A stretch of 56,624 bases of DNA from a virus. Its lineage: Duplodnaviria > Caudoviricetes. Where the stretch lies: IMG/VR virus record IMGVR_UViG_3300032250_000366, positions 1 through 56,624 of that record; one strand, 5' to 3'. The translations under genes and the position numbers were made by a program. Under the pieces are notes generated by a model that was not told where the DNA came from, made no database searches, and saw only the letters and a list, made by a program, of their open reading frames with translations. This document shows, piece by piece, positions 1-56,624 of this stretch (the first letter of the stretch is position 1; each line of letters starts with the position of its first letter).

Positions 1-1343
1 ATAATGATACTGAAGTACTTAATAATCTTACTGCACAAAAGACTGCAGCAGAAGAAGTGGTTGCTGATAAGACAGAGGTAAAGGCAGAAGAGGTTGCAAC
101 ATTAAATCAGCTTACAGAAACTGCTACAGCAACAGTTGAAGCAGCAAATACTCTTGCAAATACAGCCATAACTAAGGTTGATGCAGCAGTAAATGCAATG
201 ACAAATGCTGCTCAAACTGCTACAAATTATTATGCAGAACAGCAAGCAGCAGCACAAGCTGCCGCAGAAGCAGCAGCGTTAGCTTCACAAAGAGCTGCAG
301 AAGCTGCAGCTGCACAAGCAGCACAAGAAGCCGCAGCAGCAGAAGCAAGAGCAGCAAGAGCAGCAGAATTAGCAGCACAGGCTGAAGCAAATAGAATTGC
401 AGCAGAAGCCGCAATTGCTGCAGCAAAGGCTGCAGAAGAAAAAGCAGCAGCAGAAGCTAAGGCTGCAGAAGATGCACGTATAGCAGCAGAACAAGCAGCA
501 AAGGAAGCAGAAGCTGCAAAGGCTAAGGCGGAAGAAGATGCAAGAATTCAAGCAGAAAAAGATGCACAAGCAAAAGCAGATGCTGAGAAAGCAGAAGCAG
601 AAAAATTAGCAGCTGAACAAGCTGCAAAAGAAAAAGCAGAAGCTGATGCTAAATTAGAGGCAGAAAAGAAAGCTAATGAAGAAGCAATAGCAAAGGCGGA
701 GGCAGAAAAGAAAGCTCAAGAAGAAGCTAATGCTAAAGCAAAAGCAGAAAAGAAACAGGCTGCTGAAGATAAAATAGCGGCAGAGAAAGCAGCTAAAGAA
801 GCAGAGCAGGCAGCAAAAGATAAGGCAATTGAAGATGCTAAAAAAGCTGCTGAGTCAGGCAAAGAATTAACTAAAGAGCAAAAGACAGAGGTTGTAGCGG
901 TATTAATTGAAAAGGCATTAGAATCTGGCCAGGCTGTTACTGCAGCACAGGTACAGTCGTCTGGAATTGAATACAAGGATCTACCAGCTTCTACACCAGT
1001 AGAAGTTAGAGCAGATGAAAATGGAAATGCTCTTGTGATAACAGCAGCAGTTGCTGCACAAGTTGAGCTTATACAGGATCCAGCAGCATTAGCACAAGAA
1101 TTATTTACTAATCCAGGAGCTGCAATCGCTGCTCTTGGCAGCATAGGTGCAGATATGACTGAAGAAGAAAGAGAAGAGGCAACTGACATGGTTGTTGCAA
1201 CAGTTGTTGCTGGTGGTGCTGCCATTAACGCAGCAGCAGTTGCCGCAGGAGGAGCCTCTGGAGGAGGCACAGGAGGCGGAGGAAGTTCTGGTGGAGCTTC
1301 AGGAAGCAATTCACCAGGTTCACGAGGAGGAAGAAGATGGTAA
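1..1343 (+). CDS. 5'-truncated Ala/Glu/Lys-rich coiled-coil protein with C-terminal hydrophobic segment and Gly-rich tail
   Basis: Frame is open from nt 3 to the stop at 1343; AEKAAAE-type repeats; VVATVVAGGAAINAAAVAA hydrophobic stretch followed by a GGSSGG tail. Confidence 0.75.
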   Translation, partial: NDTEVLNNLTAQKTAAEEVVADKTEVKAEEVATLNQLTETATATVEAANTLANTAITKVDAAVNAMTNAAQTATNYYAEQQAAAQAAAEAAALASQRAAEAAAAQAAQEAAAAEARAARAAELAAQAEANRIAAEAAIAAAKAAEEKAAAEAKAAEDARIAAEQAAKEAEAAKAKAEEDARIQAEKDAQAKADAEKAEAEKLAAEQAAKEKAEADAKLEAEKKANEEAIAKAEAEKKAQEEANAKAKAEKKQAAEDKIAAEKAAKEAEQAAKDKAIEDAKKAAESGKELTKEQKTEVVAVLIEKALESGQAVTAAQVQSSGIEYKDLPASTPVEVRADENGNALVITAAVAAQVELIQDPAALAQELFTNPGAAIAALGSIGADMTEEEREEATDMVVATVVAGGAAINAAAVAAGGASGGGTGGGGSSGGASGSNSPGSRGGRRW

Positions 1344-1516
1344 GAATAATAAAGAATATCCTAAAGGATATGGTAGACCAAGCATGGACGCTTCTCGGTA
1401 TGTTTATCGCTTGGGTAGTTCTGGACGGAAGTGCAAAGACTATTGTTGGTTATGGAATCATGGCAACAACTGCTCTTTGGATAATTACAAGTCCGATCAG
1501 AAATAGAGAGGATTAA
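1337..1516 (+). CDS. small two-TM membrane protein (59 aa, not in ORF track)
   Basis: Manual translation MVRIIKNILKDMVDQAWTLLGMFIAWVVLDGSAKTIVGYGIMATTALWIITSPIRNRED; GAGGAGG upstream. Confidence 0.7.
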   Translation: MVRIIKNILKDMVDQAWTLLGMFIAWVVLDGSAKTIVGYGIMATTALWIITSPIRNRED

Positions 1517-1518
1517 AA

Positions 1519-1809
1519 ATGGCAAGGAAAAATATAGAAGAACCAAAGCATGTTGGCGGAGGAGCTATAGCTAGCATAAACAATATATTCATGCGTATAG
1601 TAGCCGTATTTGCAGCATCTGGATTATCCGTAATTGGAGCAGGTGCAGTAGTAGGAATTAGCACAGCTAAAGCAGTTATATTAGCTGGGACTCTTGGCGT
1701 TGCCACCGTAGTTGAAAGGCTTGCAAGAGGTTTCCTAGATGATGGCAAATTAACAATTGATGAAATTAACGCTGCTTTTACATCAGTAGATAAAAAAGCT
1801 CAACCGTAG
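1519..1809 (+). CDS. membrane protein (possibly holin-like)
   Basis: Two hydrophobic segments and charged termini; GAGG upstream. Confidence 0.6.
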   Translation: MARKNIEEPKHVGGGAIASINNIFMRIVAVFAASGLSVIGAGAVVGISTAKAVILAGTLGVATVVERLARGFLDDGKLTIDEINAAFTSVDKKAQP

Positions 1810-1821
1810 TATAATTGTACT

Positions 1822-1965
1822 ATGAATAATTACAGCATCAAATTAGAGGTATCTGCTGAAGTTGAAGCATTTTCAGCAGAAGACGCTAGAGACTATATAT
1901 CAGATATCTTTAATGTTGATGATGAAATAAAGTCTGTTAAAATTATAAAAATATCGCAAAAGTAG
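1822..1965 (+). CDS. hypothetical protein (47 aa), probably leaderless
   Basis: MNNYSIKLEVSAEVEAFSAEDARDYISDIF...; TATAAT ends 6 nt before ATG. Confidence 0.6.
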   Translation: MNNYSIKLEVSAEVEAFSAEDARDYISDIFNVDDEIKSVKIIKISQK

Positions 1966-1994
1966 TTGACATGTCCGAATTGTACTAGTATAAT
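1966..1994 (+). promoter_or_regulatory. sigma70/SigA-type promoter for tRNA-Leu/whiB unit
   Basis: TTGACA-N17-TATAAT, perfect consensus. Confidence 0.8.
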
Positions 1995-2008
1995 AGTATT
2001 AGCACCAT

Positions 2009-2092
2009 GCCCGTATGGCGGAATCGGCAGACGCAGCAGACTTAAAATTTGCCTCCAACACTGGAGTGTCGGTTCAAATCCGACTATGGGTA
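2009..2092 (+). tRNA. tRNA-Leu(UAA)
   Basis: Acceptor GCCCGTA/TATGGGT, anticodon arm GCAGA-CTTAAAA-TTTGC, long variable arm, GGTTCAAATCC T-loop. Confidence 0.93.
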
Positions 2093-2108
2093 CTAGATAG
2101 GAAGTTAG

Positions 2109-2342
2109 TTGCTTAACTTAACTGAACTTGGGGTAGAAGTTTTTATGAAAAGATCTAAATCAAAAAATTTAGATTTATTCTGGAACAATTACTCCCTTAT
2201 CATTTGGAAAAAAAACAACTCTGGATTTACTAACAAAAAGGGCTTGTTTAGAAAAAATGAATGGGGTATTGCAGAAGAGTTTGCAATTACTGACGACGGG
2301 CTTTGGAAGCTTCCACTACAATATGTCAAAAATTTTAAATAG
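2109..2342 (+). CDS. hypothetical protein
   Basis: ORF track; TTG start; overlaps the whiB start. Confidence 0.55.
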   Translation: MLNLTELGVEVFMKRSKSKNLDLFWNNYSLIIWKKNNSGFTNKKGLFRKNEWGIAEEFAITDDGLWKLPLQYVKNFK

Positions 2343-2631
2343 TTTACGATTAGATAAAGACTCATTGCAATGGCAGGACCTAGCACTTTGCCTTGGCATG
2401 GAGACAAATCTGTTTTTTGATTCTTATGAAACCGATCCAAATATAGCTAAAAGCATAGACCAGGCATGCATGTCATGTCCAGTTATATCAATGTGCTATA
2501 AGTATGGTGTAGAGTCAGACAACTATGGGGTTTGGGGAGGAGTTTATTTAAGCTCTGGTACACCAGATAAATCAAAGAACTCACACAAAACCAAAGAAGT
2601 AAATAAAAGATTGAAGAATTTACATGGCTAA
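2323..2631 (+). CDS. whiB: WhiB-family Fe-S transcription factor
   Basis: W-x5-C...LFF...C-x2-C-x5-C and GVWGG turn motif; start moved to MSKIL at 2323. Confidence 0.9.
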   Translation: MSKILNSLRLDKDSLQWQDLALCLGMETNLFFDSYETDPNIAKSIDQACMSCPVISMCYKYGVESDNYGVWGGVYLSSGTPDKSKNSHKTKEVNKRLKNLHG

Positions 2632-2947
2632 TTTTATAGATAAAGATAAAAATCACTTTAAATATGGAATAAACCAATGGACTGGTGAAGCCAATAAGCC
2701 AGTGTTTTACACAAAAGAGATGTCAAGAAAAGTGAGAGAGCTAAAAAGCCCTGCACACGACTTACAGATGGATATTGTAAAGTATCCTGAATTTTTAGCA
2801 ATAAGATTATATGAAAACAATTTTTCACAATACGATGGAAGTATGAGACTAAGAGTTATAGAGTATATTGAGATGGTTAAAAAGATCCTGGAATCCTATG
2901 GGGTCAGAGTCGAGTTGGAGGGAAAGCCAGGTGGAAGAACAAGGTGA
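2624..2947 (+). CDS. hypothetical protein
   Basis: 107-aa ORF overlapping the whiB stop. Confidence 0.7.
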   Translation: MANFIDKDKNHFKYGINQWTGEANKPVFYTKEMSRKVRELKSPAHDLQMDIVKYPEFLAIRLYENNFSQYDGSMRLRVIEYIEMVKKILESYGVRVELEGKPGGRTR

Positions 2948-3125
2948 TGTAGCATCCATAGTCTATCTTATCCAAGAGCAGAAGTATGGTGTGATTGTAT
3001 CCTATGGGGCCTATATGTCTACAATAAGGTACCACGATGGTTTTGAAGAGGTAGTAGAGCTTTTTGATTCAAACGATTTTATTGTTTCAAATGAAATCGG
3101 CATTATAAATACAGAGGAAAATTAA
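2931..3125 (+). CDS. hypothetical protein (start uncertain)
   Basis: In-frame GTG at 2931 after GGAGG; ORF track gives 2868..3125. Confidence 0.5.
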   Translation: MEEQGDVASIVYLIQEQKYGVIVSYGAYMSTIRYHDGFEEVVELFDSNDFIVSNEIGIINTEEN

Positions 3126-3361
3126 TGGAAAAAGTACTATGCTATTGTTGCAATAAGAGTAAGGCTAATTTAAATTTAAAGAGATCGAACTTGCTCCCAA
3201 TTAACCTATTGATGTGCGAAACTTGCATATCTAGTAAATTTGAGCCAAGATGGACTATCATTCTATCTGGAAGACAATACGGGCACGAGTCTGTAAAAGA
3301 GTATATCGCAAAGAAAAAATATGTTGGCGAAGATATTAAAGCTTCAGAACTATTAGTTTAA
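3125..3361 (+). CDS. small Cys-rich (putative zinc-binding) protein
   Basis: CYCC...CETC motifs; TAATG coupling to upstream gene. Confidence 0.65.
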   Translation: MEKVLCYCCNKSKANLNLKRSNLLPINLLMCETCISSKFEPRWTIILSGRQYGHESVKEYIAKKKYVGEDIKASELLV

Positions 3362-3391
3362 AGTTATTATTAGGGTATAATTGTATGTATA

Positions 3392-3697
3392 ATGTTCGAT
3401 ATTGCCCAGATAACCATAACTCTTTTAGCCGCTATATCTAGTGGTTTAATTGGCGTTTTATTTAATCATAAAAAAGAGAAGAAAAAAGAAAAGATTAGAA
3501 TTGCTGAAAAAATGCATGATGGTCTTTTAATTGAGCTTAAAGACTTGCAAATTAAATTATATAAGCTAGAAAAAGATTTAGATGAGTGGAAGCAAAAATA
3601 CTATGAGGCTTTACAGGAGCTTATCCATGTAAAGGCTGATTTAGAAGAGTCCCTTATAAAATTGGGTCACATAGACATCCATTTTGAGCACGAATAA
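3392..3697 (+). CDS. N-terminal TM plus coiled-coil protein
   Basis: Hydrophobic N-terminus, heptad-rich C-terminus. Confidence 0.65.
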   Translation: MFDIAQITITLLAAISSGLIGVLFNHKKEKKKEKIRIAEKMHDGLLIELKDLQIKLYKLEKDLDEWKQKYYEALQELIHVKADLEESLIKLGHIDIHFEHE

Positions 3698-3740
3698 TAG
3701 CCTAGTCGACAAAGAATTTTTAAAATAGTATACTAAAAGC

Positions 3741-4298
3741 ATGACATGCATAGTTGCCATTGCCCAAAACGGAACCGTCTATATGGGTTCTGATCATGCT
3801 GCTTCAGATGATAAAACTGGGTGGATCATATCTAGGAAAGAGCCAAAATGTTTTAAGGTTGGCCAATACGCAATAGCATTTACTGATTCATTTAGAATGG
3901 GTCAGATACTACAGTACTCTTGGTCACCCCCAAAGTACACCCCTACAAAAACTAACTCTGGCCTTGATAAGTTTATGAGAACCAAGTTTATAGAGTCTGT
4001 AAAAGTTGCATTTAAAGATGGCGGATATGGAAGCATAGGATCATCTTCAGATGAAGATACAGGCGGCATCTTTATAGTCGGACTTGAAGGAAGAATCTTT
4101 ACTATAGATGAAGACTTCCATGTTGGAGAAAGTGTATTCAACTATATGGCAGAAGGAAGCGGAGGGCAAATTGCTCTAGGAGCTTTGCATGCTACAAAGA
4201 ATCAAAAGAATCCCAAGCTTAGAATTAAAGCAGCACTTGAAGCAGCAACTGAGTTTAATATGGCAGTTGCAGCCCCCTATACATACATTCAAGTTTAA
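3741..4298 (+). CDS. Ntn-hydrolase / HslV-proteasome-beta-like peptidase
   Basis: N-terminal (M)TCIVA with Thr nucleophile position, GSD strand, AEGSGGQIALGAL resembling the HslV AIGSGG motif. Confidence 0.7.
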   Translation: MTCIVAIAQNGTVYMGSDHAASDDKTGWIISRKEPKCFKVGQYAIAFTDSFRMGQILQYSWSPPKYTPTKTNSGLDKFMRTKFIESVKVAFKDGGYGSIGSSSDEDTGGIFIVGLEGRIFTIDEDFHVGESVFNYMAEGSGGQIALGALHATKNQKNPKLRIKAALEAATEFNMAVAAPYTYIQV

Positions 4299-4312
4299 GG
4301 TATAATGATTAT

Positions 4313-4684
4313 ATGAAAATTGCATTCATTGTATCATTGTCGGTATCAATACTTTTATCAGCCTTCTTCTTAAGAATGTTTTTCAAGAGGTTTAAAGTAG
4401 GATTTTATTACATAGATAAATACGAAGAGGCAGTTCAAGAGGCTCTAATATCAATCGTGCAGAGTGATCCAAACTACATCCCACCAATTGATTATGATAA
4501 TGCTATGGACCTCAGAGGGACTCCAACGCATACCTGCCCCTGTGGATCGCAAGTTTGGCTCCTTAAAGTAACATTTAGTGACTACGAAATATCTAACTAC
4601 TTTTTAGATATGGAATGCTTACAGTGTGGCAGTTTGGCCACTGCCCCTACACCAATAGACAGGGCTAACAGTGAGGAAATCTAA
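4313..4684 (+). CDS. membrane-anchored zinc-ribbon protein
   Basis: N-terminal TM; CPCGS and CLQCGS motifs. Confidence 0.6.
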   Translation: MKIAFIVSLSVSILLSAFFLRMFFKRFKVGFYYIDKYEEAVQEALISIVQSDPNYIPPIDYDNAMDLRGTPTHTCPCGSQVWLLKVTFSDYEISNYFLDMECLQCGSLATAPTPIDRANSEEI

Positions 4685-4853
4685 AAGAATAAAGGCTCTT
4701 GAAAATAGAGTAGAAGAGCTTAGCGCTATAACAGACATACTAACAGTTCTATTAAATGACATTGTCAACGGGAAAACAGACCCTGTATTAGATTCTGGAA
4801 AATGGTATCAACAAAAGCCTTGACATCACAGCTATATTTAGTATACTTAGAGT

Positions 4854-5993
4854 ATGAAAAATAAATTAATCACGGCGGTACTTACTTTATCACTTCTATC
4901 ACCTGTTGCAATTTCACAGGCGTCTGGTGCAGATGCACCAGTTCTAGCAATCCTAGATACAGCAATTGACACATCTGTCCCAATCCTTAAAGATAAAATT
5001 GTAGGAGAGGTATGTATACTTGAGTGGGCATTATGTCCGAATGGGACTAATTTCCAAGAAGGCCAAGGCTCTGCCTCAATGTCAGCAGAACAGATCAGCA
5101 AGAATGGCTTTGACCATGGAACATTCATGGCCACTACTGCTATTCAGTCAAACCCTAATATTAAAATTCTTTTCGTAAAAATTATTGCAAATACATCTGC
5201 TGGGCTTCGTAAGCCTGCTGGTGAATCAACTATATCTGCAGCACTTTTTTGGGTAAAAGAAAATGCATCTAAGTATAATATCAAGGCGGTATCTCTTTCT
5301 CAGGGCAGCAATGGAATGCTAGGCAAAGCTGGAACACAGTATTGCCCAACTTTCACAAGAACAATTTCTGCAGTACAATCCTTAAGCTCAATGAACATTC
5401 CTGTATTCTCTGCAGTAGGAAACGCACGAGATTATTCAAGAATTGATTGGCCTTCATGTATTCCTGAAGTTGTTGCAGTAGGTGCAGTAGACCAAATTGG
5501 AGAAATTGCATCTTATAGCAATAATGACAGCAACCTTCTTGACTTTTTTGCTTTAGGCAATATGCCTGCATTTGGTCCAGGAAATATTTCAAAGAATATA
5601 GCTGGTACTTCTTCTGCAACTCAGGTCGCAGCAGCAGCATACCTTAACCTTTTAAATAAAACTGGAAAGTCTGGAGCTGAATTAATTAATGTCATGACTG
5701 CTAATGCAACTAAGACTACTGGAAGACAAGGATCATTTAATAAGCTAATCTCTTTATCCACAGTCATTACTACATCAGTAAGTACTAATTTAGAAGCAGC
5801 TAAAGCAGCAGAAGCAGCTAAAGCAGCAGAAGCAGCTAAAGCAGCAGCTAAGGCAGCAGCTAAGGCAGCGCTTCAACAAGAAGTAAATGCTGCAATTGCA
5901 TTGGCAGAGGCACAGTATCAAAATGAATTAAAGATTGCACAGGATAAGCTTGCTGCAACTAAAGCGATGTGGTTGGCAAAACTTAATGGCTGA
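4854..5993 (+). CDS. secreted subtilisin-like S8 serine protease
   Basis: Signal peptide; catalytic-triad motifs ILDTAID, HGTFMA, GTSSAT; oxyanion AVGN; C-terminal AAKAAE repeats. Confidence 0.85.
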   Translation: MKNKLITAVLTLSLLSPVAISQASGADAPVLAILDTAIDTSVPILKDKIVGEVCILEWALCPNGTNFQEGQGSASMSAEQISKNGFDHGTFMATTAIQSNPNIKILFVKIIANTSAGLRKPAGESTISAALFWVKENASKYNIKAVSLSQGSNGMLGKAGTQYCPTFTRTISAVQSLSSMNIPVFSAVGNARDYSRIDWPSCIPEVVAVGAVDQIGEIASYSNNDSNLLDFFALGNMPAFGPGNISKNIAGTSSATQVAAAAYLNLLNKTGKSGAELINVMTANATKTTGRQGSFNKLISLSTVITTSVSTNLEAAKAAEAAKAAEAAKAAAKAAAKAALQQEVNAAIALAEAQYQNELKIAQDKLAATKAMWLAKLNG

Positions 5994-6192
5994 TATGACT
6001 GTACTAGAAGGAATCATTGAAGATGTTGCAACAGAACTTTATAATAAATGGTCTGCTGCACTCCCTGAAGAAGAAAGAAATCAACAAGCATTTTCTGCTA
6101 TGTCAAAAAATGCACATGAAACTACTTTATTCGTAATCCAAAATTTTATGAATAAATTTAACGCAGCAGCGGAGGCATTAAAAGATAAATGA
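5986..6192 (+). CDS. hypothetical protein
   Basis: MADMTVLE start overlapping the protease stop. Confidence 0.6.
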   Translation: MADMTVLEGIIEDVATELYNKWSAALPEEERNQQAFSAMSKNAHETTLFVIQNFMNKFNAAAEALKDK

Positions 6193-6491
6193 TAGTAACA
6201 GACGGCACTTTTGATAAAGTACTTGAGTCACACAATCTAGTTCTCATTGATTTCTGGGCTGAATGGTGTGGTCCATGCAAAAAGGTTTCACCTATCTTAG
6301 ATGAGATATCTGAGGAGCGTGGCCTATGGGTTGGAAAGTTAAATGTTGATGAGAATCCAGTGAAATCAGATGAATTCGACATCAAGACAATTCCAACTAT
6401 GGTACTATTTAAGTCTGGTATACCAGTAAAAACAATAACGGGAGCTAAGCCTAAACACGTTTTGCTTCAGGAGTTGTCAGAATGGATCTAG
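6189..6491 (+). CDS. trxA: thioredoxin
   Basis: DFWAEWCGPCK active site, IPT cis-Pro motif. Confidence 0.95.
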   Translation: MIVTDGTFDKVLESHNLVLIDFWAEWCGPCKKVSPILDEISEERGLWVGKLNVDENPVKSDEFDIKTIPTMVLFKSGIPVKTITGAKPKHVLLQELSEWI

Positions 6492-6667
6492 ATGAAGACC
6501 ACCTTGAGTTTGAGATATGGCTCAAAAATGGATACGATAGAGGCTGGGTAACAGATGTGTTTTGTAATACGCATGATGGACCACCAATGTCAGAAGAAGA
6601 AATGCAAGAATGGGATGAAGGCGGAGACCCGTGTTCATTTCAAGTAAAAGTAATACCACTAAACTAA
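6482..6667 (+). CDS. hypothetical acidic protein
   Basis: ORF track; CNTHDG and GGDPC motifs. Confidence 0.6.
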   Translation: MDLDEDHLEFEIWLKNGYDRGWVTDVFCNTHDGPPMSEEEMQEWDEGGDPCSFQVKVIPLN

Positions 6668-6706
6668 CTTTCTGTTCTGATCAAAGAGCAGATTAATATA
6701 AGGAGA

Positions 6707-7810
6707 ATGATGAATTCATTTAAGAAAATCTCAATTGCTACTGCTGCAGCTCTAGCAATCGTTGGAATTTCTGTAGCACCTTCGTCGGCAGCACCGCTTG
6801 CCGTTACAGTTGCAACAGTTACTAACGCAACAACTTCTGCAGCGCCTGCAACAGTTGCAGTACCAGCAGCAAACCAGATTACATCTGGAACTTCTGTAGC
6901 ACTAGCAGCAACAGCAGACACAGGAACAGTTGTGTCATTTGTAGCATCAGATACAGTTAAGCTTGTAACTGCGCTACACACAACAGATGCACCTAAGACA
7001 ATTGCATCTGGTGTCTCAACACTATCAGTAACATCTGCTGGATCAGCAGTGACTGTTTATGCTTACACAACAAGCGTAAAGGTTGGAACAGTTACCATTA
7101 CAAATGGTGCTTACTCAACTATTGTTTACATCAAGGGTACAGCAGGAGCAGCATCTAATGTTGCAGTTGCAGTGCCAGCAGCATCAGCAGTTGGTACTAT
7201 TCCAACAGTAACTGTATCTGCTACAGACGTATTTGGAAACCCAATTCTTACAGGTGAGACAATCACTGCTACAGTTCTTGGTTCCACATTCTCAGACGGA
7301 ACAATTACAAAGACACTTGTTACTTCTACAACAGCAGAAGCAACAGCAGATACAACTTTAGTCGCTGGCTCAAAGACTGCATCACTTGCAGTTGGCGTTG
7401 CTGGAACAGTTACAGTTGTAGTCACAGGTGCAACATCAGCAGCAACAGTTGCTGGTTTGGTAGCACCAACAAAGGCAGCGCAGGCAGCGTTTACAGTGTC
7501 TGATCTAAATGGAACAGTAGCAACTCTAACTGCACAGCTCGCAGCAGAGAAGGCTGGTCGTGCACTTGATGCACAGGCAGCAGCAAATGTTCTAGCAGCA
7601 GAGAAGGCTGGTCGTGCAGCAGATAAGGTCGCAGCAGATAAGGCACTTGCAGACGCAAAAGCAGCATCTGATTCAGCAACAGTAACTGCTAAGGCAGCAT
7701 CTGACCTTGCTCTTGCAACAGCAGCAGCAAAGTACAAAGCAGAGTATAACGCTCTTGCTAAGAAGTGGAACGCCAAGAATCCAAAGGCTAAGGTTGCACT
7801 TAAGAAGTAA
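6707..7810 (+). CDS. exported Ala/Thr/Val-rich surface (S-layer-like) protein
   Basis: Sec signal MNSFKKISIATAAALAIVG...AA; beta-rich A/T/V body; C-terminal coiled coil ending YNALAKKWNAKNPKAKVALKK; AAGGAG SD. Confidence 0.7.
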   Translation: MMNSFKKISIATAAALAIVGISVAPSSAAPLAVTVATVTNATTSAAPATVAVPAANQITSGTSVALAATADTGTVVSFVASDTVKLVTALHTTDAPKTIASGVSTLSVTSAGSAVTVYAYTTSVKVGTVTITNGAYSTIVYIKGTAGAASNVAVAVPAASAVGTIPTVTVSATDVFGNPILTGETITATVLGSTFSDGTITKTLVTSTTAEATADTTLVAGSKTASLAVGVAGTVTVVVTGATSAATVAGLVAPTKAAQAAFTVSDLNGTVATLTAQLAAEKAGRALDAQAAANVLAAEKAGRAADKVAADKALADAKAASDSATVTAKAASDLALATAAAKYKAEYNALAKKWNAKNPKAKVALKK

Positions 7811-7820
7811 ATAACTTCGA

Positions 7821-7856
7821 TTAAAGGGGCAGGATCTTTGGGTCTTGCCCCTTTAA
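7821..7856 (+). terminator. intrinsic terminator hairpin
   Basis: TTAAAGGGGCAGGATC-TTTG-GGTCTTGCCCCTTTAA. Confidence 0.8.
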
Positions 7857-7879
7857 TATCTAAATGATAGAATTGGTAT

Positions 7880-8677
7880 ATGAGATTTCATTGGATGGAA
7901 AGAGGTGCTAATACAAGCGTACCTCATATTGAAACAATTTCTGCTATTGTAGATGAGTTTAAGTATGAATCAATGCTGTCGGTATATCACTCTAAGCTAG
8001 ATGACCCATGGATTAAGGCCGCTAGAGCTTTAAATACAAACCACACCTTTAAATATATGCCAGCAATTAGGACTTACGCAATAAGTCCAGAGTACTGTGC
8101 TATGATGTGTAAATCATTTTATCGAATAGCACCAGATAGATTAATGCTAAATATAGTATCTGGTGATCTACACTCTACTGAATCTTCTGTAGAAGACTCT
8201 GTTTTTATTAAAGATTTAATAGATACTCCTGAAAAAAGATTAAAGTATACAGATGAGTGGATAGAAAAATTCCTAACCCTAGCAGGAGAAACAGTTAGCG
8301 GCATTGTAATGGGTGGGCATTCAAATGAAACTAAAAAAATGGTTGAAAAATATAATGGAACACATCTATCAATGCTTAATATGCATAAAAATGCGTATAT
8401 GGATCCAAATATTTTAAAAAACAAAAAGCAAATGGTATCTTTTTCTGTGATAATTAATGAATCAGAAGAAGAAGTAAAAAGAATGACAGACGCTAGCATG
8501 GGATCAGGACAATGGACTCTATCTGGCGATAAAGATAGCGTCAAGAGACAGATTCTTGACCTAAAGAATATAGGGGTGACCGATGTGATGATACATGCAA
8601 ATCCAGAAGATAAAAACCCATCCCTAATTCACTACATGGTACAAGAAATGATTGGGGAACAAAATGGAATCAACTAA
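7880..8677 (+). CDS. luciferase-like (LLM-class) flavin-dependent oxidoreductase
   Basis: MRFHW start, DPWIKAA, KYMPAIR...SPEY, RLMLNIVSG motifs typical of the LLM TIM-barrel family. Confidence 0.7.
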   Translation: MRFHWMERGANTSVPHIETISAIVDEFKYESMLSVYHSKLDDPWIKAARALNTNHTFKYMPAIRTYAISPEYCAMMCKSFYRIAPDRLMLNIVSGDLHSTESSVEDSVFIKDLIDTPEKRLKYTDEWIEKFLTLAGETVSGIVMGGHSNETKKMVEKYNGTHLSMLNMHKNAYMDPNILKNKKQMVSFSVIINESEEEVKRMTDASMGSGQWTLSGDKDSVKRQILDLKNIGVTDVMIHANPEDKNPSLIHYMVQEMIGEQNGIN

Positions 8678-8864
8678 AAGAACTTTATTAAAAACATTAA
8701 GCTGGGAAACTTTTCACCTAGTTGGAGTAGCTGGAGTTATTTATTTATTTACTGGAGAATGGGAGTATGCTAGCCTAGGTGCTCTCATTTATATTGGATG
8801 GGAAGCATTAGGGTACTTTTTACACGAAAGAGTATGGGCTAAATTTGGGAATAAGGTAAAATAA
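8664..8864 (+). CDS. DUF2061-like small membrane protein
   Basis: MES-x2-RTLLKTLSW...YFLHERVW signature. Confidence 0.75.
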   Translation: MESTKRTLLKTLSWETFHLVGVAGVIYLFTGEWEYASLGALIYIGWEALGYFLHERVWAKFGNKVK

Positions 8865-9007
8865 TGGGAAAGCATCACGATAAAATTGCAAAAGCTTTAG
8901 AGCAAAGGCAAGCAGCAACGCCAAATGGGGCGGGATTCAAAAAGCCTGGATCTATGAATAAGAAGAAGACTGGTTATAGAGGCCAAAGAGCAAAAGGTAC
9001 AAAGTAG
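8864..9007 (+). CDS. small basic protein (47 aa)
   Basis: MGKHHDKIAKALEQRQAATPNGAGFKKPGSMNKKK...; TAATG coupling. Confidence 0.6.
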   Translation: MGKHHDKIAKALEQRQAATPNGAGFKKPGSMNKKKTGYRGQRAKGTK

Positions 9008-9202
9008 TGCTTGATGGTTTGTGTGAAATAAAAGACTGTAAAAACAAAGCAACAAGAATAGCTGCAAAGCCAGAGGGTGGCATTATAGACGTTTGCAATG
9101 ACTGCTGGTACAAAAAATACAAGTCTTAATCAACTAAATGCTATAATAGAGGGATAGATGGAGATCTAGACCCATCTAAATACAACCTATAGGAGTAATA
9201 AA

Positions 9203-9349
9203 ATGACAGACGGATTAAATTTAACAGGCTTTAATGATGTAAAGCCAGCGGTACAGCACACAATTGGTGAGCAGTATGCAGCAGCACCAGGATCAGCAGA
9301 TTCTGCATCAGATGTTTCTAACCAGGCATCAGCACAGGGTCCAAAGTAG
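9203..9349 (+). CDS. small protein (48 aa)
   Basis: AGGAG SD; MTDGLNLTGFNDVKP...QGPK. Confidence 0.65.
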   Translation: MTDGLNLTGFNDVKPAVQHTIGEQYAAAPGSADSASDVSNQASAQGPK

Positions 9350-9351
9350 GC

Positions 9352-9510
9352 ATGAGCATTTTTGACAAAGAAGAAGTTGTAGCACCAACACAAGGAGCAG
9401 CAGTTGCTGCTGCAGTTGCGCCTAAGCCAGCTGTATCTAAAGTTGAATGCACAAGAGATACAAGAGGCGAAGCCGCTTGTCCAGTTAAAGATTGCGAGAA
9501 CTGTAACTAA
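9352..9510 (+). CDS. small protein with Cys-rich C-terminus (52 aa)
   Basis: MSIFDKEE...ECTRDTRGEAACPVKDCENCN. Confidence 0.6.
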   Translation: MSIFDKEEVVAPTQGAAVAAAVAPKPAVSKVECTRDTRGEAACPVKDCENCN

Positions 9511-9719
9511 TGTGCGCTATGTGTGGATGCAACTCAGAAGCCTTTATGGGCGTAGAGATGCCAAATCAAAATGTGTATGACGTTGGCCCAGGTCAGCTTT
9601 CATCACCAATGATGTTCGGTACAGACTCAATGAACTCACTTGGATCATCAGAAGAATTTCGTGGTTCTAATCTTGAGGTACAAGAACATTTAATGGAATC
9701 AGAAGAGGATATGAACTAA
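9510..9719 (+). CDS. small MCxxCGC protein
   Basis: ORF track; TAATG coupling. Confidence 0.6.
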   Translation: MCAMCGCNSEAFMGVEMPNQNVYDVGPGQLSSPMMFGTDSMNSLGSSEEFRGSNLEVQEHLMESEEDMN

Positions 9720-9907
9720 TGTCAATGGATGGAACAGGCACAACTCCTCCTCCTAATGGAGCAGCAGCAGGTGCAGTAACAAGTCGTGAAGCAACAAAGA
9801 AGCACCCAAGACAAGGTCTTAAAACTGATATAAATAGACATGGCATACGTCGTGAACTTAATACAACGCCAAGACCGCCTAAAAAAACTGGGCGCAAGAA
9901 AATATAA
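9719..9907 (+). CDS. small basic protein
   Basis: ORF track; TAATG coupling. Confidence 0.6.
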   Translation: MSMDGTGTTPPPNGAAAGAVTSREATKKHPRQGLKTDINRHGIRRELNTTPRPPKKTGRKKI

Positions 9908-9996
9908 TGTGTAAGGATTGTGGTGCATGCTCTAAGGAGCATGCACCTACAATCGATGATTCGGTAGATAAAATTTTAGATTTACCTTTTATTTAA
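9907..9996 (+). CDS. 29-aa MCKDCGAC peptide
   Basis: TAATG coupling; MCKDCGACSKEHAPTIDDSVDKILDLPFI. Confidence 0.45.
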   Translation: MCKDCGACSKEHAPTIDDSVDKILDLPFI

Positions 9997-10017
9997 TTTT
10001 TATTAAGGCTTGGGGTT

Positions 10018-10242
10018 ATGGAAAAATTTAGAAAGCTTTTAGATAATGCATATACATTCCTGCCTAAAATGTATCAGGGGGTTGAAGTCCCAGAATATGA
10101 TAAAGCAGTAGACCTAACCGTTCATACTAAAGCACCTGGGAAATGGCTTTTAATTGATTTAGAAACTGGACAAGAATACATTGGCAGTAAAGATCCAAAT
10201 AAATATGGTAAATGGATGAGGCTAAAGGATAAAGATGCATAG
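10018..10242 (+). CDS. hypothetical protein
   Basis: ORF track. Confidence 0.65.
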   Translation: MEKFRKLLDNAYTFLPKMYQGVEVPEYDKAVDLTVHTKAPGKWLLIDLETGQEYIGSKDPNKYGKWMRLKDKDA

Positions 10243-11056
10243 TAAAAGACTTTATTTTTTACATGTGCCTAAGACGGCTGGCAAAAGTCTAACCTCTGAA
10301 TTAAAGTCAGAGCTTAATAAAAATAATATTTCCCATTATATGAGTACGCAATATCCAAATGACTACCCAATATCTAATGAAACTTATATCTCTGGGCACT
10401 TTGGTACTTATCCAATAGAAAAGTTTCCAGGAATATCTGTGTCATGTTTAGTTAGAAATCCAATAGAAGCCAGAGTTTCTTACTTTAATTTTATTCATGG
10501 CAGAAACGATTTAGATACACCAAAATATCGAGCTATTGAAAGCTACATAGACAAGCTAAGGTACTATTTGTTTGAAGATGAAGGTTTTTTTGCACATAAC
10601 AATTATCAGTCTAGGCATATATGTAACCCAACTGATGAAGTAGTGTTCCAAAATGTTTTAGAGTTTGAAAAAAATATAGATGAAATTTACCGTAAGCATA
10701 ACTTTGAGCTTGGTACAGCATTCAACTGGTTTATTAAAAACGATAACACGTCTTTTGAAAATGCAAAGAAGCGTATAGAATCGTTTGATATTGTAAACAC
10801 AGTAGACTCAATTGACTTGCACTTTGCTGCTATATCAAAATGGTTTAGAGATAATAATAATATAGAAATAAAGCTTGATCCAAAAAAAATTACAAACTCA
10901 TCTAATACGTTATACAAAGGGAAGATCTATACTACAAAGTCCCTTATTGAAATGTTAAGTGAAAAAGATAAAGAAAAAATATTAGAGAATAACAACATAG
11001 ACTATAAAATATACTCTATGGTAAGAGAAAAGGAAACTAATGAAAAGCAAGGCTGA
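10235..11056 (+). CDS. sulfotransferase-family protein
   Basis: FLHVPKTAGKS 5'-PSB loop, SGHF, LVRNPIEARVSYF 3'-PB motif. Confidence 0.75.
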   Translation: MHSKRLYFLHVPKTAGKSLTSELKSELNKNNISHYMSTQYPNDYPISNETYISGHFGTYPIEKFPGISVSCLVRNPIEARVSYFNFIHGRNDLDTPKYRAIESYIDKLRYYLFEDEGFFAHNNYQSRHICNPTDEVVFQNVLEFEKNIDEIYRKHNFELGTAFNWFIKNDNTSFENAKKRIESFDIVNTVDSIDLHFAAISKWFRDNNNIEIKLDPKKITNSSNTLYKGKIYTTKSLIEMLSEKDKEKILENNNIDYKIYSMVREKETNEKQG

Positions 11057-12191
11057 CATGAACTTTAACTTTAACTTAGTGTCCTCATTTGATGTAGATT
11101 CATTAGTAGACAGGGTTAACAACTTTTCTAACGAGTGGGAAATTGATACATCTAGACAGAGTACTGTATATGAAGGCAGGCCAAACCCGCATGTCAATAC
11201 TCACACATACATAATACAAAACTCCTCTTTGTACTGGGAGCGTGGTACTTTATTTTCAAAAGATCTAGTAGATCAAGGGTTTTATGATTTGCTAAAAGAT
11301 ATCATAAAAGAATTAGAAGATAGAATGATTGGACAATCAGCAAGAATACTTCTAATTAAACTAGATGCCAACAGCCAGGTATTTACCCACAAGGATAGTG
11401 GGGACTATTTGTCTAGTGTAAGACGCTTTCATATCCCATTAATAACTAACGATAATGTTTACTATACAGTAGGCGGGGAAGAAATTAATATGGAGAAGGG
11501 CAAATGTTATGAAATCAACAACTTAAAGTTGCACAGCGTGAATAACAATAGTGAGAATGACAGAGTCCATCTTTTAATAGACATAATGCCAGAGGCTGAG
11601 ATAAAAACAATTAAAAATGCCCGTAAAGATTTAAGGGTTAAGGTAATAAACAACTTTGTGGATCAAGAGGATGCGGATACCCTTGTTAAGTATATACAAG
11701 ATAACCACTTGGATGAAAAAAGATTCCTTAGAGCACAGAAGGCAGTAGATGCTAATAGAATTAGATACGAGTCACATATTCCAGAAAAACATGAATTTTC
11801 TAGCCATCCAGATGTAATACACCTATTCAAAAAATATTCAGATAAGTTTTTACTTGAATGCAAAGATTTTTTTAAAGATGAAGAAGATCTTTATTTAGGC
11901 GCACAGTGGCTAACGATGCTGGGAGAAGGAACAAGGCTTCCAGGGCATGTAGATAATCATGAAGAGGCTGAGCATTTGTTTAGAAGTGGTGTAATGTACT
12001 TAAACGACGATTTTGATGGAGGGTACCTAAAGTTCTTAAATGAAGATCTAACCATCAAGCCAGAGAAGTTAAGCCTAGTGATATTCGAGTCTACACAGCT
12101 TCATCAAATAACAACAGTCTTGTCTGGCATTAGGATTGCAATGCCAATATGGGCAACAAATATAAAGGAAAAGGGGATAACACATGGATAA
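11040..12191 (+). CDS. two-domain 2OG-Fe(II) oxygenase (Asp/Asn beta-hydroxylase-like plus prolyl-4-hydroxylase-like)
   Basis: N-domain HKD...RFHIPLITN...H...RVHLLID; C-domain HVD...YLNDDFDGG...H...R. Confidence 0.8.
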   Translation: MKSKADMNFNFNLVSSFDVDSLVDRVNNFSNEWEIDTSRQSTVYEGRPNPHVNTHTYIIQNSSLYWERGTLFSKDLVDQGFYDLLKDIIKELEDRMIGQSARILLIKLDANSQVFTHKDSGDYLSSVRRFHIPLITNDNVYYTVGGEEINMEKGKCYEINNLKLHSVNNNSENDRVHLLIDIMPEAEIKTIKNARKDLRVKVINNFVDQEDADTLVKYIQDNHLDEKRFLRAQKAVDANRIRYESHIPEKHEFSSHPDVIHLFKKYSDKFLLECKDFFKDEEDLYLGAQWLTMLGEGTRLPGHVDNHEEAEHLFRSGVMYLNDDFDGGYLKFLNEDLTIKPEKLSLVIFESTQLHQITTVLSGIRIAMPIWATNIKEKGITHG

Positions 12192-12843
12192 GCTAAAAAC
12201 AATTGAAGGTTTTATAAACCAAGAGGATGCTGATTTTTTTATAAAGTGGATAGATGAAAACTACCCAGATAAGACTAAGTTCAGACACAGACTTGGCGTA
12301 GCTTTTAATAAGGGTCTTGCAGTTAGAGCAGTATTCCCAGATGAAAAACCAGCAACTCTTTTTAAAGACATAGAAGAAATTTGCATGAAGTATGCAAATA
12401 AATTTATGGATGCACAAAATGCGTTTCTCCCAACAGATGAAACTCAATACTTTTATGGATTTTCATTAACAAGATTAACTAAAGATATTCAATTAAGAAT
12501 ACACCAAGATGTACATGGAGACTTTCCGTCTTTATCATATAGTGGAGTTTTGTATCTTAACGACGACTATGAAGGTGGGGAAGCAACATTCTTGGAAGAG
12601 TTTACTCCAGAATCATTTTTCCCTTTATACGAAGACTCTATGGGCGGCCTCTGCTTTAAGCCCAAGGCTCTAGATTTATCACTATTCCCTTCTAGCTTAT
12701 GGCATGGTGGTAAAAGAATTACAGACGGAGTAAAGTACGCAATAATTTTTTGGGCAACATCAGATGAAACAAAAGCCTTTGAAGGATTTGATTCTGATCG
12801 TGTTCTAGAATTAATTAATTACAAGCCAGTAGCTCCAGAATAG
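12184..12843 (+). CDS. 2OG-Fe(II) oxygenase, P4H-like
   Basis: HQD...LYLNDDYEGGE...WHGG...KY. Confidence 0.85.
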   Translation: MDKLKTIEGFINQEDADFFIKWIDENYPDKTKFRHRLGVAFNKGLAVRAVFPDEKPATLFKDIEEICMKYANKFMDAQNAFLPTDETQYFYGFSLTRLTKDIQLRIHQDVHGDFPSLSYSGVLYLNDDYEGGEATFLEEFTPESFFPLYEDSMGGLCFKPKALDLSLFPSSLWHGGKRITDGVKYAIIFWATSDETKAFEGFDSDRVLELINYKPVAPE

Positions 12844-12846
12844 TCC

Positions 12847-12875
12847 TTGACGAAACAGCTACTAAATACTATAAT
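12847..12875 (+). promoter_or_regulatory. sigma70-type promoter for tRNA-Asn/tRNA-Lys/katG unit
   Basis: TTGACG-N17-TATAAT. Confidence 0.75.
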
Positions 12876-12885
12876 TGTATTATAG

Positions 12886-12958
12886 TGCCCCATAGCTCAG
12901 CTGGTAGAGCGCCAAACTGTTAATTTGGATGTCCCTGGATCGAGACCAGGTGGGGCAG
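12886..12958 (+). tRNA. tRNA-Asn(GUU)
   Basis: Acceptor TGCCCCA/TGGGGCA; CCAAA-CTGTTAA-TTTGG. Confidence 0.92.
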
Positions 12959-12959
12959 C

Positions 12960-13032
12960 GTTCCTATAGCTCAGCTGGTAGAGCAGCAGACTTTTAATCT
13001 GCGGGTCGATGGTTCGATACCATCTGGGGACA
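12960..13032 (+). tRNA. tRNA-Lys(UUU)
   Basis: Acceptor GTTCCTA/TGGGGAC; GCAGA-CTTTTAA-TCTGC; GGTTCGA T-loop. Confidence 0.93.
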
Positions 13033-13067
13033 CTAATAAATGTAACACCAAACAGAAAGAGAAAAAA

Positions 13068-15161
13068 ATGAGCGAAGCAAAGTGTCCAGTTACTGGACAT
13101 TCATCTAATTCAAGTGCCACAACAAATGAATACTGGTGGCCTAACAAACTAAATCTATCAGCATTAAGAAAGCATTCAGAAAAATCTGACCCAATGTCAC
13201 AAGAATTTGATTATTCGGAAGCATTTAATAGCTTGGATCTCGATGCAGTTAAGCTTGACATCAACACTCTTTTGACGACATCACAAGAGTGGTGGCCAGC
13301 CGATTACGGTAACTATGGACCATTCTTTATTCGTATGGCATGGCACTCTGCAGGAACATACAGGATTTCTGATGGACGTGGCGGTGCTGGAGAAGGACTA
13401 CATAGATTTGCTCCACAAAATTCATGGCCAGATAACGGCAATTTGGATAAGGCACGTCGCTTGCTCTGGCCAATTAAGCAAAAGTACGGCAAGAAAATTT
13501 CATGGGCAGACCTAATGATTCTTGCAGGTAACGTTGCTCTTGAGAACATGGGCTTCAAGACATTTGGCTTTGCTGGTGGTCGTGAAGATGTATGGGAATC
13601 AGATGATACATACTGGGGTACAGAGAAAGAATGGCTTGCTGATAACCGTTATAGCGGAGACCGTGAGCTAGAAAACCCTCTGGCTGCAGTACAAATGGGT
13701 TTGATTTATGTGAACCCAGAAGGACCTAATGGAAATCCTGATCCACTTCTTTCTGCACGAGACATTCGTGAGACATTTGCCCGTATGGCGATGAATGATG
13801 AAGAGACTGTTGCACTTATTGCAGGTGGACACGCATTTGGTAAGGCACATGGTGCTGGAGATCCTTCGCATGTTGGCCCAAATCCAGAGGCTTCCCCTAC
13901 AGAAGATGTTGGATTGGGATGGAAGAATTCATTTGGCAAAGGAAATGCTGAAGACACAATTACAAGTGGTATTGAAGGTGCATGGACTGCAACCCCTACA
14001 AAGTGGGACAACTCATATCTTAAGCTATTGTTTAAGTATGACTGGGTACAAACAAAATCTCCTGCTGGGGCAACACAATGGATTCCAACAGATGAATCTG
14101 CTTCTAGCCTAGTGCCAGATGCACATATTGAAGGCAAGTTCCATGCTCCAGTAATGACTACAGCAGATCTAGCATTAAGGTTTGATCCAGAGTATGAAAA
14201 GATTTCACGCAGATTCCTTGAAGACTTTGATTATTTCTCCGATGCATTTGCTCGTGCTTGGTTTAAGTTAACCCATAGAGATATGGGGCCAATTGCAAGA
14301 TACTTAGGCAAGGAAGTTCCTTCTGAGGAACTTATTTGGCAAGACCCTATTGGTAGCCCTACTAGAGATACTTTCACCCAAGAAGAAGCTGATATCATTA
14401 AAGAAAAGATAATTGCTTCTGGTCTATCTATTTATGACATGGTGACTACTGCTTGGGCTTCTGCCTCCACCTTTAGAAAAACAGATAAGCGTGGCGGTGC
14501 AAATGGTGCAAGAATCGCATTAGCTCCTCAAAACTCTTGGAATGTTAATGACCAAGATGCTATTAATAGGGTGATAAATGTATTAAACCCTATAAAATCT
14601 GAGTTTAACGTTTCTCTTGCAGACTTAATTGTTTTTGCTGGAGCAATAGGTATTCAAAATGCAGCACTAAATTCAGGAATTGATTTAGAAATGAACACTA
14701 AATTTGTTCGTGGCGATGCAACGCAAGATCAGACAGATATCGACTCTTTTGCTGTACTTGAGCCTAAATTTGATGCATTTAGAAACTACATTGACCCTAG
14801 TATATCCGCTAGAGCAGAAGTATTGCTGGTGGAAAAGTCTAGCCTACTTGGATTAACTCCAGTAGAGATGGTTGTATTGCTATCTGGAATGAGAATGTTG
14901 ACCAGTAATACATTAAGTAACGATGCAACTGAAGCAACTCGCTTAGATAACAGCTATCTTTCCTATCTACTCTCATTTGTTAGCGCAAAGCAAGCATCTG
15001 GGGTACCTGTAGTAGACTTAGTTCTTGCCTCTAACTCAGAGTTAAGAGCTATTGCTGAAGTTTATGCTTCAGATGATGCTAAAGAAAAGTTTGTAAAGGA
15101 TTTTGCATCTGCATGGACAAAGGTTATGAATGCAGATTTATTTATTAAGGAGAAAAGATAA
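13068..15161 (+). CDS. katG: catalase-peroxidase
   Basis: CPV N-terminus, [18 protein letters not shown] (distal R/W/H), [10 protein letters not shown] (adduct Tyr), [11 protein letters not shown] (adduct Met), [10 protein letters not shown] (proximal His). Confidence 0.97.
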
Positions 15162-15296
15162 ATGAGAAGCGCTTTGTTTTATTTGCTACACTCAACAGCA
15201 ATTGCTGGATTAATGATTGGCTCTTATGCTTACGGTTTTAAGCAGGCTGCCAGCAATGCAAAGGATAAAGCTTTTAGCTTTATCAAACGTAATTGA
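15162..15296 (+). CDS. small membrane protein (44 aa)
   Basis: AAGGAG SD; MRSALFYLLHSTAIAGLMIGSYAYGFKQ... Confidence 0.55.
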   Translation: MRSALFYLLHSTAIAGLMIGSYAYGFKQAASNAKDKAFSFIKRN

Positions 15297-15301
15297 TATA
15301 T

Positions 15302-15328
15302 GTCCTGAGTATGACTTAAAACTGCTCA
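15302..15328 (+). ncRNA. small H-type pseudoknot motif, copy 1
   Basis: GTC-C-TGAGTA-T-GAC-TTAAAAC-TGCTCA; P1 covaries across three copies. Confidence 0.6.
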
Positions 15329-15368
15329 GCTTATTGACATCTACTGCTAGAAATGAGATAATTAGTTA

Positions 15369-15839
15369 ATGATAAAAAGACCAGCATGGATATTCGATGT
15401 TGATGGCACACTTGTAGATGTAGAACCAATCCTGCATATTCTTCTTAATCAAGATAGATCAAGTGAATCTTTTAAGAAGAATTATGACGCTTTCCATAAA
15501 GCTTCAGTTAATTGTGACCCACACAAAGAAGTTGTTGACATGGTCTGGGAAGTTTGTAATGAATTAGATATTATAATTGTTACAGCAAGAAAAGAAAAGT
15601 ATAGAGGTTTAACGGCTAGGTGGCTAAAGAATAATAATGTTCCTCATGATGCTTTATTTATGAGACAAGATGATGATCATAGAGAAGACTATGAGGTAAA
15701 AAAAGATATTCTTGAGCACATAGCGGTATACTGGGACATAAAGCATGCGGTAGACGACAACCCAAACATCATCAGGCTTTGGGAAGAAAATGGAATTCCA
15801 ACCACCAAAATAGGAACATGGGACGGGGTTAAAAGATGA
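15369..15839 (+). CDS. HAD phosphatase (T4 PseT 3'-phosphatase-like domain)
   Basis: IFDVDGTL, VTAR, LFMR...D-x-R-x-D-x2-VK, VDD motifs. Confidence 0.85.
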   Translation: MIKRPAWIFDVDGTLVDVEPILHILLNQDRSSESFKKNYDAFHKASVNCDPHKEVVDMVWEVCNELDIIIVTARKEKYRGLTARWLKNNNVPHDALFMRQDDDHREDYEVKKDILEHIAVYWDIKHAVDDNPNIIRLWEENGIPTTKIGTWDGVKR

Positions 15840-16381
15840 TAATTGGACTATCTGGATATGCTAGATCTGGCAAAGATACGGCAGCAGACCGATTAGTTGA
15901 ACAACACATGTTCACTAGATACTCTTTTGCAGCACCAATGAAAGAAGCTATGTATAAGCTAAACCCTATAGTTCATTCAGACAAAATAGGAAACTTTAGA
16001 TACAAAGATCTAGTAGATAGTTACGGGCTAGACTCAGCTAAAGACTCTTATGCTGAAATACGTAGGCTTCTGCAAGTTTTTGGGACAGAGGTTGGCAGAG
16101 AGATGTTTGGCAATAATTTTTGGGTAGACCTAACACTAAATAGCATCAAAGAAGATAATGTCGTTATCAGTGATGTTAGATTTAAGAATGAGGCTGATGC
16201 AATTAGATCAGCTGGTGGGCAAGTCTGGAGAATAAATAGGGATGGCGTTGGGCCAGTAACAGACCATGCTTCTGAGGTAGACTTAGATTCGTATAACTTT
16301 GATCATATTATTGATAATGATTATAGTGTGGTAGACTTAAATAACATAGTAGATATGTTATTGGAGAAGCAAAATGTTTAA
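15836..16381 (+). CDS. deoxynucleoside monophosphate kinase
   Basis: IIGLSGYARSGKDT P-loop, RRLLQVFGTEVGR, ISDVRFKNE, HASE. Confidence 0.9.
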   Translation: MIIGLSGYARSGKDTAADRLVEQHMFTRYSFAAPMKEAMYKLNPIVHSDKIGNFRYKDLVDSYGLDSAKDSYAEIRRLLQVFGTEVGREMFGNNFWVDLTLNSIKEDNVVISDVRFKNEADAIRSAGGQVWRINRDGVGPVTDHASEVDLDSYNFDHIIDNDYSVVDLNNIVDMLLEKQNV

Positions 16382-16494
16382 GAAATTGATTTGTAAGGTA
16401 AAAAGTCATAGCTTTGAAAAAGCAGGCTCATGCCCATTTACTGGTAAATCTTACAATATGTGCAAACGATGCTATCAGATGATTGAGGTAAATT

Positions 16495-17070
16495 ATGAAT
16501 AAAGTAATTAATAAAAAAAATGGTATATGGGAATGGCATGACGTTCTAGAAAGTCCAACTGCTTTAATTGATGGAATAGAAGATCATAGGTGGGAATACT
16601 ACACTAATAAAGGTGGAGGAGAGACAATAATCGGTAGAGCATCTATACTGCATAAAGGTGAAGAATTCCACGCAAAAGCAACTAAAGCCTTCCTGGACTG
16701 CGTATCAGAATATTCTTCATGCAACGGATTAAGCTTTAATGATGATAACGTTGGCACAGATTGGCTTCTGGTTCGAGAATATAATACTGGATCTAAGATG
16801 TCTGCTCACAATGATGCCTATAGCTATGTAAAGAAAGATGGGAATCCAGTAAAACCATCTTTGACAGCAATACTGTATTTGAATGATGATTATACTGGTG
16901 GAGAAATTGATTTTATACATGATGATGTAAAAATAAAACCTAAAGCTGGATCTATGGTAGTTTTCCCAAGCAATAAACAGCATGAGGTTTTAGAAATATT
17001 AAGTGGAAACAGGTATATGACTCAGACGTATGTCTACGAAAATCCAGTTTCTTTTTACGATAAAGACTAA
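16495..17070 (+). CDS. 2OG-Fe(II) oxygenase, P4H-like
   Basis: HND...LYLNDDYTGGE...HEV...RY. Confidence 0.85.
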   Translation: MNKVINKKNGIWEWHDVLESPTALIDGIEDHRWEYYTNKGGGETIIGRASILHKGEEFHAKATKAFLDCVSEYSSCNGLSFNDDNVGTDWLLVREYNTGSKMSAHNDAYSYVKKDGNPVKPSLTAILYLNDDYTGGEIDFIHDDVKIKPKAGSMVVFPSNKQHEVLEILSGNRYMTQTYVYENPVSFYDKD

Positions 17071-17215
17071 ATCTGATATAATATAGATATGAAAACTAAT
17101 ATACCTCCATGCTTTTATTGTCCAGAAGACAGTAAGTATTCAGAACCAGAACCAAAAACTGGTAAAGTCATAGACGTATGTGATAAGCATTTCCATTTAA
17201 AGTACATGGGATAAA

Positions 17216-17440
17216 ATGGCTTACAGCAGGTTCTGGGATAGCGATATTTATATCTATTCCCATATAGATGGCTATGTCTGCTGTGCAGCCTGCTGGCTAT
17301 CATCTGAAGCTGAATCTGAAGTAATAAAAGACGACCAACATCTTTTTGAACACATAAAAGATCATTTTAGGGCGGGGCATGATATTCCAGAGATGTTGTA
17401 TTATGAAATAATAATGGACGATGATAGATACAGCCATTGA
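17216..17440 (+). CDS. hypothetical Cys/His protein
   Basis: MAYSRF...CCAAC...H. Confidence 0.6.
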   Translation: MAYSRFWDSDIYIYSHIDGYVCCAACWLSSEAESEVIKDDQHLFEHIKDHFRAGHDIPEMLYYEIIMDDDRYSH

Positions 17441-17505
17441 CAAAGCGGCTATTAAATAGTATTATTTGTATATAAGGCGATTTGCCACCACAATAAGGAG
17501 TTATT

Positions 17506-17967
17506 ATGTCAGTATATGATTATAGTTTTACAGATAACAATGGTAATAAAGTTGAGCTATCACAATTTAAAGATGATATCTTGCTGCTAGTAAATGTTGC
17601 CAGCAATTGTGGTTTTACTACACATTACGAAGGGCTTCAGGCTTTACATAAGAAGTACGCCGATAAAGGTTTAGTCGTAATAGGATTTCCGTGTAATCAA
17701 TTTAACGGCCAAGAGCCTGGAACAGATGCGGAGATTAAAGAATTTTGTCAAACAAGATACGGCGTAGACTTTTTAATGTCAACAAAAATTGATGTCAATG
17801 GAGAGGAAGCACACCCATTATTTAAATACCTGTTGTCTAAGTGTGAAGTAGATACAGTACCATGGAACTTTACAAAGTTTGTTGTCAAAAATAATGAGGT
17901 GGTCATGTCTGCTCCACACATTACCCCAGAAGAAGTTGATGCAGATTTATCAAAAATTTTAGAGTAG
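17506..17967 (+). CDS. glutathione peroxidase family protein (Cys type)
   Basis: VNVASNCGFT, GFPCNQF...QEPG, WNFTKF; upstream TTGACA-N17-TATTAT and AAGGAG. Confidence 0.93.
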   Translation: MSVYDYSFTDNNGNKVELSQFKDDILLLVNVASNCGFTTHYEGLQALHKKYADKGLVVIGFPCNQFNGQEPGTDAEIKEFCQTRYGVDFLMSTKIDVNGEEAHPLFKYLLSKCEVDTVPWNFTKFVVKNNEVVMSAPHITPEEVDADLSKILE

Positions 17968-17974
17968 CATTAAA

Positions 17975-18607
17975 TTGTCAAAGCATACAATAAAGTATGA
18001 GTCTATCGGGCACGAATCCATTGCTCCAGCTAAAAAATTCATACCAGATTGGTATAGGGTTGGCAATTTTGATAGCTTAAAAAGCTGCATGCCTTTCTTA
18101 GATTCATTTTTAACTGGCTATATCATAAGTTTGCCTTACGACCTACATGTAAGGCTTAATGGTGATACGCCAGAGATAAAACTATCAGACGGAACCATAT
18201 ACAATGGATCAGTTAGAGATATAGAAAGCAAAAATCTAGTACCATTTAGTCATTATGATGTAGAGTTTGCATGGGATTTATGTACTGCTATCACTATCCC
18301 TTCTGGATCTAGCATACTATTTACTCATCCACTCAACAGGCACGATTTGCCATTCACAACATTAAGTGCAGTTGTAGACGGTGAATTTACATTGATTCCT
18401 CACGGAGCAATACCATTCTACATAAAAAGTGGGTTTGAAGGAGTTATAGAGGCTGGGACACCAATAGCACAGATAATCCCATTTAGACAAGATTCATGGA
18501 AAGCAGAAATAGATGAGGGATTGTTTGAAAGCTCAAAAAAGAATCGTAGGTCGATGCCAAAAGATTGGTACAAGAAAAGCTCATGGAAAAGGAAAAGCTA
18601 TGAATAG
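17975..18607 (+). CDS. hypothetical protein, DUF6065/dUTPase-like fold
   Basis: IPDWY...KSCMPFLD...HPLNR...GTPIAQIIPF pattern. Confidence 0.6.
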   Translation: MSKHTIKYESIGHESIAPAKKFIPDWYRVGNFDSLKSCMPFLDSFLTGYIISLPYDLHVRLNGDTPEIKLSDGTIYNGSVRDIESKNLVPFSHYDVEFAWDLCTAITIPSGSSILFTHPLNRHDLPFTTLSAVVDGEFTLIPHGAIPFYIKSGFEGVIEAGTPIAQIIPFRQDSWKAEIDEGLFESSKKNRRSMPKDWYKKSSWKRKSYE

Positions 18608-18903
18608 TTTGGCGGTTGTAATATGAAAGAGCCTAAGATCATGAAGATGGACTGGCGGCCATTAGGTTATTGGCCCGTATATATAGATGGCAAGCTTACA
18701 TGGGAAAAGGAAAATAATGAACGAACAGCAGTTTGATGATGAGTTTAATTTAGATGCTTTAACGCAGTTAATTGTCGATAAGGCAAAAGCAGATGTAAAG
18801 GCCCGTTATGGGAATAAGAAAAGACACAGACAGTGAAGAATGATGGGCAAAATAAAATAATTAGTTGTATAATTGATGGATAGGTACACAAGGGGATAAT
18901 TAA

Positions 18904-19569
18904 ATGAATGCAATAAAGATGGCAGAAGAAATTTGGTATTTTGAAGATGCTTTAGATGACGCAGAAGAAGTCCTAGAGCTTGTTACTGACTGGGATAGTA
19001 CGCCTAATCAAGACTACATGCTTATGTCTAGAGTAAACACAAAATCATATTTAGATGCTACAGATGATGCAATTTTTAAATGCCTGGACGTATGGTATAA
19101 AAACCATATAAACATAAGTGCTGAAAAATATAAAATTGCTCAGCACACTTTTATACATAAAAGAGGTCCTGGTGGTGGCTATGGCCCTCACACGGACTTT
19201 ATAGCTATGCCAGATGGCACCTATGAGCAAGTAACTGCTACCATACTTGCCTACCTTTATGATCCAGATAGCTTTGAAGGAGGAGAAATATTTTTCCCAG
19301 ACTATGATGTTACTATTAAGCCAAAGAAAGGCAGCGTTGTGATTTTTGGCCATAAGGTAAAGCATGGGGTAAATGATGTCATATCTGGTGAGAGGTCTTT
19401 GGCAAGCGTATTCCTAGTTAAAGATAAATATTTTTATAAAGATATGGGTGCGGCTGACCCAAAAAATCCTACGGAAGAAGAAGTAAGGTCATTTGCATTG
19501 ATTGCTCCACAGTATGAGGTCAAGAATGCGAATGCAGATATTCTAGAATCAAATAAGGATGTTGACTAA
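18904..19569 (+). CDS. 2OG-Fe(II) oxygenase, P4H-like
   Basis: HTD...AYL...FEGGEIFF...HGV...ER. Confidence 0.85.
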   Translation: MNAIKMAEEIWYFEDALDDAEEVLELVTDWDSTPNQDYMLMSRVNTKSYLDATDDAIFKCLDVWYKNHINISAEKYKIAQHTFIHKRGPGGGYGPHTDFIAMPDGTYEQVTATILAYLYDPDSFEGGEIFFPDYDVTIKPKKGSVVIFGHKVKHGVNDVISGERSLASVFLVKDKYFYKDMGAADPKNPTEEEVRSFALIAPQYEVKNANADILESNKDVD

Positions 19570-19571
19570 GA

Positions 19572-19850
19572 ATGATCAATTGGTTAGTTAATCGTATATT
19601 TAGGTGGGATTCTCTGAGACACGCCATATTTGATGAAGTAAGGCTTTATCAGTCTATTGATAGAGGGATGTGGGAGATAGAGAATCTAAACCCAACTAAC
19701 CTAACATGGTCTGAAGGCGATAGATGGTACGGATGGACATACAATAGTAAGGCCAAGCGTTATTACTTTGATGATATTGGTAATGAATCATTGATGGGTT
19801 TATGGGAAGATCAATGGCTTATGGAAGCTGATGAATCAGCACTAAAATGA
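19572..19850 (+). CDS. hypothetical Trp-rich protein
   Basis: ORF track. Confidence 0.6.
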   Translation: MINWLVNRIFRWDSLRHAIFDEVRLYQSIDRGMWEIENLNPTNLTWSEGDRWYGWTYNSKAKRYYFDDIGNESLMGLWEDQWLMEADESALK

Positions 19851-20392
19851 ATAAATTTAATGTTGTAGATAAATTAGGGTCCTCTGTAATACATTTTTCA
19901 AATTGCTTAGATGACCCAGAAAAAATTGTATCTGCACTAGAATCTAAGCACTGGAAAGATGATAATACGCCTGAAAATAAGATAGGATCTATTGCGTTTT
20001 TTGGCGAATCAGAAATAGAGTACAAGCAAATACTTAGCGCTATGACTGAAGCAGCTACAATATTCCTATCTAGTACAAATAGAGATATTGCAGATTATGT
20101 TCCAGGGTTTAATTATGGGAAAGTAGTTAGATGGGAAACTAAATTTAAGGCCTTGCCTCGACACGTAGATGCTTGGAATGAAGATGGGGAGCGAATAACC
20201 CCAGATATAACATTAACTATGTATTTAACTAGTGATTATGATGGAGGGGAGATAGTTTTTAACTCTTTTGATAAAGCAATTAAGCCTATAGCTGGAGATA
20301 TAATAGCATTTGATTCCGACACCTGGCACAGCACAGAACCCTTCTTAGGTGGAAGAAGAATGACTAATTTGTTTTTCTTATTTAAAAAGTAG
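19847..20392 (+). CDS. 2OG-Fe(II) oxygenase, P4H-like (tandem paralogue A)
   Basis: HVD...MYLTSDYDGGE...WH...RR. Confidence 0.85.
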   Translation: MNKFNVVDKLGSSVIHFSNCLDDPEKIVSALESKHWKDDNTPENKIGSIAFFGESEIEYKQILSAMTEAATIFLSSTNRDIADYVPGFNYGKVVRWETKFKALPRHVDAWNEDGERITPDITLTMYLTSDYDGGEIVFNSFDKAIKPIAGDIIAFDSDTWHSTEPFLGGRRMTNLFFLFKK

Positions 20393-20410
20393 ATTGGATA
20401 TATTCATAAT

Positions 20411-20968
20411 ATGAATAGCTTTAATATTGTAGATAAAATAGATTCTTCCTTAATGCATATTTCAAATTGCTTAGAAGACCCAGAAAAAATTGTATCTGCT
20501 TTAAAGTCTAAAGAATGGAAAGAAGATCGTGCAGAAGATGGAAAGATTGGTCCATTTACATTTTTTAGAGAGCCAGAGATAGAGTATTATGAGATACTCG
20601 ATGCATTTATGCAGGCAGCAAAGTTGTTTCTGTCTAGCACAGATAAGGATATCGAAGACTACGAAAGAAGGCATCCATTCCACAGAGTAGTTAGCTGGGA
20701 AGTGTCTCCAAGCACATTAGTTCAACATCAAGACAGATGGGTTACTAAGGGTGAGCAGGTATCTCCAGAGATAAGTTTAAGCATGTACCTGACTGATGAT
20801 TATGATGGTGGAGAGCTGGTATTTAGTACCCTTGGTAAGAAAATTAAGCCTTCAGCTGGCGACATATTGGTCTTTGATTCTAATACTTTACATGGTACTG
20901 AGACATATTTAGGTGGAAGAAGAATGACTATTCAGTGTTTCCTATTTAAGAAAATAATTAATGAGTAA
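20411..20968 (+). CDS. 2OG-Fe(II) oxygenase, P4H-like (tandem paralogue B)
   Basis: HQD...MYLTDDYDGGE...LH...RR; shares SNCL-x-DPEKIVSAL with the previous gene. Confidence 0.85.
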   Translation: MNSFNIVDKIDSSLMHISNCLEDPEKIVSALKSKEWKEDRAEDGKIGPFTFFREPEIEYYEILDAFMQAAKLFLSSTDKDIEDYERRHPFHRVVSWEVSPSTLVQHQDRWVTKGEQVSPEISLSMYLTDDYDGGELVFSTLGKKIKPSAGDILVFDSNTLHGTETYLGGRRMTIQCFLFKKIINE

Positions 20969-21148
20969 GAATTGGGAAGATAAGTCCCAATGGATCACAA
21001 ACTGCCCAATATGCTACTGTGCAGTAACACACCAATTAAGAGACTATCATATACAATATCATGAAAATCAGGTCGCAATTAGTGAAGCGAAAAGTGAAGC
21101 GGTAGAGAGCATTTAGCCATTACATGGCACAAATGCTATAATACAGAT

Positions 21149-21361
21149 ATGGACAATACAATGGATTATTTATCAGATAACGAAGATGAAGACAAGTGGG
21201 ATAATATTGAAAAGGCATGCTGGAGGGGCTACACCCAAAGAGGCATGAAGGACAAAAATGGCAAGCAGGTGCCTAATTGTGTACCTATTGAAAAGGCGGA
21301 GGACTTATCTGAGGCGGGACAAATAGAGAAGTCACTCTGGAAAGGGGTATTCATTAAATAA
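21149..21361 (+). CDS. small protein with CWxGY...VPNCV motif
   Basis: KACWRGYTQRGMKDKNGKQVPNCVP; leaderless arrangement (TGCTATAAT-N6-ATG). Confidence 0.65.
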   Translation: MDNTMDYLSDNEDEDKWDNIEKACWRGYTQRGMKDKNGKQVPNCVPIEKAEDLSEAGQIEKSLWKGVFIK

Positions 21362-21535
21362 TGGGAATCCTAGATAACCTTGAAGCATACCTTGAATTAG
21401 ATGAATTATCCAATTTGGATATGACAGAAGATATTGATAAGGAATACTTAGATTAAGATAGAGTCAAGGCTTGGAAGCAAAGGCCTATACATATCAGGCT
21501 GCATAGATCAAGATCATTTACAAGCTATAAATTCA

Positions 21536-22039
21536 ATGAAAGAGTCATTGTATCAAGAAGAGAATATGCATTTTTACCTTTCTCTATTCAACATAGAAGT
21601 AAATAAAGACCTATTTGAGTATGCTACTGGAATGTTCCATGATGCAATCCTAGAATACTTTAATGAGTCTGGCAAAGATATATTAGATTATTTAGGATCT
21701 GATGTATATAAGATTAACTCATGGAAGACTGGAATAAGGCTAAATGAGCATGTGGACACCATCCAATATGGTGACTTAAATCAGTCAGCTGGTCCAAGAC
21801 CATCCATAAATGTACTTGCCTACTTGACTGATGACTACGAAGATGGAGAAATATTCTTTCCAGAAGTAGATGTGTCTATCAGGCCAAAAGCGGGTTCGGT
21901 GGTCATATTTGATTCTGATCTAATGCATGGAGTAAATGCAGTAAAGAGCGGGGAAAGAAGAACTATGTCCTCTAACCTATATAACATACACTCAGAAGAC
22001 ATAGAAGAGTTTAAGGCTAATGGGTGGAGAACTATATGA
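21536..22039 (+). CDS. 2OG-Fe(II) oxygenase, P4H-like
   Basis: HVD...AYLTDDYEDGEIFF...MHGV...ERR. Confidence 0.85.
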   Translation: MKESLYQEENMHFYLSLFNIEVNKDLFEYATGMFHDAILEYFNESGKDILDYLGSDVYKINSWKTGIRLNEHVDTIQYGDLNQSAGPRPSINVLAYLTDDYEDGEIFFPEVDVSIRPKAGSVVIFDSDLMHGVNAVKSGERRTMSSNLYNIHSEDIEEFKANGWRTI

Positions 22040-22143
22040 ATGAATTAGATTCATCTTGGGATAATGCACCAGATTGGTGCGATGATTGCAACTCAAATCC
22101 TGGAGAGAAATGTCCAGATTGTGGCTATACACATAATTGCTAG

Positions 22144-22172
22144 TTGACTAGGATTATATAGTATGCTATAAT
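22144..22172 (+). promoter_or_regulatory. sigma70-type promoter of the tRNA/ncRNA cluster
   Basis: TTGACT-N17-TATAAT with extended TG. Confidence 0.8.
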
Positions 22173-22182
22173 TAAATCCCAC

Positions 22183-22257
22183 AGCGGATTAGAGCAGTTC
22201 GGTTAGCTCGAAAGCCTCATAAGCTTTAGGTCATGGGTTCAAATCCCATATCCGCCA
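22183..22257 (+). tRNA. tRNA-Met(CAU), initiator-like
   Basis: A1-C72 mismatch, A11:U24, anticodon arm AAAGC-CTCATAA-GCTTT, GGTTCAAATCC. Confidence 0.88.
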
Positions 22258-22263
22258 CTCGGA

Positions 22264-22423
22264 GTATAGATCTGAACAATCTATGCAAAGATAGTTATAC
22301 TGAAACTTACACTGTCACCTGCATCATACGAAGGCGTTCAGGCTCATGGAGATTGCTCTGTGGTCGTGACTAGGTATAACAGCTAGCAGATGGTTTAGGT
22401 TAAGAGCCAAAGTCGTGGCTAGC
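22264..22423 (+). ncRNA. unannotated structured RNA between tRNA-Met and tRNA-Trp
   Basis: Helices GTATAGAT/ATCTATGC, GTTATACT/GGTATAAC, GTCAC/GTGAC, CATGGAG/CTCTGTG, GCTAGC/GCTAGC; no ORF in track. Confidence 0.5.
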
Positions 22424-22427
22424 AAAT

Positions 22428-22498
22428 ATCGTCTAAGTGTTATGGTAGCACTGCCGTCTCCAAAGCGGCAAGCCAAGGTTCGACTCCTTGAGACGGTG
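22428..22498 (+). tRNA. tRNA-Trp(CCA)
   Basis: Acceptor ATCGTCT/AGACGGT; GCCGT-CTCCAAA-GCGGC; GGTTCGACTCC. Confidence 0.9.
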
Positions 22499-22506
22499 CA
22501 GGAAAC

Positions 22507-22656
22507 GTTTGTATGGCAGACTATAGTTTAGCTAGCTACTAAACTGAACGTCGACTGCTTCCGCAAACTACAGGGGCAACTAGGAGTCTACTGTACCATC
22601 TCGTCGGGGGATGCGGTTAAAGGCCTTACAGTGTGGAATCTATAAACTGACCCGAC
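22507..22656 (+). ncRNA. unannotated structured RNA between tRNA-Trp and tRNA-Leu
   Basis: Helices GTTTGT/GCAAAC, GGCAG/CTGCT, AGTTTAG/CTAAACT, TACAG/CTGTA, GTCGGG/CCCGAC. Confidence 0.5.
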
Positions 22657-22658
22657 AT

Positions 22659-22732
22659 GCGTCAATAGCCCAACTGGTAGAGGCGTTAGTCTTAGGAACT
22701 AATGGTTGTAGGTTCGAGTCCTACTTGATGCA
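22659..22732 (+). tRNA. tRNA-Leu(UAG), short variable loop
   Basis: Acceptor GCGTCAA/TTGATGC; TTAGT-CTTAGGA-ACTAA; 5-nt variable region; GGTTCGAGTCC. Confidence 0.88.
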
Positions 22733-22733
22733 C

Positions 22734-22860
22734 GATATTAAGGTTGCGTGGCAGGCAAGTTAGGCTGACTCCCGACGGGGACAACTGGAGGACAACGGGC
22801 GATAGTAAATCCTCATATATCACGATCATTAGGTTAGTCTGCTCGTAGACCTATTGATCA
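22734..22860 (+). ncRNA. unannotated structured RNA downstream of tRNA-Leu(UAG)
   Basis: GATAT/ATATC closing AGG-TTGC/GTAA-AT-CCT, AGTT/AACT, TCCC-GACG-GGGA; then a GATCA-TTAGGT...ACCTA-TTGATC hairpin. Confidence 0.4.
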
Positions 22861-22948
22861 CATATTATGCTATATTGATCGCAATTAGTGAATCGGCGGC
22901 GGGAGAGACCAACTGGTCAGTACCTGACATAAATGCTATAATGAATAC

Positions 22949-23317
22949 ATGAAGAAGTATATGATTGCTGATCTGGTTAAGGCTATAGAGTCTGAAGAAG
23001 ACGTATATAATCGTAATCTCAACGAAGCTTTAATTCAATATAATAGAGACCCATTTACAGTAACTGGAACAAGTGTTACTAATTGGGGAACTAAAGAGAC
23101 GGCTACAAAAGAGACAGTAACACCAGAGCTAGACGAAGAATCACTAGGCACATATGAAGATATACTCAATGGAAACATAAACGACAATCCATCCTATGCC
23201 TTTGAAATCTTTGGATATTCATACGAGATTGACCTTGAGACTCTAGATGGATGGATCAATAGCCCCAAAATGAGCTATTACAATGCTAACATAAGGGTCA
23301 AACCAGATCCATTTTAG
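22949..23317 (+). CDS. hypothetical protein, leaderless
   Basis: ORF track; TGCTATAAT-N6-ATG. Confidence 0.65.
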   Translation: MKKYMIADLVKAIESEEDVYNRNLNEALIQYNRDPFTVTGTSVTNWGTKETATKETVTPELDEESLGTYEDILNGNINDNPSYAFEIFGYSYEIDLETLDGWINSPKMSYYNANIRVKPDPF

Positions 23318-23379
23318 GTCCTAACTCCTATATCCCCCTCCCATTTATCTTCCCTTATAGAGCCCTTAGAAGGCTTTTA

Positions 23380-23409
23380 AAGTGGAGTAATGTGGAGTAA
23401 AGTGGAGAA
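23380..23409 (+). repeat. three tandem 10-bp repeats (AWGTGGAGWA)
   Basis: aagtggagta-atgtggagta-aagtggagaa. Confidence 0.7.
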
Positions 23410-23869
23410 TATTTACTATAAATTCAGATCAATATACTATGGTTATACTTAGATAAACAATACTATGTAATGGGACATGAGAGTATCATATCGTAATCGT
23501 AATGTCAATAGCCCCATATGATTAATATGCAGCATATTCCAGCGATATTGTCAATAGCCCCGTAAATGGCATATTTGGCCCACATTGTCAACATAATTTG
23601 TATAACAATTTGATATAAATTTTGACAGATTCTGGCTATATTATGCCTAATTCATTATATGTTTTAATAGATAATATATTCATTTTATTATAATGTTCCC
23701 AATATTCCAGCGATTTTTAAAGCTTGGTCGTAAACAGATAATTTTGCCCACATGCCCATACAAAAAAAGATATCCACAGGACCTGTGTAGATCCTATGGA
23801 TATCTTGGGCTATATGATCAAGAGTAATACTCAGATAGTTATATCTTTTCGATCTGATCTATATGATGA

Positions 23870-24145
23870 CTATGCTTCTATTGGTTCAAAGTTAGAGATG
23901 TAATCATTTAGTCTGTCTGCCATAAATAGGGCTTCTGATGTAACCCCGTCTTCCCATGCATTATCAAACTGTCCCGCCGTCTGCTTAATGATTTCGACTA
24001 CTAACTCCATTATCTTAGCCTGAGCATAATGTCCTGAGTTATTTACTAAGGCACTTGCTAGGATACTTGGATTAAACCAATTATTATCCATAGCCTCGAT
24101 TAACTTGTCTGCTACTTTTGTTTCTGTTGATTGTGTTTTTGCCAT
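23870..24145 (-). CDS. hypothetical protein
   Basis: Start MAKTQSTE at 24145; upstream TTGACC-N17-TATAAT on - strand. Confidence 0.65.
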   Translation of the reverse strand: MAKTQSTETKVADKLIEAMDNNWFNPSILASALVNNSGHYAQAKIMELVVEIIKQTAGQFDNAWEDGVTSEALFMADRLNDYISNFEPIEA

Positions 24146-24191
24146 GTCCGCCCCTGTTCTTAACTCTCGATTATACCAAAAATAAGGAAGG

Positions 24192-24220
24192 GGGTCAAGG
24201 ACCAACGAAGCCCTGACCCC
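24192..24220 (-). terminator. hairpin after the Lsr2-like gene, overlapping the next -35
   Basis: GGGGTCAAGG...CCCTGACCCC inverted repeat. Confidence 0.55.
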
Positions 24221-24230
24221 GTCCCTGGTT

Positions 24231-24380
24231 TTACTTAGCCTTCTTAACAGGTGTCTCTGCAGTAAAGGTGATTCCCTTTGACTCTGCCTCAGCTAGAGCT
24301 ACCTTGGCTGCTCCTGAGAATCGACCACGTACGCCGACAGTAATGCCCTGCTGCTTTAGATATTCACGCTTTGTTGCCAT
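24231..24380 (-). CDS. stand-alone Lsr2-like DNA-binding peptide (49 aa)
   Basis: TKREYLKQQGITVGVRGRFS resembles the Lsr2 C-terminal IREWA-x3-G-x2-V-x2-RGRI motif; upstream TTTACA-N17-TATAAT. Confidence 0.6.
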   Translation of the reverse strand: MATKREYLKQQGITVGVRGRFSGAAKVALAEAESKGITFTAETPVKKAK

Positions 24381-24473
24381 TTGATAATCCCCTTTCAAGA
24401 GATAGTTGTTTTTTAAATTATAGCAACTTTCCACGGTTTTGTAAATAGTTGCCGTAAGCCTTTTTTCTTGCCC

Positions 24474-24614
24474 TTAAATTTGATCTACTTGTTCTACTCT
24501 ATCTCTAATTAGTTTAGAGATAATATTATGTGCTTCGATGTTCTCTGTTTCTGACCCACCCCATAACAAAGCTTGGGCCTTATTTAATTGATCATTAATA
24601 TATACATCACTCAT
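24474..24614 (-). CDS. hypothetical protein (46 aa)
   Basis: MSDVYINDQLNKAQALLWGGSETENIEAHNIISKLIRDRVEQVDQI. Confidence 0.5.
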   Translation of the reverse strand: MSDVYINDQLNKAQALLWGGSETENIEAHNIISKLIRDRVEQVDQI

Positions 24615-24921
24615 CTTCATCTTCTTCCTCCTCTTCTGCAAGCGGGTCCTTCATGTACCCGTTCTCCAACATCCATTCTTGTACATCTTCATAATGCTGT
24701 TCCGCCCCGTATTCCAGGGAAAACCCGTGCCCTGCTTCTACAGCCTTACATAGGTGGTCCCACATCTCATCCTCAGTGGAAACCATGGTCCAGTCTTCAC
24801 CACTCTCCATAAAGCCCTTAATGGTGCTCCATGTCCATAGCCACACCATAGATAGACCAAGGTCGGTGGTGCCTAGGATATCAATACATTCGTTTAGTTT
24901 ATCTTTATCTTCAGACTTCAA
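24607..24921 (-). CDS. acidic hypothetical protein
   Basis: TTG start after GGAG; poly-E/D tail. Confidence 0.6.
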   Translation of the reverse strand: MKSEDKDKLNECIDILGTTDLGLSMVWLWTWSTIKGFMESGEDWTMVSTEDEMWDHLCKAVEAGHGFSLEYGAEQHYEDVQEWMLENGYMKDPLAEEEEEDEDE

Positions 24922-25177
24922 TTTGTTCTCCAATCGCAAATGATAGTTGGTATGTTAGATTATATAGTTCTACTAAAGCGTCAAGATGTCCTTCAAGGTT
25001 CAATCTATCAACAGTCTGGTCATACTCTTCATCATCCTGATTTGTATATTCAGATAGTAATTGCTCGTCAATTAGCATTAGATTCTTTAGTTCTCCGTGC
25101 AAGATGTCAAGGCCTGATACACGTGCATTGACCATGCGCTGTAAATGGGGCGGGAGCCCAATGTCTTCTGGTGTCAT
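24911..25177 (-). CDS. hypothetical protein
   Basis: ORF track; AACGAAAGG leader. Confidence 0.65.
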   Translation of the reverse strand: MTPEDIGLPPHLQRMVNARVSGLDILHGELKNLMLIDEQLLSEYTNQDDEEYDQTVDRLNLEGHLDALVELYNLTYQLSFAIGEQIEV

Positions 25178-25407
25178 TATTCATACCTTTCGTTAGAAGA
25201 ATTCATTATATCAGTAGCCACTGACAAAAGATGACGGGTTGCCTGGATTTGTCCAACTATTTGATTATACTCATAGTCAAGAGCACGGAACTCATTTGAT
25301 TCTTGTTCCTCAAATAACTCCATCTCATCAGATAGTTTTTCCCTATCTTGTTCTAAACTAATTAGATGTAACTTCATGTACTCTAGAAACTTAGATGACT
25401 TAGTCAA
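25177..25407 (-). CDS. hypothetical protein; 3' end encodes the next promoter
   Basis: TTG start after GGAGG; LLSVATDIM codons spell TGTCAG-N10-TATAAT. Confidence 0.55.
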   Translation of the reverse strand: MTKSSKFLEYMKLHLISLEQDREKLSDEMELFEEQESNEFRALDYEYNQIVGQIQATRHLLSVATDIMNSSNERYE

Positions 25408-25557
25408 AATAACCCTCCGCCCATAGTCCTTGTAAAAAATCTTGTGCTTTCCACAAATTAGTATGCAAAGCTTTATAATCATCTGTATCAAGAACCTTTA
25501 GGGCTTCTTGGATTGCATCGATCATGTTATCTACATCTGTCATTTCATATCCTAACA

Positions 25558-25710
25558 CTATGCCACCTCGTATTCATGCAAATAGTTTAGTACATTGTGA
25601 ATAATGCAATCACAATCTTCCCCACCCATGTTATCCATAAAGTCTAGATGACTAAAGTTATCCTCATAGATTATATTAATTACTTTATCAAATAGTTCTA
25701 TTGTGCTCAT
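25558..25710 (-). CDS. hypothetical protein
   Basis: Start MSTIELF after GGAGG. Confidence 0.55.
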   Translation of the reverse strand: MSTIELFDKVINIIYEDNFSHLDFMDNMGGEDCDCIIHNVLNYLHEYEVA

Positions 25711-26480
25711 GCCTCCACCTTTTCTGTAGATTCCAATAATACCATGTGGGTCTGACATTTTTTCATAGCCTCTTCATCTCTCCATGAACCCTCGCTACAT
25801 TCAGAGCAGAATTGACCACAATCATTTTCGCAATAGTCAATGCAATCAAATGATTGGCAAGCATAGCAGCGAGTCTCGTATTCCATAATTTCTTTTACGT
25901 CACCACGGACAATCTCATACTCTCCACCCCAACCTGACTCCTCCTCGTACTCTAAGGTAAGCAGGCAGTTTGGAACAAGATTAGATAGTTTAGTTAGAAT
26001 AGTTACAGCAGGTGACCATGCAGTCTCATACTTATATACAAGCCAGTTGTCATCACCCTCAGACTTATATTCAATTAGTTCTGTGTTTGGATACTTGTCA
26101 TCATCTGATACAGCCACATCCCATTTAGTTCCCCAATTAGAATTGTTCCATGAGTACCAATCCTTTTGAGTCTTGGCAAACTCAACAGACTTAGCAAACC
26201 AATTAGGGTCCTTCATATCTACACCATCACGTGCAGGCTGGCAGGCATACTCCTCATCAGTAATGCCATCATCCTTATATGAATGAATGTTATAGAAAGC
26301 AAAGACAGGATTAGAATAAGTTACTTCTTTAATTTTGGTGGGGAAACCCATAGATGAAATATCACCCATACCATAAGTCTCTTGTGCTAATACAAAAGGC
26401 TTATTCAATCTATCCTTAATCATATCTACCTCAGACTTAGGTCCTTGAATAGTTAATGTGTTATACACCCAATTTGGCAT
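25707..26480 (-). CDS. DUF1281/YubB ferredoxin-like-domain protein
   Basis: MPNWVYNTLTI start, DWYSWNNSNWGTKWD, YETAWSPA motifs. Confidence 0.7.
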   Translation of the reverse strand: MPNWVYNTLTIQGPKSEVDMIKDRLNKPFVLAQETYGMGDISSMGFPTKIKEVTYSNPVFAFYNIHSYKDDGITDEEYACQPARDGVDMKDPNWFAKSVEFAKTQKDWYSWNNSNWGTKWDVAVSDDDKYPNTELIEYKSEGDDNWLVYKYETAWSPAVTILTKLSNLVPNCLLTLEYEEESGWGGEYEIVRGDVKEIMEYETRCYACQSFDCIDYCENDCGQFCSECSEGSWRDEEAMKKCQTHMVLLESTEKVEA

Positions 26481-26771
26481 ATTATATCCTTTCGTTGATA
26501 TGTGATAATTATACATTGGACCACTGACAAATGGAATACTATTTGGGTGTGTTTCACACCACATTTTGTATGCATGTGGTCAAAGTCATAAAATTCCAGG
26601 CGATTTGCTATTGACTTCTTAAAAGAAATATTTTACCCTTATTTTTTGCGGGCCGATCCAGATTTGTCAAGCTCTTATACAGGCTGCTATGGGTTCACCA
26701 ACGAAAGTAAAAGAACCATGCTTTATTTAACCCCTGGCCCAATGGACTGTTAGGGGCACCCTTGATTTAAT

Positions 26772-27167
26772 TTATGCTTCTACCCTAGAGTATTTATTAA
26801 TGAATGAGTCTAATGTAATTGTAAAGATGGGCTCATCCATCATGCCCTTGACCTTGGTATCTTCTTCCCACGAGGCTTCCTCATGAAGACTGAAGGTCCC
26901 TGAGCGCCAATCGATAACAGGAATTTTGTGCTCATTGTCTAGGATGTTATTAACTGTTAAGCCCCAGCCTGTAGTCTCATGCCAGTTGTCTCCAATTAGA
27001 TTAGAGATAACAATACGTGTTGCATATGATTCATCGGTCCAGCGAGGACGTGCCTTATCTACTGCCTCTGCAAGATTTGAAAGCATCTCGTGTCCAGCCC
27101 AGTGTCCATATAGAATAATCGTTTCATCATTAGATTGCTTGAATCCAAAGTTTGCTCTGTCGCCCAT
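26772..27167 (-). CDS. hypothetical protein
   Basis: MGDRANF...LYGHWAG ORF. Confidence 0.7.
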   Translation of the reverse strand: MGDRANFGFKQSNDETIILYGHWAGHEMLSNLAEAVDKARPRWTDESYATRIVISNLIGDNWHETTGWGLTVNNILDNEHKIPVIDWRSGTFSLHEEASWEEDTKVKGMMDEPIFTITLDSFINKYSRVEA

Positions 27168-27168
27168 T

Positions 27169-27378
27169 TTATTCCGCCGTTTCTAGTTGAGGTACCGCTT
27201 CTTCGATTTTGTTTAATTCTACCACTTCGTATGCGACCTTGTCAAGGCCTGCCTTGCTTGCGTTGTAATGGTGACCGCAAAAGAAAAGCTCACCATCTAC
27301 TAGTTTAACCATATACATAGCTTGAGCTGTGCCACATTGATCACAGCCAATCCATCTTGTTAAATCTTCTGTTGTCAT
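27169..27378 (-). CDS. small zinc-binding protein
   Basis: CDQCG...LFFCGHH. Confidence 0.65.
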   Translation of the reverse strand: MTTEDLTRWIGCDQCGTAQAMYMVKLVDGELFFCGHHYNASKAGLDKVAYEVVELNKIEEAVPQLETAE

Positions 27379-27522
27379 AGTGCCCCGCCTTCAATCATTT
27401 CGGAAAGACGGTCAAGAATCCAAGAGTCGATATCAGCAATATCAATCTCTGAAAGCTTCTCCATCATCTCTTCACGAGCAAACTTGTACCCGTCTTCAAA
27501 ACCATCTCTGTAATCTGACACT

Positions 27523-27738
27523 TTATCTCCTATTGTAAATTTCTGTTGGCTCGTAGTCTGATGTATAACTTTCAGTTAAATTATACTTATCACGAATACG
27601 ACTCACCTTCTCAATACTACCAGTTCCTACATTGAAAGTCAATGGTGACATTGCTACTGGGTCCAGCCCAGTTATCTGTGCATCCCAATAGGCTCTCTCC
27701 ATGGAGAGCCTATCAGGAGCGGTGAGTTCAAAGTACAT
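27523..27738 (-). CDS. hypothetical protein
   Basis: ORF track; TAATG coupling. Confidence 0.6.
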   Translation of the reverse strand: MYFELTAPDRLSMERAYWDAQITGLDPVAMSPLTFNVGTGSIEKVSRIRDKYNLTESYTSDYEPTEIYNRR

Positions 27739-28361
27739 TAGTATGCACCTTCCTCTACTCGGTCAATATCAAAGTTATTAATAGACATCTCTGATGCATA
27801 TGAATCAACAGTTAAGTTGTCCATAACAAACTGCTCAACGGCATCAAACGAATCTCCGCCAGTCAATTCAACCTCAACAGTTGCATCAACACGAACCCAA
27901 ACAGTTACTTCAATCTCCTTAGTTAAAGGAATGTCAAACATCTCTGCAATTTCCGTAAGCGCTTCTTGGTCATCTGAGTTCTCAAAGTTGTCGTGGATAA
28001 ATGTGCGAAGTTGTGATTCTTTCTTATACCACTCGTTCTGCTTATTTGTTAGGTTCTTATTAACCCAAACCATATGACGAATATCTGATTCAGTATAAGT
28101 CTTGTTGGTAACGACGTCGTTCTCAATCCAGTCAAGTGTCATAACCTGTGGTGTAGTTGTTTCTTCCATTGTTTCCTCTTTCGTTGTTGTTGAAGGTGCA
28201 ATTGTAGCATCGACCACTGACAAAAGGATGCAAGCGGTCCCACATCTGCATGTGAGGTCCATCACACCATTTGGCCATCCGTACCCATCTTTAAATGTAT
28301 ACTCGATCAATGCGTCGCAATCACCTGGGCATATCCATGTGTACTTTTGGTATGTTGTCAT
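27738..28361 (-). CDS. hypothetical protein with two in-frame starts (28361 leaderless; 28169 with own promoter and SD)
   Basis: MTTYQKYTWIC at 28361; MEETTTP at 28169. Confidence 0.6.
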   Translation of the reverse strand: MTTYQKYTWICPGDCDALIEYTFKDGYGWPNGVMDLTCRCGTACILLSVVDATIAPSTTTKEETMEETTTPQVMTLDWIENDVVTNKTYTESDIRHMVWVNKNLTNKQNEWYKKESQLRTFIHDNFENSDDQEALTEIAEMFDIPLTKEIEVTVWVRVDATVEVELTGGDSFDAVEQFVMDNLTVDSYASEMSINNFDIDRVEEGAY

Positions 28362-28467
28362 GACGAGAATTATACAGGACCACACTGACATTTGTCTATA
28401 GATTCCAGGGACTTTTTGATGTGACACTTAACACATTTTTTCGTCCCTAAGTATTGCGGGCATTTTG

Positions 28468-28541
28468 CGATCCATAACGGACTTGAACCGTCGACCTCTA
28501 CCGTGACAGGGTAGCGCTCTAACCAACTGAGCTAATGGACC
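28468..28541 (-). tRNA. tRNA-Asp(GUC)
   Basis: Acceptor GGTCCAT/ATGGATC; CTACC-CTGTCAC-GGTAG; GGTTCAAGTCC. Confidence 0.93.
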
Positions 28542-28548
28542 AATATGG

Positions 28549-28577
28549 TGAGCAGTTTTAAATCTTGCTCAGGATTT
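28549..28577 (-). ncRNA. small H-type pseudoknot motif, copy 2
   Basis: AAATC-C-TGAGCA-A-GATTT-AAAAC-TGCTCA. Confidence 0.6.
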
Positions 28578-28583
28578 TTTTAA

Positions 28584-29591
28584 TTAAAAAGCAGAAACTA
28601 ATTTTTTAATTTTATTTTTTTCTGCGGTAATGATTGGGTCAAATCCTGATGCACCTGCCATAAGTGTTTCAGAATTTCCACGACCTGAACGATAGTAATC
28701 AAGGCGCTCAGTTAGCGCATTGAATGCGCCCCACTTTGTTCCCTTGATTGTGGCGTTAGTTGGTGAGTTATGATAAAGGTCATCAAGCAAGACAACTTTA
28801 TTTTCCCACTTAGTAAGCGCAACTTTTGCAGCATCATCAGCAGGCTTTGGATAAATTGTCTGAATCAACTTTGAAAATTCAGCATCGGTGATTGACTGGT
28901 TAAACATCGCCTGCGCTTCCTTTTCAAATTCATCAAAGTAACCAAGAGCAAGACCAAGAGTCTCACGAGCAACTTGAATGCGACCTTCAACAGATTGCGT
29001 GTGGCGAATCTTGAAAGATTGCTTGGCCTGCTTCATTGCAAGGTTAAGAGTGTTTTGGCATACAACACGAACAGGAGTAACAGCAGCCTGAACAGCAACA
29101 GAGCCGTCGTGTGATGTCCATACGATTAGATAAAGTTTAGTTTCATCGTTGGCGCCTTGTGGGTCAAGAACCATGGTGCGAGGAATTTCAACAGTACCAA
29201 ATACAACTTTACCCTTACGCAATGAGCCAGCAGATTCCCAGCGGCAGTCAGCGTTGGCATCATGAATTGCATCAGCGAATGCAAACAATTCTTCATTCTG
29301 CACAGGCTTGTAGCGCTTGCCAACAGTTGCAAGAACATCAGTTCCGCCATTGAATGGATTATCACGCAACACGAGAGATGCAGTAGAAACATCATTCCAT
29401 GATTCTGGAATGTGCTCAGCGATTGGAGAAAGACGAACATTCCAATTTGCCAACTTTGCTTCTTCAAGCATTAGGGCAGTTGTAACTTCTTCGTCTTTTG
29501 TAAAAATACGGTTTGCAAGATTGTGCCAAGCAGGAGCGCCACGCAACGCAAATGCAACTTCGCCGTTTTCAACTTCGAGATTGTGAGCCAT
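28584..29591 (-). CDS. DUF932-family protein
   Basis: MAHNLE...PAWH, YKPVQNEELF, ESAGSL, TSHDGS, TPVRVVCQNTL, RHT, GTKWGAFNALTE. Confidence 0.85.
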   Translation of the reverse strand: MAHNLEVENGEVAFALRGAPAWHNLANRIFTKDEEVTTALMLEEAKLANWNVRLSPIAEHIPESWNDVSTASLVLRDNPFNGGTDVLATVGKRYKPVQNEELFAFADAIHDANADCRWESAGSLRKGKVVFGTVEIPRTMVLDPQGANDETKLYLIVWTSHDGSVAVQAAVTPVRVVCQNTLNLAMKQAKQSFKIRHTQSVEGRIQVARETLGLALGYFDEFEKEAQAMFNQSITDAEFSKLIQTIYPKPADDAAKVALTKWENKVVLLDDLYHNSPTNATIKGTKWGAFNALTERLDYYRSGRGNSETLMAGASGFDPIITAEKNKIKKLVSAF

Positions 29592-29710
29592 ATATTTATT
29601 ACCTTTCGTTTGATTAGTTGTAAGTATAACAGACCCCACTGACATTGTCTAGGATTAGTTACTATATGTCCGATTTGATCCATGTGAGTAATCTCACAAA
29701 ATTCCAGGGG

Positions 29711-29742
29711 TTTTCCACAAGCTCACTTAAACCTGTGGATAA
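29711..29742. promoter_or_regulatory. inverted DnaA-box pair
   Basis: TTTTCCACA-N14-TGTGGATAA. Confidence 0.7.
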
Positions 29743-29774
29743 CCCCGCACATTATTGCGGGCCAAAAAATAAGC

Positions 29775-29794
29775 GGGGCAGAATTAACTGCCCC
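29775..29794 (-). terminator. intrinsic terminator
   Basis: GGGGCAG-N6-CTGCCCC followed by TTATTTTTT on - strand. Confidence 0.7.
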
Positions 29795-29800
29795 ACCTAT

Positions 29801-30028
29801 TTACTTGTACAATGATTTTACGTAATTTACTGTTTCCATAGTAACAAACGCCGCTGATGTTTTCTTTTTATTTTTTTGATCATAGACAAAAGCTTTAACA
29901 TTTCCATCAAACCGCTTTAGGTTTGAGAATACAAGTTCTTTGAGGCTTTCATTATCGTAGCCCTCATCTGAATAGATTGTTAAATCATTTGCTTTTACTT
30001 CGTCGTACATTTCAATCTTGAAACGCAT
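29801..30028 (-). CDS. hypothetical protein
   Basis: ORF track. Confidence 0.65.
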   Translation of the reverse strand: MRFKIEMYDEVKANDLTIYSDEGYDNESLKELVFSNLKRFDGNVKAFVYDQKNKKKTSAAFVTMETVNYVKSLYK

Positions 30029-30062
30029 TTCTTTACCTTTGTTAGTAGTTGTCCCCGAAGGG

Positions 30063-30090
30063 AGAGCAGTTTGGCGACATACTCAGGTCG
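30063..30090 (-). ncRNA. small H-type pseudoknot motif, copy 3
   Basis: CGAC-C-TGAGTA-T-GTCG-CCAAAC-TGCTCT. Confidence 0.6.
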
Positions 30091-30099
30091 TTGGATTAT

Positions 30100-30516
30100 T
30101 TAGAGATACTTAGCAATTTGCTTCATTGTAGAAGCATTAACTGTTTCCTCATCTGTCATCTTGAGAATTGTGAGAGCGTTTGTGATGTCCTCTACAATTT
30201 CATTGTATGTGTGCTGGTGCATGATTGTGAAATCACGCTCTGGCTCTTTAGGGAAATCGCTTTCCTTTACAATTAAATCAAAATCAACATTGAGAGAGTT
30301 GTTCCAAGAGCGATAGTTTGTGCGGAAGTTTTCAGCCTTCTTGATGTTTGCAATAGCAAAATCTTGAACTTCCTTGCGCCACTTCTCTCTTGCCTTCTCA
30401 TACTTTGCTTCGTTTGCACCTTGCTCAGCATAGTCTTTCTTGATTGTTGCTAACTTTGTTTCCAAAGCCTTGATTACCTTTGGTGTTGCCACCTTTACTG
30501 TGATTGCTCTTGACAT
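30100..30516 (-). CDS. hypothetical protein
   Basis: ORF track; AACGAAAGAGG leader. Confidence 0.75.
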   Translation of the reverse strand: MSRAITVKVATPKVIKALETKLATIKKDYAEQGANEAKYEKAREKWRKEVQDFAIANIKKAENFRTNYRSWNNSLNVDFDLIVKESDFPKEPERDFTIMHQHTYNEIVEDITNALTILKMTDEETVNASTMKQIAKYL

Positions 30517-30650
30517 TTTTCCTCTTTCGTTGGTTGGTTGATGTTATGAGTAGTATAGCAGGGGGGTCTGACAAACCCCGTAGGGTGGAAGTTCTTACTT
30601 AGGACATTGTGCGAGATACTTCCGAAACTGCACCTGTTTCCATTATTTAG

Positions 30651-30830
30651 TTATGATGCCAAAGTGCTTGCTGATACTGATGTCCAGCGAGTTTCCTTGT
30701 TTGGCATTTCTAGCAACACACGCACCGAGCCAGATGCTTGTGGGTGGATTTCTTTAATCACACCTGTCTTTTTTGACTTTAGGGTGGTGAATAAATCTCC
30801 AACCTGATACAACTTATCTTGTACTGTCAT
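30651..30830 (-). CDS. small SH3/KOW-like protein
   Basis: Start MTVQDK; YQVGDLF...TGVIKEI...VRVLL. Confidence 0.55.
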   Translation of the reverse strand: MTVQDKLYQVGDLFTTLKSKKTGVIKEIHPQASGSVRVLLEMPNKETRWTSVSASTLAS

Positions 30831-31062
30831 TTGCTTCCTTCTTTCTGTGTAGGGTAGTATTGTAGCATTAGGGACTGACATCTATCAACCCCTATCTCAT
30901 TATTTGAGAAAGTTATTGTGTGATTAGTATCACAAGTAGTCGGTTAAGTCTTGATCCATTATCTCATTGACATCTACGCCTTGAGATTCTGCAATTGCAT
31001 CCCATAGGTCGGACTCCGTGAAGTCTCCGCTAGGGTGCATCTCAGCTAAGATAGAATAAAGA

Positions 31063-31338
31063 TTACTCATCGTAGTCCTCCTGTGGTAGCCATGCGTCTA
31101 AGTGGTGAGCATCAACGATAGCCGATGCGGGGCATGAGTCTTGCCCACGCCATAAGATACCGCCAGGCAAGTCAATCATTCTATCGTAGTCCTCCTCATA
31201 GTATGCATCAATAGCATCTATGCAAGGTTGCACCATAGCAACGGGGACGGGTGGGTAATGATTACCCTGTAAGTGATAAGCAAGTCCTGCCTCTAGTGAT
31301 AAGTCATCTGCAAGTGATAATGCTGTTGTGTATCCCAT
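31063..31338 (-). CDS. hypothetical protein
   Basis: Start MGYTTAL; HLQGNHYPPVP motif. Confidence 0.65.
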   Translation of the reverse strand: MGYTTALSLADDLSLEAGLAYHLQGNHYPPVPVAMVQPCIDAIDAYYEEDYDRMIDLPGGILWRGQDSCPASAIVDAHHLDAWLPQEDYDE

Positions 31339-31340
31339 TA

Positions 31341-31565
31341 TTAGTTTCCCTTCGTGATAGATAGTTCTGCCCAAGAAAAACCTGTATTAGCAACTGTTAA
31401 TACATCTGCAATTGCTAGTGCAGAGTGTGTTGCTTCTGAACACATCTTTACAAGTTCATCCTCAGATAAAGATAATAGGGCTGGAAGTAGATTAGAGTCA
31501 ATCTTATCTAGGTCAATAGTAGCAACAAACTCTACTGTGTGTGGTACTGTCATTACATTACTCAT
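31341..31565 (-). CDS. hypothetical protein
   Basis: ORF track; AACGAAAGG leader. Confidence 0.65.
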   Translation of the reverse strand: MSNVMTVPHTVEFVATIDLDKIDSNLLPALLSLSEDELVKMCSEATHSALAIADVLTVANTGFSWAELSITKGN

Positions 31566-31676
31566 GTTATGCCTTTCGTTGTTGGTATAAGAGTATTATA
31601 GCGTATGGGTCCGACATTACCTAATCCATTTACGGCGTGTCGCAGCTTTTGTGAGAATGATCACAAAATTCCAGGG

Positions 31677-31708
31677 TTATCCACACCTCTACTTAAACCT
31701 GTGGATAA
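31677..31708. promoter_or_regulatory. inverted DnaA-box pair
   Basis: TTATCCACA-N14-TGTGGATAA, both perfect. Confidence 0.75.
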
Positions 31709-32094
31709 ACCCTCACATATGTGCGGGTGCCGACTTTGTCAAGTCGACACACCTTTACATTTTATAAAACATGTATCCAATTAAAATAAATGGGGCCACT
31801 GATATTAATATCAAAACGGATCCGCCAATTGCACCGATTACATCATACAATTTCTTTCCCCTTGTGTTTAACCTTTCGCCTATATTTCTTTTTATTGCGT
31901 ACAGGTTGCGCCGCATTGCTACGGCGTAACTCTTGTATTCGTTTTACTTTATCTTTAAGGCTCATTTATCCACTCCGCCAATTCTTGTAAATCTTGCTCA
32001 CACGCACACGCAGAAATTTCTATCATGTCTTCATGCTGAACAATAAACGCCGAGTCATTACAAGCCTCGCAATAAATAGCTGACATTTCTAAAA

Positions 32095-32289
32095 TCATTT
32101 TTCTACCTTTCCAAAAATTGTTGTGTAGTTGCTAGCTTCGTGAAATCTTACAACATCAAAACGCGGATTATCTTTTGCAAACATCTCCGCAAAATCATTT
32201 ACGATTTTAGAAAATAGCGCTGGATGTGTTTTGTTGCTTGCATACTTTAAAATTTCTGCAGTTGCTACATAGTCTTTGCGAGTCATCAT
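32095..32289 (-). CDS. hypothetical protein
   Basis: MMTRKDYV...DNPRFD-x2-RF. Confidence 0.65.
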   Translation of the reverse strand: MMTRKDYVATAEILKYASNKTHPALFSKIVNDFAEMFAKDNPRFDVVRFHEASNYTTIFGKVEK

Positions 32290-32489
32290 TTTTGTGTAAC
32301 CTTTCCATTTCGGTAGAAGTTCTTAGTGTAAAGTTTTCCGCTAGGGATTAAAAGATTTACAGTTGAGTATTCGTTAGCCCAGCCCCAATCAACAAATGCA
32401 AGAAATGCGGTAAATGCTTCTAGAGCGTCCTCATAGTTCTTGTTGAAGTGGATAGGGTTGCCATCATAGGCGACAGTTATTTGGTACAT
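32286..32489 (-). CDS. hypothetical protein
   Basis: ORF track; AACGAAAGGG leader. Confidence 0.65.
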   Translation of the reverse strand: MYQITVAYDGNPIHFNKNYEDALEAFTAFLAFVDWGWANEYSTVNLLIPSGKLYTKNFYRNGKVTQK

Positions 32490-32825
32490 AGGTTTTCCCT
32501 TTCGTTTGTTATTTGGAAATTATAGCAGAGGGGTCTGACAAATTAGAGGGCGCCTTCTTGAAATAAGCCTATCTCAAGAGTGAGCAATTCCTCTGGGGTG
32601 GCTTGATCCAAATCCACCCACCCAGCGCCTTCATCATCAAGGCGGAAAAATTCAATGTGTCCCATTAGTGTTGTTCCTCGCAATCTTTAGAATAATCAAA
32701 CTCGCAAAAGTAGCAACCCATAAACTCTAGGTGTTCCTCGCAATAATACTTAAACTGACTTTCATCACAGCAAAAAAATTGCTCATCTGCGATTTCATAG
32801 AAATCGGTTTTATCAATTATGTTCA

Positions 32826-33026
32826 TTAGTCACCAACCTTCACCGCTACATAACGGTATGTATCTTTAATCGAATTAGTAGGGCGCACCTGCACCTTGTA
32901 AGTGTCTGCACCTGAATACCAGACATCATCATTTTTTTCGGCTGAGATAATCTCGCCTTTTACGGAATTAGAGTAATACATTTTTCCCACTAGGAGACTT
33001 TCGACATTATAGACATTTGCTGACAT
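32826..33026 (-). CDS. hypothetical protein
   Basis: ORF track; AACGAAAGG leader. Confidence 0.65.
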   Translation of the reverse strand: MSANVYNVESLLVGKMYYSNSVKGEIISAEKNDDVWYSGADTYKVQVRPTNSIKDTYRYVAVKVGD

Positions 33027-33763
33027 TAGTTGTCACCTTTCGTTTGTGTGTTTGTAATTGTAGCAGAGAGGACTGACAAGGCTTGAGCCGTTGAGGCCTT
33101 GCGTGTTGCCTCTACATGGGCACGGAACTCGTCTAGGTTCATTACTGACCTTCTTTCGTTGTTGTTATAGTAGTATTATAGCCTATGGCACTGACATTTA
33201 TGACATTACTAGCCAGTAAGTCCAAGATGTGAGACGCTCAAGCAATGTGTTTTACATCACATCAAAATGTCCTAATTGTCTGTCAAATCGACACGCCGCA
33301 GAATTCGGGGGATTTTATAACTTGTTCATAACGACACGCCCGACCCCGTAGCTATGTGGGGGATGCCGACTTTTGTCAAGTCGACACGCCGTATTTATTT
33401 AATTTTATCTAGAATCTTTTCTAGTTCTTTTAATTGTTCTAGGTTAAGGTGATCTAGTTGAATCGCTTTCTCAAATCCGAATAGGTCTTCCATTAGTTAC
33501 CCTTTCTTAGTTCTCTAAAGTCTTCTTTTACCATGTGCCACATCATGAGCCCCATGTAGAGGGCGGGGATAGCAATAGCCAATTGCACTAGGCTAGTTAG
33601 TAGTCTATTCATTAGTTAGTTACCTCTAGCAATTCTCTATGTGCATCTCCATTGTTAGAACACTCATAGCAGTAGGTCTCGGTAGGCACACCCAATAGAA
33701 AAGCATCTACACCGCTATAGACTAGTTCGGTTGAATCGCATACATCTATCTTACATTTTCTCA

Positions 33764-33931
33764 TTAGTTCCCTACCTTTATGTTCTGAATGTTAGCGGTG
33801 AATTTTGTTTTCTTACCTAGGTCGCTATCGTTAAGAGATGCTATTAGGTGGTCAATAGCCTTGACCTCATGCGCTACATTGTCGATAGATAGTAAGCGAG
33901 AGCCTTGCCAAATTGAGTAGGTGATAGTCAT
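33764..33931 (-). CDS. hypothetical protein
   Basis: Start MTITYSIW after GGGAG. Confidence 0.55.
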   Translation of the reverse strand: MTITYSIWQGSRLLSIDNVAHEVKAIDHLIASLNDSDLGKKTKFTANIQNIKVGN

Positions 33932-33933
33932 TA

Positions 33934-34113
33934 TTAGTTCTCCCATGTTAGTGTGAATAGTTTGGCTAGTTCTTCATCATCTGCATCATCAAAATCATCA
34001 ACGGGTGGTTGTTCGGTTTCTTCTTCATCTAGGTAAGAGTATGCGTCTGCAACATCTGATTGAATAGTGTCCCACTTAGAGACCGAGTTACTTTCGTATG
34101 AGTATGCGTACAT
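33934..34113 (-). CDS. small acidic protein (59 aa)
   Basis: MYAYSYESNSVSKWDTIQSDVADAYSYLDEEETEQPPVDDFDDADDEELAKLFTLTWEN. Confidence 0.6.
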   Translation of the reverse strand: MYAYSYESNSVSKWDTIQSDVADAYSYLDEEETEQPPVDDFDDADDEELAKLFTLTWEN

Positions 34114-34211
34114 TTTTTTCTTCTTTCGTTAGTTCGTTATGTTGTAATTATAGCGTATAGGTCGGACATTTAAGGGACTTAGGGGGGTGTGTCTATGTGA
34201 TTCGCATCACA

Positions 34212-34367
34212 TTAGATGCAAGCGACACACTCGCAACCCTTAGAGCGGATTAGGTACTTTAGTACCTCTTTACGGGTGTATGTGTCTAATCCATAAGATG
34301 ATGACACGCCACCATTGTGATACTCATGCACGATAGTGCTAAAGAGTTGTTCTGTAAGTTGAGCCAT
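34212..34367 (-). CDS. first gene of the early region (51 aa, Cys-rich end)
   Basis: MAQLTEQLFSTIVHEYHNGG...GCECVACI; AACGAAAGGAG leader. Confidence 0.6.
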   Translation of the reverse strand: MAQLTEQLFSTIVHEYHNGGVSSSYGLDTYTRKEVLKYLIRSKGCECVACI

Positions 34368-34634
34368 TTTATGACTCCTTTCGTTTGTTTGTTATAGTAT
34401 AAGCGTAACACGGGGGACTGACAAATAGCAACTCCAAATTCGGACATTATGGACAAATCAAAAAAATACTTTGTGATGCTCATCACATTGACCATATGCT
34501 CACGCTCAATATGTGCGGACTATCCCAAATGTCCGTTTCTATAAAATACGTGTATCGTACAAATTAAAAATTTATTAACATTTTGTGAAATTTCAAATAG
34601 TAGTTGACTGAACTTATAATGCTATACTGTTTAT

Positions 34635-35258
34635 ATGAGGAACCGTTATCCAAAAACAATAACAATAGTATCCTCGACGGGATCTGGAAATATTTTTGCA
34701 CAAGAGCTTATAAGCAAAAATCTAAAGGTAAATACAAGGTGGGTCTACCATGATTTAAATCAAGCTGACAAAAATGGAGTAAATTTAGTTTTTATAAGAA
34801 ACCCATATGACAATATAGCATCTGCTTCAGAGATACAGTTTGATATATACACAGAAAAAGAAAAAGAAATCTTTATCAATCGCTTTGAGGTAATTGATAA
34901 TAAAATAGAGTCTATATTATTAGACTATCAAAAATATACAGAATATTCAAAAAGCATGGACTATATTACTCCAGTGACATTTGAGCTTTTGACAGAAACG
35001 CCAGATCAGTTTTTAGAGTACATATCAAAAAAATTTGATATGGATTACCAACAAAAGAGGGTTGGCGGGGAGGAAGTAAAAGCTACCATTACTGCTGGAG
35101 ATAAGTTTAATAATAGGGTTCCTAGGCCGAAGACTCCATTGCGTAAACAAATAGATTTGAGGGTGTCGCAAAATAAATTAATTGCGGAAGAATATGCTAG
35201 GTACCTTGAGTACAAAGCCATACTGCAGTCAACTGAAAGACTTAGCATCAATTCGTGA
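34635..35258 (+). CDS. sulfotransferase-like protein
   Basis: SSTGSGN loop, FIRNPYDNIAS, VTFELL-x3-P. Confidence 0.5.
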   Translation: MRNRYPKTITIVSSTGSGNIFAQELISKNLKVNTRWVYHDLNQADKNGVNLVFIRNPYDNIASASEIQFDIYTEKEKEIFINRFEVIDNKIESILLDYQKYTEYSKSMDYITPVTFELLTETPDQFLEYISKKFDMDYQQKRVGGEEVKATITAGDKFNNRVPRPKTPLRKQIDLRVSQNKLIAEEYARYLEYKAILQSTERLSINS

Positions 35259-35271
35259 TATAATTTATACT

Positions 35272-35922
35272 ATGTACGAGCAAATTAGAGATGAAAAGCT
35301 ACCAATCACAGATAACATTACTAAGCTAGTTCTAGAGGCTAAGTTAAACAATCAGCCATTTGCTGTATTAAAAGGCGGAGTAAAAAACGTATTCACAAAA
35401 GAGCACTTTGATAAATATAACGAGCACATAAAAAATGACTACTACTCTGGTACTTACAGATCTAGAGCGGTAATAAAAGACGAAGATTTAAATTTTTTCC
35501 CAATGTGGTATCAGATTCAAAAAGCTCTAATTAAAATTTATGGCAATCCTACTCAACCATACAATAGCATAATGCAAACTGGTGAGCATGCAATAGGCAA
35601 GGTTCACGCAAGTTTACATCGTGATAGATCTGATGTTGTACATTTGTGTTGCTACGGCACAGTTGAATGGCTACTGGTTGATGTAGAGAAAAAAGAAGAG
35701 CATCGCATAACAATGGAACCTGGTGATGTTCTATATATGAGAGGCTACACTTTGCATGAGACTGTCCCTAGATCTCATAGAGGATCTTTAGTGTTTATGA
35801 ATTTGCCTCTAGAAGAGTTTCCAGAGATAGATCCAAAAACTTTTAAAACTGAAGAAGAGCTAGAAGAGTTTAAAAGAAAGCAGCGTCTGCAATTTTTAGA
35901 CGACCTAGAAAAAGGAATTTAA
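35272..35922 (+). CDS. cupin/JmjC-like 2OG-Fe(II) oxygenase
   Basis: HRD...GTVEW...MEPGDVLYM...HE; leaderless start at 35272. Confidence 0.7.
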   Translation: MYEQIRDEKLPITDNITKLVLEAKLNNQPFAVLKGGVKNVFTKEHFDKYNEHIKNDYYSGTYRSRAVIKDEDLNFFPMWYQIQKALIKIYGNPTQPYNSIMQTGEHAIGKVHASLHRDRSDVVHLCCYGTVEWLLVDVEKKEEHRITMEPGDVLYMRGYTLHETVPRSHRGSLVFMNLPLEEFPEIDPKTFKTEEELEEFKRKQRLQFLDDLEKGI

Positions 35923-35968
35923 TTTTAGTTAATATTGCAGTCAACTGAAAATATGCTATAATAGATTT

Positions 35969-36088
35969 ATGAAATGCAACTTTTGCGAAAACCCAAAGTA
36001 CGTAGAGCGTATTAACTCTAAAGGTGTACTTGAAAATTTTTGCGTGAGCTGCATAAACAAATTAACGTCGGCAAACCGAATACGCTAG
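35969..36088 (+). CDS. small zinc-finger protein (39 aa)
   Basis: MKCNFC...FCVSC; TGCTATAAT-N6-ATG. Confidence 0.55.
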   Translation: MKCNFCENPKYVERINSKGVLENFCVSCINKLTSANRIR

Positions 36089-36094
36089 TCCCAA

Positions 36095-36169
36095 GGGGAT
36101 ATAGCTTAATCTGGTTAAAGCACTTGTCTTATATACAATAGATTCTGGGTTCAAATCCCAGTATCCCTA
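36095..36169 (+). tRNA. tRNA-Ile(UAU)
   Basis: Acceptor GGGGATA/TATCCCT; (C)TTGT-CTTATAT-ACAA(T); GGTTCAAATCC. Confidence 0.85.
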
Positions 36170-36195
36170 CAAATTACAAGAGGTATAATTAAAGT

Positions 36196-36861
36196 ATGAA
36201 AAACGTATACATGATCAGTGATTGTCATCTATCAAGAGCAATTGAACATTACTATCCAGAAAAGCACGATGTAACATTTATACCTTGGCCTAAAGCTGCT
36301 AAAAAGATGTATGGGTTTAGTGTTGAACAAATGCGGGAGGAAGACGAAATGTCTTCTGGAGTAGAAATTGCTAGAACTGTAAATCATATGCCACAACCAT
36401 TCTCAGTAATCAAAGATGATGGAGTATTAGCGCTATGGATGGGATATGTTGATACTAGAACATTCTTACCTCATTATAAGAATGCAGACAAGGTAGTCAA
36501 AAAATTTATCGATAATATAAAGCTAAATTTTCCTAATTCTCGTGTTGTGATTATAGAGCCATTGCCTCAGTTTACTGAGATGCTGCTAAAGCATGAAGGA
36601 ATTAGTCCTTACTACACACATGAGCAGCGGATAGATCAGAATAGAGAGTTCTTGGCTGCATTACACAAGTATTCAAGTGAAGCGGGATTTGAAATAATTA
36701 TTACTCAGCAAGATATCTTAGATACATTAGGAGTACCTGAGCTAACTCCATCTATGACACATACAGATGCTCCACATCCAGTAGATGGATTAAAGCCTGA
36801 GCATATGGAAAAGATCTGGAAGCTATTTGCAGATAAACTTAGTATAATTGCAGTTGACTAG
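36196..36861 (+). CDS. SGNH/GDSL-fold-like protein (degenerate catalytic motifs)
   Basis: YMISDCH (cf. GDSH), WMGYVD, VVIIEPLP, DGL near the C-terminus. Confidence 0.45.
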   Translation: MKNVYMISDCHLSRAIEHYYPEKHDVTFIPWPKAAKKMYGFSVEQMREEDEMSSGVEIARTVNHMPQPFSVIKDDGVLALWMGYVDTRTFLPHYKNADKVVKKFIDNIKLNFPNSRVVIIEPLPQFTEMLLKHEGISPYYTHEQRIDQNREFLAALHKYSSEAGFEIIITQQDILDTLGVPELTPSMTHTDAPHPVDGLKPEHMEKIWKLFADKLSIIAVD

Positions 36862-37278
36862 GATATATATGAAAAAGATTTATGCAGGATTATTCCTAAT
36901 TGCAACAGCAATCCTTACAGGAGCTATGTTGTCTTCATTTTTAAAATGGGCGGGGGATAAAGAGATCTTTGATCTCGATGACGAATATGACCTATAAGAA
37001 GTGGAAGATCTATATATTCCTAATAAGGTTCTCTTTGTCACTTATGAGTCTATTTATCGTCCTACTTGCTACTGGTAAAATTTAGAGTTTTATCGTAAAC
37101 AGCTTTTCTTGCCCTCTCCCGCCCTTGGGTAGGCAAATAGCCTAGTAAAGGCTTATAGAGCCTCTAGAGGCCTTATAAGGGGTATTTCATTAGAAATGGA
37201 TCAGCATAGATCTATATATTACAGTTGACTAGAATGTGTTCTTCTCGCCGACGCACTTTTTTTCGCACTATATGGCGA

Positions 37279-38127
37279 TTAATGCTCTTTAAATTCACCC
37301 ATGAATTTACTAGAAAGCTCTGGACCTTCTAGGCCAGAGGCCTGATACTTATGAATAAGCTCTCTGGTAAATTGTGGGTTTTCTTTTAGCGGTCTCATCC
37401 ATGTACCTATAAAAGCATCAAGTTCCATGGTATCCATATCTTTAAGCTGCTCGTAATACTCTGGTGATTTATAATTATAAAATGTTCCAGGGTTATCTTC
37501 TGCCTTCAAGACAAAGTTCGAAAATGCATATCTTCTTCCAGATGTAACTGGCATAACTCCATGGGCATGTGGATCAAAAGCACCATGAATAACAAGGTCG
37601 CCTCTTTCTGGTTTTATCGTTAGAGCATCTTCTCTTGAAATTCCGTCATTTCTGTTTCCATCTTTATCGATGTTTGCGTAAAAAATTTCTCCGCCTTCAA
37701 AATCACCAAAATATGCTACTAGACCATAATCCAGCTCGCAGCATGTTTTCCATACATCTACCTGAGACAATCTGTGGCATTCCCCTTTTCCAGGAGAATC
37801 AGAATGAGTAAACATGCCCTCATTCATTTCTGGAACAATCACAAGTACGTTTGCCTGTGGATGCATTACATACTCTGGGTATAATAATTCGCTAGCTTTT
37901 TCCCAAAGTGGGTGCAGCTCTCTAAGTGGAGGACTGACCTTATTGGCATACCAGTTTATTAAGGTGTCTGTGTAGTTTCCGCTAAGATCATATTCTTTTA
38001 ATGCGTCTTCTACCGTTTTGCACTCTTCATCTGTAAAAAATCCTTTATATATAAAGACGCCGCTTGGAGTACCATAGTCATCTGGGAAAAATGAAGCCTT
38101 GATACAATCTTCTCTGTCATAAAACAT
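37279..38127 (-). CDS. 2OG-Fe(II) oxygenase, P4H-like
   Basis: HSD...AYFGDFEGGEIFY...HGV...RRY. Confidence 0.85.
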   Translation of the reverse strand: MFYDREDCIKASFFPDDYGTPSGVFIYKGFFTDEECKTVEDALKEYDLSGNYTDTLINWYANKVSPPLRELHPLWEKASELLYPEYVMHPQANVLVIVPEMNEGMFTHSDSPGKGECHRLSQVDVWKTCCELDYGLVAYFGDFEGGEIFYANIDKDGNRNDGISREDALTIKPERGDLVIHGAFDPHAHGVMPVTSGRRYAFSNFVLKAEDNPGTFYNYKSPEYYEQLKDMDTMELDAFIGTWMRPLKENPQFTRELIHKYQASGLEGPELSSKFMGEFKEH

Positions 38128-38398
38128 TATTTTTTACCAATCCTCTTAAGTAGTTTTTCTAAAATAGATTCTTTTCTTTCGTGATTTTTCACTTTGCAGC
38201 TGCCGTCGCAGTTATGATTAAACTGTGGGCTAGCCATAAATTTAGCAAAATGATCACGGGCCATAGTAATTATATTATAGCATGCAAAACCCCTACAGAG
38301 GCGGATCCGTAGGGGTTATGTGCATTTTCATGCATACGCCAGGATTTACTCAACTAGCGTACTTCTATGGTATTAGATCTTTTGTAAAAAAGCAATAC

Positions 38399-38581
38399 CT
38401 AGAAAATATTTTTTTCAAACATTTTTTCTACAACCTGAGCCAACAAGAAATTTATAGATGCAGAATATTCTGCATTTTTAGCCTCTGCGTCCTGCTCAGA
38501 CATTCCGCTATTCATCATGGCCATCTTGTTAGCATTTTCAAATTCTGCTACCATGAAGGCAAATAGTTCTTCTTTATTCAT
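38399..38581 (-). CDS. hypothetical protein
   Basis: Start MNKEELF after AGGAG. Confidence 0.6.
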   Translation of the reverse strand: MNKEELFAFMVAEFENANKMAMMNSGMSEQDAEAKNAEYSASINFLLAQVVEKMFEKNIF

Positions 38582-38786
38582 TTTCTTCTCCTGGATTAAA
38601 AGATGGGACTGGGCCAAGCAAATATCCCGCCTGATGATATTCTATCATTTTTTCAACATCTTGTGAACCCACTACCTTATTTGCTATTAATGAAAGTAGG
38701 TCATAAATTCTATGAAGCATTATGTATGTAACCATAGGAAGGTTGTCTTCTAGGTTACTTGTTTCCGCCTTCTGGTCTTCCTGCAT
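38574..38786 (-). CDS. hypothetical protein
   Basis: ORF track. Confidence 0.6.
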   Translation of the reverse strand: MQEDQKAETSNLEDNLPMVTYIMLHRIYDLLSLIANKVVGSQDVEKMIEYHQAGYLLGPVPSFNPGEENE

Positions 38787-38845
38787 CTTCCCACCAAATT
38801 TCTCTACCCATAGAATCCGTTGCTGGAACTATGTATGATTCAAAT

Positions 38846-39061
38846 TCAATCTTTTGTTTGTCCATCTACCAATTCTACTATACTTTCGTACTTATTGATT
38901 CCCATAGTGTTTTTATAATCACACTCTAAACAATACAAATAGATTAAATCTTCTCCGTCGCCATTACATAAAAGAGAGCCTTGGTCCTGTGGGCATATAA
39001 GCTTAGGAACAAGGCCCTCTTCCGAAAGTTTAATGTAAGTAGACACATATTGTATCCTCAT
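38846..39061 (-). CDS. zinc-ribbon-like protein
   Basis: CPQD...CLEC. Confidence 0.6.
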   Translation of the reverse strand: MRIQYVSTYIKLSEEGLVPKLICPQDQGSLLCNGDGEDLIYLYCLECDYKNTMGINKYESIVELVDGQTKD

Positions 39062-39073
39062 TACACTCCCTTT

Positions 39074-39628
39074 CTAATTTGTCGGGAATTTTAAATAAAA
39101 TTCCTTTGCTCTTGGGGTTAAACCCTTCCAAGCTGTCCAATTTTCTCCGCCATTAGACATATGGTACGCTATCTCTGCATTTATAGTTGGGTCAAATAAT
39201 AGTACGTTTGACTTTAAATTAAATTTTTCTTTACGATCTGTGCCGAGTGAACCCAACATATTGATCTGAAAAATTCCGTAAGAACTGTCTCCAGTATTCC
39301 TGTTACCATTGTAAGCTAGTGGTCGTCCGTTGGACTCCCTCTTCGCAATGGCCCAAGCCGTTCTAAGGGCTTTACCTTCAAATCCTACTGCTGCCAGTAG
39401 TTCTTTCAACTCGATGTCTGAAAGCATTTCTGAAGGCTTATAAACAGTATTGCTGTACTTCTCTAAGGTTTCTTTCTTAAGTTGTACTTCTGTCTTTGGT
39501 TTTACTATTAGAGCTTGAGCTGGTGTTGCATGAACTGTGTTGGAAAACAAAAACATTACTGTAATTGCAATCGCAGCATATTGATGAACAATATCACTTA
39601 AGCTTTTCTTTATATTCTCCATTGGCAT
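39074..39628 (-). CDS. lysozyme-like / lytic transglycosylase with N-terminal signal-anchor
   Basis: AWAIAKRES (catalytic Glu), SYGIFQIN, NAEIAY...WTAW. Confidence 0.85.
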   Translation of the reverse strand: MPMENIKKSLSDIVHQYAAIAITVMFLFSNTVHATPAQALIVKPKTEVQLKKETLEKYSNTVYKPSEMLSDIELKELLAAVGFEGKALRTAWAIAKRESNGRPLAYNGNRNTGDSSYGIFQINMLGSLGTDRKEKFNLKSNVLLFDPTINAEIAYHMSNGGENWTAWKGLTPRAKEFYLKFPTN

Positions 39629-39731
39629 TTCCTCCTTTAGAGATAGCGAAGTATAATCATACCATTTGAATAAAGTTCATGTCAAATCATTTTTCTCTTG
39701 ACATAGAATATCTAAATAGTATACTTCCAAT

Positions 39732-39860
39732 AGGGGGGTCGGGGGGTCAGCAAATCAACAAAAATCAACATATATTATATATATGTATATAATAAGTATT
39801 ATATATTATAGTTAACTAAAAAACAACAATAAGAATAATTTTCTTTTCTTTTATAAAAAA
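39732..39860. other. AT-rich low-complexity spacer, candidate replication origin
   Basis: GGGGGGTC x2, AAATCAACA x2, long (TA)n stretch between divergent promoters upstream of RNR. Confidence 0.4.
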
Positions 39861-39924
39861 GTTTGATACACTTAGACTTCACTCAAAAAATAATCAATCC
39901 GTAAGGCGGAAGAAAAGGCGACAA

Positions 39925-41859
39925 ATGAAAAATACTATTGAAAATCCCTATGAAAACTTTATTGCACTATCAAGATATGCTAAATGGGTAGAAGCAGAAG
40001 GACGTAGAGAAACTTGGGGAGAAACAGTAGATAGATACTTTTCTTTCATGACGGACCACTTAGAAAAAAATCATAATTACATTCCAAATGAGAAGCTAGT
40101 TGCGGAATTAAAAGAGTTTGTATTTGAACGAAATGTAATGCCATCAATGAGATCTGTAATGACTTCAGGTGCCGCACTTGAAAGAGATAATGTCGCTGGA
40201 TACAACTGTGCTTTCTTGCCAGTAGATTCACCACGATCTTTTGATGAAACAATGTACGTATTAATGTGTGGAACTGGTGTTGGATTCTCAGTTGAATATA
40301 AATACATCAATAAGCTACCTGCAGTTCCAGAGAAGCTTGAAAAATCAGATACAGTTATTGTTGTTGAAGATTCAAAGCAAGGTTGGGCAAAGGCATACAG
40401 AGAACTCCTTGCATTACTTTGGACTGGGCACATTCCAGCAATTGATGTTACTAAAGTTAGACCAGCTGGAGCAAGACTTAAGACAATGGGTGGAAGATCA
40501 TCTGGTCCACAACCTTTAGTAAACCTTTTTGATTTTACTATTGCTAAATTTAAAAATGCGGCAGGCAGAAACCTAAAGCCGATTGAGTGTCACGACATAA
40601 TGTGTAAAATTGGAGAGGTTGTAGTTGTTGGTGGAGTTCGACGCTCTGCAATGATTTCTCTTTCTAACATAAACGATATTGAAATGGCTCAAGCAAAAGC
40701 TGGAAACTGGTGGGAAGGTAATACCCAACGTGCATTGTCTAACAACTCTGTTGCATATTCACGTAAGCCAGAAATGGAGCAGTTTATCGCAGAATGGAAG
40801 TCTCTTTACGATTCAAAGTCTGGTGAACGTGGCATTTACAATGTAGCTGCAGCTCAAGCACAGGCAGCAAAATTTGGGCGCAGAGATCCAGAGATTCACT
40901 ATGGAACAAACCCATGTTCTGAAATTATTCTTCGTCCGTATCAGTTTTGCAATCTTTCTGAAGTTGTTTTGCGTGAAGAAGATACTAAAAAAGATATTCA
41001 AAGAAAAGTAGAGCTGGCAACCATACTTGGAACCTGGCAATCAACACTTACAGACTTTAAGTATCTTAGAAAAATCTGGAAAGACAATACAGAAGAAGAA
41101 AGACTTCTTGGAGTATCTTTGACTGGACAATTTGGACATAAGTTTATGTCTGGCAAGCAAGATATTGTTGCTCTAGAGGCATTCTTAATGTCTATGCGTG
41201 ATAGAGCAAGAGAGGTTAACAAAGAAGAGGCAGGGAAAATTGGGATTCCTGAGTCTGCAGCTATTACATGTGTAAAGCCTTCTGGTACAGTTTCCCAATT
41301 GGTCGGGGTATCTTCAGGAATGCATCCATGGCATTCACCTTATTACATTCGCACTGTTCGTGGATCAAAGGGCGATCCAATTTCTACATTTTTAAAAGAA
41401 GTTGGAATCCCAGTAGAAGACGATGTAATGAAGCCAAACGAAACATATGTATTTTCATTTCCAGTAAAAGCGCCAGAGGGCGCAATTGTTAGAAATGATC
41501 TTACAGCTATTGATCACCTAAACATTTGGCTTGTTTATCAACGTGCATGGTGTGAGCACAAGCCTTCAATTACAGTTTCAGTAAAAGAAGATGAGTGGAT
41601 GGAAGTGGGAGCCTGGGTATATAAGAATTTTGATGAAGTGTCTGGAATTTCATTCCTCCCTCATTCAGAGCATACCTATAAGCAAGCTCCTTACCAAGAA
41701 GTCTCAAAAGAAGAATACGAAGAACTTCTTTCTAAGATGCCAGCAAATATTCGATGGGAAGATCTTTCGTTTTATGAGACAGAAGACGGAACTTCTCCAA
41801 CCGCTACCCTTGCTTGCAGCTCAGACGGTAATTGTGAGCTTGTAGATATATCTGCCTAA
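39925..41859 (+). CDS. nrdJ: class II (adenosylcobalamin-dependent) ribonucleotide reductase
   Basis: PSMR, YNCAF, GTGVGFSV, VGGVRRSA, TNPCSEI, CNLSE, TCVKPSGT, C-terminal C-x5-C; no beta subunit adjacent. Confidence 0.92.
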   Translation: MKNTIENPYENFIALSRYAKWVEAEGRRETWGETVDRYFSFMTDHLEKNHNYIPNEKLVAELKEFVFERNVMPSMRSVMTSGAALERDNVAGYNCAFLPVDSPRSFDETMYVLMCGTGVGFSVEYKYINKLPAVPEKLEKSDTVIVVEDSKQGWAKAYRELLALLWTGHIPAIDVTKVRPAGARLKTMGGRSSGPQPLVNLFDFTIAKFKNAAGRNLKPIECHDIMCKIGEVVVVGGVRRSAMISLSNINDIEMAQAKAGNWWEGNTQRALSNNSVAYSRKPEMEQFIAEWKSLYDSKSGERGIYNVAAAQAQAAKFGRRDPEIHYGTNPCSEIILRPYQFCNLSEVVLREEDTKKDIQRKVELATILGTWQSTLTDFKYLRKIWKDNTEEERLLGVSLTGQFGHKFMSGKQDIVALEAFLMSMRDRAREVNKEEAGKIGIPESAAITCVKPSGTVSQLVGVSSGMHPWHSPYYIRTVRGSKGDPISTFLKEVGIPVEDDVMKPNETYVFSFPVKAPEGAIVRNDLTAIDHLNIWLVYQRAWCEHKPSITVSVKEDEWMEVGAWVYKNFDEVSGISFLPHSEHTYKQAPYQEVSKEEYEELLSKMPANIRWEDLSFYETEDGTSPTATLACSSDGNCELVDISA

Positions 41860-41926
41860 TGGTAGAATTATAGTATTGGGTAAAACCAAAATTCATGGGC
41901 AATACCGCCCAAATGGAGATGATAAT

Positions 41927-42169
41927 ATGGCTATCAAAAAATTTGATAAAGCTGATTTAAATAAAGATGGGAAAGTAACAATGCAAGAGCAAATTTTAGC
42001 AGCAATTGGAACATACGGCAGAGCATTTTTAGCCGCAGCAACAGCTCTATATATGACTGGCAATACAAATCCAAAGGATTTAGTAGCAGCTGGAGTAGCA
42101 GCAGTTGCCCCAGTAATCCTAAAGGCTTTGAGCCCAAGCAATAAAGAATTTGGATTTACAAGCAAGTAA
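41927..42169 (+). CDS. small membrane protein, holin-like
   Basis: Start MAIKKFD after GGAG; DLNKDGKVT then two TM segments. Confidence 0.6.
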   Translation: MAIKKFDKADLNKDGKVTMQEQILAAIGTYGRAFLAAATALYMTGNTNPKDLVAAGVAAVAPVILKALSPSNKEFGFTSK

Positions 42170-42185
42170 TTATTAGTCAATTAGG

Positions 42186-42218
42186 AATACCCTTATGCTA
42201 AAATAGTGTAAGGGTATT
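42186..42218 (+). terminator. hairpin terminator whose stem-loop contains an extended -10
   Basis: AATACCCTTATGCTA-AAA-TAGTGTAAGGGTATT then T-tract; TGCTAAAAT inside. Confidence 0.65.
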
Positions 42219-42238
42219 TTCTTTTTAGGGGTAAAAAA

Positions 42239-42583
42239 ATGGCAGCTCAAAAAAATTTTCAAGTAGACGAGAACGCAACGTTTACCTTTGAAGTACAATA
42301 CCTAGATGAAGATAATGAACCAATTCAATTAAACCACCATACAGCAAAAATGCAAGTTAGAGACACTCAGGGTGGTAAAAAATTAGCATTTACATTAGAT
42401 CATACAGACGGAATCACTATAACACCCTCACTAGGAAAACTTTCGATTTCTGTTTCAGCCGAAAGAACTAAAAAGCTATTTTACCCAAAATCTGCATATG
42501 ATTTAGTTGTAATTGATCCAAGTGTAAATGTTACAAGATTGTTAGAAGGATATCTTACATTAAATAGGGCGGTGACACTATAA
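42239..42583 (+). CDS. tail/baseplate adaptor-like beta-sandwich protein
   Basis: ATFTFEV...AKMQVR...YDLVV...RLLEG-x-L pattern; first gene of tail cluster. Confidence 0.6.
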   Translation: MAAQKNFQVDENATFTFEVQYLDEDNEPIQLNHHTAKMQVRDTQGGKKLAFTLDHTDGITITPSLGKLSISVSAERTKKLFYPKSAYDLVVIDPSVNVTRLLEGYLTLNRAVTL

Positions 42584-43020
42584 TGGCAACCCGCCTAATT
42601 GTAACTGAAAACAATCCATTAGTAGTAGTAAGAGCTTCTGGTTCACCTGGAAGAACAATTATCAGCGGAGAAGGAAATCCAGCGAATTCACTTGGATCTC
42701 CAGGCGATTTTTATTTTGACACACTTACAACAAGGTTCTGGGGTCCAAAATCTTTATCCTCAGACTCTTGGAATGTTGAGGATAGCTTCATTCTTGATAA
42801 GCAAATATCATACATGTACTCTTGGGAAATGAGCCAAATTACTGGTCCAGTAAATGGAATATACTCTGTATCGATAACCCATAATTTGCAGTTCCACCCA
42901 AATGTGTCAGTAAAGTCCAGCTCTGGAGACTTGTTAGAAACTGGAATAGACTATAATAGTATTAACCAAATAACATTGACAATGGCCCAGCCATTTTCGG
43001 GGACAGCATACCTGTCCTAA
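42583..43020 (+). CDS. virion structural protein
   Basis: G-x2-GDFYFD...WGPK; ITHNL...P-x-VSV...FSGTAYL. Confidence 0.6.
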   Translation: MATRLIVTENNPLVVVRASGSPGRTIISGEGNPANSLGSPGDFYFDTLTTRFWGPKSLSSDSWNVEDSFILDKQISYMYSWEMSQITGPVNGIYSVSITHNLQFHPNVSVKSSSGDLLETGIDYNSINQITLTMAQPFSGTAYLS

Positions 43021-43034
43021 AAAGGAGATAAAAG

Positions 43035-44006
43035 ATGGCAAGAAAATTTTTAGTTAGCATTGATTTAAATAAAAATGAATTATTAAATGCTAGAATTCAA
43101 AACTTAGGTGCTGCACCATCAAGTCCAGTATCTGGTCAGATTTATTACAATTCACAAGATAACGTTATGTACTTCTGGAATGGTACAGAGTGGATTTCTA
43201 CATCTGGCTCACTGGAAGTTATTCAAGATGCTATTGGTTCATATGTAGAAGGCGGAGTTGGTTTAACAAAGTCTTATAACGACACAACTGGAACCACAAC
43301 AATAGATTTAGACGACACAGCAGTTACTGCTGGTAATTATGGTTCCGATACAAAGGTTCCTACATTTACAGTTGATGCACAAGGTAGATTAACAAATGCT
43401 GGAGAAGTAGATTTAATTATACCTCTTGATGAGCAAACAACTGGCGACTATGTAGCAACAATTGCTGGAACAGAAAATCAAGTTACTGTGTCTCCAAACA
43501 GCGGTCACAATGCTGCAGTAACAATTGGTTTACCAGACGATGTTGAGATTGTTGGTAACTTACAGGTTGGCGGAAACCTAAATGTTATCGGAACAGTTAA
43601 CTCTGTAAATACAACACAGATTAACATTGAAGATAACAAGGTAAAGCTTAACAGTGGATTTACTGGAACTCCCACTACAGATGCAGGAATTGTTGTAGAG
43701 CGTGGAACAGAATTAGACGCTGAGATTCTATGGAATGAAACATCAGATAAGTGGACGTTAACAAATAACGGAACAAATTATCATGCAATTGCTAGAAAGC
43801 ATGCTGAAACTTTAGGTACATCTTCAACATCTTATACAATAACACACAACCTGGGTACAACAGATGTTACTGTTCAGATATTTGAAGCTGCAACCCCATT
43901 TGCACAGGTTGAGGCAGATGTCCTTAGACCTAATGCTAACTCAGTAACTATTAATTTTGCATCCGCTCCATCAGCTGGAGAATACAGAGTAGTTGTAGTA
44001 GGCTAA
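43035..44006 (+). CDS. tail fibre-like protein
   Basis: APSSPVSGQIYYN, FTVDAQGRLT, TINIED-type motif, ITHNLGT C-terminal module. Confidence 0.65.
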   Translation: MARKFLVSIDLNKNELLNARIQNLGAAPSSPVSGQIYYNSQDNVMYFWNGTEWISTSGSLEVIQDAIGSYVEGGVGLTKSYNDTTGTTTIDLDDTAVTAGNYGSDTKVPTFTVDAQGRLTNAGEVDLIIPLDEQTTGDYVATIAGTENQVTVSPNSGHNAAVTIGLPDDVEIVGNLQVGGNLNVIGTVNSVNTTQINIEDNKVKLNSGFTGTPTTDAGIVVERGTELDAEILWNETSDKWTLTNNGTNYHAIARKHAETLGTSSTSYTITHNLGTTDVTVQIFEAATPFAQVEADVLRPNANSVTINFASAPSAGEYRVVVVG

Positions 44007-44008
44007 AC

Positions 44009-44464
44009 ATGTCTAGACAGATGCTGGTACCCTTAAGGCTATTAGCCTTGTCAACAGACCCAGCATTTGGGCAAGTAGGAGAAGTATATATAAATACTAC
44101 TACAAAAAACTTACGTGTTCACAATGGAACTACTTGGATAGAGCTTACTCCACCAAGCACAGATCCAACTCCATTCTATATGCATACGCATACATTTGAT
44201 GGAGACGTACATACAATAGATATACAAAATCAAATTGATTTCAAAAATCTTGATAACCCTAGTACACCAGGACTAGTTTTGCCTGAGATAGTTGGATATG
44301 ATGGAGGACTGCCAGGAAGCAACCTAAACAATCCTTCATTTATTGAAGAGAGCTTATTCGATGGCGGTCTTTTTGACGGAACACAAGAAATACAAGAAGA
44401 AGTTTTGGGAGGCGGAGGCTCAGAAGACTTTGAAGCACCATCACTTGACGGAGGAAATTCATAA
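44009..44464 (+). CDS. virion structural protein
   Basis: GEVYINT...W; DGG repeats. Confidence 0.55.
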   Translation: MSRQMLVPLRLLALSTDPAFGQVGEVYINTTTKNLRVHNGTTWIELTPPSTDPTPFYMHTHTFDGDVHTIDIQNQIDFKNLDNPSTPGLVLPEIVGYDGGLPGSNLNNPSFIEESLFDGGLFDGTQEIQEEVLGGGGSEDFEAPSLDGGNS

Positions 44465-46233
44465 TGGCATATAAAATTCAACTAAGAAGAGATATTGCAG
44501 CAAACTGGGTAATCAATAACCCATTACTTTTAAATGGTGAAATAGGAATAGAAACAGATACACTTAAGTTTAAAATAGGAAACGGTTCGCAAAGATGGAA
44601 TAGTCTATCCTCATATGCGTTGAATCCTGGACTACCAAACGGTGTTGCAACATTAAACTCAGATGGCAAAATACCTTTAAGCCAACTTCCAGATCAGATA
44701 TCATTAGATACAGAAGCACTGACAGCTATTCAAAATGCACTTGGAGAAATAAATACTTCAGACATAGAAGAAGGAAGTAATCTTTATTTTACAAACTCTA
44801 GAGCTGTAAACGCTGTAGTATCTCTTTTCGACACAGCAGGATCTGCAGAAAGCGCTCTTAATGCCGCAAAAATAGATGCAACTAATAAAGTAAACGCAGC
44901 TTTAACTACAGCTGCAGATGACGCTACAGATAAAGCAAATGCAGCAATTTTGTCAGCGCAAGCAGATTCAGAATTATTTACAACTTCAGCAATTAATTCA
45001 CTTAGCACTTCTGATATAGAAGAAGGATCAAGACTATATTTTACTAATGCAAGAGTAGAAAATATAGTAGGCCCACTTATATCAGAAACTAGAGGCTATG
45101 TAGACCAAGAAGTATTAAGCGCTAAAGCCTATACTGATTCAGCATTGGAGGCTTTCGAGCCACCTCTTTCCAATATATCATCTACTTCAGATGTTCCAGA
45201 AGGAGGAAATTTATACTTTACTAATGCAAGAGCTATATCTGCAACAAATAATGCAAGAACTGCAGTTCTAGTTTCAGCTTTAACCGCAGTAGACGATTTA
45301 AGAACAGAAATTCAGACAAATCTAACAAACTATATTCCTCTTTCCGAAGTTAATGTTTTTAATGGAATTTCTGGACTAGACTCATCTGGTAAAATATTAG
45401 AATCTTCAGTACCTTCTTCAATTGCAAGAACAAATGCTCCAGTTTTTTCTGGTGATGTTACAGTAGAAAATAATTTAATAGTTGATGGAAACTTAACTAT
45501 TAATGGAACTACAACTACCGTAGATACTGCAAATTTTTCTACAGCTGACGCCCTTATATATCTTGGAGAAGGAAACTCTGGAAACACCATAGACCTTGGA
45601 TTTGTTTCTTCGTTTAATGACGGTACATATCAACACTCAGGACTAGTTAGAGATGCATCTGAGAACAAATGGAGACTCTTTAAGGGAGTATCTGATGAAC
45701 CAACAACAACTATTAATTTTAGCCAAGGATCTCTTGACTCCCTTCAGGTAGGAGGATTTGAGGCATCATCTGCATCAATAGGATCTGTAACAAATGATGA
45801 AATACAAAGACTTAGCGGATTGACATCTGGAGTTCAGTCACAAATAGATTCGATTACAGCAAATTATGCAACCACTATAGATCTTACAGGTGCAATTGCA
45901 GATGCTAATGAGTATACAGATACTGCTGTAAATGCAGTCTCTAACTCCTTGGGTGATTATGTACCAGAGTCTGAAAGAAATCAAAATAATGGATATGCTG
46001 GACTAGACTCAAGTGGCAAGATTCTTGTTTCTGCAGTCCCAATAATATCTAACTCAATGATTGAAAATAATGCAATAACAATTAATGGCACTTCTGTTGC
46101 ACTTGGTGGATCAGTTATTACTGGGTATACAAACGGAATATCTGGATCAAATATAAATAAGATTACTTATGGAACAAATGTAACACCACCTTCAAGCGGA
46201 AATTCTGCTGGAGACATTTACATTCAATACTAA
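44464..46233 (+). CDS. tail fibre protein with Mtd-N/hyaluronidase-N-like head
   Basis: IQLRRD-x3-W-x3-NP-x-L-x2-GEIGIETDT-x-KFKIGNG; three EGSNLYFTNAR-type repeats. Confidence 0.75.
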   Translation: MAYKIQLRRDIAANWVINNPLLLNGEIGIETDTLKFKIGNGSQRWNSLSSYALNPGLPNGVATLNSDGKIPLSQLPDQISLDTEALTAIQNALGEINTSDIEEGSNLYFTNSRAVNAVVSLFDTAGSAESALNAAKIDATNKVNAALTTAADDATDKANAAILSAQADSELFTTSAINSLSTSDIEEGSRLYFTNARVENIVGPLISETRGYVDQEVLSAKAYTDSALEAFEPPLSNISSTSDVPEGGNLYFTNARAISATNNARTAVLVSALTAVDDLRTEIQTNLTNYIPLSEVNVFNGISGLDSSGKILESSVPSSIARTNAPVFSGDVTVENNLIVDGNLTINGTTTTVDTANFSTADALIYLGEGNSGNTIDLGFVSSFNDGTYQHSGLVRDASENKWRLFKGVSDEPTTTINFSQGSLDSLQVGGFEASSASIGSVTNDEIQRLSGLTSGVQSQIDSITANYATTIDLTGAIADANEYTDTAVNAVSNSLGDYVPESERNQNNGYAGLDSSGKILVSAVPIISNSMIENNAITINGTSVALGGSVITGYTNGISGSNINKITYGTNVTPPSSGNSAGDIYIQY

Positions 46234-46242
46234 GGAGACCAA

Positions 46243-48603
46243 ATGCCGCTAAATATTTTTGACGGTTCCAACTGGAATCCTTTAAAAAAAATACAGATTC
46301 ATGATGGCTCTGCCTGGAATGAATCTAAAGCGGCATATATTTGGGACGGATCAGAATGGAAGCCTTTACTTGATCTAAAGCCAAAAAATACAGAGCTACC
46401 AACACTTTCATTACAGGGAGATGCATTTTGGTATGGAGCACAAGAAACTATTTCTGTTTCAAACGGAGTCTGGGAAAATTCTCCAACTTCTTTTAAATAT
46501 CAGTGGCAAAAATCTCCCTATAGTTCATCTGGATATAATTGGTCTAATATATTAGACAAAACTTCAAGTACTTTATTTTTAGATGAAGACGAATGGAACT
46601 CATTAAGAAATCTAAAATATGTTGGATATGCAATAAGATGTAAAGTTACTGCAACAAATTCTGCTGGAGACAATGAAACTGATATCTATACTCTTCCTAC
46701 CCCGCCTATATCTCCACAAAGATTATTAACAATTTCTGCATCAACAACTTCAAACGGTGTAGTAAAAATTGACTGGGTAAAACCAGTAGGCGCAAATGAC
46801 TTTTATCTCTCTTATCAAGGACCAGAAGTACCATTTACATATATAGAAAATATTGGAGATATAAACACGTATACATTTGATACTGGTAGTGCAAATGGCA
46901 CACTTGGAATATTAATTAATCCAAAAAGTACTTCAAATGCAAGCGGACAATCAATTACAGGATTAGGCAAAAATGCATCAATTGGTGATTTAAAGCCAAA
47001 TAAACCTTCAGTAACTGCATCAATGCAATCTTTCTCATGGGGAGGAAGATTAAGCTGGACAAATAACTTAATTCAGCAAACTGCATGGACTATATATAAT
47101 AATGGAGAGCTTTACGCCAGTTCTTTCATGAATGATCCAGCAGCGACATCTTTTGATATAGACAGATTAGGCGAAGGCGGCAGCACGTTTGGTTCATTTA
47201 CAGTTACCGTAACAGGAACAGCTCCAAGATTTACCGAAACATCATGGTCATCTACTCCAGGGCTAACAATAACTTATCCAGCAGTTCCTTTCCCAGTTAA
47301 TCAAATCGCTCCAGTAGTTACAGGAGATGGCAGATCTTTTTCAACAACAAATGGAACATGGAGTAACGAGTCTTCAATCTACTCATACATACAAGAATGG
47401 TACTCTAATGGAGTTGCTATTTGGTGGGGTAATGGTTCAACACTAGACCTAGGGGATTCTACTGATTATGATAATACAAGCATAACGTCCTCTGTTCAAA
47501 TTTTAACAACTGACTTACGATTAACAGACAAAACTTATAGCAGTAATTCTGTTCAGTCAAACCCAGTACCTCCTGCAACCTATACTATCCCAAATTTAAT
47601 TGGCCTCTACAATGTTTCTAGTACATCAAATTATGATATTGCAGTAGGAACAGCAATTGGAACAACAGATTATACAAAAGAAGGCATTGTTGCTTCCCAG
47701 TCTCCTGCCGCTGGAACGTCTGTAAGTACATCTCCAAAGCCAACCATTACTGTTTATAAATACACTTATCAGTCAGCCCCTCAAGTTACATATTATATAG
47801 GATATTCAGCATGTAATAATTTAAATGGAGCACCATATATATCTGGGCCTTCTGTTACTGGGCCATATAGCGCATCATCTATACCAACAGACGTCACGCT
47901 TGGACCAAGTAGTAATAGAGAAGTATTTAAATACAGATCAACATCCGCCGCCGCATTATCTGCAGCAGTACAGCCAGGCTGTGAAACTCCTGTGTTTGCA
48001 CCGCCAGATTTCCCACCAGCACAATTTACAATACCAAATTTAGTTGGGTCATATAATCCTTCTGGCACATCAAGCTATACTGTTTCAAATGGTACATCAG
48101 TTGGTACTGCGGACTACACTAAAGAAGGTATTGTTGCTTCCCAATCTCCAGCCGCTGGAACATCTGTAAACGCTTCTCCAATACCTAACATTACTGTATA
48201 TAGATATACATATCAGGCACCAGAAGTTACTTATTATATTGGGTATAGTAATTGTAATAATCTTTCTGGGAACTATATCTCTTCTCCTTCTGTTACTGGG
48301 CCGTATACAGCATCATCTATCCCAACAGATATCACGCTTGGCTCAGCATCAGCAAGAGAAGTATTTAAATACAGATCAACATCCGCCGCCGCATTATCTG
48401 CAGCAGCACAAGCAGGTTGTGCCACACCAAGCTTTGCACCTCCAGTATTCTTTGCACCTCCAGTATTCTTTGCACCTCCAGTATTCTTCGCACCTCCAGT
48501 ATTCTTTGCACCTCCAGTATTCTTTGCACCTCCAGTATTCTTCGCACCTCCAGTATTCTTCGCACCTCCAACGTTTGGCTCTAGATTTATAAGAGCTTAC
48601 TAA
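46243..48603 (+). CDS. tail protein with Ig/FN3-like domains, two PASTA-like modules and (FFAPPV)n C-terminal tail
   Basis: SNGVW...YQWQ Ig-like; TIPNL-x-G...GIVASQSPAAGTSV x2; ends FAPPTFGSRFIRAY. Confidence 0.7.
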   Translation: MPLNIFDGSNWNPLKKIQIHDGSAWNESKAAYIWDGSEWKPLLDLKPKNTELPTLSLQGDAFWYGAQETISVSNGVWENSPTSFKYQWQKSPYSSSGYNWSNILDKTSSTLFLDEDEWNSLRNLKYVGYAIRCKVTATNSAGDNETDIYTLPTPPISPQRLLTISASTTSNGVVKIDWVKPVGANDFYLSYQGPEVPFTYIENIGDINTYTFDTGSANGTLGILINPKSTSNASGQSITGLGKNASIGDLKPNKPSVTASMQSFSWGGRLSWTNNLIQQTAWTIYNNGELYASSFMNDPAATSFDIDRLGEGGSTFGSFTVTVTGTAPRFTETSWSSTPGLTITYPAVPFPVNQIAPVVTGDGRSFSTTNGTWSNESSIYSYIQEWYSNGVAIWWGNGSTLDLGDSTDYDNTSITSSVQILTTDLRLTDKTYSSNSVQSNPVPPATYTIPNLIGLYNVSSTSNYDIAVGTAIGTTDYTKEGIVASQSPAAGTSVSTSPKPTITVYKYTYQSAPQVTYYIGYSACNNLNGAPYISGPSVTGPYSASSIPTDVTLGPSSNREVFKYRSTSAAALSAAVQPGCETPVFAPPDFPPAQFTIPNLVGSYNPSGTSSYTVSNGTSVGTADYTKEGIVASQSPAAGTSVNASPIPNITVYRYTYQAPEVTYYIGYSNCNNLSGNYISSPSVTGPYTASSIPTDITLGSASAREVFKYRSTSAAALSAAAQAGCATPSFAPPVFFAPPVFFAPPVFFAPPVFFAPPVFFAPPVFFAPPVFFAPPTFGSRFIRAY
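47584..48450 (+). repeat. internal tandem duplication, period 444 bp
   Basis: Copy 1 starts 47584, copy 2 starts 48028; shared AGAGAAGTATTTAAATACAGATCAACATCCGCCGCCGCATTATCTGCAGCAG. Confidence 0.85.
48433..48570 (+). repeat. 18-bp tandem repeat encoding FAPPVF
   Basis: TTYGCACCTCCAGTATTC x7 plus a partial copy. Confidence 0.95.
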
Positions 48604-48606
48604 GTC

Positions 48607-48804
48607 ATGAAAGATGTAAAGCCCTGGGACATTTTAAACCCAAATACTGAATTGTCTTCAGAATCACTTCAAGAAGAAAGATATAGTATTTGTAAAGCAT
48701 GCCCAGAGTTTATTGGTCTAACAACTCAGTGCAGGAAGTGTGGATGTTTTATGAAGTTAAAAACAAAAATTTCATTAGCCTCTTGCCCATTAGAAAAATG
48801 GTAA
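48607..48804 (+). CDS. small Cys-rich protein (DUF6171-like)
   Basis: R-x2-ICKACP...QCRKCGCFM-x2-KT...CPLEKW. Confidence 0.7.
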   Translation: MKDVKPWDILNPNTELSSESLQEERYSICKACPEFIGLTTQCRKCGCFMKLKTKISLASCPLEKW

Positions 48805-48875
48805 AGATAGGCGTATTGTAATCTTTTATAGGATATAATTATCTAAGTAACAAGACTTACACAAGGGGGTAGCCC

Positions 48876-49433
48876 ATGGCCACCAGTTTTCCAAATAGCA
48901 TAGATGAATTAATAAACCCAAATGGATCAGATCAATTATCTGCTCCTTCACATTCTGAGCAACATGCAAATGCCAATGATGCAATTGAAGCGCTTCAGAT
49001 AAAGGTTGGAGTTGACGGGTCAGAGAATCCAAACTCTTTAACATATAAAATCTCAACAGTTGAGGCATTACTTAATGATGTTAACAACAGTAGCGATGAG
49101 ACAATAGAATTACTTGGACTAGAAGGCAATAACGACCTTACAGTTTACGGAATAGAAAATCCTACAAATGTTGACTCATTTGCAAAGGCAACATGGAGAA
49201 CAGTCAAGTACAATCTTCAGGTTACAAAAGGATCAGATGTATACACATCAGAGATATTGGCATCACATAATGGCACAGACATACTTGTCTCAGAGTCAAA
49301 CATGATATCAAACACAAACACTAACTTATTTAATTATACTTTCGAAGAAAATTCAGGTATAATTAGTTTAAGAATCACCCCTGTTTCTGGTGAAATTGCA
49401 GTAAGATTTACAAGAACAGCGCTTAAGGCATAA
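48876..49433 (+). CDS. virion structural protein
   Basis: MATSFP-x-SID, H-x2-QH-x3-NDAIEALQ-x-KVG. Confidence 0.65.
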   Translation: MATSFPNSIDELINPNGSDQLSAPSHSEQHANANDAIEALQIKVGVDGSENPNSLTYKISTVEALLNDVNNSSDETIELLGLEGNNDLTVYGIENPTNVDSFAKATWRTVKYNLQVTKGSDVYTSEILASHNGTDILVSESNMISNTNTNLFNYTFEENSGIISLRITPVSGEIAVRFTRTALKA

Positions 49434-49463
49434 TAAAAAAAAGCAGTAAGAGGAGTCATATAA

Positions 49464-51023
49464 ATGGCAACAGTAGTAAAAAACTTTAGAATTAAATCAG
49501 GCCTCGTAGTTGAAGGTACAACGGGTACAATCAATGGCCAAAACATCCTTACAGAAACAGGCGGAGATGCATACATTCTCAACCTCGTTGGTGGAGCTAC
49601 ACTTGTAAAGTCAGTAGGAACAAATCTTTCAGTAGACGGCGCTGGAGAGCTCTCGCTTGATCTTGTAGGTATTGCAGAAGATATAGCAGGAACCAGACTT
49701 ACTACAGATGGATCAACTCTTAATGTAGATGTTGATGGCATTGCAAACGACCTAACTGGCTCATATGATTTTGCAACAAACTCAGATGTATCAATGGCAG
49801 TTGGAACAGAAGCAACTAACCGTGATTCAGCAATTGCTACCGCCAAGGGCGAGGCAATTAGCACAGCAGCAACTGATGCTACCAATAAGGCAAACGCAGC
49901 ACAGGCTGCAGCAGAAGCCACAGCATCAGCAGATGCAACATCAAAGGCTAACGCAGCACAAGCTGCAGCAGAAGCCACAGCATCAGCAGATGCAACATCA
50001 AAGGCTAACGCAGCACAAGCTGCAGCAGAAGCAACCGCAGCATCTGATGCAACATCTAAGGCTAACACAGCAGAACAAAATGCTAAAGATTATGCAGATG
50101 AATTAATCAATGACGCATCTTCTTCTTCAGCTGAAGTTTGGTCAGCATACAAGACAAGCACAGAAATTGGACTTGCTCAAGCAGCAGCAGAACAGCATGC
50201 AGATGATGCAGTAGCAGCACTTGTTGGCTCAGCGCCAGCGGTTCTTGATACAATTCAAGAGTTGGCAACAGCGCTTGAGAATAATCCAGATATTATTGCT
50301 GATCTTGAAAATGTAGCTGCAGGAAAGCAAAACACATTAACTGCAGGATCAAATATTGACATTACAGCAGATGTTATCTCTGTAACTGGCCTTGACTCAG
50401 CAGATATATCAGACTTTAACACAGCAGCACTTTCTGCAACATCAGCAGCATACGATGCAGCAGGTTCTGCATCAGCAGCACAGACTGCAGCACAGAGCTA
50501 CGCTGACGGTCTTGCTGTTAACTACGATGCAGCAGGTTCTGCATCAGCAGCACAGACTGCAGCACAGAGCTACGCTGACGGTCTTGCTGTTAACTACGAT
50601 GCAGCAGGTTCTGCATCAGCAGCACAGACTGCAGCAGAAGGATATGCAGATGGCCTTGTAGACAATCTTGTAGACGGCACAACAGCATTCACAGAAATTA
50701 ATGTAAACGATGAGGCTAAGCACATTGCAGCTACATCAGCATCATTGGGATCAGTTCCAGTAACTGCTTATCAGTGGGCAAAAGCGGATTTCCGCTCAGG
50801 TAAGTTCCTTGTTAAGATTGACAACGGAACACATAACGAAATATCAGAAATTCTAGTAACACTAGATTCATCAGATAACGTAGCAATTACAGAGTATGCA
50901 ATTGTTGGAACTAATGGATCAAGAGGAACAATTACAGCATCAGTATCTGGTGCAAATGTTCAGCTAAGAGTAGATCCAGTAAATGATTCAACAATCAAAG
51001 TAACTGGAACACTTCTTAAATAA
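49464..51023 (+). CDS. tail fibre protein with Ala-rich repeats
   Basis: AAQAAAEATASADATSKAN x3, APAVLDTIQELATAL, YDAAGSASAAQTAA x3. Confidence 0.7.
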   Translation: MATVVKNFRIKSGLVVEGTTGTINGQNILTETGGDAYILNLVGGATLVKSVGTNLSVDGAGELSLDLVGIAEDIAGTRLTTDGSTLNVDVDGIANDLTGSYDFATNSDVSMAVGTEATNRDSAIATAKGEAISTAATDATNKANAAQAAAEATASADATSKANAAQAAAEATASADATSKANAAQAAAEATAASDATSKANTAEQNAKDYADELINDASSSSAEVWSAYKTSTEIGLAQAAAEQHADDAVAALVGSAPAVLDTIQELATALENNPDIIADLENVAAGKQNTLTAGSNIDITADVISVTGLDSADISDFNTAALSATSAAYDAAGSASAAQTAAQSYADGLAVNYDAAGSASAAQTAAQSYADGLAVNYDAAGSASAAQTAAEGYADGLVDNLVDGTTAFTEINVNDEAKHIAATSASLGSVPVTAYQWAKADFRSGKFLVKIDNGTHNEISEILVTLDSSDNVAITEYAIVGTNGSRGTITASVSGANVQLRVDPVNDSTIKVTGTLLK

Positions 51024-51038
51024 TTAAATAAAGGTTTT

Positions 51039-51060
51039 GGGGGATTCCTTAAAAATCCCC
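51039..51060 (+). terminator. hairpin
   Basis: GGGGATT-N7-AATCCCC. Confidence 0.5.
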
Positions 51061-51093
51061 CACAATAAACAATTAGGGGATACGTGAACTTAA

Positions 51094-51456
51094 ATGGCAA
51101 CAGTAAATAAAAATTTTAAAGTAAAGAATGGGCTAAATGTAGCAGGCACTGCAACATTTGACACAGACATAGTTTTAGGGACAGCCCCAATATCGTTTGA
51201 TACACAAACAAATAGGCTAAAGGTTCAGATAGACGGAACTTGGCAGCCTATTGCTTTATACTCAGAAATTCCAAATGAAGCTACAATGCTTTCATTTATG
51301 GATGTCGGATTAGCCATTGATTATGATGGCCAGCCAACATATATAATACAGGCAAACGGAGTCACTCCATCAGGGGCTAACAAGTTCATATCTGGTGGGG
51401 ACCCAAGTACTACAGAGTTTGGAGTTACTTTCGATTCAGGAGCATTAGTAGCATGA
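51094..51456 (+). CDS. virion structural protein
   Basis: MATVNKNFKVKNGL, N-terminus similar to 49464 gene. Confidence 0.6.
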   Translation: MATVNKNFKVKNGLNVAGTATFDTDIVLGTAPISFDTQTNRLKVQIDGTWQPIALYSEIPNEATMLSFMDVGLAIDYDGQPTYIIQANGVTPSGANKFISGGDPSTTEFGVTFDSGALVA

Positions 51457-51517
51457 TGCTTAAACGTAATGGTTTTAATGCTATAATTTCAATATATCAA
51501 ATTAAAGGGGTGGCATA

Positions 51518-54043
51518 ATGTCAACAGTAAGAATTCAAGTACGTAGAGGTACAGCCTCAGAATGGACCGCAGCAAATCCAATATTGGCTGCAGGTGAAAT
51601 GGGTGTTGAGACAAACACAAATAAATTTAAATTCGGTAATGGTTCATCCACATGGACTGCTCTTTCATATGCCGCAGCAGATACAGCAGCAATTGGTGAA
51701 ATTTCCCAAGACGCTATTGATCAAGCTCTTTCAATGGGCGCTGGATTAGTAAAGACTTATAATGATGGTACAAACACTATTACAATAACTGTAGATACAG
51801 ACGTTGTTTCTACAAAGGCCTTTGCTTCATCAGAAGCATCTGCAGCAGAAGCAGCAGCAATCGCAGCAGCAGAAGCTTATACTGATACAGCAATAAGTGG
51901 AGTGAATAACTCATTAGGAAGCTATATTGAGTTGGCAGATAGAGGAGTAATGAATGGCGTAGCATCACTTGATGCAAACGGCAAAGTTCCTCAAGCAGAA
52001 CTTCCACTAAATATTTTAACAACAAACATCAACACATCAGGAACAGTATCTGCAGGAACAGTAACAGCAGATAATGTGACTTCAGCAGCTTTATTAACAG
52101 CAAATGATGTAAACATTACTGGAGACCTAACTGTAACTGGAACAACAACAACAGTAAGCTCAACAAATGTTTCATACGAAGATCCACTAATTTACATGGG
52201 CGATGGCAACCAGTCAAACATACTTGACCTTGGTATCGTAGCTGCATTTAATGATGGAACTTATCAGCATGCTGGTCTTGTTCGTGATGCCTCAGATAAT
52301 GGAATTTGGAAGCTGTTCGCAGGTGTAACTACTGAGCCTGGCGCAACAGTAGACTTCACAAATTATACAAAAGAAGACCTAGAGGTTGGACATTTATATT
52401 CAGATTCAGCAAGAATTGGAGCAGTAACAAATCCAGAAATTCAGCACCTAGCAGGTGTAAATGCACCAATTCAGACACAGCTTAATGCCAAGCTATCAGC
52501 AATCCCTGACGACTCTGTCACAACAGGAAAGATTGCAGACGACGCAGTAACTAACTTAAAGGTTGCAGATAATGCAATTGACAATTCAAAGATTGCAGCA
52601 AACGCAATCAGTGTTGATAAGATTGCAGATTCTGCAATATCTACTGCAAAAATTGCAGATGCAGCAGTAGATACTCCAAAGATTGCAGATGATGCAGTTA
52701 CTACTGCAAAAATTGCAAACTCTTCAGTTACTACATTAAAGATTGTAGATGGAGCAGTTAATGTAGACAAGCTTGGAGATGGCGCTGTAAGCACTGCAAA
52801 GATTGCAAACTCTTCAGTAACTACAGAAAAGATGGCAGATCTAGCAATTACAGACGCTAAAGTATCTGATACAGCAGAAATAGCAATGTCAAAGATTGCT
52901 GGATTAGATGAAGCAATTGATGCAAAGTCACCAATTGATTCTCCAACATTTACTGGATCAGTAGTTCTTCCATCAACAACAGGAATTGGATCAGTAGATG
53001 CTACTGAAATTGGTTACTTAAATGGAGTAACATCAGCTATTCAGACACAGTTTGCATCAGCTACAACAGCTCTTTCAAACCATGAGTCAGATACAACAAA
53101 TATTCATGGCATTGCAGATACAGCGCTACTTGCAACAAAGGAATATGCAGACACTGCAGAGTCAGATGCAATCACAGCAGCTGGCACAGCAGCAGACACA
53201 AAGATTTCAACTGCAGTAGCAGCACTTACAAAGTCTTCAGTAGGACTTGCAAATGTTGACAACACTTCAGATGCAAATAAGCCAGTATCAACTGCTACAC
53301 AGACAGCTCTAGATGCTAAGGCTTCACTTGCAGGAGCAGTATTTACAGGCAACGTAGAAGTAGACGGAAACCTTGTAGTAGACGGAGACATAACAGTTAA
53401 CGGTTCAGCATTTAATGCATCTGCAACATCTATCACAATTGAAGATAATATGGTTCAGCTTGCCCATCAAAATGCAGCAAATACAGTTGACCTAGGTCTT
53501 GTAGTTGGATACAACGATGGTTCAGCAAAGCACGCAGGTCTTGTAAGAGACGTATCTGATGCTAAGTGGAAGTTGTTCAAGGGTGTAACTACAGAACCTT
53601 CAACAACAGTTGATTTCACACAAGGATCGCTTGATGACTTAAAGGTTGCAGCATTTGAGGCAACAACAGTAACCCCATCATCTGGTGTAGTCTTCTCAGA
53701 CGGAACACAGACAAAGGCTGGAGTTCCTTCTTTAACAACAATTGGAACAGCAATTGCTGGAGCATACAACCTCTCAACAGGCGGACTTGCGCTAAGAGAT
53801 CAGTTAATTCCAGTTTCTGGAGCACATGCAATCACAGTGCCTACAAATGCAACTACAGCTTACCCAGTAGGAACTTCAATAAGCTTCTACCAGTCAGCTG
53901 GAACAGATGCAAACTTTGTGGAAGCTGCTGGAGTTACAATATTAAGAACTCCAGGACTAAAGTTAAGAACAACTAGCTCATCAGCAACACTGACCAAGGT
54001 CGCAACAGACACATGGTTACTCGCTGGAGATCTAAAGGCGTAA
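51518..54043 (+). CDS. long tail fibre protein with Mtd-N-like head and (AVTTAKIAD)n repeats
   Basis: RIQVRRGT-x3-W-x3-NPILAAGEMGVET; about 12 decapeptide repeats; HAGLVRD module twice; C-terminal DTWLLAGDL. Confidence 0.75.
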   Translation: MSTVRIQVRRGTASEWTAANPILAAGEMGVETNTNKFKFGNGSSTWTALSYAAADTAAIGEISQDAIDQALSMGAGLVKTYNDGTNTITITVDTDVVSTKAFASSEASAAEAAAIAAAEAYTDTAISGVNNSLGSYIELADRGVMNGVASLDANGKVPQAELPLNILTTNINTSGTVSAGTVTADNVTSAALLTANDVNITGDLTVTGTTTTVSSTNVSYEDPLIYMGDGNQSNILDLGIVAAFNDGTYQHAGLVRDASDNGIWKLFAGVTTEPGATVDFTNYTKEDLEVGHLYSDSARIGAVTNPEIQHLAGVNAPIQTQLNAKLSAIPDDSVTTGKIADDAVTNLKVADNAIDNSKIAANAISVDKIADSAISTAKIADAAVDTPKIADDAVTTAKIANSSVTTLKIVDGAVNVDKLGDGAVSTAKIANSSVTTEKMADLAITDAKVSDTAEIAMSKIAGLDEAIDAKSPIDSPTFTGSVVLPSTTGIGSVDATEIGYLNGVTSAIQTQFASATTALSNHESDTTNIHGIADTALLATKEYADTAESDAITAAGTAADTKISTAVAALTKSSVGLANVDNTSDANKPVSTATQTALDAKASLAGAVFTGNVEVDGNLVVDGDITVNGSAFNASATSITIEDNMVQLAHQNAANTVDLGLVVGYNDGSAKHAGLVRDVSDAKWKLFKGVTTEPSTTVDFTQGSLDDLKVAAFEATTVTPSSGVVFSDGTQTKAGVPSLTTIGTAIAGAYNLSTGGLALRDQLIPVSGAHAITVPTNATTAYPVGTSISFYQSAGTDANFVEAAGVTILRTPGLKLRTTSSSATLTKVATDTWLLAGDLKA

Positions 54044-54067
54044 TAGGAAAAGGAATAGGAAAATAAT

Positions 54068-54901
54068 ATGTCAAAAAATATAGGTAGAAGAGCATCAGCT
54101 CAAGATAACTTTATTGGCCCAAATCCTCCTACTGGATTAACAGCAACAAATGTTGGCGCCAATAGACCATTTAATGATGGACGCATAGACCTAGCCTGGG
54201 TAGCACCAGCAGCAGGAAATGCTCCAACACAATATAAGGTGTTTAGAGAAGGTACAGAAATTGCAACAGTTAATGCACCAACTGTCACTTTTTCAAATAC
54301 TGGATTAACATCAGCAACGCTTTATTCTTATACTGTAAAGGCAGTGGATTCGTATGGTACCTCAACAGATTCTAATACTGCAACTGCTACAGCTACTACT
54401 GTTCCAAGCGCCCCAACAAGCGCAACTGCAACAGCTGGAGTTAACGCAAATACAGTTCAGTGGTCAGCTCCAGCAAATGGTGGAACTGCAATAACTAATT
54501 ATTACATTGTTGGAAATGATGCAACTACTGGCAACTCAGCTAGCTTATCTGTATCAATTCCAGATACTGCTGGAACTTCTCAGTATTATAATGTATATGC
54601 AGATAATGCAAATGGAAGATCAGCAGCATCTAATAACACAAATTCAGTTACTACGCTTGCTCCAACATTCTTCGCTCCACCGTTCTTCCCACCGTTCTTC
54701 CCACCAAGCTTCTTTGCCCCACCAGGGTTCTTTGCCCCACCAGGGTTCTTTGCACCGCCAGTGTTCTTTGCACCGCCAGTGTTCTTTGCCCCACCAGGGT
54801 TCTTTGCACCGCCAGTGTTCTTTGCACCGCCAGTGTTCTTTGCCCCACCAGGGTTCTTTGCACCGCCGACCTTTGGTTCACGTTTTATTAGAGCATACTA
54901 A
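54068..54901 (+). CDS. two-FN3 protein with (FFAPPx)n tail
   Basis: PPTGLTA...LAW...YKVFR...GL...YSYTVKAV; second FN3 W-x-AP-x-NGG-x2-IT-x-Y; ends FAPPTFGSRFIRAY. Confidence 0.75.
   Translation: MSKNIGRRASAQDNFIGPNPPTGLTATNVGANRPFNDGRIDLAWVAPAAGNAPTQYKVFREGTEIATVNAPTVTFSNTGLTSATLYSYTVKAVDSYGTSTDSNTATATATTVPSAPTSATATAGVNANTVQWSAPANGGTAITNYYIVGNDATTGNSASLSVSIPDTAGTSQYYNVYADNANGRSAASNNTNSVTTLAPTFFAPPFFPPFFPPSFFAPPGFFAPPGFFAPPVFFAPPVFFAPPGFFAPPVFFAPPVFFAPPGFFAPPTFGSRFIRAY
54668..54868 (+). repeat. 18-bp (and 12-bp) tandem repeats encoding FFAPP(G/V) and FFPP
   Basis: TTCTTTGCCCCACCAGGG and TTCTTTGCACCGCCAGTG units. Confidence 0.95.
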
Positions 54902-54914
54902 TAATATATCGCAC

Positions 54915-54940
54915 AATAGCAAGGGGTAACCCTTGCTATT
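54915..54940 (+). terminator. intrinsic terminator hairpin
   Basis: AATAGCAAGGG-GTAA-CCCTTGCTATT. Confidence 0.75.
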
Positions 54941-54973
54941 GTGCTTTATAAATATAAATGCTACAATTCATAT

Positions 54974-56624: not shown

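Follow-up and report, generated by a model that had tools for sequence, protein, structure and literature searches.

A rigidly spaced, oriented DNA element between small early genes of an uncultured lake actinophage related to Streptomyces BE-cluster phages

Streptomyces phages of the BE cluster (Stanwilliamsviridae) carry, inside a terminal repeat of ~11 to 12 kb, a gene block homologous to the one described here, and a TTTACGA...CYGGA core is kept at the outer end of that repeat, in non-coding DNA 215 to 680 bp from the genome end. In Jay2Jay, 6 of the 18 reverse-strand TTTACGA words lie at 215 to 678, with a CYGG-type block 14 to 17 nt downstream in four copies, and in Genie2, 6 of 22 lie at 233 to 667; in each phage the same six recur in the right repeat copy, and Genie2 has one further TTTACGA 880 bp inside the other edge of the repeat. 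For 25 T5-like phages, a preprint describes paired DnaA boxes in the first-entering repeat, the boxes of a pair being 3 bp apart within large inverted repeats (bioRxiv 10.1101/866236). PeSLs of T4/PST are described as a stem-loop followed by TTTACW-N17-TAYWAT (PMC4122927), and the motif published for PafBC is tGTCgg(N10)tA(N3)T (PMC8635444).

The window analyzed here, a stretch of 56,624 nucleotides, is from an uncultured lake actinophage related to the BE-cluster phages, which sequence comparison places as its nearest cultured kin. An Lsr2-like gene fragment, a WhiB gene in relatives, and best isolate matches to Streptomyces BE phages point to an actinobacterial host. The early block is syntenic with the direct terminal repeats of Jay2Jay (11.4 kb) and Genie2 (12.4 kb), the common order being small minus-strand genes that include DUF932, followed by a transglycosylase and a class II RNR. 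The DUF932 gene (28584 to 29591, minus strand; PF06067, E = 9.6e-57), about 50% identical to the terminal-repeat genes of Jay2Jay and Genie2, is, besides the Lsr2-like fragment, the only block gene common to the BE-cluster repeats, and it served as the handle for fetching relatives. By this likeness the lake-phage block, too, is probably a long terminal repeat, although the contigs of 37 truncated loci break off at no common position.

An oriented signal of ~60 bases is repeated between the small early genes of this block and is conserved in many relatives. A preliminary description of the window had listed eight copies, starting at 23536, 23704, 24428, 26593, 28402, 29701, 31668, and 33303, and all of them are present, each with the three blocks at the offsets it gave. 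They are likewise intergenic and co-oriented as described, all eight on the minus (gene) strand, the 24428 copy touching the stop codon of an open reading frame at 24474 to 24620. Read in gene orientation, the skeleton is a weak GC hairpin ending in GGG, a first slot, TTAcG 15 bp on from the GGG, a second slot, and, 23 bp on from TTAcG, the anchor CC-CTG(G/A)AA(T/A). The columns GG(G), TTA, and C.TGGAAT do not vary, in contrast to the slot sequence; the anchor occurs as CTGGAAT, CCTGAAA, CTGAAAA, CTGAAAT, or CTGGAAA, always with G at the second hexamer position. The pattern as first written matched the window 6 times in a strict and 8 times in a loose form, always on the plus strand in its written orientation and never on the opposite one. 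In 300 sequences simulated from the window with a first-order Markov model, the means were 0.0 and 0.01, so the spacing holds up against randomized sequence.

R1, a covariance model that uses sequence alone and was derived from 73 copies (the window supplying 6), found exactly these eight places, all on the minus strand with E ≤ 5.3e-4, the next match having E = 0.23. The element had been expected to occur in relatives, and each of the five near-complete ones (112 to 117 kb) has nine R1 matches, on one strand and within one block of ~11 kb. A relaxed search for the skeleton in 80 related loci plus the window gave 431 matches on the gene strand versus 27 on the other, 240 of them distinct.

The copies differ in strength and surroundings. 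Copy 1 (23531 to 23600; R1 match 23534 to 23586, 29.4 bits, E = 3.3e-8) and copy 2 (23699 to 23768; match 23700 to 23753, 34.2 bits, E = 1e-9) are of a terminal type, neither having a PafBC-type promoter or a gene after it. Copy 1, which has orthologues in relatives, reads TTGACAAT...GGGC, slot, ATTTACG, a slot with TATTGACAATA, and then CGCTGGAAT; copy 2 directly follows the T-run terminator that closes the minus-strand block, the terminator hairpin lying at about 23770 to 23810. Two members are weak. Copy 3 (24429 to 24482; 15.9 bits, E = 5.3e-4) reads GGGC...CTTACGG...CGTGGAAAG, with TTTCCAC in place of ATTCCAG, and has an equally weak counterpart in relatives (for example, at 25367 to 25410 in the relative G003), and copy 8 (33306 to 33361; 24.7 bits, E = 1e-6) has a decayed anchor, CCCCCGAAT (ATTCGGG), where its orthologues retain CCCTGGAAT. 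Copy 4 (26588 to 26657; 44.1 bits, E = 8e-13) has AT-rich slots containing GTCAATAG. Copy 5 (28397 to 28466; 41.3 bits) begins right after a tRNA-Asp (28467 to 28541, minus strand; ARAGORN and Rfam), which separates it from the DUF932 gene, and a PafBC-type promoter lies 11 nt beyond its end. Copy 6 (29696 to 29765; 50.5 bits, E = 7.8e-15) lies upstream of the DUF932 gene, and copy 7 (31663 to 31732; 38.8 bits) follows farther upstream.

The host-regulator sites that had been reported in the slots are all borne out by the letters. Copy 6 has DnaA boxes at 29734 to 29742 (TTATCCACA, gene strand) and, inverted, at 29711 to 29719 (TTTTCCACA), and copy 7 has two perfect ones in inverted orientation at 31677 to 31685 and 31700 to 31708. 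A CRP-like palindrome with one mismatch, TGTGA-N6-ACACA, occupies 28420 to 28435 in copy 5, centered on its TTAAG block; the first slot of copy 8 is GTCGGGCGTGTCG, with GACAC on the other strand (CGACACGCC at 33332); and copy 3 overlaps the TTTACA-N17-TATAAT promoter of an Lsr2-like mini-gene. Three of the four perfect DnaA boxes in the window are inside elements (0.63 boxes expected), as are 6 of the 7 perfect TTATCCACA boxes in G003 (1.26 expected), and the variants TTTTCCACA, ATATCCACA, TTATTCACA, and TTATACACA differ at positions that the DnaA consensus tolerates. At the copy upstream of DUF932, a regular expression detected an element with a first-slot DnaA box in 53 of 81 sources, the second box being inverted in 47 and direct in 6 of these; among the remaining 28, 19 distinct sequences covering 27 sources show the same pair, and the window copy is the 28th. 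The number of DnaA-type units varies between genomes. Relatives have their slot types in the same order along the block, and therefore the copies are mostly orthologous rather than shuffled. Judged by their sequence, the slots appear to hold real sites of host regulators (DnaA, CRP-type, and GACAC).

Further CRP-type palindromes follow the anchors. Perfect TGTGA-N6-TCACA copies at 29683 to 29698, starting 3 to 4 nt after the anchor of copy 6, and at 31650 to 31665, in the same arrangement after copy 7, are joined by others at 28251, 30919, 34196, and 34472, giving six in the window versus 0.06 expected, all between 28251 and 34487; G003 has eight versus 0.14 expected, all within the block. Such a palindrome lies within 40 nt downstream of 72 of 170 distinct elements. 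The palindromes are in helical phase with the -10 hexamer of the promoter that follows, since the distances from their center peak at 52.5, 62.5, 72.5/73.5, 83.5, and 94.5 in 276 of 308 distinct cases and are 57.5/58.5 in the other 32, counts that are inflated by orthologues, since each genome contributes only about 8 independent sites.

The promoters are of the PafBC type (TGTC[AGC]G-N10-TAnnnT) and match the published motif. Thirteen of them lie on the minus strand between 25205 and 34423, with ends at 25226, 26529, 28222, 28390, 29644, 30573, 30880, 31616, 32540, 33078, 33196, 34168, and 34423; with two on the plus strand, the window has 15, versus 0.4 expected on both strands together. Eleven of the 13 have a leader with CGAAAG ahead of the ATG, whereas the start at 28361 seems to have no leader. 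Copies 4 to 8, five of the eight, are each followed by such a promoter within 110 nt, the distance varying from 10 to about 105 nt, and by simple arithmetic the class C copy is about half a turn off the others in its rotational phase relative to the promoter. Such promoters do not need the element, since 8 of the 13 have none. The gene-strand position of the element upstream of PafBC-type promoters had escaped the preliminary description.

The reading that we favor, at somewhat less than even odds (roughly 0.45), is that the element is a conserved, protein-read upstream control and boundary cassette of the early transcription units. It would act as double-stranded DNA, its three fixed blocks forming an oriented scaffold for a putative reader, with the GGG at the base of a weak hairpin closing off the unit before it. 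The gaps flanking TTAcG would be slots for interchangeable sites of host global regulators (DnaA boxes, CRP/GlxR-type palindromes, and GACAC-type boxes), and a further CRP-type palindrome, usually placed after the anchor, would stand in helical register with the PafBC-type promoter driving the next genes. Such a cassette could keep one early unit apart from the next and make the next promoter responsive to the host's replication status, cAMP state, and DNA-damage state. Against this reading stand the variable distance and phase between element and promoter and the promoters that do without the element. No candidate reader was found either, about 36 open reading frames of the block giving no DNA-binding domain in Pfam or PHROGs.

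Rather unlikely, in our estimate, is a terminal-repeat DNA signal comparable to the injection-stop (iss) and repeat regions of T5, in which the oriented blocks, with host DnaA bound alongside, would act on the DNA molecule itself; they might stall or anchor the genome as it enters, shield its end or take part in processing it, or label the repeat for packaging. The likeness to T5, raised in the preliminary description, gains weight from the synteny with the BE-phage repeats and from the TTTACGA...CYGGA core kept at the outer end of those repeats, and copies 1 and 2, beyond the last gene, occupy the place corresponding to that array. The uniform orientation of the copies and the paired DnaA boxes of T5-like phages (bioRxiv 10.1101/866236) point the same way. 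As the terminal copies lack a following promoter or gene and the BE core lies near the genome end, a function at the DNA end fits at least as well there as a transcriptional one. However, the terminal repeat of the lake phage is itself deduced, with truncated loci that end at scattered positions, and the majority of its copies are intergenic and immediately upstream of promoters rather than gathered in one untranslated stretch. The boxes are 12 to 13 bp apart with TTAcG between them, in contrast to the 3-bp spacing in the T5 inverted repeats described in the preprint, and the T5 model is itself only a proposal.

It is less probable still that the element is a self-contained promoter of an unusual class, with TTTACG as the -35, a 17- to 18-bp spacer, and TG(G/A)AA(T/A) at the -10, recognized by the host RNA polymerase through an alternative or adapted sigma factor, the DnaA or CRP sites serving as operators. 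The geometry fits (23 to 24 bp from hexamer start to hexamer start), the slots would occupy classic operator positions, one immediately upstream of the -35 and the other inside the spacer, and the layout resembles that published for the PeSLs of T4/PST (PMC4122927). Tandem promoters would also have a parallel in mycobacterial recA, which has a two-promoter arrangement. Yet a TA as in TAnnnT is missing from the -10 position throughout, G being second in all anchor variants seen, the spacing is about 5 nt too long for the sigma-B/F-type consensus GTTT...GGGTAT, and the logo shows no GTT or CGT box at the distance seen in ECF promoters. No sigma region 2 was found in two relatives or Jay2Jay. In 401 genomes sampled from the phylum of one Actinomycetota MAG, a sample that may not include the true host lineage, the skeleton was not enriched (24 versus 21 for the reversed control), and thus no host regulon using it was found there.

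That the element is mainly a recombination site shuffling early gene cassettes, like the PeSL elements of T4-like phages, seems to us quite improbable. Clean insertions of at least 300 bp that distinguish the loci fall into 20 classes. The breakpoint idea held for two of these, of about 1,260 bp (18 carriers) and about 1,102 bp (9 carriers), each beginning within about 20 bp of an element start and finishing within about 6 bp of the next one; a third (752 bp) comes close to element-to-element, and in the other 17 the two ends do not both fall at elements. Both ends lay within 100 bp of an element start in 44 of 139 distinct pairwise events (15% per end for random points), the two flanking elements have GCCCGCA..ATA in common at their 5' edges, and genomes differ in how many DnaA-type units they have. 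Nevertheless, the element that remains is no hybrid of the flanking two, the conserved order of slot types in mostly orthologous copies speaks against shuffling, and selection for intact units would likewise put surviving indels at unit borders. Shuffling also leaves the rigid spacing and the invariant blocks unexplained.

A structured RNA or DNA cruciform, with stem arms covarying around a conserved TTAAG/TTACG loop, is extremely improbable: three window copies (28402, 29701, and 31668) look hairpin-like, but the folding test across slot classes contradicts this reading, and the Rfam matches in the window are tRNAs only. Long hairpins centered on TTAcG are formed by the A-inverted class (20 copies, mean MFE -21.9, z = -5.5) and class C (18 copies, z = -3.0), while 94 of 132 distinct classed copies show no cross-element fold (A-direct, 31 copies, z = -0.87; B, 13 copies, z = +0.5; "other," 50 copies, z = 0). 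Orthologous copies switch the second DnaA box between direct and inverted at the same locus, and therefore the element is not an RNA stem. Of the earlier proposal of a multi-contact protein footprint, what stands is that the blocks are most simply read by protein rather than as an RNA fold, since only two of the five slot classes fold. The CCC...GGG inverted repeat noted at the outset does form a hairpin, real but weak (mean MFE, -7.6 kcal/mol versus -5.1 for shuffles, over 144 distinct copies), with GGG paired as its 3' arm in 77 of the 144 by a rough test.

Read in gene orientation, the element begins with a weak GC hairpin (consensus GCCCGCAAA..TG.GGG), the 3' arm of which ends in an invariant GGG, and continues through a first slot of ~10 bp, a centre block, (G/T)TTAcG, a second slot of ~14 bp, often with an A-run at its end, and an anchor, CC-CTGGAAT-TT. 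The blocks of the preliminary description are these gene-strand blocks read on the complementary strand: WTTCCAG corresponds to the third, C(T/G/A)TAA to the second, and CCC to the first. Its eight copies, starting at 23536, 23704, 24428, 26593, 28402, 29701, 31668, and 33303, were returned, exactly and exclusively, at E ≤ 5.3e-4 by a covariance model trained on 73 copies from their sequence only, the next match having E = 0.23; those at 24428 and 33303 were degenerate members. The spacing also exceeded chance as proposed: the pattern was matched 6 (strict) or 8 (loose) times, on one strand only, against means of 0.0 and 0.01 in 300 simulated windows. The element logo had no conserved box downstream of +8. 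In this 56.6-kb phage fragment assembly the region of ~23.8-34.5 kb holds small genes only, all on the minus strand, and no near-identical phage records were found for the 10-kb region.

With the protein of the DUF932 gene (28584-29591) as query, we found a relative encoded in 248 stretches, of which we retrieved 80 IMG/VR loci with 91-95% identity at the protein level. In the 80 loci, where all counts are inflated by close relatives, CTGGAAT occurred 353 times on the gene strand versus 62 on the other, and a relaxed search for the skeleton gave 431 matches versus 27 (240 distinct copies). The anchor of a sister lineage reads CCTGAAA or CTGAAAW. That relatives should keep the element was borne out by all five near-complete genomes (112-117 kb), each of which carried nine matches to the model on one strand within ~11 kb. 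Because of this strand bias and the confinement of the relatives' copies, we regard the element as an oriented feature that is shared family-wide and tied to one block of the genome.

The slots differ in content between copies. The DnaA box 9-mer TT(A/T)TNCACA was matched at 29711, 29734, 31677, and 31700 (predicted sites, by sequence match), and copies 29701 and 31668 held three of the four perfect DnaA boxes of the window (0.63 expected) as well as a TTTTCCACA. The elements of a complete lake-phage relative (G003) held seven DnaA boxes, six of them perfect; six of the seven perfect TTATCCACA boxes of that genome (1.26 expected) were inside elements. The degenerate consensus was not enriched across the same genome (18 versus 19 expected), and among the DnaA-type matches the perfect boxes in elements alone stand out. 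For the element upstream of the DUF932 gene, a strict regular expression recovered 53 copies, every one with a DnaA box as its first slot (TTATCCACA in 52); of the second boxes, 47 were inverted and 6 direct. In the 28 sources missed by that expression, the sole differences were a variant anchor or a shift of 1 nt, and the 19 distinct sequences listed from them had the same DnaA pair, in one case direct. The other slot classes were a CRP-type palindrome centred on TTAcG (copy 28402), GTCGGGCGTGTCG (copy 33303), TTGACAAT repeats (copy 23536), and AT-rich sequence. The element is best seen as a scaffold that would be read by protein and that carries exchangeable predicted sites. Elements are also adjoined by repeated palindromes, GCCGACTTTGTCAAGTCGACAC, and by CGACACGCC boxes, which contain GACAC (31726-31750 and 33366-33390; also 33289, 33332, 33382, and 31634).

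The PafBC-dependent (RecA-NDp) promoters of Actinobacteria have the motif tGTCgg(N10)tA(N3)T and, according to Mueller et al. 2021 (PMC8635444), lack a -35 but possess a -26 element. In the window the pattern TGTC[AGC]G-N10-TAnnnT occurred 13 times on the gene strand, all between 25205 and 34423, and twice on the other, against 0.4 expected on both strands together, and the genome of G003 likewise had 13 on the gene strand. The predicted promoters downstream of elements fit the published motif and spacing, but it is the neighbouring promoter that fits and not the element, and a GGG, TTAcG and CTGRAAW scaffold upstream has no counterpart in the passages of that paper on the motif. A PafBC-type promoter lay within 110 nt after each of the copies 26593, 28402, 29701, 31668, and 33303; copy 24428 overlapped an ordinary TTTACA-N17-TATAAT promoter; copies 23536 and 23704 had no PafBC-type promoter after them, and 8 of the 13 promoters were without an element. 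The gene start lay beyond a separate promoter, 10-105 nt from the element. A leader, ..CGAAAG.. before ATG, was common to 11 of the 13 promoters, and the start at 28361, 7 nt after TATAAT, appears leaderless.

Perfect TGTGA-N6-TCACA palindromes were likewise restricted to the block, with 6 in the window (28251, 29683, 30919, 31650, 34196, and 34472; 0.06 expected) and 8 in G003 (within 14751-22974; 0.14 expected), and 72 of 170 distinct elements had one within 40 nt downstream. The palindromes of the window read TGTG...CACA, and no boxes of the NrdR type were seen there. The distance from the palindrome centre to the -10 hexamer peaked at 52.5, 62.5, 72.5/73.5, 83.5, and 94.5 in 276 of 308 distinct cases, which are mostly orthologues of ~8 sites per genome, and fell at 57.5/58.5 in 32 more. 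Judged by its phasing, a series of 52.5 + 10n bp is a predicted upstream activator spacing, like that of class I activator sites; the protein bound there could be the host Crp/GlxR or a phage protein.

We give a probability of roughly 0.45 to the reading that the element would be a cassette for upstream control and for setting boundaries, recognized by some factor while host regulators occupy the slots. To our knowledge, no part of the genomes of large lytic phages is less well understood than the early regions for host takeover; in the present case, one DNA scaffold, kept across many uncultured lake actinophage contigs, sets predicted DnaA and CRP-type sites beside PafBC-type promoters. The slots and promoters point to phages that read several host-state signals at once, or that use the regulators mechanically on entering DNA.

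The best isolate matches were Streptomyces phages of the BE cluster (Stanwilliamsviridae), whose DUF932 and class II RNR proteins are 50% and 65% identical, respectively; these, the Lsr2-like fragment inside the block, the WhiB gene found in relatives and in Jay2Jay, and the PafBC-type promoters together indicate an actinobacterial host. The Lsr2-like ORF (24231-24380, minus strand, 49 aa) matches only the N-terminal part of Lsr2-like DNA-bridging proteins (phrog_6269, E 6.7e-8) and the Lsr2-like gene of Jay2Jay (49% identity over 47 aa); it may represent a shortened version acting against the Lsr2 of the host. The WhiB-like gene, in an open frame of 131-145 aa, lies outside the early block (G003, 43768-43941; a second lake relative, G001, 3568-3741; Jay2Jay, 113701-113874).

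Two cultured BE phages, Jay2Jay and Genie2, carry a homologous minus-strand block of small genes inside their direct terminal repeat, with the same transglycosylase and RNR genes after it; as measured from the positions of repeated motifs, the repeat of Jay2Jay spans 11.4 kb and that of Genie2 12.4 kb. For Coruscant, of the same cluster, the published description gives a 12-kb repeat defined by coverage and a predicted virulent lifestyle (PMC7650747). By synteny with Jay2Jay and Genie2, the block at ~23.35-34.6 kb is probably the terminal repeat of the present phage, and the virion DNA may have its physical left end, the outer edge of a repeat of ~11 kb, within 23318-23535, a few hundred bp beyond copy 23536. 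This interval contains an outward TTGACA-N17-TACTCT promoter with no ORF behind it. Contig ends gave no marker of the genome end, as 37 truncated loci ended at scattered places, and the terminase family PF03237 was not found in G003. When the block proteins were compared with the Jay2Jay and Genie2 repeats by tblastn, DUF932 and the Lsr2-like piece were the sole matches.

The repeat ends of these cultured phages have a related motif. Jay2Jay (NC_029098.1) has TTTACGA 18 times on the reverse strand versus 10 on the forward (9-10 in the reversed control), and six of the 18 lie at 215-678, the same six recurring in the right repeat copy; in four of these six terminal copies a CYGG-type block follows 14-17 nt downstream, past an A-rich stretch. 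Genie2 (MK359332.1), of another genus, has six TTTACGA at 233-667 and one more 880 bp inside the other edge of its repeat. The copies in both phages are on the early-gene strand beyond the last gene, which is the position of copies 23536 and 23704. The core TTTACGA...CYGG(R)A shares with the element its TTTACGA centre, a similar A-rich spacer, a second block at 14-17 nt, its strand, and its place, but it has no DnaA-box slots, and the copies cluster in the terminal 700 bp instead of standing before each operon. Being common to the BE-phage repeat ends, the centre block and the anchor predate the lake lineage, and their ancestral place may have been the outer end of the repeat. In the literature searched on the BE cluster, Stanwilliamsviridae, and Coruscant, we found no description of these repeats. 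Nearly every gene gap of the Jay2Jay terminal repeat (L081 1080-10812) instead carries a terminator of the GGGCCCTTCGGGGCCC type, followed by a palindrome, GTCCGnCCCGGACA, and next by a promoter, TTGTAT-N17-TAGACT, and no description of the repeated GTCCGnCCCGGACA operator was found in the literature searched. A similar GACAGACA..TAGGACATTTTGA string is common to the window and to one such gap (L081 5313-5526).

Since the core motif ends the terminal repeat of the cultured Jay2Jay and Genie2, what reads the element is testable at the bench, and the motif may also bear on the injection-stop region of T5. Among the alternatives, a DNA signal in the terminal repeat, like that of T5, is the most probable, although we consider it unlikely. 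As described by Davison (bioRxiv 10.1101/866236), the left terminal repeat of T5 has eight DnaA boxes, in pairs 3 bp apart inside the large inverted repeats IRC and IRD, within one long untranslated region. The similarities to what is set out there are that non-coding repeated motifs lie in a long terminal repeat (here a probable one) together with the earliest genes, that both are siphoviruses of ~115-130 kb with many tRNAs, and that consensus DnaA boxes at fixed positions are kept across relatives with diverging genes. In contrast to T5, the boxes here are 12-13 bp apart and flank TTAcG, a ~60-bp unit recurs in eight or nine intergenic copies, some of which have different sites in the corresponding slots, and the probable terminal repeat is placed by synteny.

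An unusual promoter, with the centre block as -35 and the anchor as -10, is distinctly unlikely: the geometry is right, but the reading fails because no anchor variant carries the TA of a -10 element. The ECF consensus is GGAAT-N18-GTT; in a comparison by eye with consensuses of this sort, none of the sigma-54, sigma-B/F, ECF, sigma-H, and sigma-32 classes fits both blocks and their spacing, and no sigma region 2 was found in two relatives and Jay2Jay. The layout does resemble the PeSL elements of T4-like phages, described as a stem-loop, a TTTACW-N17-TAYWAT sigma-70 promoter, a Shine-Dalgarno sequence, and a start codon (Comeau, Arbiol and Krisch 2014, PMC4122927). In both, a TTTAC word resembling a -35 and a spacer of fixed length come after a stem-loop, which for the element is a weak hairpin (MFE -7.6 versus -5.1 for shuffles; GGG paired in 77 of 144 copies). 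Both recur, always in the same orientation, among the small early ORFs of a plastic region, and cassette-sized indels can run between copies, for the element in two, perhaps three, of 20 classes. The element differs in having CTG(G/A)AA(T/A), with no TA, at the -10 position and a PafBC-type promoter 10-105 nt further on, in the predicted host-regulator sites of its slots, and in belonging to another phage family and host phylum.

A more speculative proposal, to which we give less credence than to the promoter, is a directional docking signal in the first-entering terminal repeat of lake and BE-cluster actinophages, where a phage or virion protein would read TTAcG and CTGRAAW. Acting with host DnaA or CRP-type proteins bound at the slots, such a reader would govern the DNA molecule as such, and staged genome entry or end handling could result. 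Alternatively, strand-specific nicking might give single-stranded DNA that would turn on the adjacent PafBC-type promoters, the early genes of the phage then being triggered through the DNA-damage alarm of the host.

Even less probable is a recombination site. The preliminary description had allowed that gene gain and loss in relatives might break at the element, and we compared the loci all against all. Clean insertions of at least 300 bp were found in 840 pairs and formed 20 classes, of which two were bounded by elements at both ends, one more came close, and the other 17 were not so bounded. The bounded insertions were of ~1260 bp (18 carriers) and ~1102 bp (9 carriers), with ends within ~20 and ~6 bp of element starts, and 44 of 139 distinct insertion events had both ends within 100 bp of an element start. 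The element remaining in the shorter genomes was intact, not chimeric, and unit turnover at element borders looks like a side effect rather than the purpose. Finally, a structured nucleic acid is very improbable, as the element has no Rfam match and no RNA or cruciform fold common to its copies, given that the orientation of the second DnaA box changes between copies and that folding is impossible for three of the five slot classes.

Returning to the control and boundary cassette, the domains recognized among the ~36 ORFs of the block as candidate readers were only DUF932, DUF1281_C, DUF7455, DUF7230, and the Lsr2-like fragment, with no DNA-binding domain. For DUF932, there was no solved relative, and no functional account was found among 12 of the 13 papers naming it. 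A search for a host regulon with TTTACG-N15-17-CTGGAAT showed no enrichment, with 24 matches versus 21 in the reversed control (401 sampled genomes from the phylum of one Actinomycetota MAG). The stoperators of cluster A mycobacteriophages are single 13- to 14-bp sites, distributed genome-wide and bound by the immunity repressor of these temperate phages. Like the element, they are asymmetric, lie in short intergenic gaps in one orientation relative to transcription, and are many per genome. The element, in contrast, is tripartite, ~60 bp long and confined to one block, and Coruscant, a cultured relative in the BE cluster, is predicted to be virulent (PMC7650747); no repressor of the stoperator kind was found in the present phage.

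Outside the block, the window encodes a KatG catalase-peroxidase (13068-15161), which, with 57-67% identity to genes of many phyla, was uninformative as a host marker, and a glutathione peroxidase (17506-17967). With at least ten 2OG-Fe(II) oxygenase ORFs as well (10235-22039, 37279-38127, and 54941-55678), its oxidative-stress and hydroxylase load is unusually large for a phage.

What the first reader, a model, noticed from the sequence alone, without database searches (positions are those of the whole stretch)
25205..34423. Early genes driven by 14 promoters matching the host PafBC (RecA-NDp) DNA-damage promoter
Seen: on the - strand, TGTC(A/G)G followed by exactly 10 nt and TANNNT occurs 14 times in 9.2 kb (one TGTCCG variant). 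Examples: TTGTCAGTGGTCCAATGTATAAT (26508-26530), TGTCGGACCCATACGCTATAAT (31595-31616), TTGTCAGACCCCTCTGCTATAAT (32519-32541). Each lies upstream of a gene start and lacks a normally spaced TTGACA. Three are embedded in upstream coding sequence (25205, 25736, 28201). The rest of the window uses TTGAC-N17 or extended -10 promoters. Known: tTGTCRgtg-N8-TAnnnT / TGTCGG-N10-TANNNT is the actinobacterial RecA-independent DNA-damage promoter, read when the ssDNA-activated WYL regulator PafBC redirects SigA-RNAP to a -26 element (sigma adaptation). Inference: the phage wires its early regulon to the host DNA-damage sensor, so incoming or nicked phage DNA, or UV stress, would switch on infection. Alternatively a phage-encoded WYL activator elsewhere in the genome reads these sites. 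I am not aware of a phage early programme described as PafBC-dependent.
Basis: partly seen in the sequence, partly recalled or inferred. Interest (0 to 1): 0.92.

Follow-up and report, generated by a model that had tools for sequence, protein, structure and literature searches.

The report
Phage promoters copying host PafBC boxes
An uncultured lake-type phage of actinobacteria runs a 9-kb block of small genes from 14 promoters built like the host promoters that the single-stranded-DNA alarm protein PafBC switches on, so it probably borrows that host switch, though nothing has been tested at the bench.

Summary
TGTCRG-N10-TANNNT occurs 18 times in the window against 1.01 expected. Thirteen hits plus one TGTCCG variant are promoters on the minus strand at 25205-34423. 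Spacing is rigid, and 16 TGTCRG lie on the coding strand against 0 on the other. Each site precedes a gene: 13 have a GAAAGR leader, 1 is leaderless.

Five 98-100% complete relatives (115-120 kb) keep 13-16 clustered copies on one strand. In 80 related loci the count is 1149 against 3. An anchoring that does not use the motif finds GTC in 369 of 390 sites and nothing at -35.

The sequence and spacing equal the published PafBC consensus. The phage has WhiB, but the five complete relatives carry no WYL domain, four of them plus the window no PafB homologue, and the five no sigma region 2. Low-GC streamlined actinobacterial genomes carry pafB-pafC and the same box before recA, in 12 of 12.

PafBC dependence, early timing and the host's identity are inferred. 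I found no paper describing this. This scan had already noted the same thing on other DNA, 94 notes in at least 88 genomes.

The parts
25205..34423 (-). Block of small genes driven by 14 promoters of the -26-element type
   Evidence: There are 16 TGTCRG on the coding strand and 0 on the other. The cluster is conserved in 5 of 5 complete relatives.
34402..34423 (-). Promoter 1, TGTCAG-N10-TACGCT, with TGn. It can also be read as TTGTCA-17-TATACT.
   Evidence: Leader GAAAGG, ATG 34 nt after the -10.
34147..34168 (-). Promoter 2, the TGTCCG variant, -10 TATAAT
   Evidence: Leader GAAAGA, ATG 33 nt after the -10.
33175..33196 (-). Promoter 3, TGTCAG-N10-TATAAT
33057..33078 (-). Promoter 4, TGTCAG-N10-TACAAT, with TGn
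32519..32540 (-). Promoter 5, TGTCAG-N10-TATAAT, with TGn
31595..31616 (-). Promoter 6, TGTCGG-N10-TATAAT
30859..30880 (-). Promoter 7, TGTCAG-N10-TACAAT, with TGn
30552..30573 (-). Promoter 8, TGTCAG-N10-TATACT, with TGn
29623..29644 (-). Promoter 9, before the DUF932 gene (29591-28584), with TGn
   Evidence: In 55 unique orthologous upstream sequences TGTCAG is invariant while the spacer varies.
28369..28390 (-). Promoter 10, with leaderless geometry: ATG 7 nt after the -10
28201..28222 (-). Promoter 11, inside the ORF that starts at 28361. It drives an in-frame start at 28169.
26508..26529 (-). Promoter 12, before the DUF1281_C/Api92-like gene (26480-25707)
25736..25757 (-). Promoter 13, inside the 3' end of the preceding gene, with TGn
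   Evidence: It recurs in relatives.
25205..25226 (-). Promoter 14, inside the 3' end of the preceding ORF, with TGn. By my own hand count of the two printed 22-mers (no call computed it), about 18 of 22 bases match the recA box of genomes G170 and G274.
   Evidence: for the sequences
33004..33025 (-). Extra pattern match, probably chance; not counted as a promoter
   Evidence: It overlaps the ATG of gene 33026-32826 and has no leader.
2257..2631 (+). WhiB-family gene, the marker that the host is an actinobacterium
   Evidence: Pfam PF02467, 4.4e-11, above the cut-off. tblastn finds 167 records: 164 are named as phages of actinobacterial genera, 2 'Bacteriophage' and 1 'Actinomycetia'.

Best explanation
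The 14 sites are promoters read by the host's housekeeping RNA polymerase (SigA) through their TAtAAT -10, often helped by an extended-10 TGn. Their missing -35 contact is replaced by host PafBC bound to the TGTCAG element at about -28 to -23. This is the 'sigma adaptation' mechanism described for mycobacterial DNA-damage promoters. PafBC is active only when it holds single-stranded DNA. The block of small genes would therefore be switched on, or strongly boosted, when single-stranded DNA appears in the infected cell, for example from resected phage or host DNA, replication or damage.

Shown here: the sites exist, they are conserved as a class, and they have the PafBC geometry. The phage lineage has no WYL or PafB gene of its own. 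Candidate host-type genomes have PafBC and use the same box.

Inferred: PafBC actually reads the phage sites, the timing, the source of the single-stranded DNA, and the host's identity.
For: 1. Geometry. TGTCRG, exactly 10 nt, TANNNT equals the ChIP-seq consensus tGTCgg(N10)tA(N3)T, with the GTC triplet read by PafB R46 and R50 (passages of PMC8635444). Spacing is rigid: N10 gives 14 hits, other spacings 0-1.

2. Test without circularity. I anchored on the leader ACGAAAGR and the best -10 in the window plus 80 related loci. GTC sits at -15 to -13 from the -10 in 369 of 390 unique sites (TGTCAG 326, TGTCGG 32). Each of the six positions carries 1.4-1.7 bits, and where a -35 would lie there is at most 0.12 bit.

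3. Conservation. Five of 5 relatives that are 98-100% complete carry 13-16 clustered copies on one strand, against 0-2 per strand (1-3 per record) for the backwards control. In 80 loci (1.317 Mb) there are 1149 copies on the gene strand and 3 on the other. TGTCAG is invariant in 55 unique orthologous sequences while the spacer varies.

4. No phage factor of the expected kinds. WYL was found in 0 of 5 complete relatives and not in the window. There is no PafB homologue in the window or 4 relatives. Sigma70_r2 was found in 0 of 5.

5. Host side. WYL occurs in 299 of 301 sampled genomes of the class that holds Streptomyces. Five of 5 low-GC (44-47%), 1.3-1.5 Mb genomes have an adjacent pair of WYL ORFs. 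The pair from G242 matches M. smegmatis PafB at 1.4e-35 and PafC at 1.2e-30 from the RNAP-PafBC structure 7P5X. In that alignment the query shows arginines opposite the chain's residues 46 and 50 by my count from the printed coordinates, the two that the paper says read GTC.

6. Use of the box. The strict box lies upstream of recA in 12 of 12 small genomes that have a RecA match. In 6 of the 12 a TCGAAC-N4-GTTCGG palindrome follows at once; calling it a LexA (SOS) box is recalled, not tested. In three low-GC genomes the box clusters in one island: G274 has 7 of 13 hits in 21 kb, G242 8 of 16 in 39 kb and G289 8 of 16 in 28 kb (my counts from the list). It sits 5-7 nt before an ATG at 15 of 34 host-side sites.

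7. PafBC activation by single-stranded DNA of at least 6 nt, and complex formation only on PafBC-type promoters, are published (passages of PMC11804915).
Against: - No experiment or transcript data.
- The host is not identified. The genomes I used are candidates chosen by class, size and GC.
- Genome-wide, the strict pattern is not commoner than its backwards control in the low-GC genomes, 11-16 against 7-16. The pattern alone does not prove PafBC use.
- Nine of 14 phage sites carry an extended -10 TGn, against 7 of 34 host-side sites. Such promoters can work without a -35 contact (recalled), so they may be active without PafBC.
- A programme that waits for an alarm signal looks risky for a virulent phage's first genes.
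- Six of 14 sites have a CRP-like palindrome upstream, which points to another or additional activator.
- The closest cultured relatives use ordinary -35/-10 promoters in the matching module.
Confidence: 0.55

Rival explanations
1. The sites are extended -10 promoters that host SigA-RNAP reads alone. TGTCAG is the operator for a phage-encoded DNA-binding protein that is not of the WYL type. That protein would either shut the block off later or activate it, in the way MotA does at T4 middle promoters.
For: TGn is present in 9 of 14 window sites, and at 65% (T) and 78% (G) of 686 unique sites in relatives. All 5 complete relatives encode a conserved 46-48 aa helix-turn-helix protein with a sub-threshold match to sigma region 4 (15-22 bits against a cut-off of 24.1). 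TTGTCA also resembles a -35 hexamer. Most proteins of the block have no known function.
Against: If these are the first genes expressed, a factor made by the phage cannot start them. The element and spacing coincide exactly with a host system that is present in 299 of 301 sampled genomes of the class and sits at recA in 12 of 12. That would be an unexplained coincidence. The small HTH gene lies beside a RuvC-like gene, more than 30 kb from the array, and its match is weak and generic. No MotA or AsiA search was run.
Confidence: 0.2
2. The promoters depend mainly on another host activator, such as a CRP/GlxR-type protein bound upstream. The TGTCAG element would be a secondary or unrelated signal.
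For: Six perfect TGTGA-N6-TCACA palindromes against 0.10 expected, all inside the block. By my arithmetic from the coordinates, they are centred about 63-85 nt upstream of the predicted start points of 6 of the 14 promoters. The one before the DUF932 gene is conserved in relatives.
Against: Only 6 of 14 promoters have the palindrome, whereas 14 of 14 have the -26 element. In relatives 369 of 390 leader-anchored sites have GTC. The two inputs are compatible rather than exclusive.
Confidence: 0.1
3. The repeats are a recently duplicated cassette with no common regulatory meaning.
For: The leader ACGAAAGR is repeated along with the promoter.
Against: The spacers and flanks differ between copies, while TGTCAG, TG and TAnnnT are kept. 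The same class is kept over 80 loci with 686 unique sites.
Confidence: 0.02

Closest known systems
PafBC-dependent (RecA-NDp, recA P1-type) promoters of Mycobacterium and other actinobacteria, read by 'sigma adaptation' (PMC8635444 and PMC11804915, passages read)
   Same: TGTC(R)G element at -28 to -23, exactly 10 nt before a SigA-type TANNNT, and no -35 consensus. The same box is found before recA in 12 of 12 small actinobacterial genomes examined.
   Different: Here the promoters are on a phage, 14 in 9 kb on one strand, in front of small genes of unknown function. A is preferred over G at the fifth base (640 of 686 unique sites). An extended -10 TGn is frequent. Thirteen of 14 have a Shine-Dalgarno leader, whereas many host-side sites are leaderless. 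PafBC dependence is untested.
T4 middle promoters with the MotA box at -30, read through AsiA/MotA 'sigma appropriation' (as described in PMC8635444; details recalled)
   Same: A phage promoter class with a normal -10 and an activator box in place of the -35.
   Different: T4 brings its own factors and remodels sigma region 4. This lineage shows no WYL domain or sigma region 2 in the five complete relatives and no PafB homologue in four of them plus the window, and the box is the host's. MotA and AsiA families were not searched.
Arrays of strong promoters before small genes in the terminal repeats of Streptomyces BE-cluster phages such as Jay2Jay, the closest cultured relatives by DUF932 at 50% identity
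   Same: Same layout: many short minus-strand units, each with its own promoter and a GAAAGG-type leader. The DUF932 gene is included.
   Different: Jay2Jay has 12 TTG-N20-TAGAST sites, a normal -35/-10 geometry, against 0.17 expected, and 0 PafBC-type sites in that 14 kb. Nine cultured DUF932-bearing actinophages have 0-2 PafBC-type hits each, no more than the control.
WYL-domain regulators that control defence islands (BrxR, CapW); search listings and abstracts only
   Same: A single-stranded-DNA-sensing WYL regulator linked to phage infection. In the low-GC genomes, PafBC-type boxes precede DNA methylases, helicases and nucleases in one island.
   Different: Those systems are host defences and mostly use repressors. 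Here the phage would be the user.

Membership tests
PafBC-dependent (RecA-NDp) promoter class | TGTC(R)G element with an invariant GTC at about -28 to -23 | tested here: met
   Thirteen TGTCRG sites plus 1 TGTCCG. GTC is present in 369 of 390 leader-anchored unique sites in the window and relatives.
PafBC-dependent (RecA-NDp) promoter class | Exactly 10 nt between the element and a SigA-type TANNNT -10 | tested here: met
   N10 gives 14 hits and other spacings 0-1 in the block. In 80 loci N10 gives 1149 and any other spacing at most 112.
PafBC-dependent (RecA-NDp) promoter class | No -35 consensus | tested here: met
   Information is at most 0.12 bit at -23 to -20 from the -10, with only A/T richness next to the element. 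Four of 14 window sites have a weak -35-like hexamer in the simple scan.
PafBC-dependent (RecA-NDp) promoter class | The host encodes PafB and PafC with the DNA-reading arginines | tested here: inconclusive
   Met in candidate host-type genomes: adjacent pairs in 5 of 5, and the G242 PafB matches 7P5X at 1.4e-35 with arginines opposite chain residues 46 and 50 by my count from the printed alignment. The true host is not identified.
PafBC-dependent (RecA-NDp) promoter class | Transcription requires PafBC plus single-stranded DNA and is induced by DNA damage | not testable with these tools
   No transcript data.
T4-type sigma appropriation (MotA/AsiA) | Phage-encoded activator and co-activator | not tested
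   Only WYL, PafB, Sigma70_r2 and Sigma70_r4 were searched. MotA and AsiA families were not.
Actinophage (phage of Actinomycetota) | WhiB-family gene, with relatives among cultured actinophages | tested here: met
   Pfam Whib 4.4e-11. Of 167 WhiB tblastn records, 164 are named as phages of actinobacterial genera. DUF932 has 631 records, mostly actinophages.

The most novel reading that the evidence does not exclude
Phage and host are wired to the same alarm. In the host type, PafBC boxes drive recA and an island of methylases, helicases and nucleases. The phage copies the box so that its take-over or anti-defence genes fire from the very signal, single-stranded DNA made when its own DNA enters and is resected, that raises the host's defences. 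A CRP-like site provides a second, nutritional input at 6 of the 14 promoters.
Probability: 0.25. Interest if true: 0.85.

Novelty: new variant of a known kind. Interest (0 to 1): 0.7.

Why it matters
PafBC and sigma adaptation are known only as a host DNA-damage response. A whole phage gene block built on that promoter class would be the first case of a phage using it, as far as my searches reach. It would also bear on a question the PafBC papers leave open, namely which sources of single-stranded DNA activate PafBC in cells.

The lineage is abundant: 247 related contigs in IMG/VR. It probably infects the streamlined low-GC actinobacteria of lakes, so the switch would shape infections of a major freshwater group.

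The idea can be tested with the published in vitro assay and existing pafBC mutants of laboratory strains.

Tried and rejected
Host identification failed.
- The KatG scan of genome contigs gave about 60% identity to many phyla.
- The phage glutathione peroxidase was not found in 11 of 12 low-GC small genomes. The best match was 50% identity, in G232.

Transcript evidence failed. Runs holding the stretch are kept only as contigs, and the three runs recorded as RNA hold small shares of 0.05-0.07.

Other checks and dead ends.
- A phage-encoded WYL or PafB factor was searched for and not found.
- A phage sigma factor: region 2 was not found. The region 4 hit is a sub-threshold generic HTH.
- A megablast of the block against cultured phages gave no match.
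- Intrinsic terminators and canonical promoters in the block are not above shuffles in the simple scan, 10 against 7.3 and 43 against 32.7.
- The papers on Planktophila phages (whole text read) and on COBRA (passages) concern other phage groups.
- Rafique et al. 2025 on PafBC and mycobacteriophage resistance is not held. I saw it only as a citation in PMC12848934.
- Supplements are closed, so lists of PafBC sites in the papers' supplements were not seen.
- The tally of 299 of 301 includes eight genomes flagged unpublished (G016, G024, G033, G039, G041, G045, G052, G272). No other claim rests on them.

Full report
What the window is. The window is a whole IMG/VR virus record of 56,624 bp, judged 47% complete. 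Its GC content is about 35-42% and it carries 8 tRNA genes. It encodes a WhiB-family protein at 2257-2631 (Pfam 4.4e-11). Of that protein's 167 tblastn matches among deposited phages, 164 are named as phages of actinobacterial genera, best in 125-131 kb Streptomyces phages. The DUF932 protein of the block (29591-28584; Pfam 9.6e-57) has 631 matching phage records, mostly actinophages, with Streptomyces BE-cluster phages best at 50% identity. IMG/VR holds 247 relatives of this protein. The 80 kept are 91-95% identical and sit on contigs of up to 120 kb. So this is half of a roughly 115-kb phage of an abundant uncultured lineage that infects an actinobacterium of low GC.

The observation. TGTCRG-N10-TANNNT occurs 18 times against 1.01 expected, and 0 of 100 shuffles reach 18. 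Fourteen hits lie on the minus strand at 25205-34423. One of them (33004) overlaps a start codon and has no leader, so I set it aside. The spacing is rigid, with 14 hits at N10 and 0-1 at every other spacing from 6 to 15. The opposite strand has none. The bare hexamer TGTCRG occurs 16 times on the coding strand and never on the other. Thirteen sites are followed by GAAAGR or AAAAGG at 12-23 nt and by the first ATG at 20-35 nt. The site at 28369 has its ATG 7 nt after the -10, as in a leaderless message. Nine of 14 have TGn just before the -10.

Is it a conserved promoter class? In five relatives that are 98-100% complete, the pattern occurs 13-16 times clustered within 9-12 kb on one strand. 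Elsewhere there are 0-3 further hits per record, and the backwards control gives 0-2 per strand. In the 80 related loci (1.317 Mb) there are 1149 hits on the gene strand and 3 on the other, from 686 unique sites. To avoid circularity I anchored instead on the leader ACGAAAGR and the best -10. Of 390 unique sites, 369 have GTC at -15 to -13 from the -10 (TGTCAG 326, TGTCGG 32, others rare). Each of the six positions carries 1.4-1.7 bits, and the positions where a -35 would lie carry at most 0.12 bit. Upstream of the DUF932 gene, TGTCAG, the TG and the -10 are invariant or nearly so in 55 unique sequences, while the spacer varies. This is selection on the element, not recent copying.

Comparison with PafBC. 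The paper on sigma adaptation gives the in vivo consensus tGTCgg(N10)tA(N3)T. It places the upstream part at -23 to -28, reports no -35 motif, and describes a GTC triplet read by PafB R46 and R50 that is conserved across actinobacteria (passages of PMC8635444). The phage sites match in sequence and spacing. PafBC is activated by single-stranded DNA of 6 nt or more and joins RNAP only on such promoters (passages of PMC11804915).

Who could read the sites? The phage lineage has no WYL domain, neither in the window nor in 0 of 5 complete relatives at E<=0.1. It has no homologue of a low-GC PafB (window and 4 relatives; one 11.8-bit hit with an internal stop). It has no sigma region 2 (0 of 5). 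All five relatives have a 46-48 aa helix-turn-helix ORF with a sub-threshold region 4 match. That ORF sits beside a RuvC-like gene far from the array, and I cannot exclude it as a binder.

The host side. WYL is found in 299 of 301 sampled genomes of the class that contains Streptomyces. That tally includes eight genomes flagged unpublished. Among the small genomes of that sample, twelve are 1.3-1.7 Mb and 44-48% GC over a 15-kb sample each. Five of these were examined and all five have two adjacent WYL ORFs of about 305-338 aa. The G242 pair matches PafB (1.4e-35) and PafC (1.2e-30) of the M. smegmatis RNAP-PafBC structure over their full length. In that alignment the query has arginines opposite the chain's residues 46 and 50 by my count from the printed coordinates. 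The strict box lies upstream of recA in 12 of 12 small genomes with a RecA match. In 6 of the 12 it is followed at once by a TCGAAC-N4-GTTCGG palindrome, which I recall as the actinobacterial LexA (SOS) box and did not test. Two RadA-like loci have the box too. By my own hand count of the printed sequences, the recA box of G170 and G274 shares about 18 of 22 bases with the phage site at 25205.

Genome-wide, the pattern is not commoner than its backwards control in the low-GC genomes, 11-16 against 7-16. The hits do cluster in one island in three of them. G274 has 7 of 13 hits within 21 kb, G242 has 8 of 16 within 39 kb, and G289 has 8 of 16 within 28 kb (my counts from the list). There the -10 usually lies 6-7 nt before an ATG. 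Across all host-side loci that I fetched, 15 of 34 sites have an ATG 5-7 nt after the -10. Of 10 ORFs behind such sites, 8 have Pfam matches: two DNA methylases, an SNF2 helicase, a NERD-UvrD helicase, a RecB-like nuclease fold, a GHKL ATPase, a trypsin-like peptidase and a TPR protein. So the box marks working promoters of DNA-handling genes in genomes of the likely host type.

What the relatives in culture do. In Jay2Jay the matching module, a 14-kb end region with many short minus-strand genes including DUF932, has 0 PafBC-type sites. It has 12 TTG-N20-TAGAST sites, all on the minus strand, against 0.17 expected. That is an ordinary -35/-10 geometry. Nine cultured DUF932-bearing phages of Streptomyces, Brevibacterium, Gordonia, Arthrobacter, Mycobacterium and Microbacterium have 0-2 hits each, no more than the control. 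The freshwater lineage has therefore exchanged the upstream promoter element in an otherwise similar module. The window also has canonical TTGAC-N17-19-TANNNT sites, 27 against 9.45 expected, before tRNAs and auxiliary genes. The phage thus uses two promoter classes.

Most likely mechanism, and its weak points. I read the sites as SigA promoters whose -35 contact is replaced by host PafBC, so that the block responds to single-stranded DNA in the infected cell (confidence 0.55). The following are not shown: dependence on PafBC, the time of expression ('early' rests on analogy with take-over modules), the trigger, and the host. Several points count against a strict dependence. The extended -10 is present in 9 of 14 phage sites against 7 of 34 host-side sites. 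The first promoter can also be read as TTGTCA-17-TATACT. There are six perfect TGTGA-N6-TCACA palindromes against 0.10 expected, all in the block, centred by my arithmetic about 63-85 nt upstream of 6 of the 14 predicted start points. These suggest a second activator. The rivals are a phage-encoded binder of TGTCAG on extended -10 promoters (0.2) and a mainly CRP-type control (0.1).

Novelty. Searches for PafBC or RecA-NDp (109 papers, 25 listed), for PafBC with phage and promoter (54 papers, 30 listed), for PafBC with mycobacteriophage (12 papers, 10 listed) and for 'sigma adaptation' with actinobacteriophage (0 papers) showed no title or abstract describing phage promoters of this class. The library lacks most subscription journals, and I read only listings for most papers. 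This scan itself had already noted the same architecture on other DNA. There are 94 notes in at least 88 genomes, and the follow-ups shown reached the same reading. Those are AI notes and not independent evidence. I reached my reading before seeing them.

Noticed in passing
window 28251-34487: Six perfect TGTGA-N6-TCACA palindromes of the CRP/GlxR type against 0.10 expected, all inside the block. By my arithmetic they are centred about 63-85 nt upstream of 6 of the 14 predicted start points. The one before the DUF932 gene is conserved in relatives.
   Followed up: partly
window 29734-29742, 31677-31708: TTATCCACA (DnaA-box consensus, recalled) occurs 4 times against 0.65 expected, 3 of them in the block. 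The copy before the DUF932 promoter lies in a stretch conserved in relatives.
   Followed up: partly
window 27738-28390: The promoter at 28369 has an ATG 7 nt after its -10 (leaderless geometry) and opens a 207-aa frame. The promoter at 28201 lies inside that frame and serves an in-frame ATG at 28169. One frame may therefore yield a long and a short product.
   Followed up: no
window 13068-15161, 17506-17967, 6189-6491: The phage carries a catalase-peroxidase (Pfam peroxidase 1.7e-66), a glutathione peroxidase (4.1e-43) and a thioredoxin-like ORF (by eye). The glutathione peroxidase was not found in 11 of 12 low-GC small genomes searched.
   Followed up: partly
window 11040-12191, 16495-17070, 18904-19569, 20411-20968, 37279-38127: Five ORFs with 2OG-Fe(II) oxygenase domains. 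One also carries an Asp/Arg hydroxylase domain.
   Followed up: no
window 28467-28541: tRNA-Asp on the minus strand inside the block, just downstream of the DUF932 gene. The other 7 tRNA genes are on the plus strand.
   Followed up: no
G274:C1:411676-432683, G242:C1:386084-424809, G289:C1:431913-459558: In low-GC streamlined actinobacterial genomes the PafBC-type box clusters in one island. There it mostly sits 6-7 nt before the ATG of genes for DNA methylases, helicases, a NERD nuclease-helicase and others. This may be a damage- or phage-inducible defence or repair island.
   Followed up: partly
L207 288-309 (G242) and L208 918-939 (G170): Two host-side sites look like the phage promoters. 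They have TATAAT, TGn in one, and a roughly 25-nt leader with a GGAGG-type ribosome site. About 300 nt without a long ORF follows before a von Willebrand-A-like gene (by eye).
   Followed up: no
L217 1491-1631, L218 1438-1584, L219 1457-1600: A conserved 46-48 aa helix-turn-helix ORF with a sub-threshold Sigma70_r4 match, beside a RuvC-like gene. The match occurs in 5 of 5 complete relatives; the ORF itself was read in three of them.
   Followed up: partly
L001 (Streptomyces phage Jay2Jay 1-14000): Twelve TTG-N20-TAGAST promoters, all on the minus strand, against 0.17 expected. In the upstream sequences printed, many are preceded by a GC-rich hairpin and a CCCGGACA-like word and followed by a GAAAGG-type leader.
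   Followed up: partly
window 44464-46233, 51518-54043, 46243-48603: Two large proteins begin with the Mtd_N domain (major tropism determinant N-terminal domain), and one tail-region protein has a PASTA domain.
   Followed up: no
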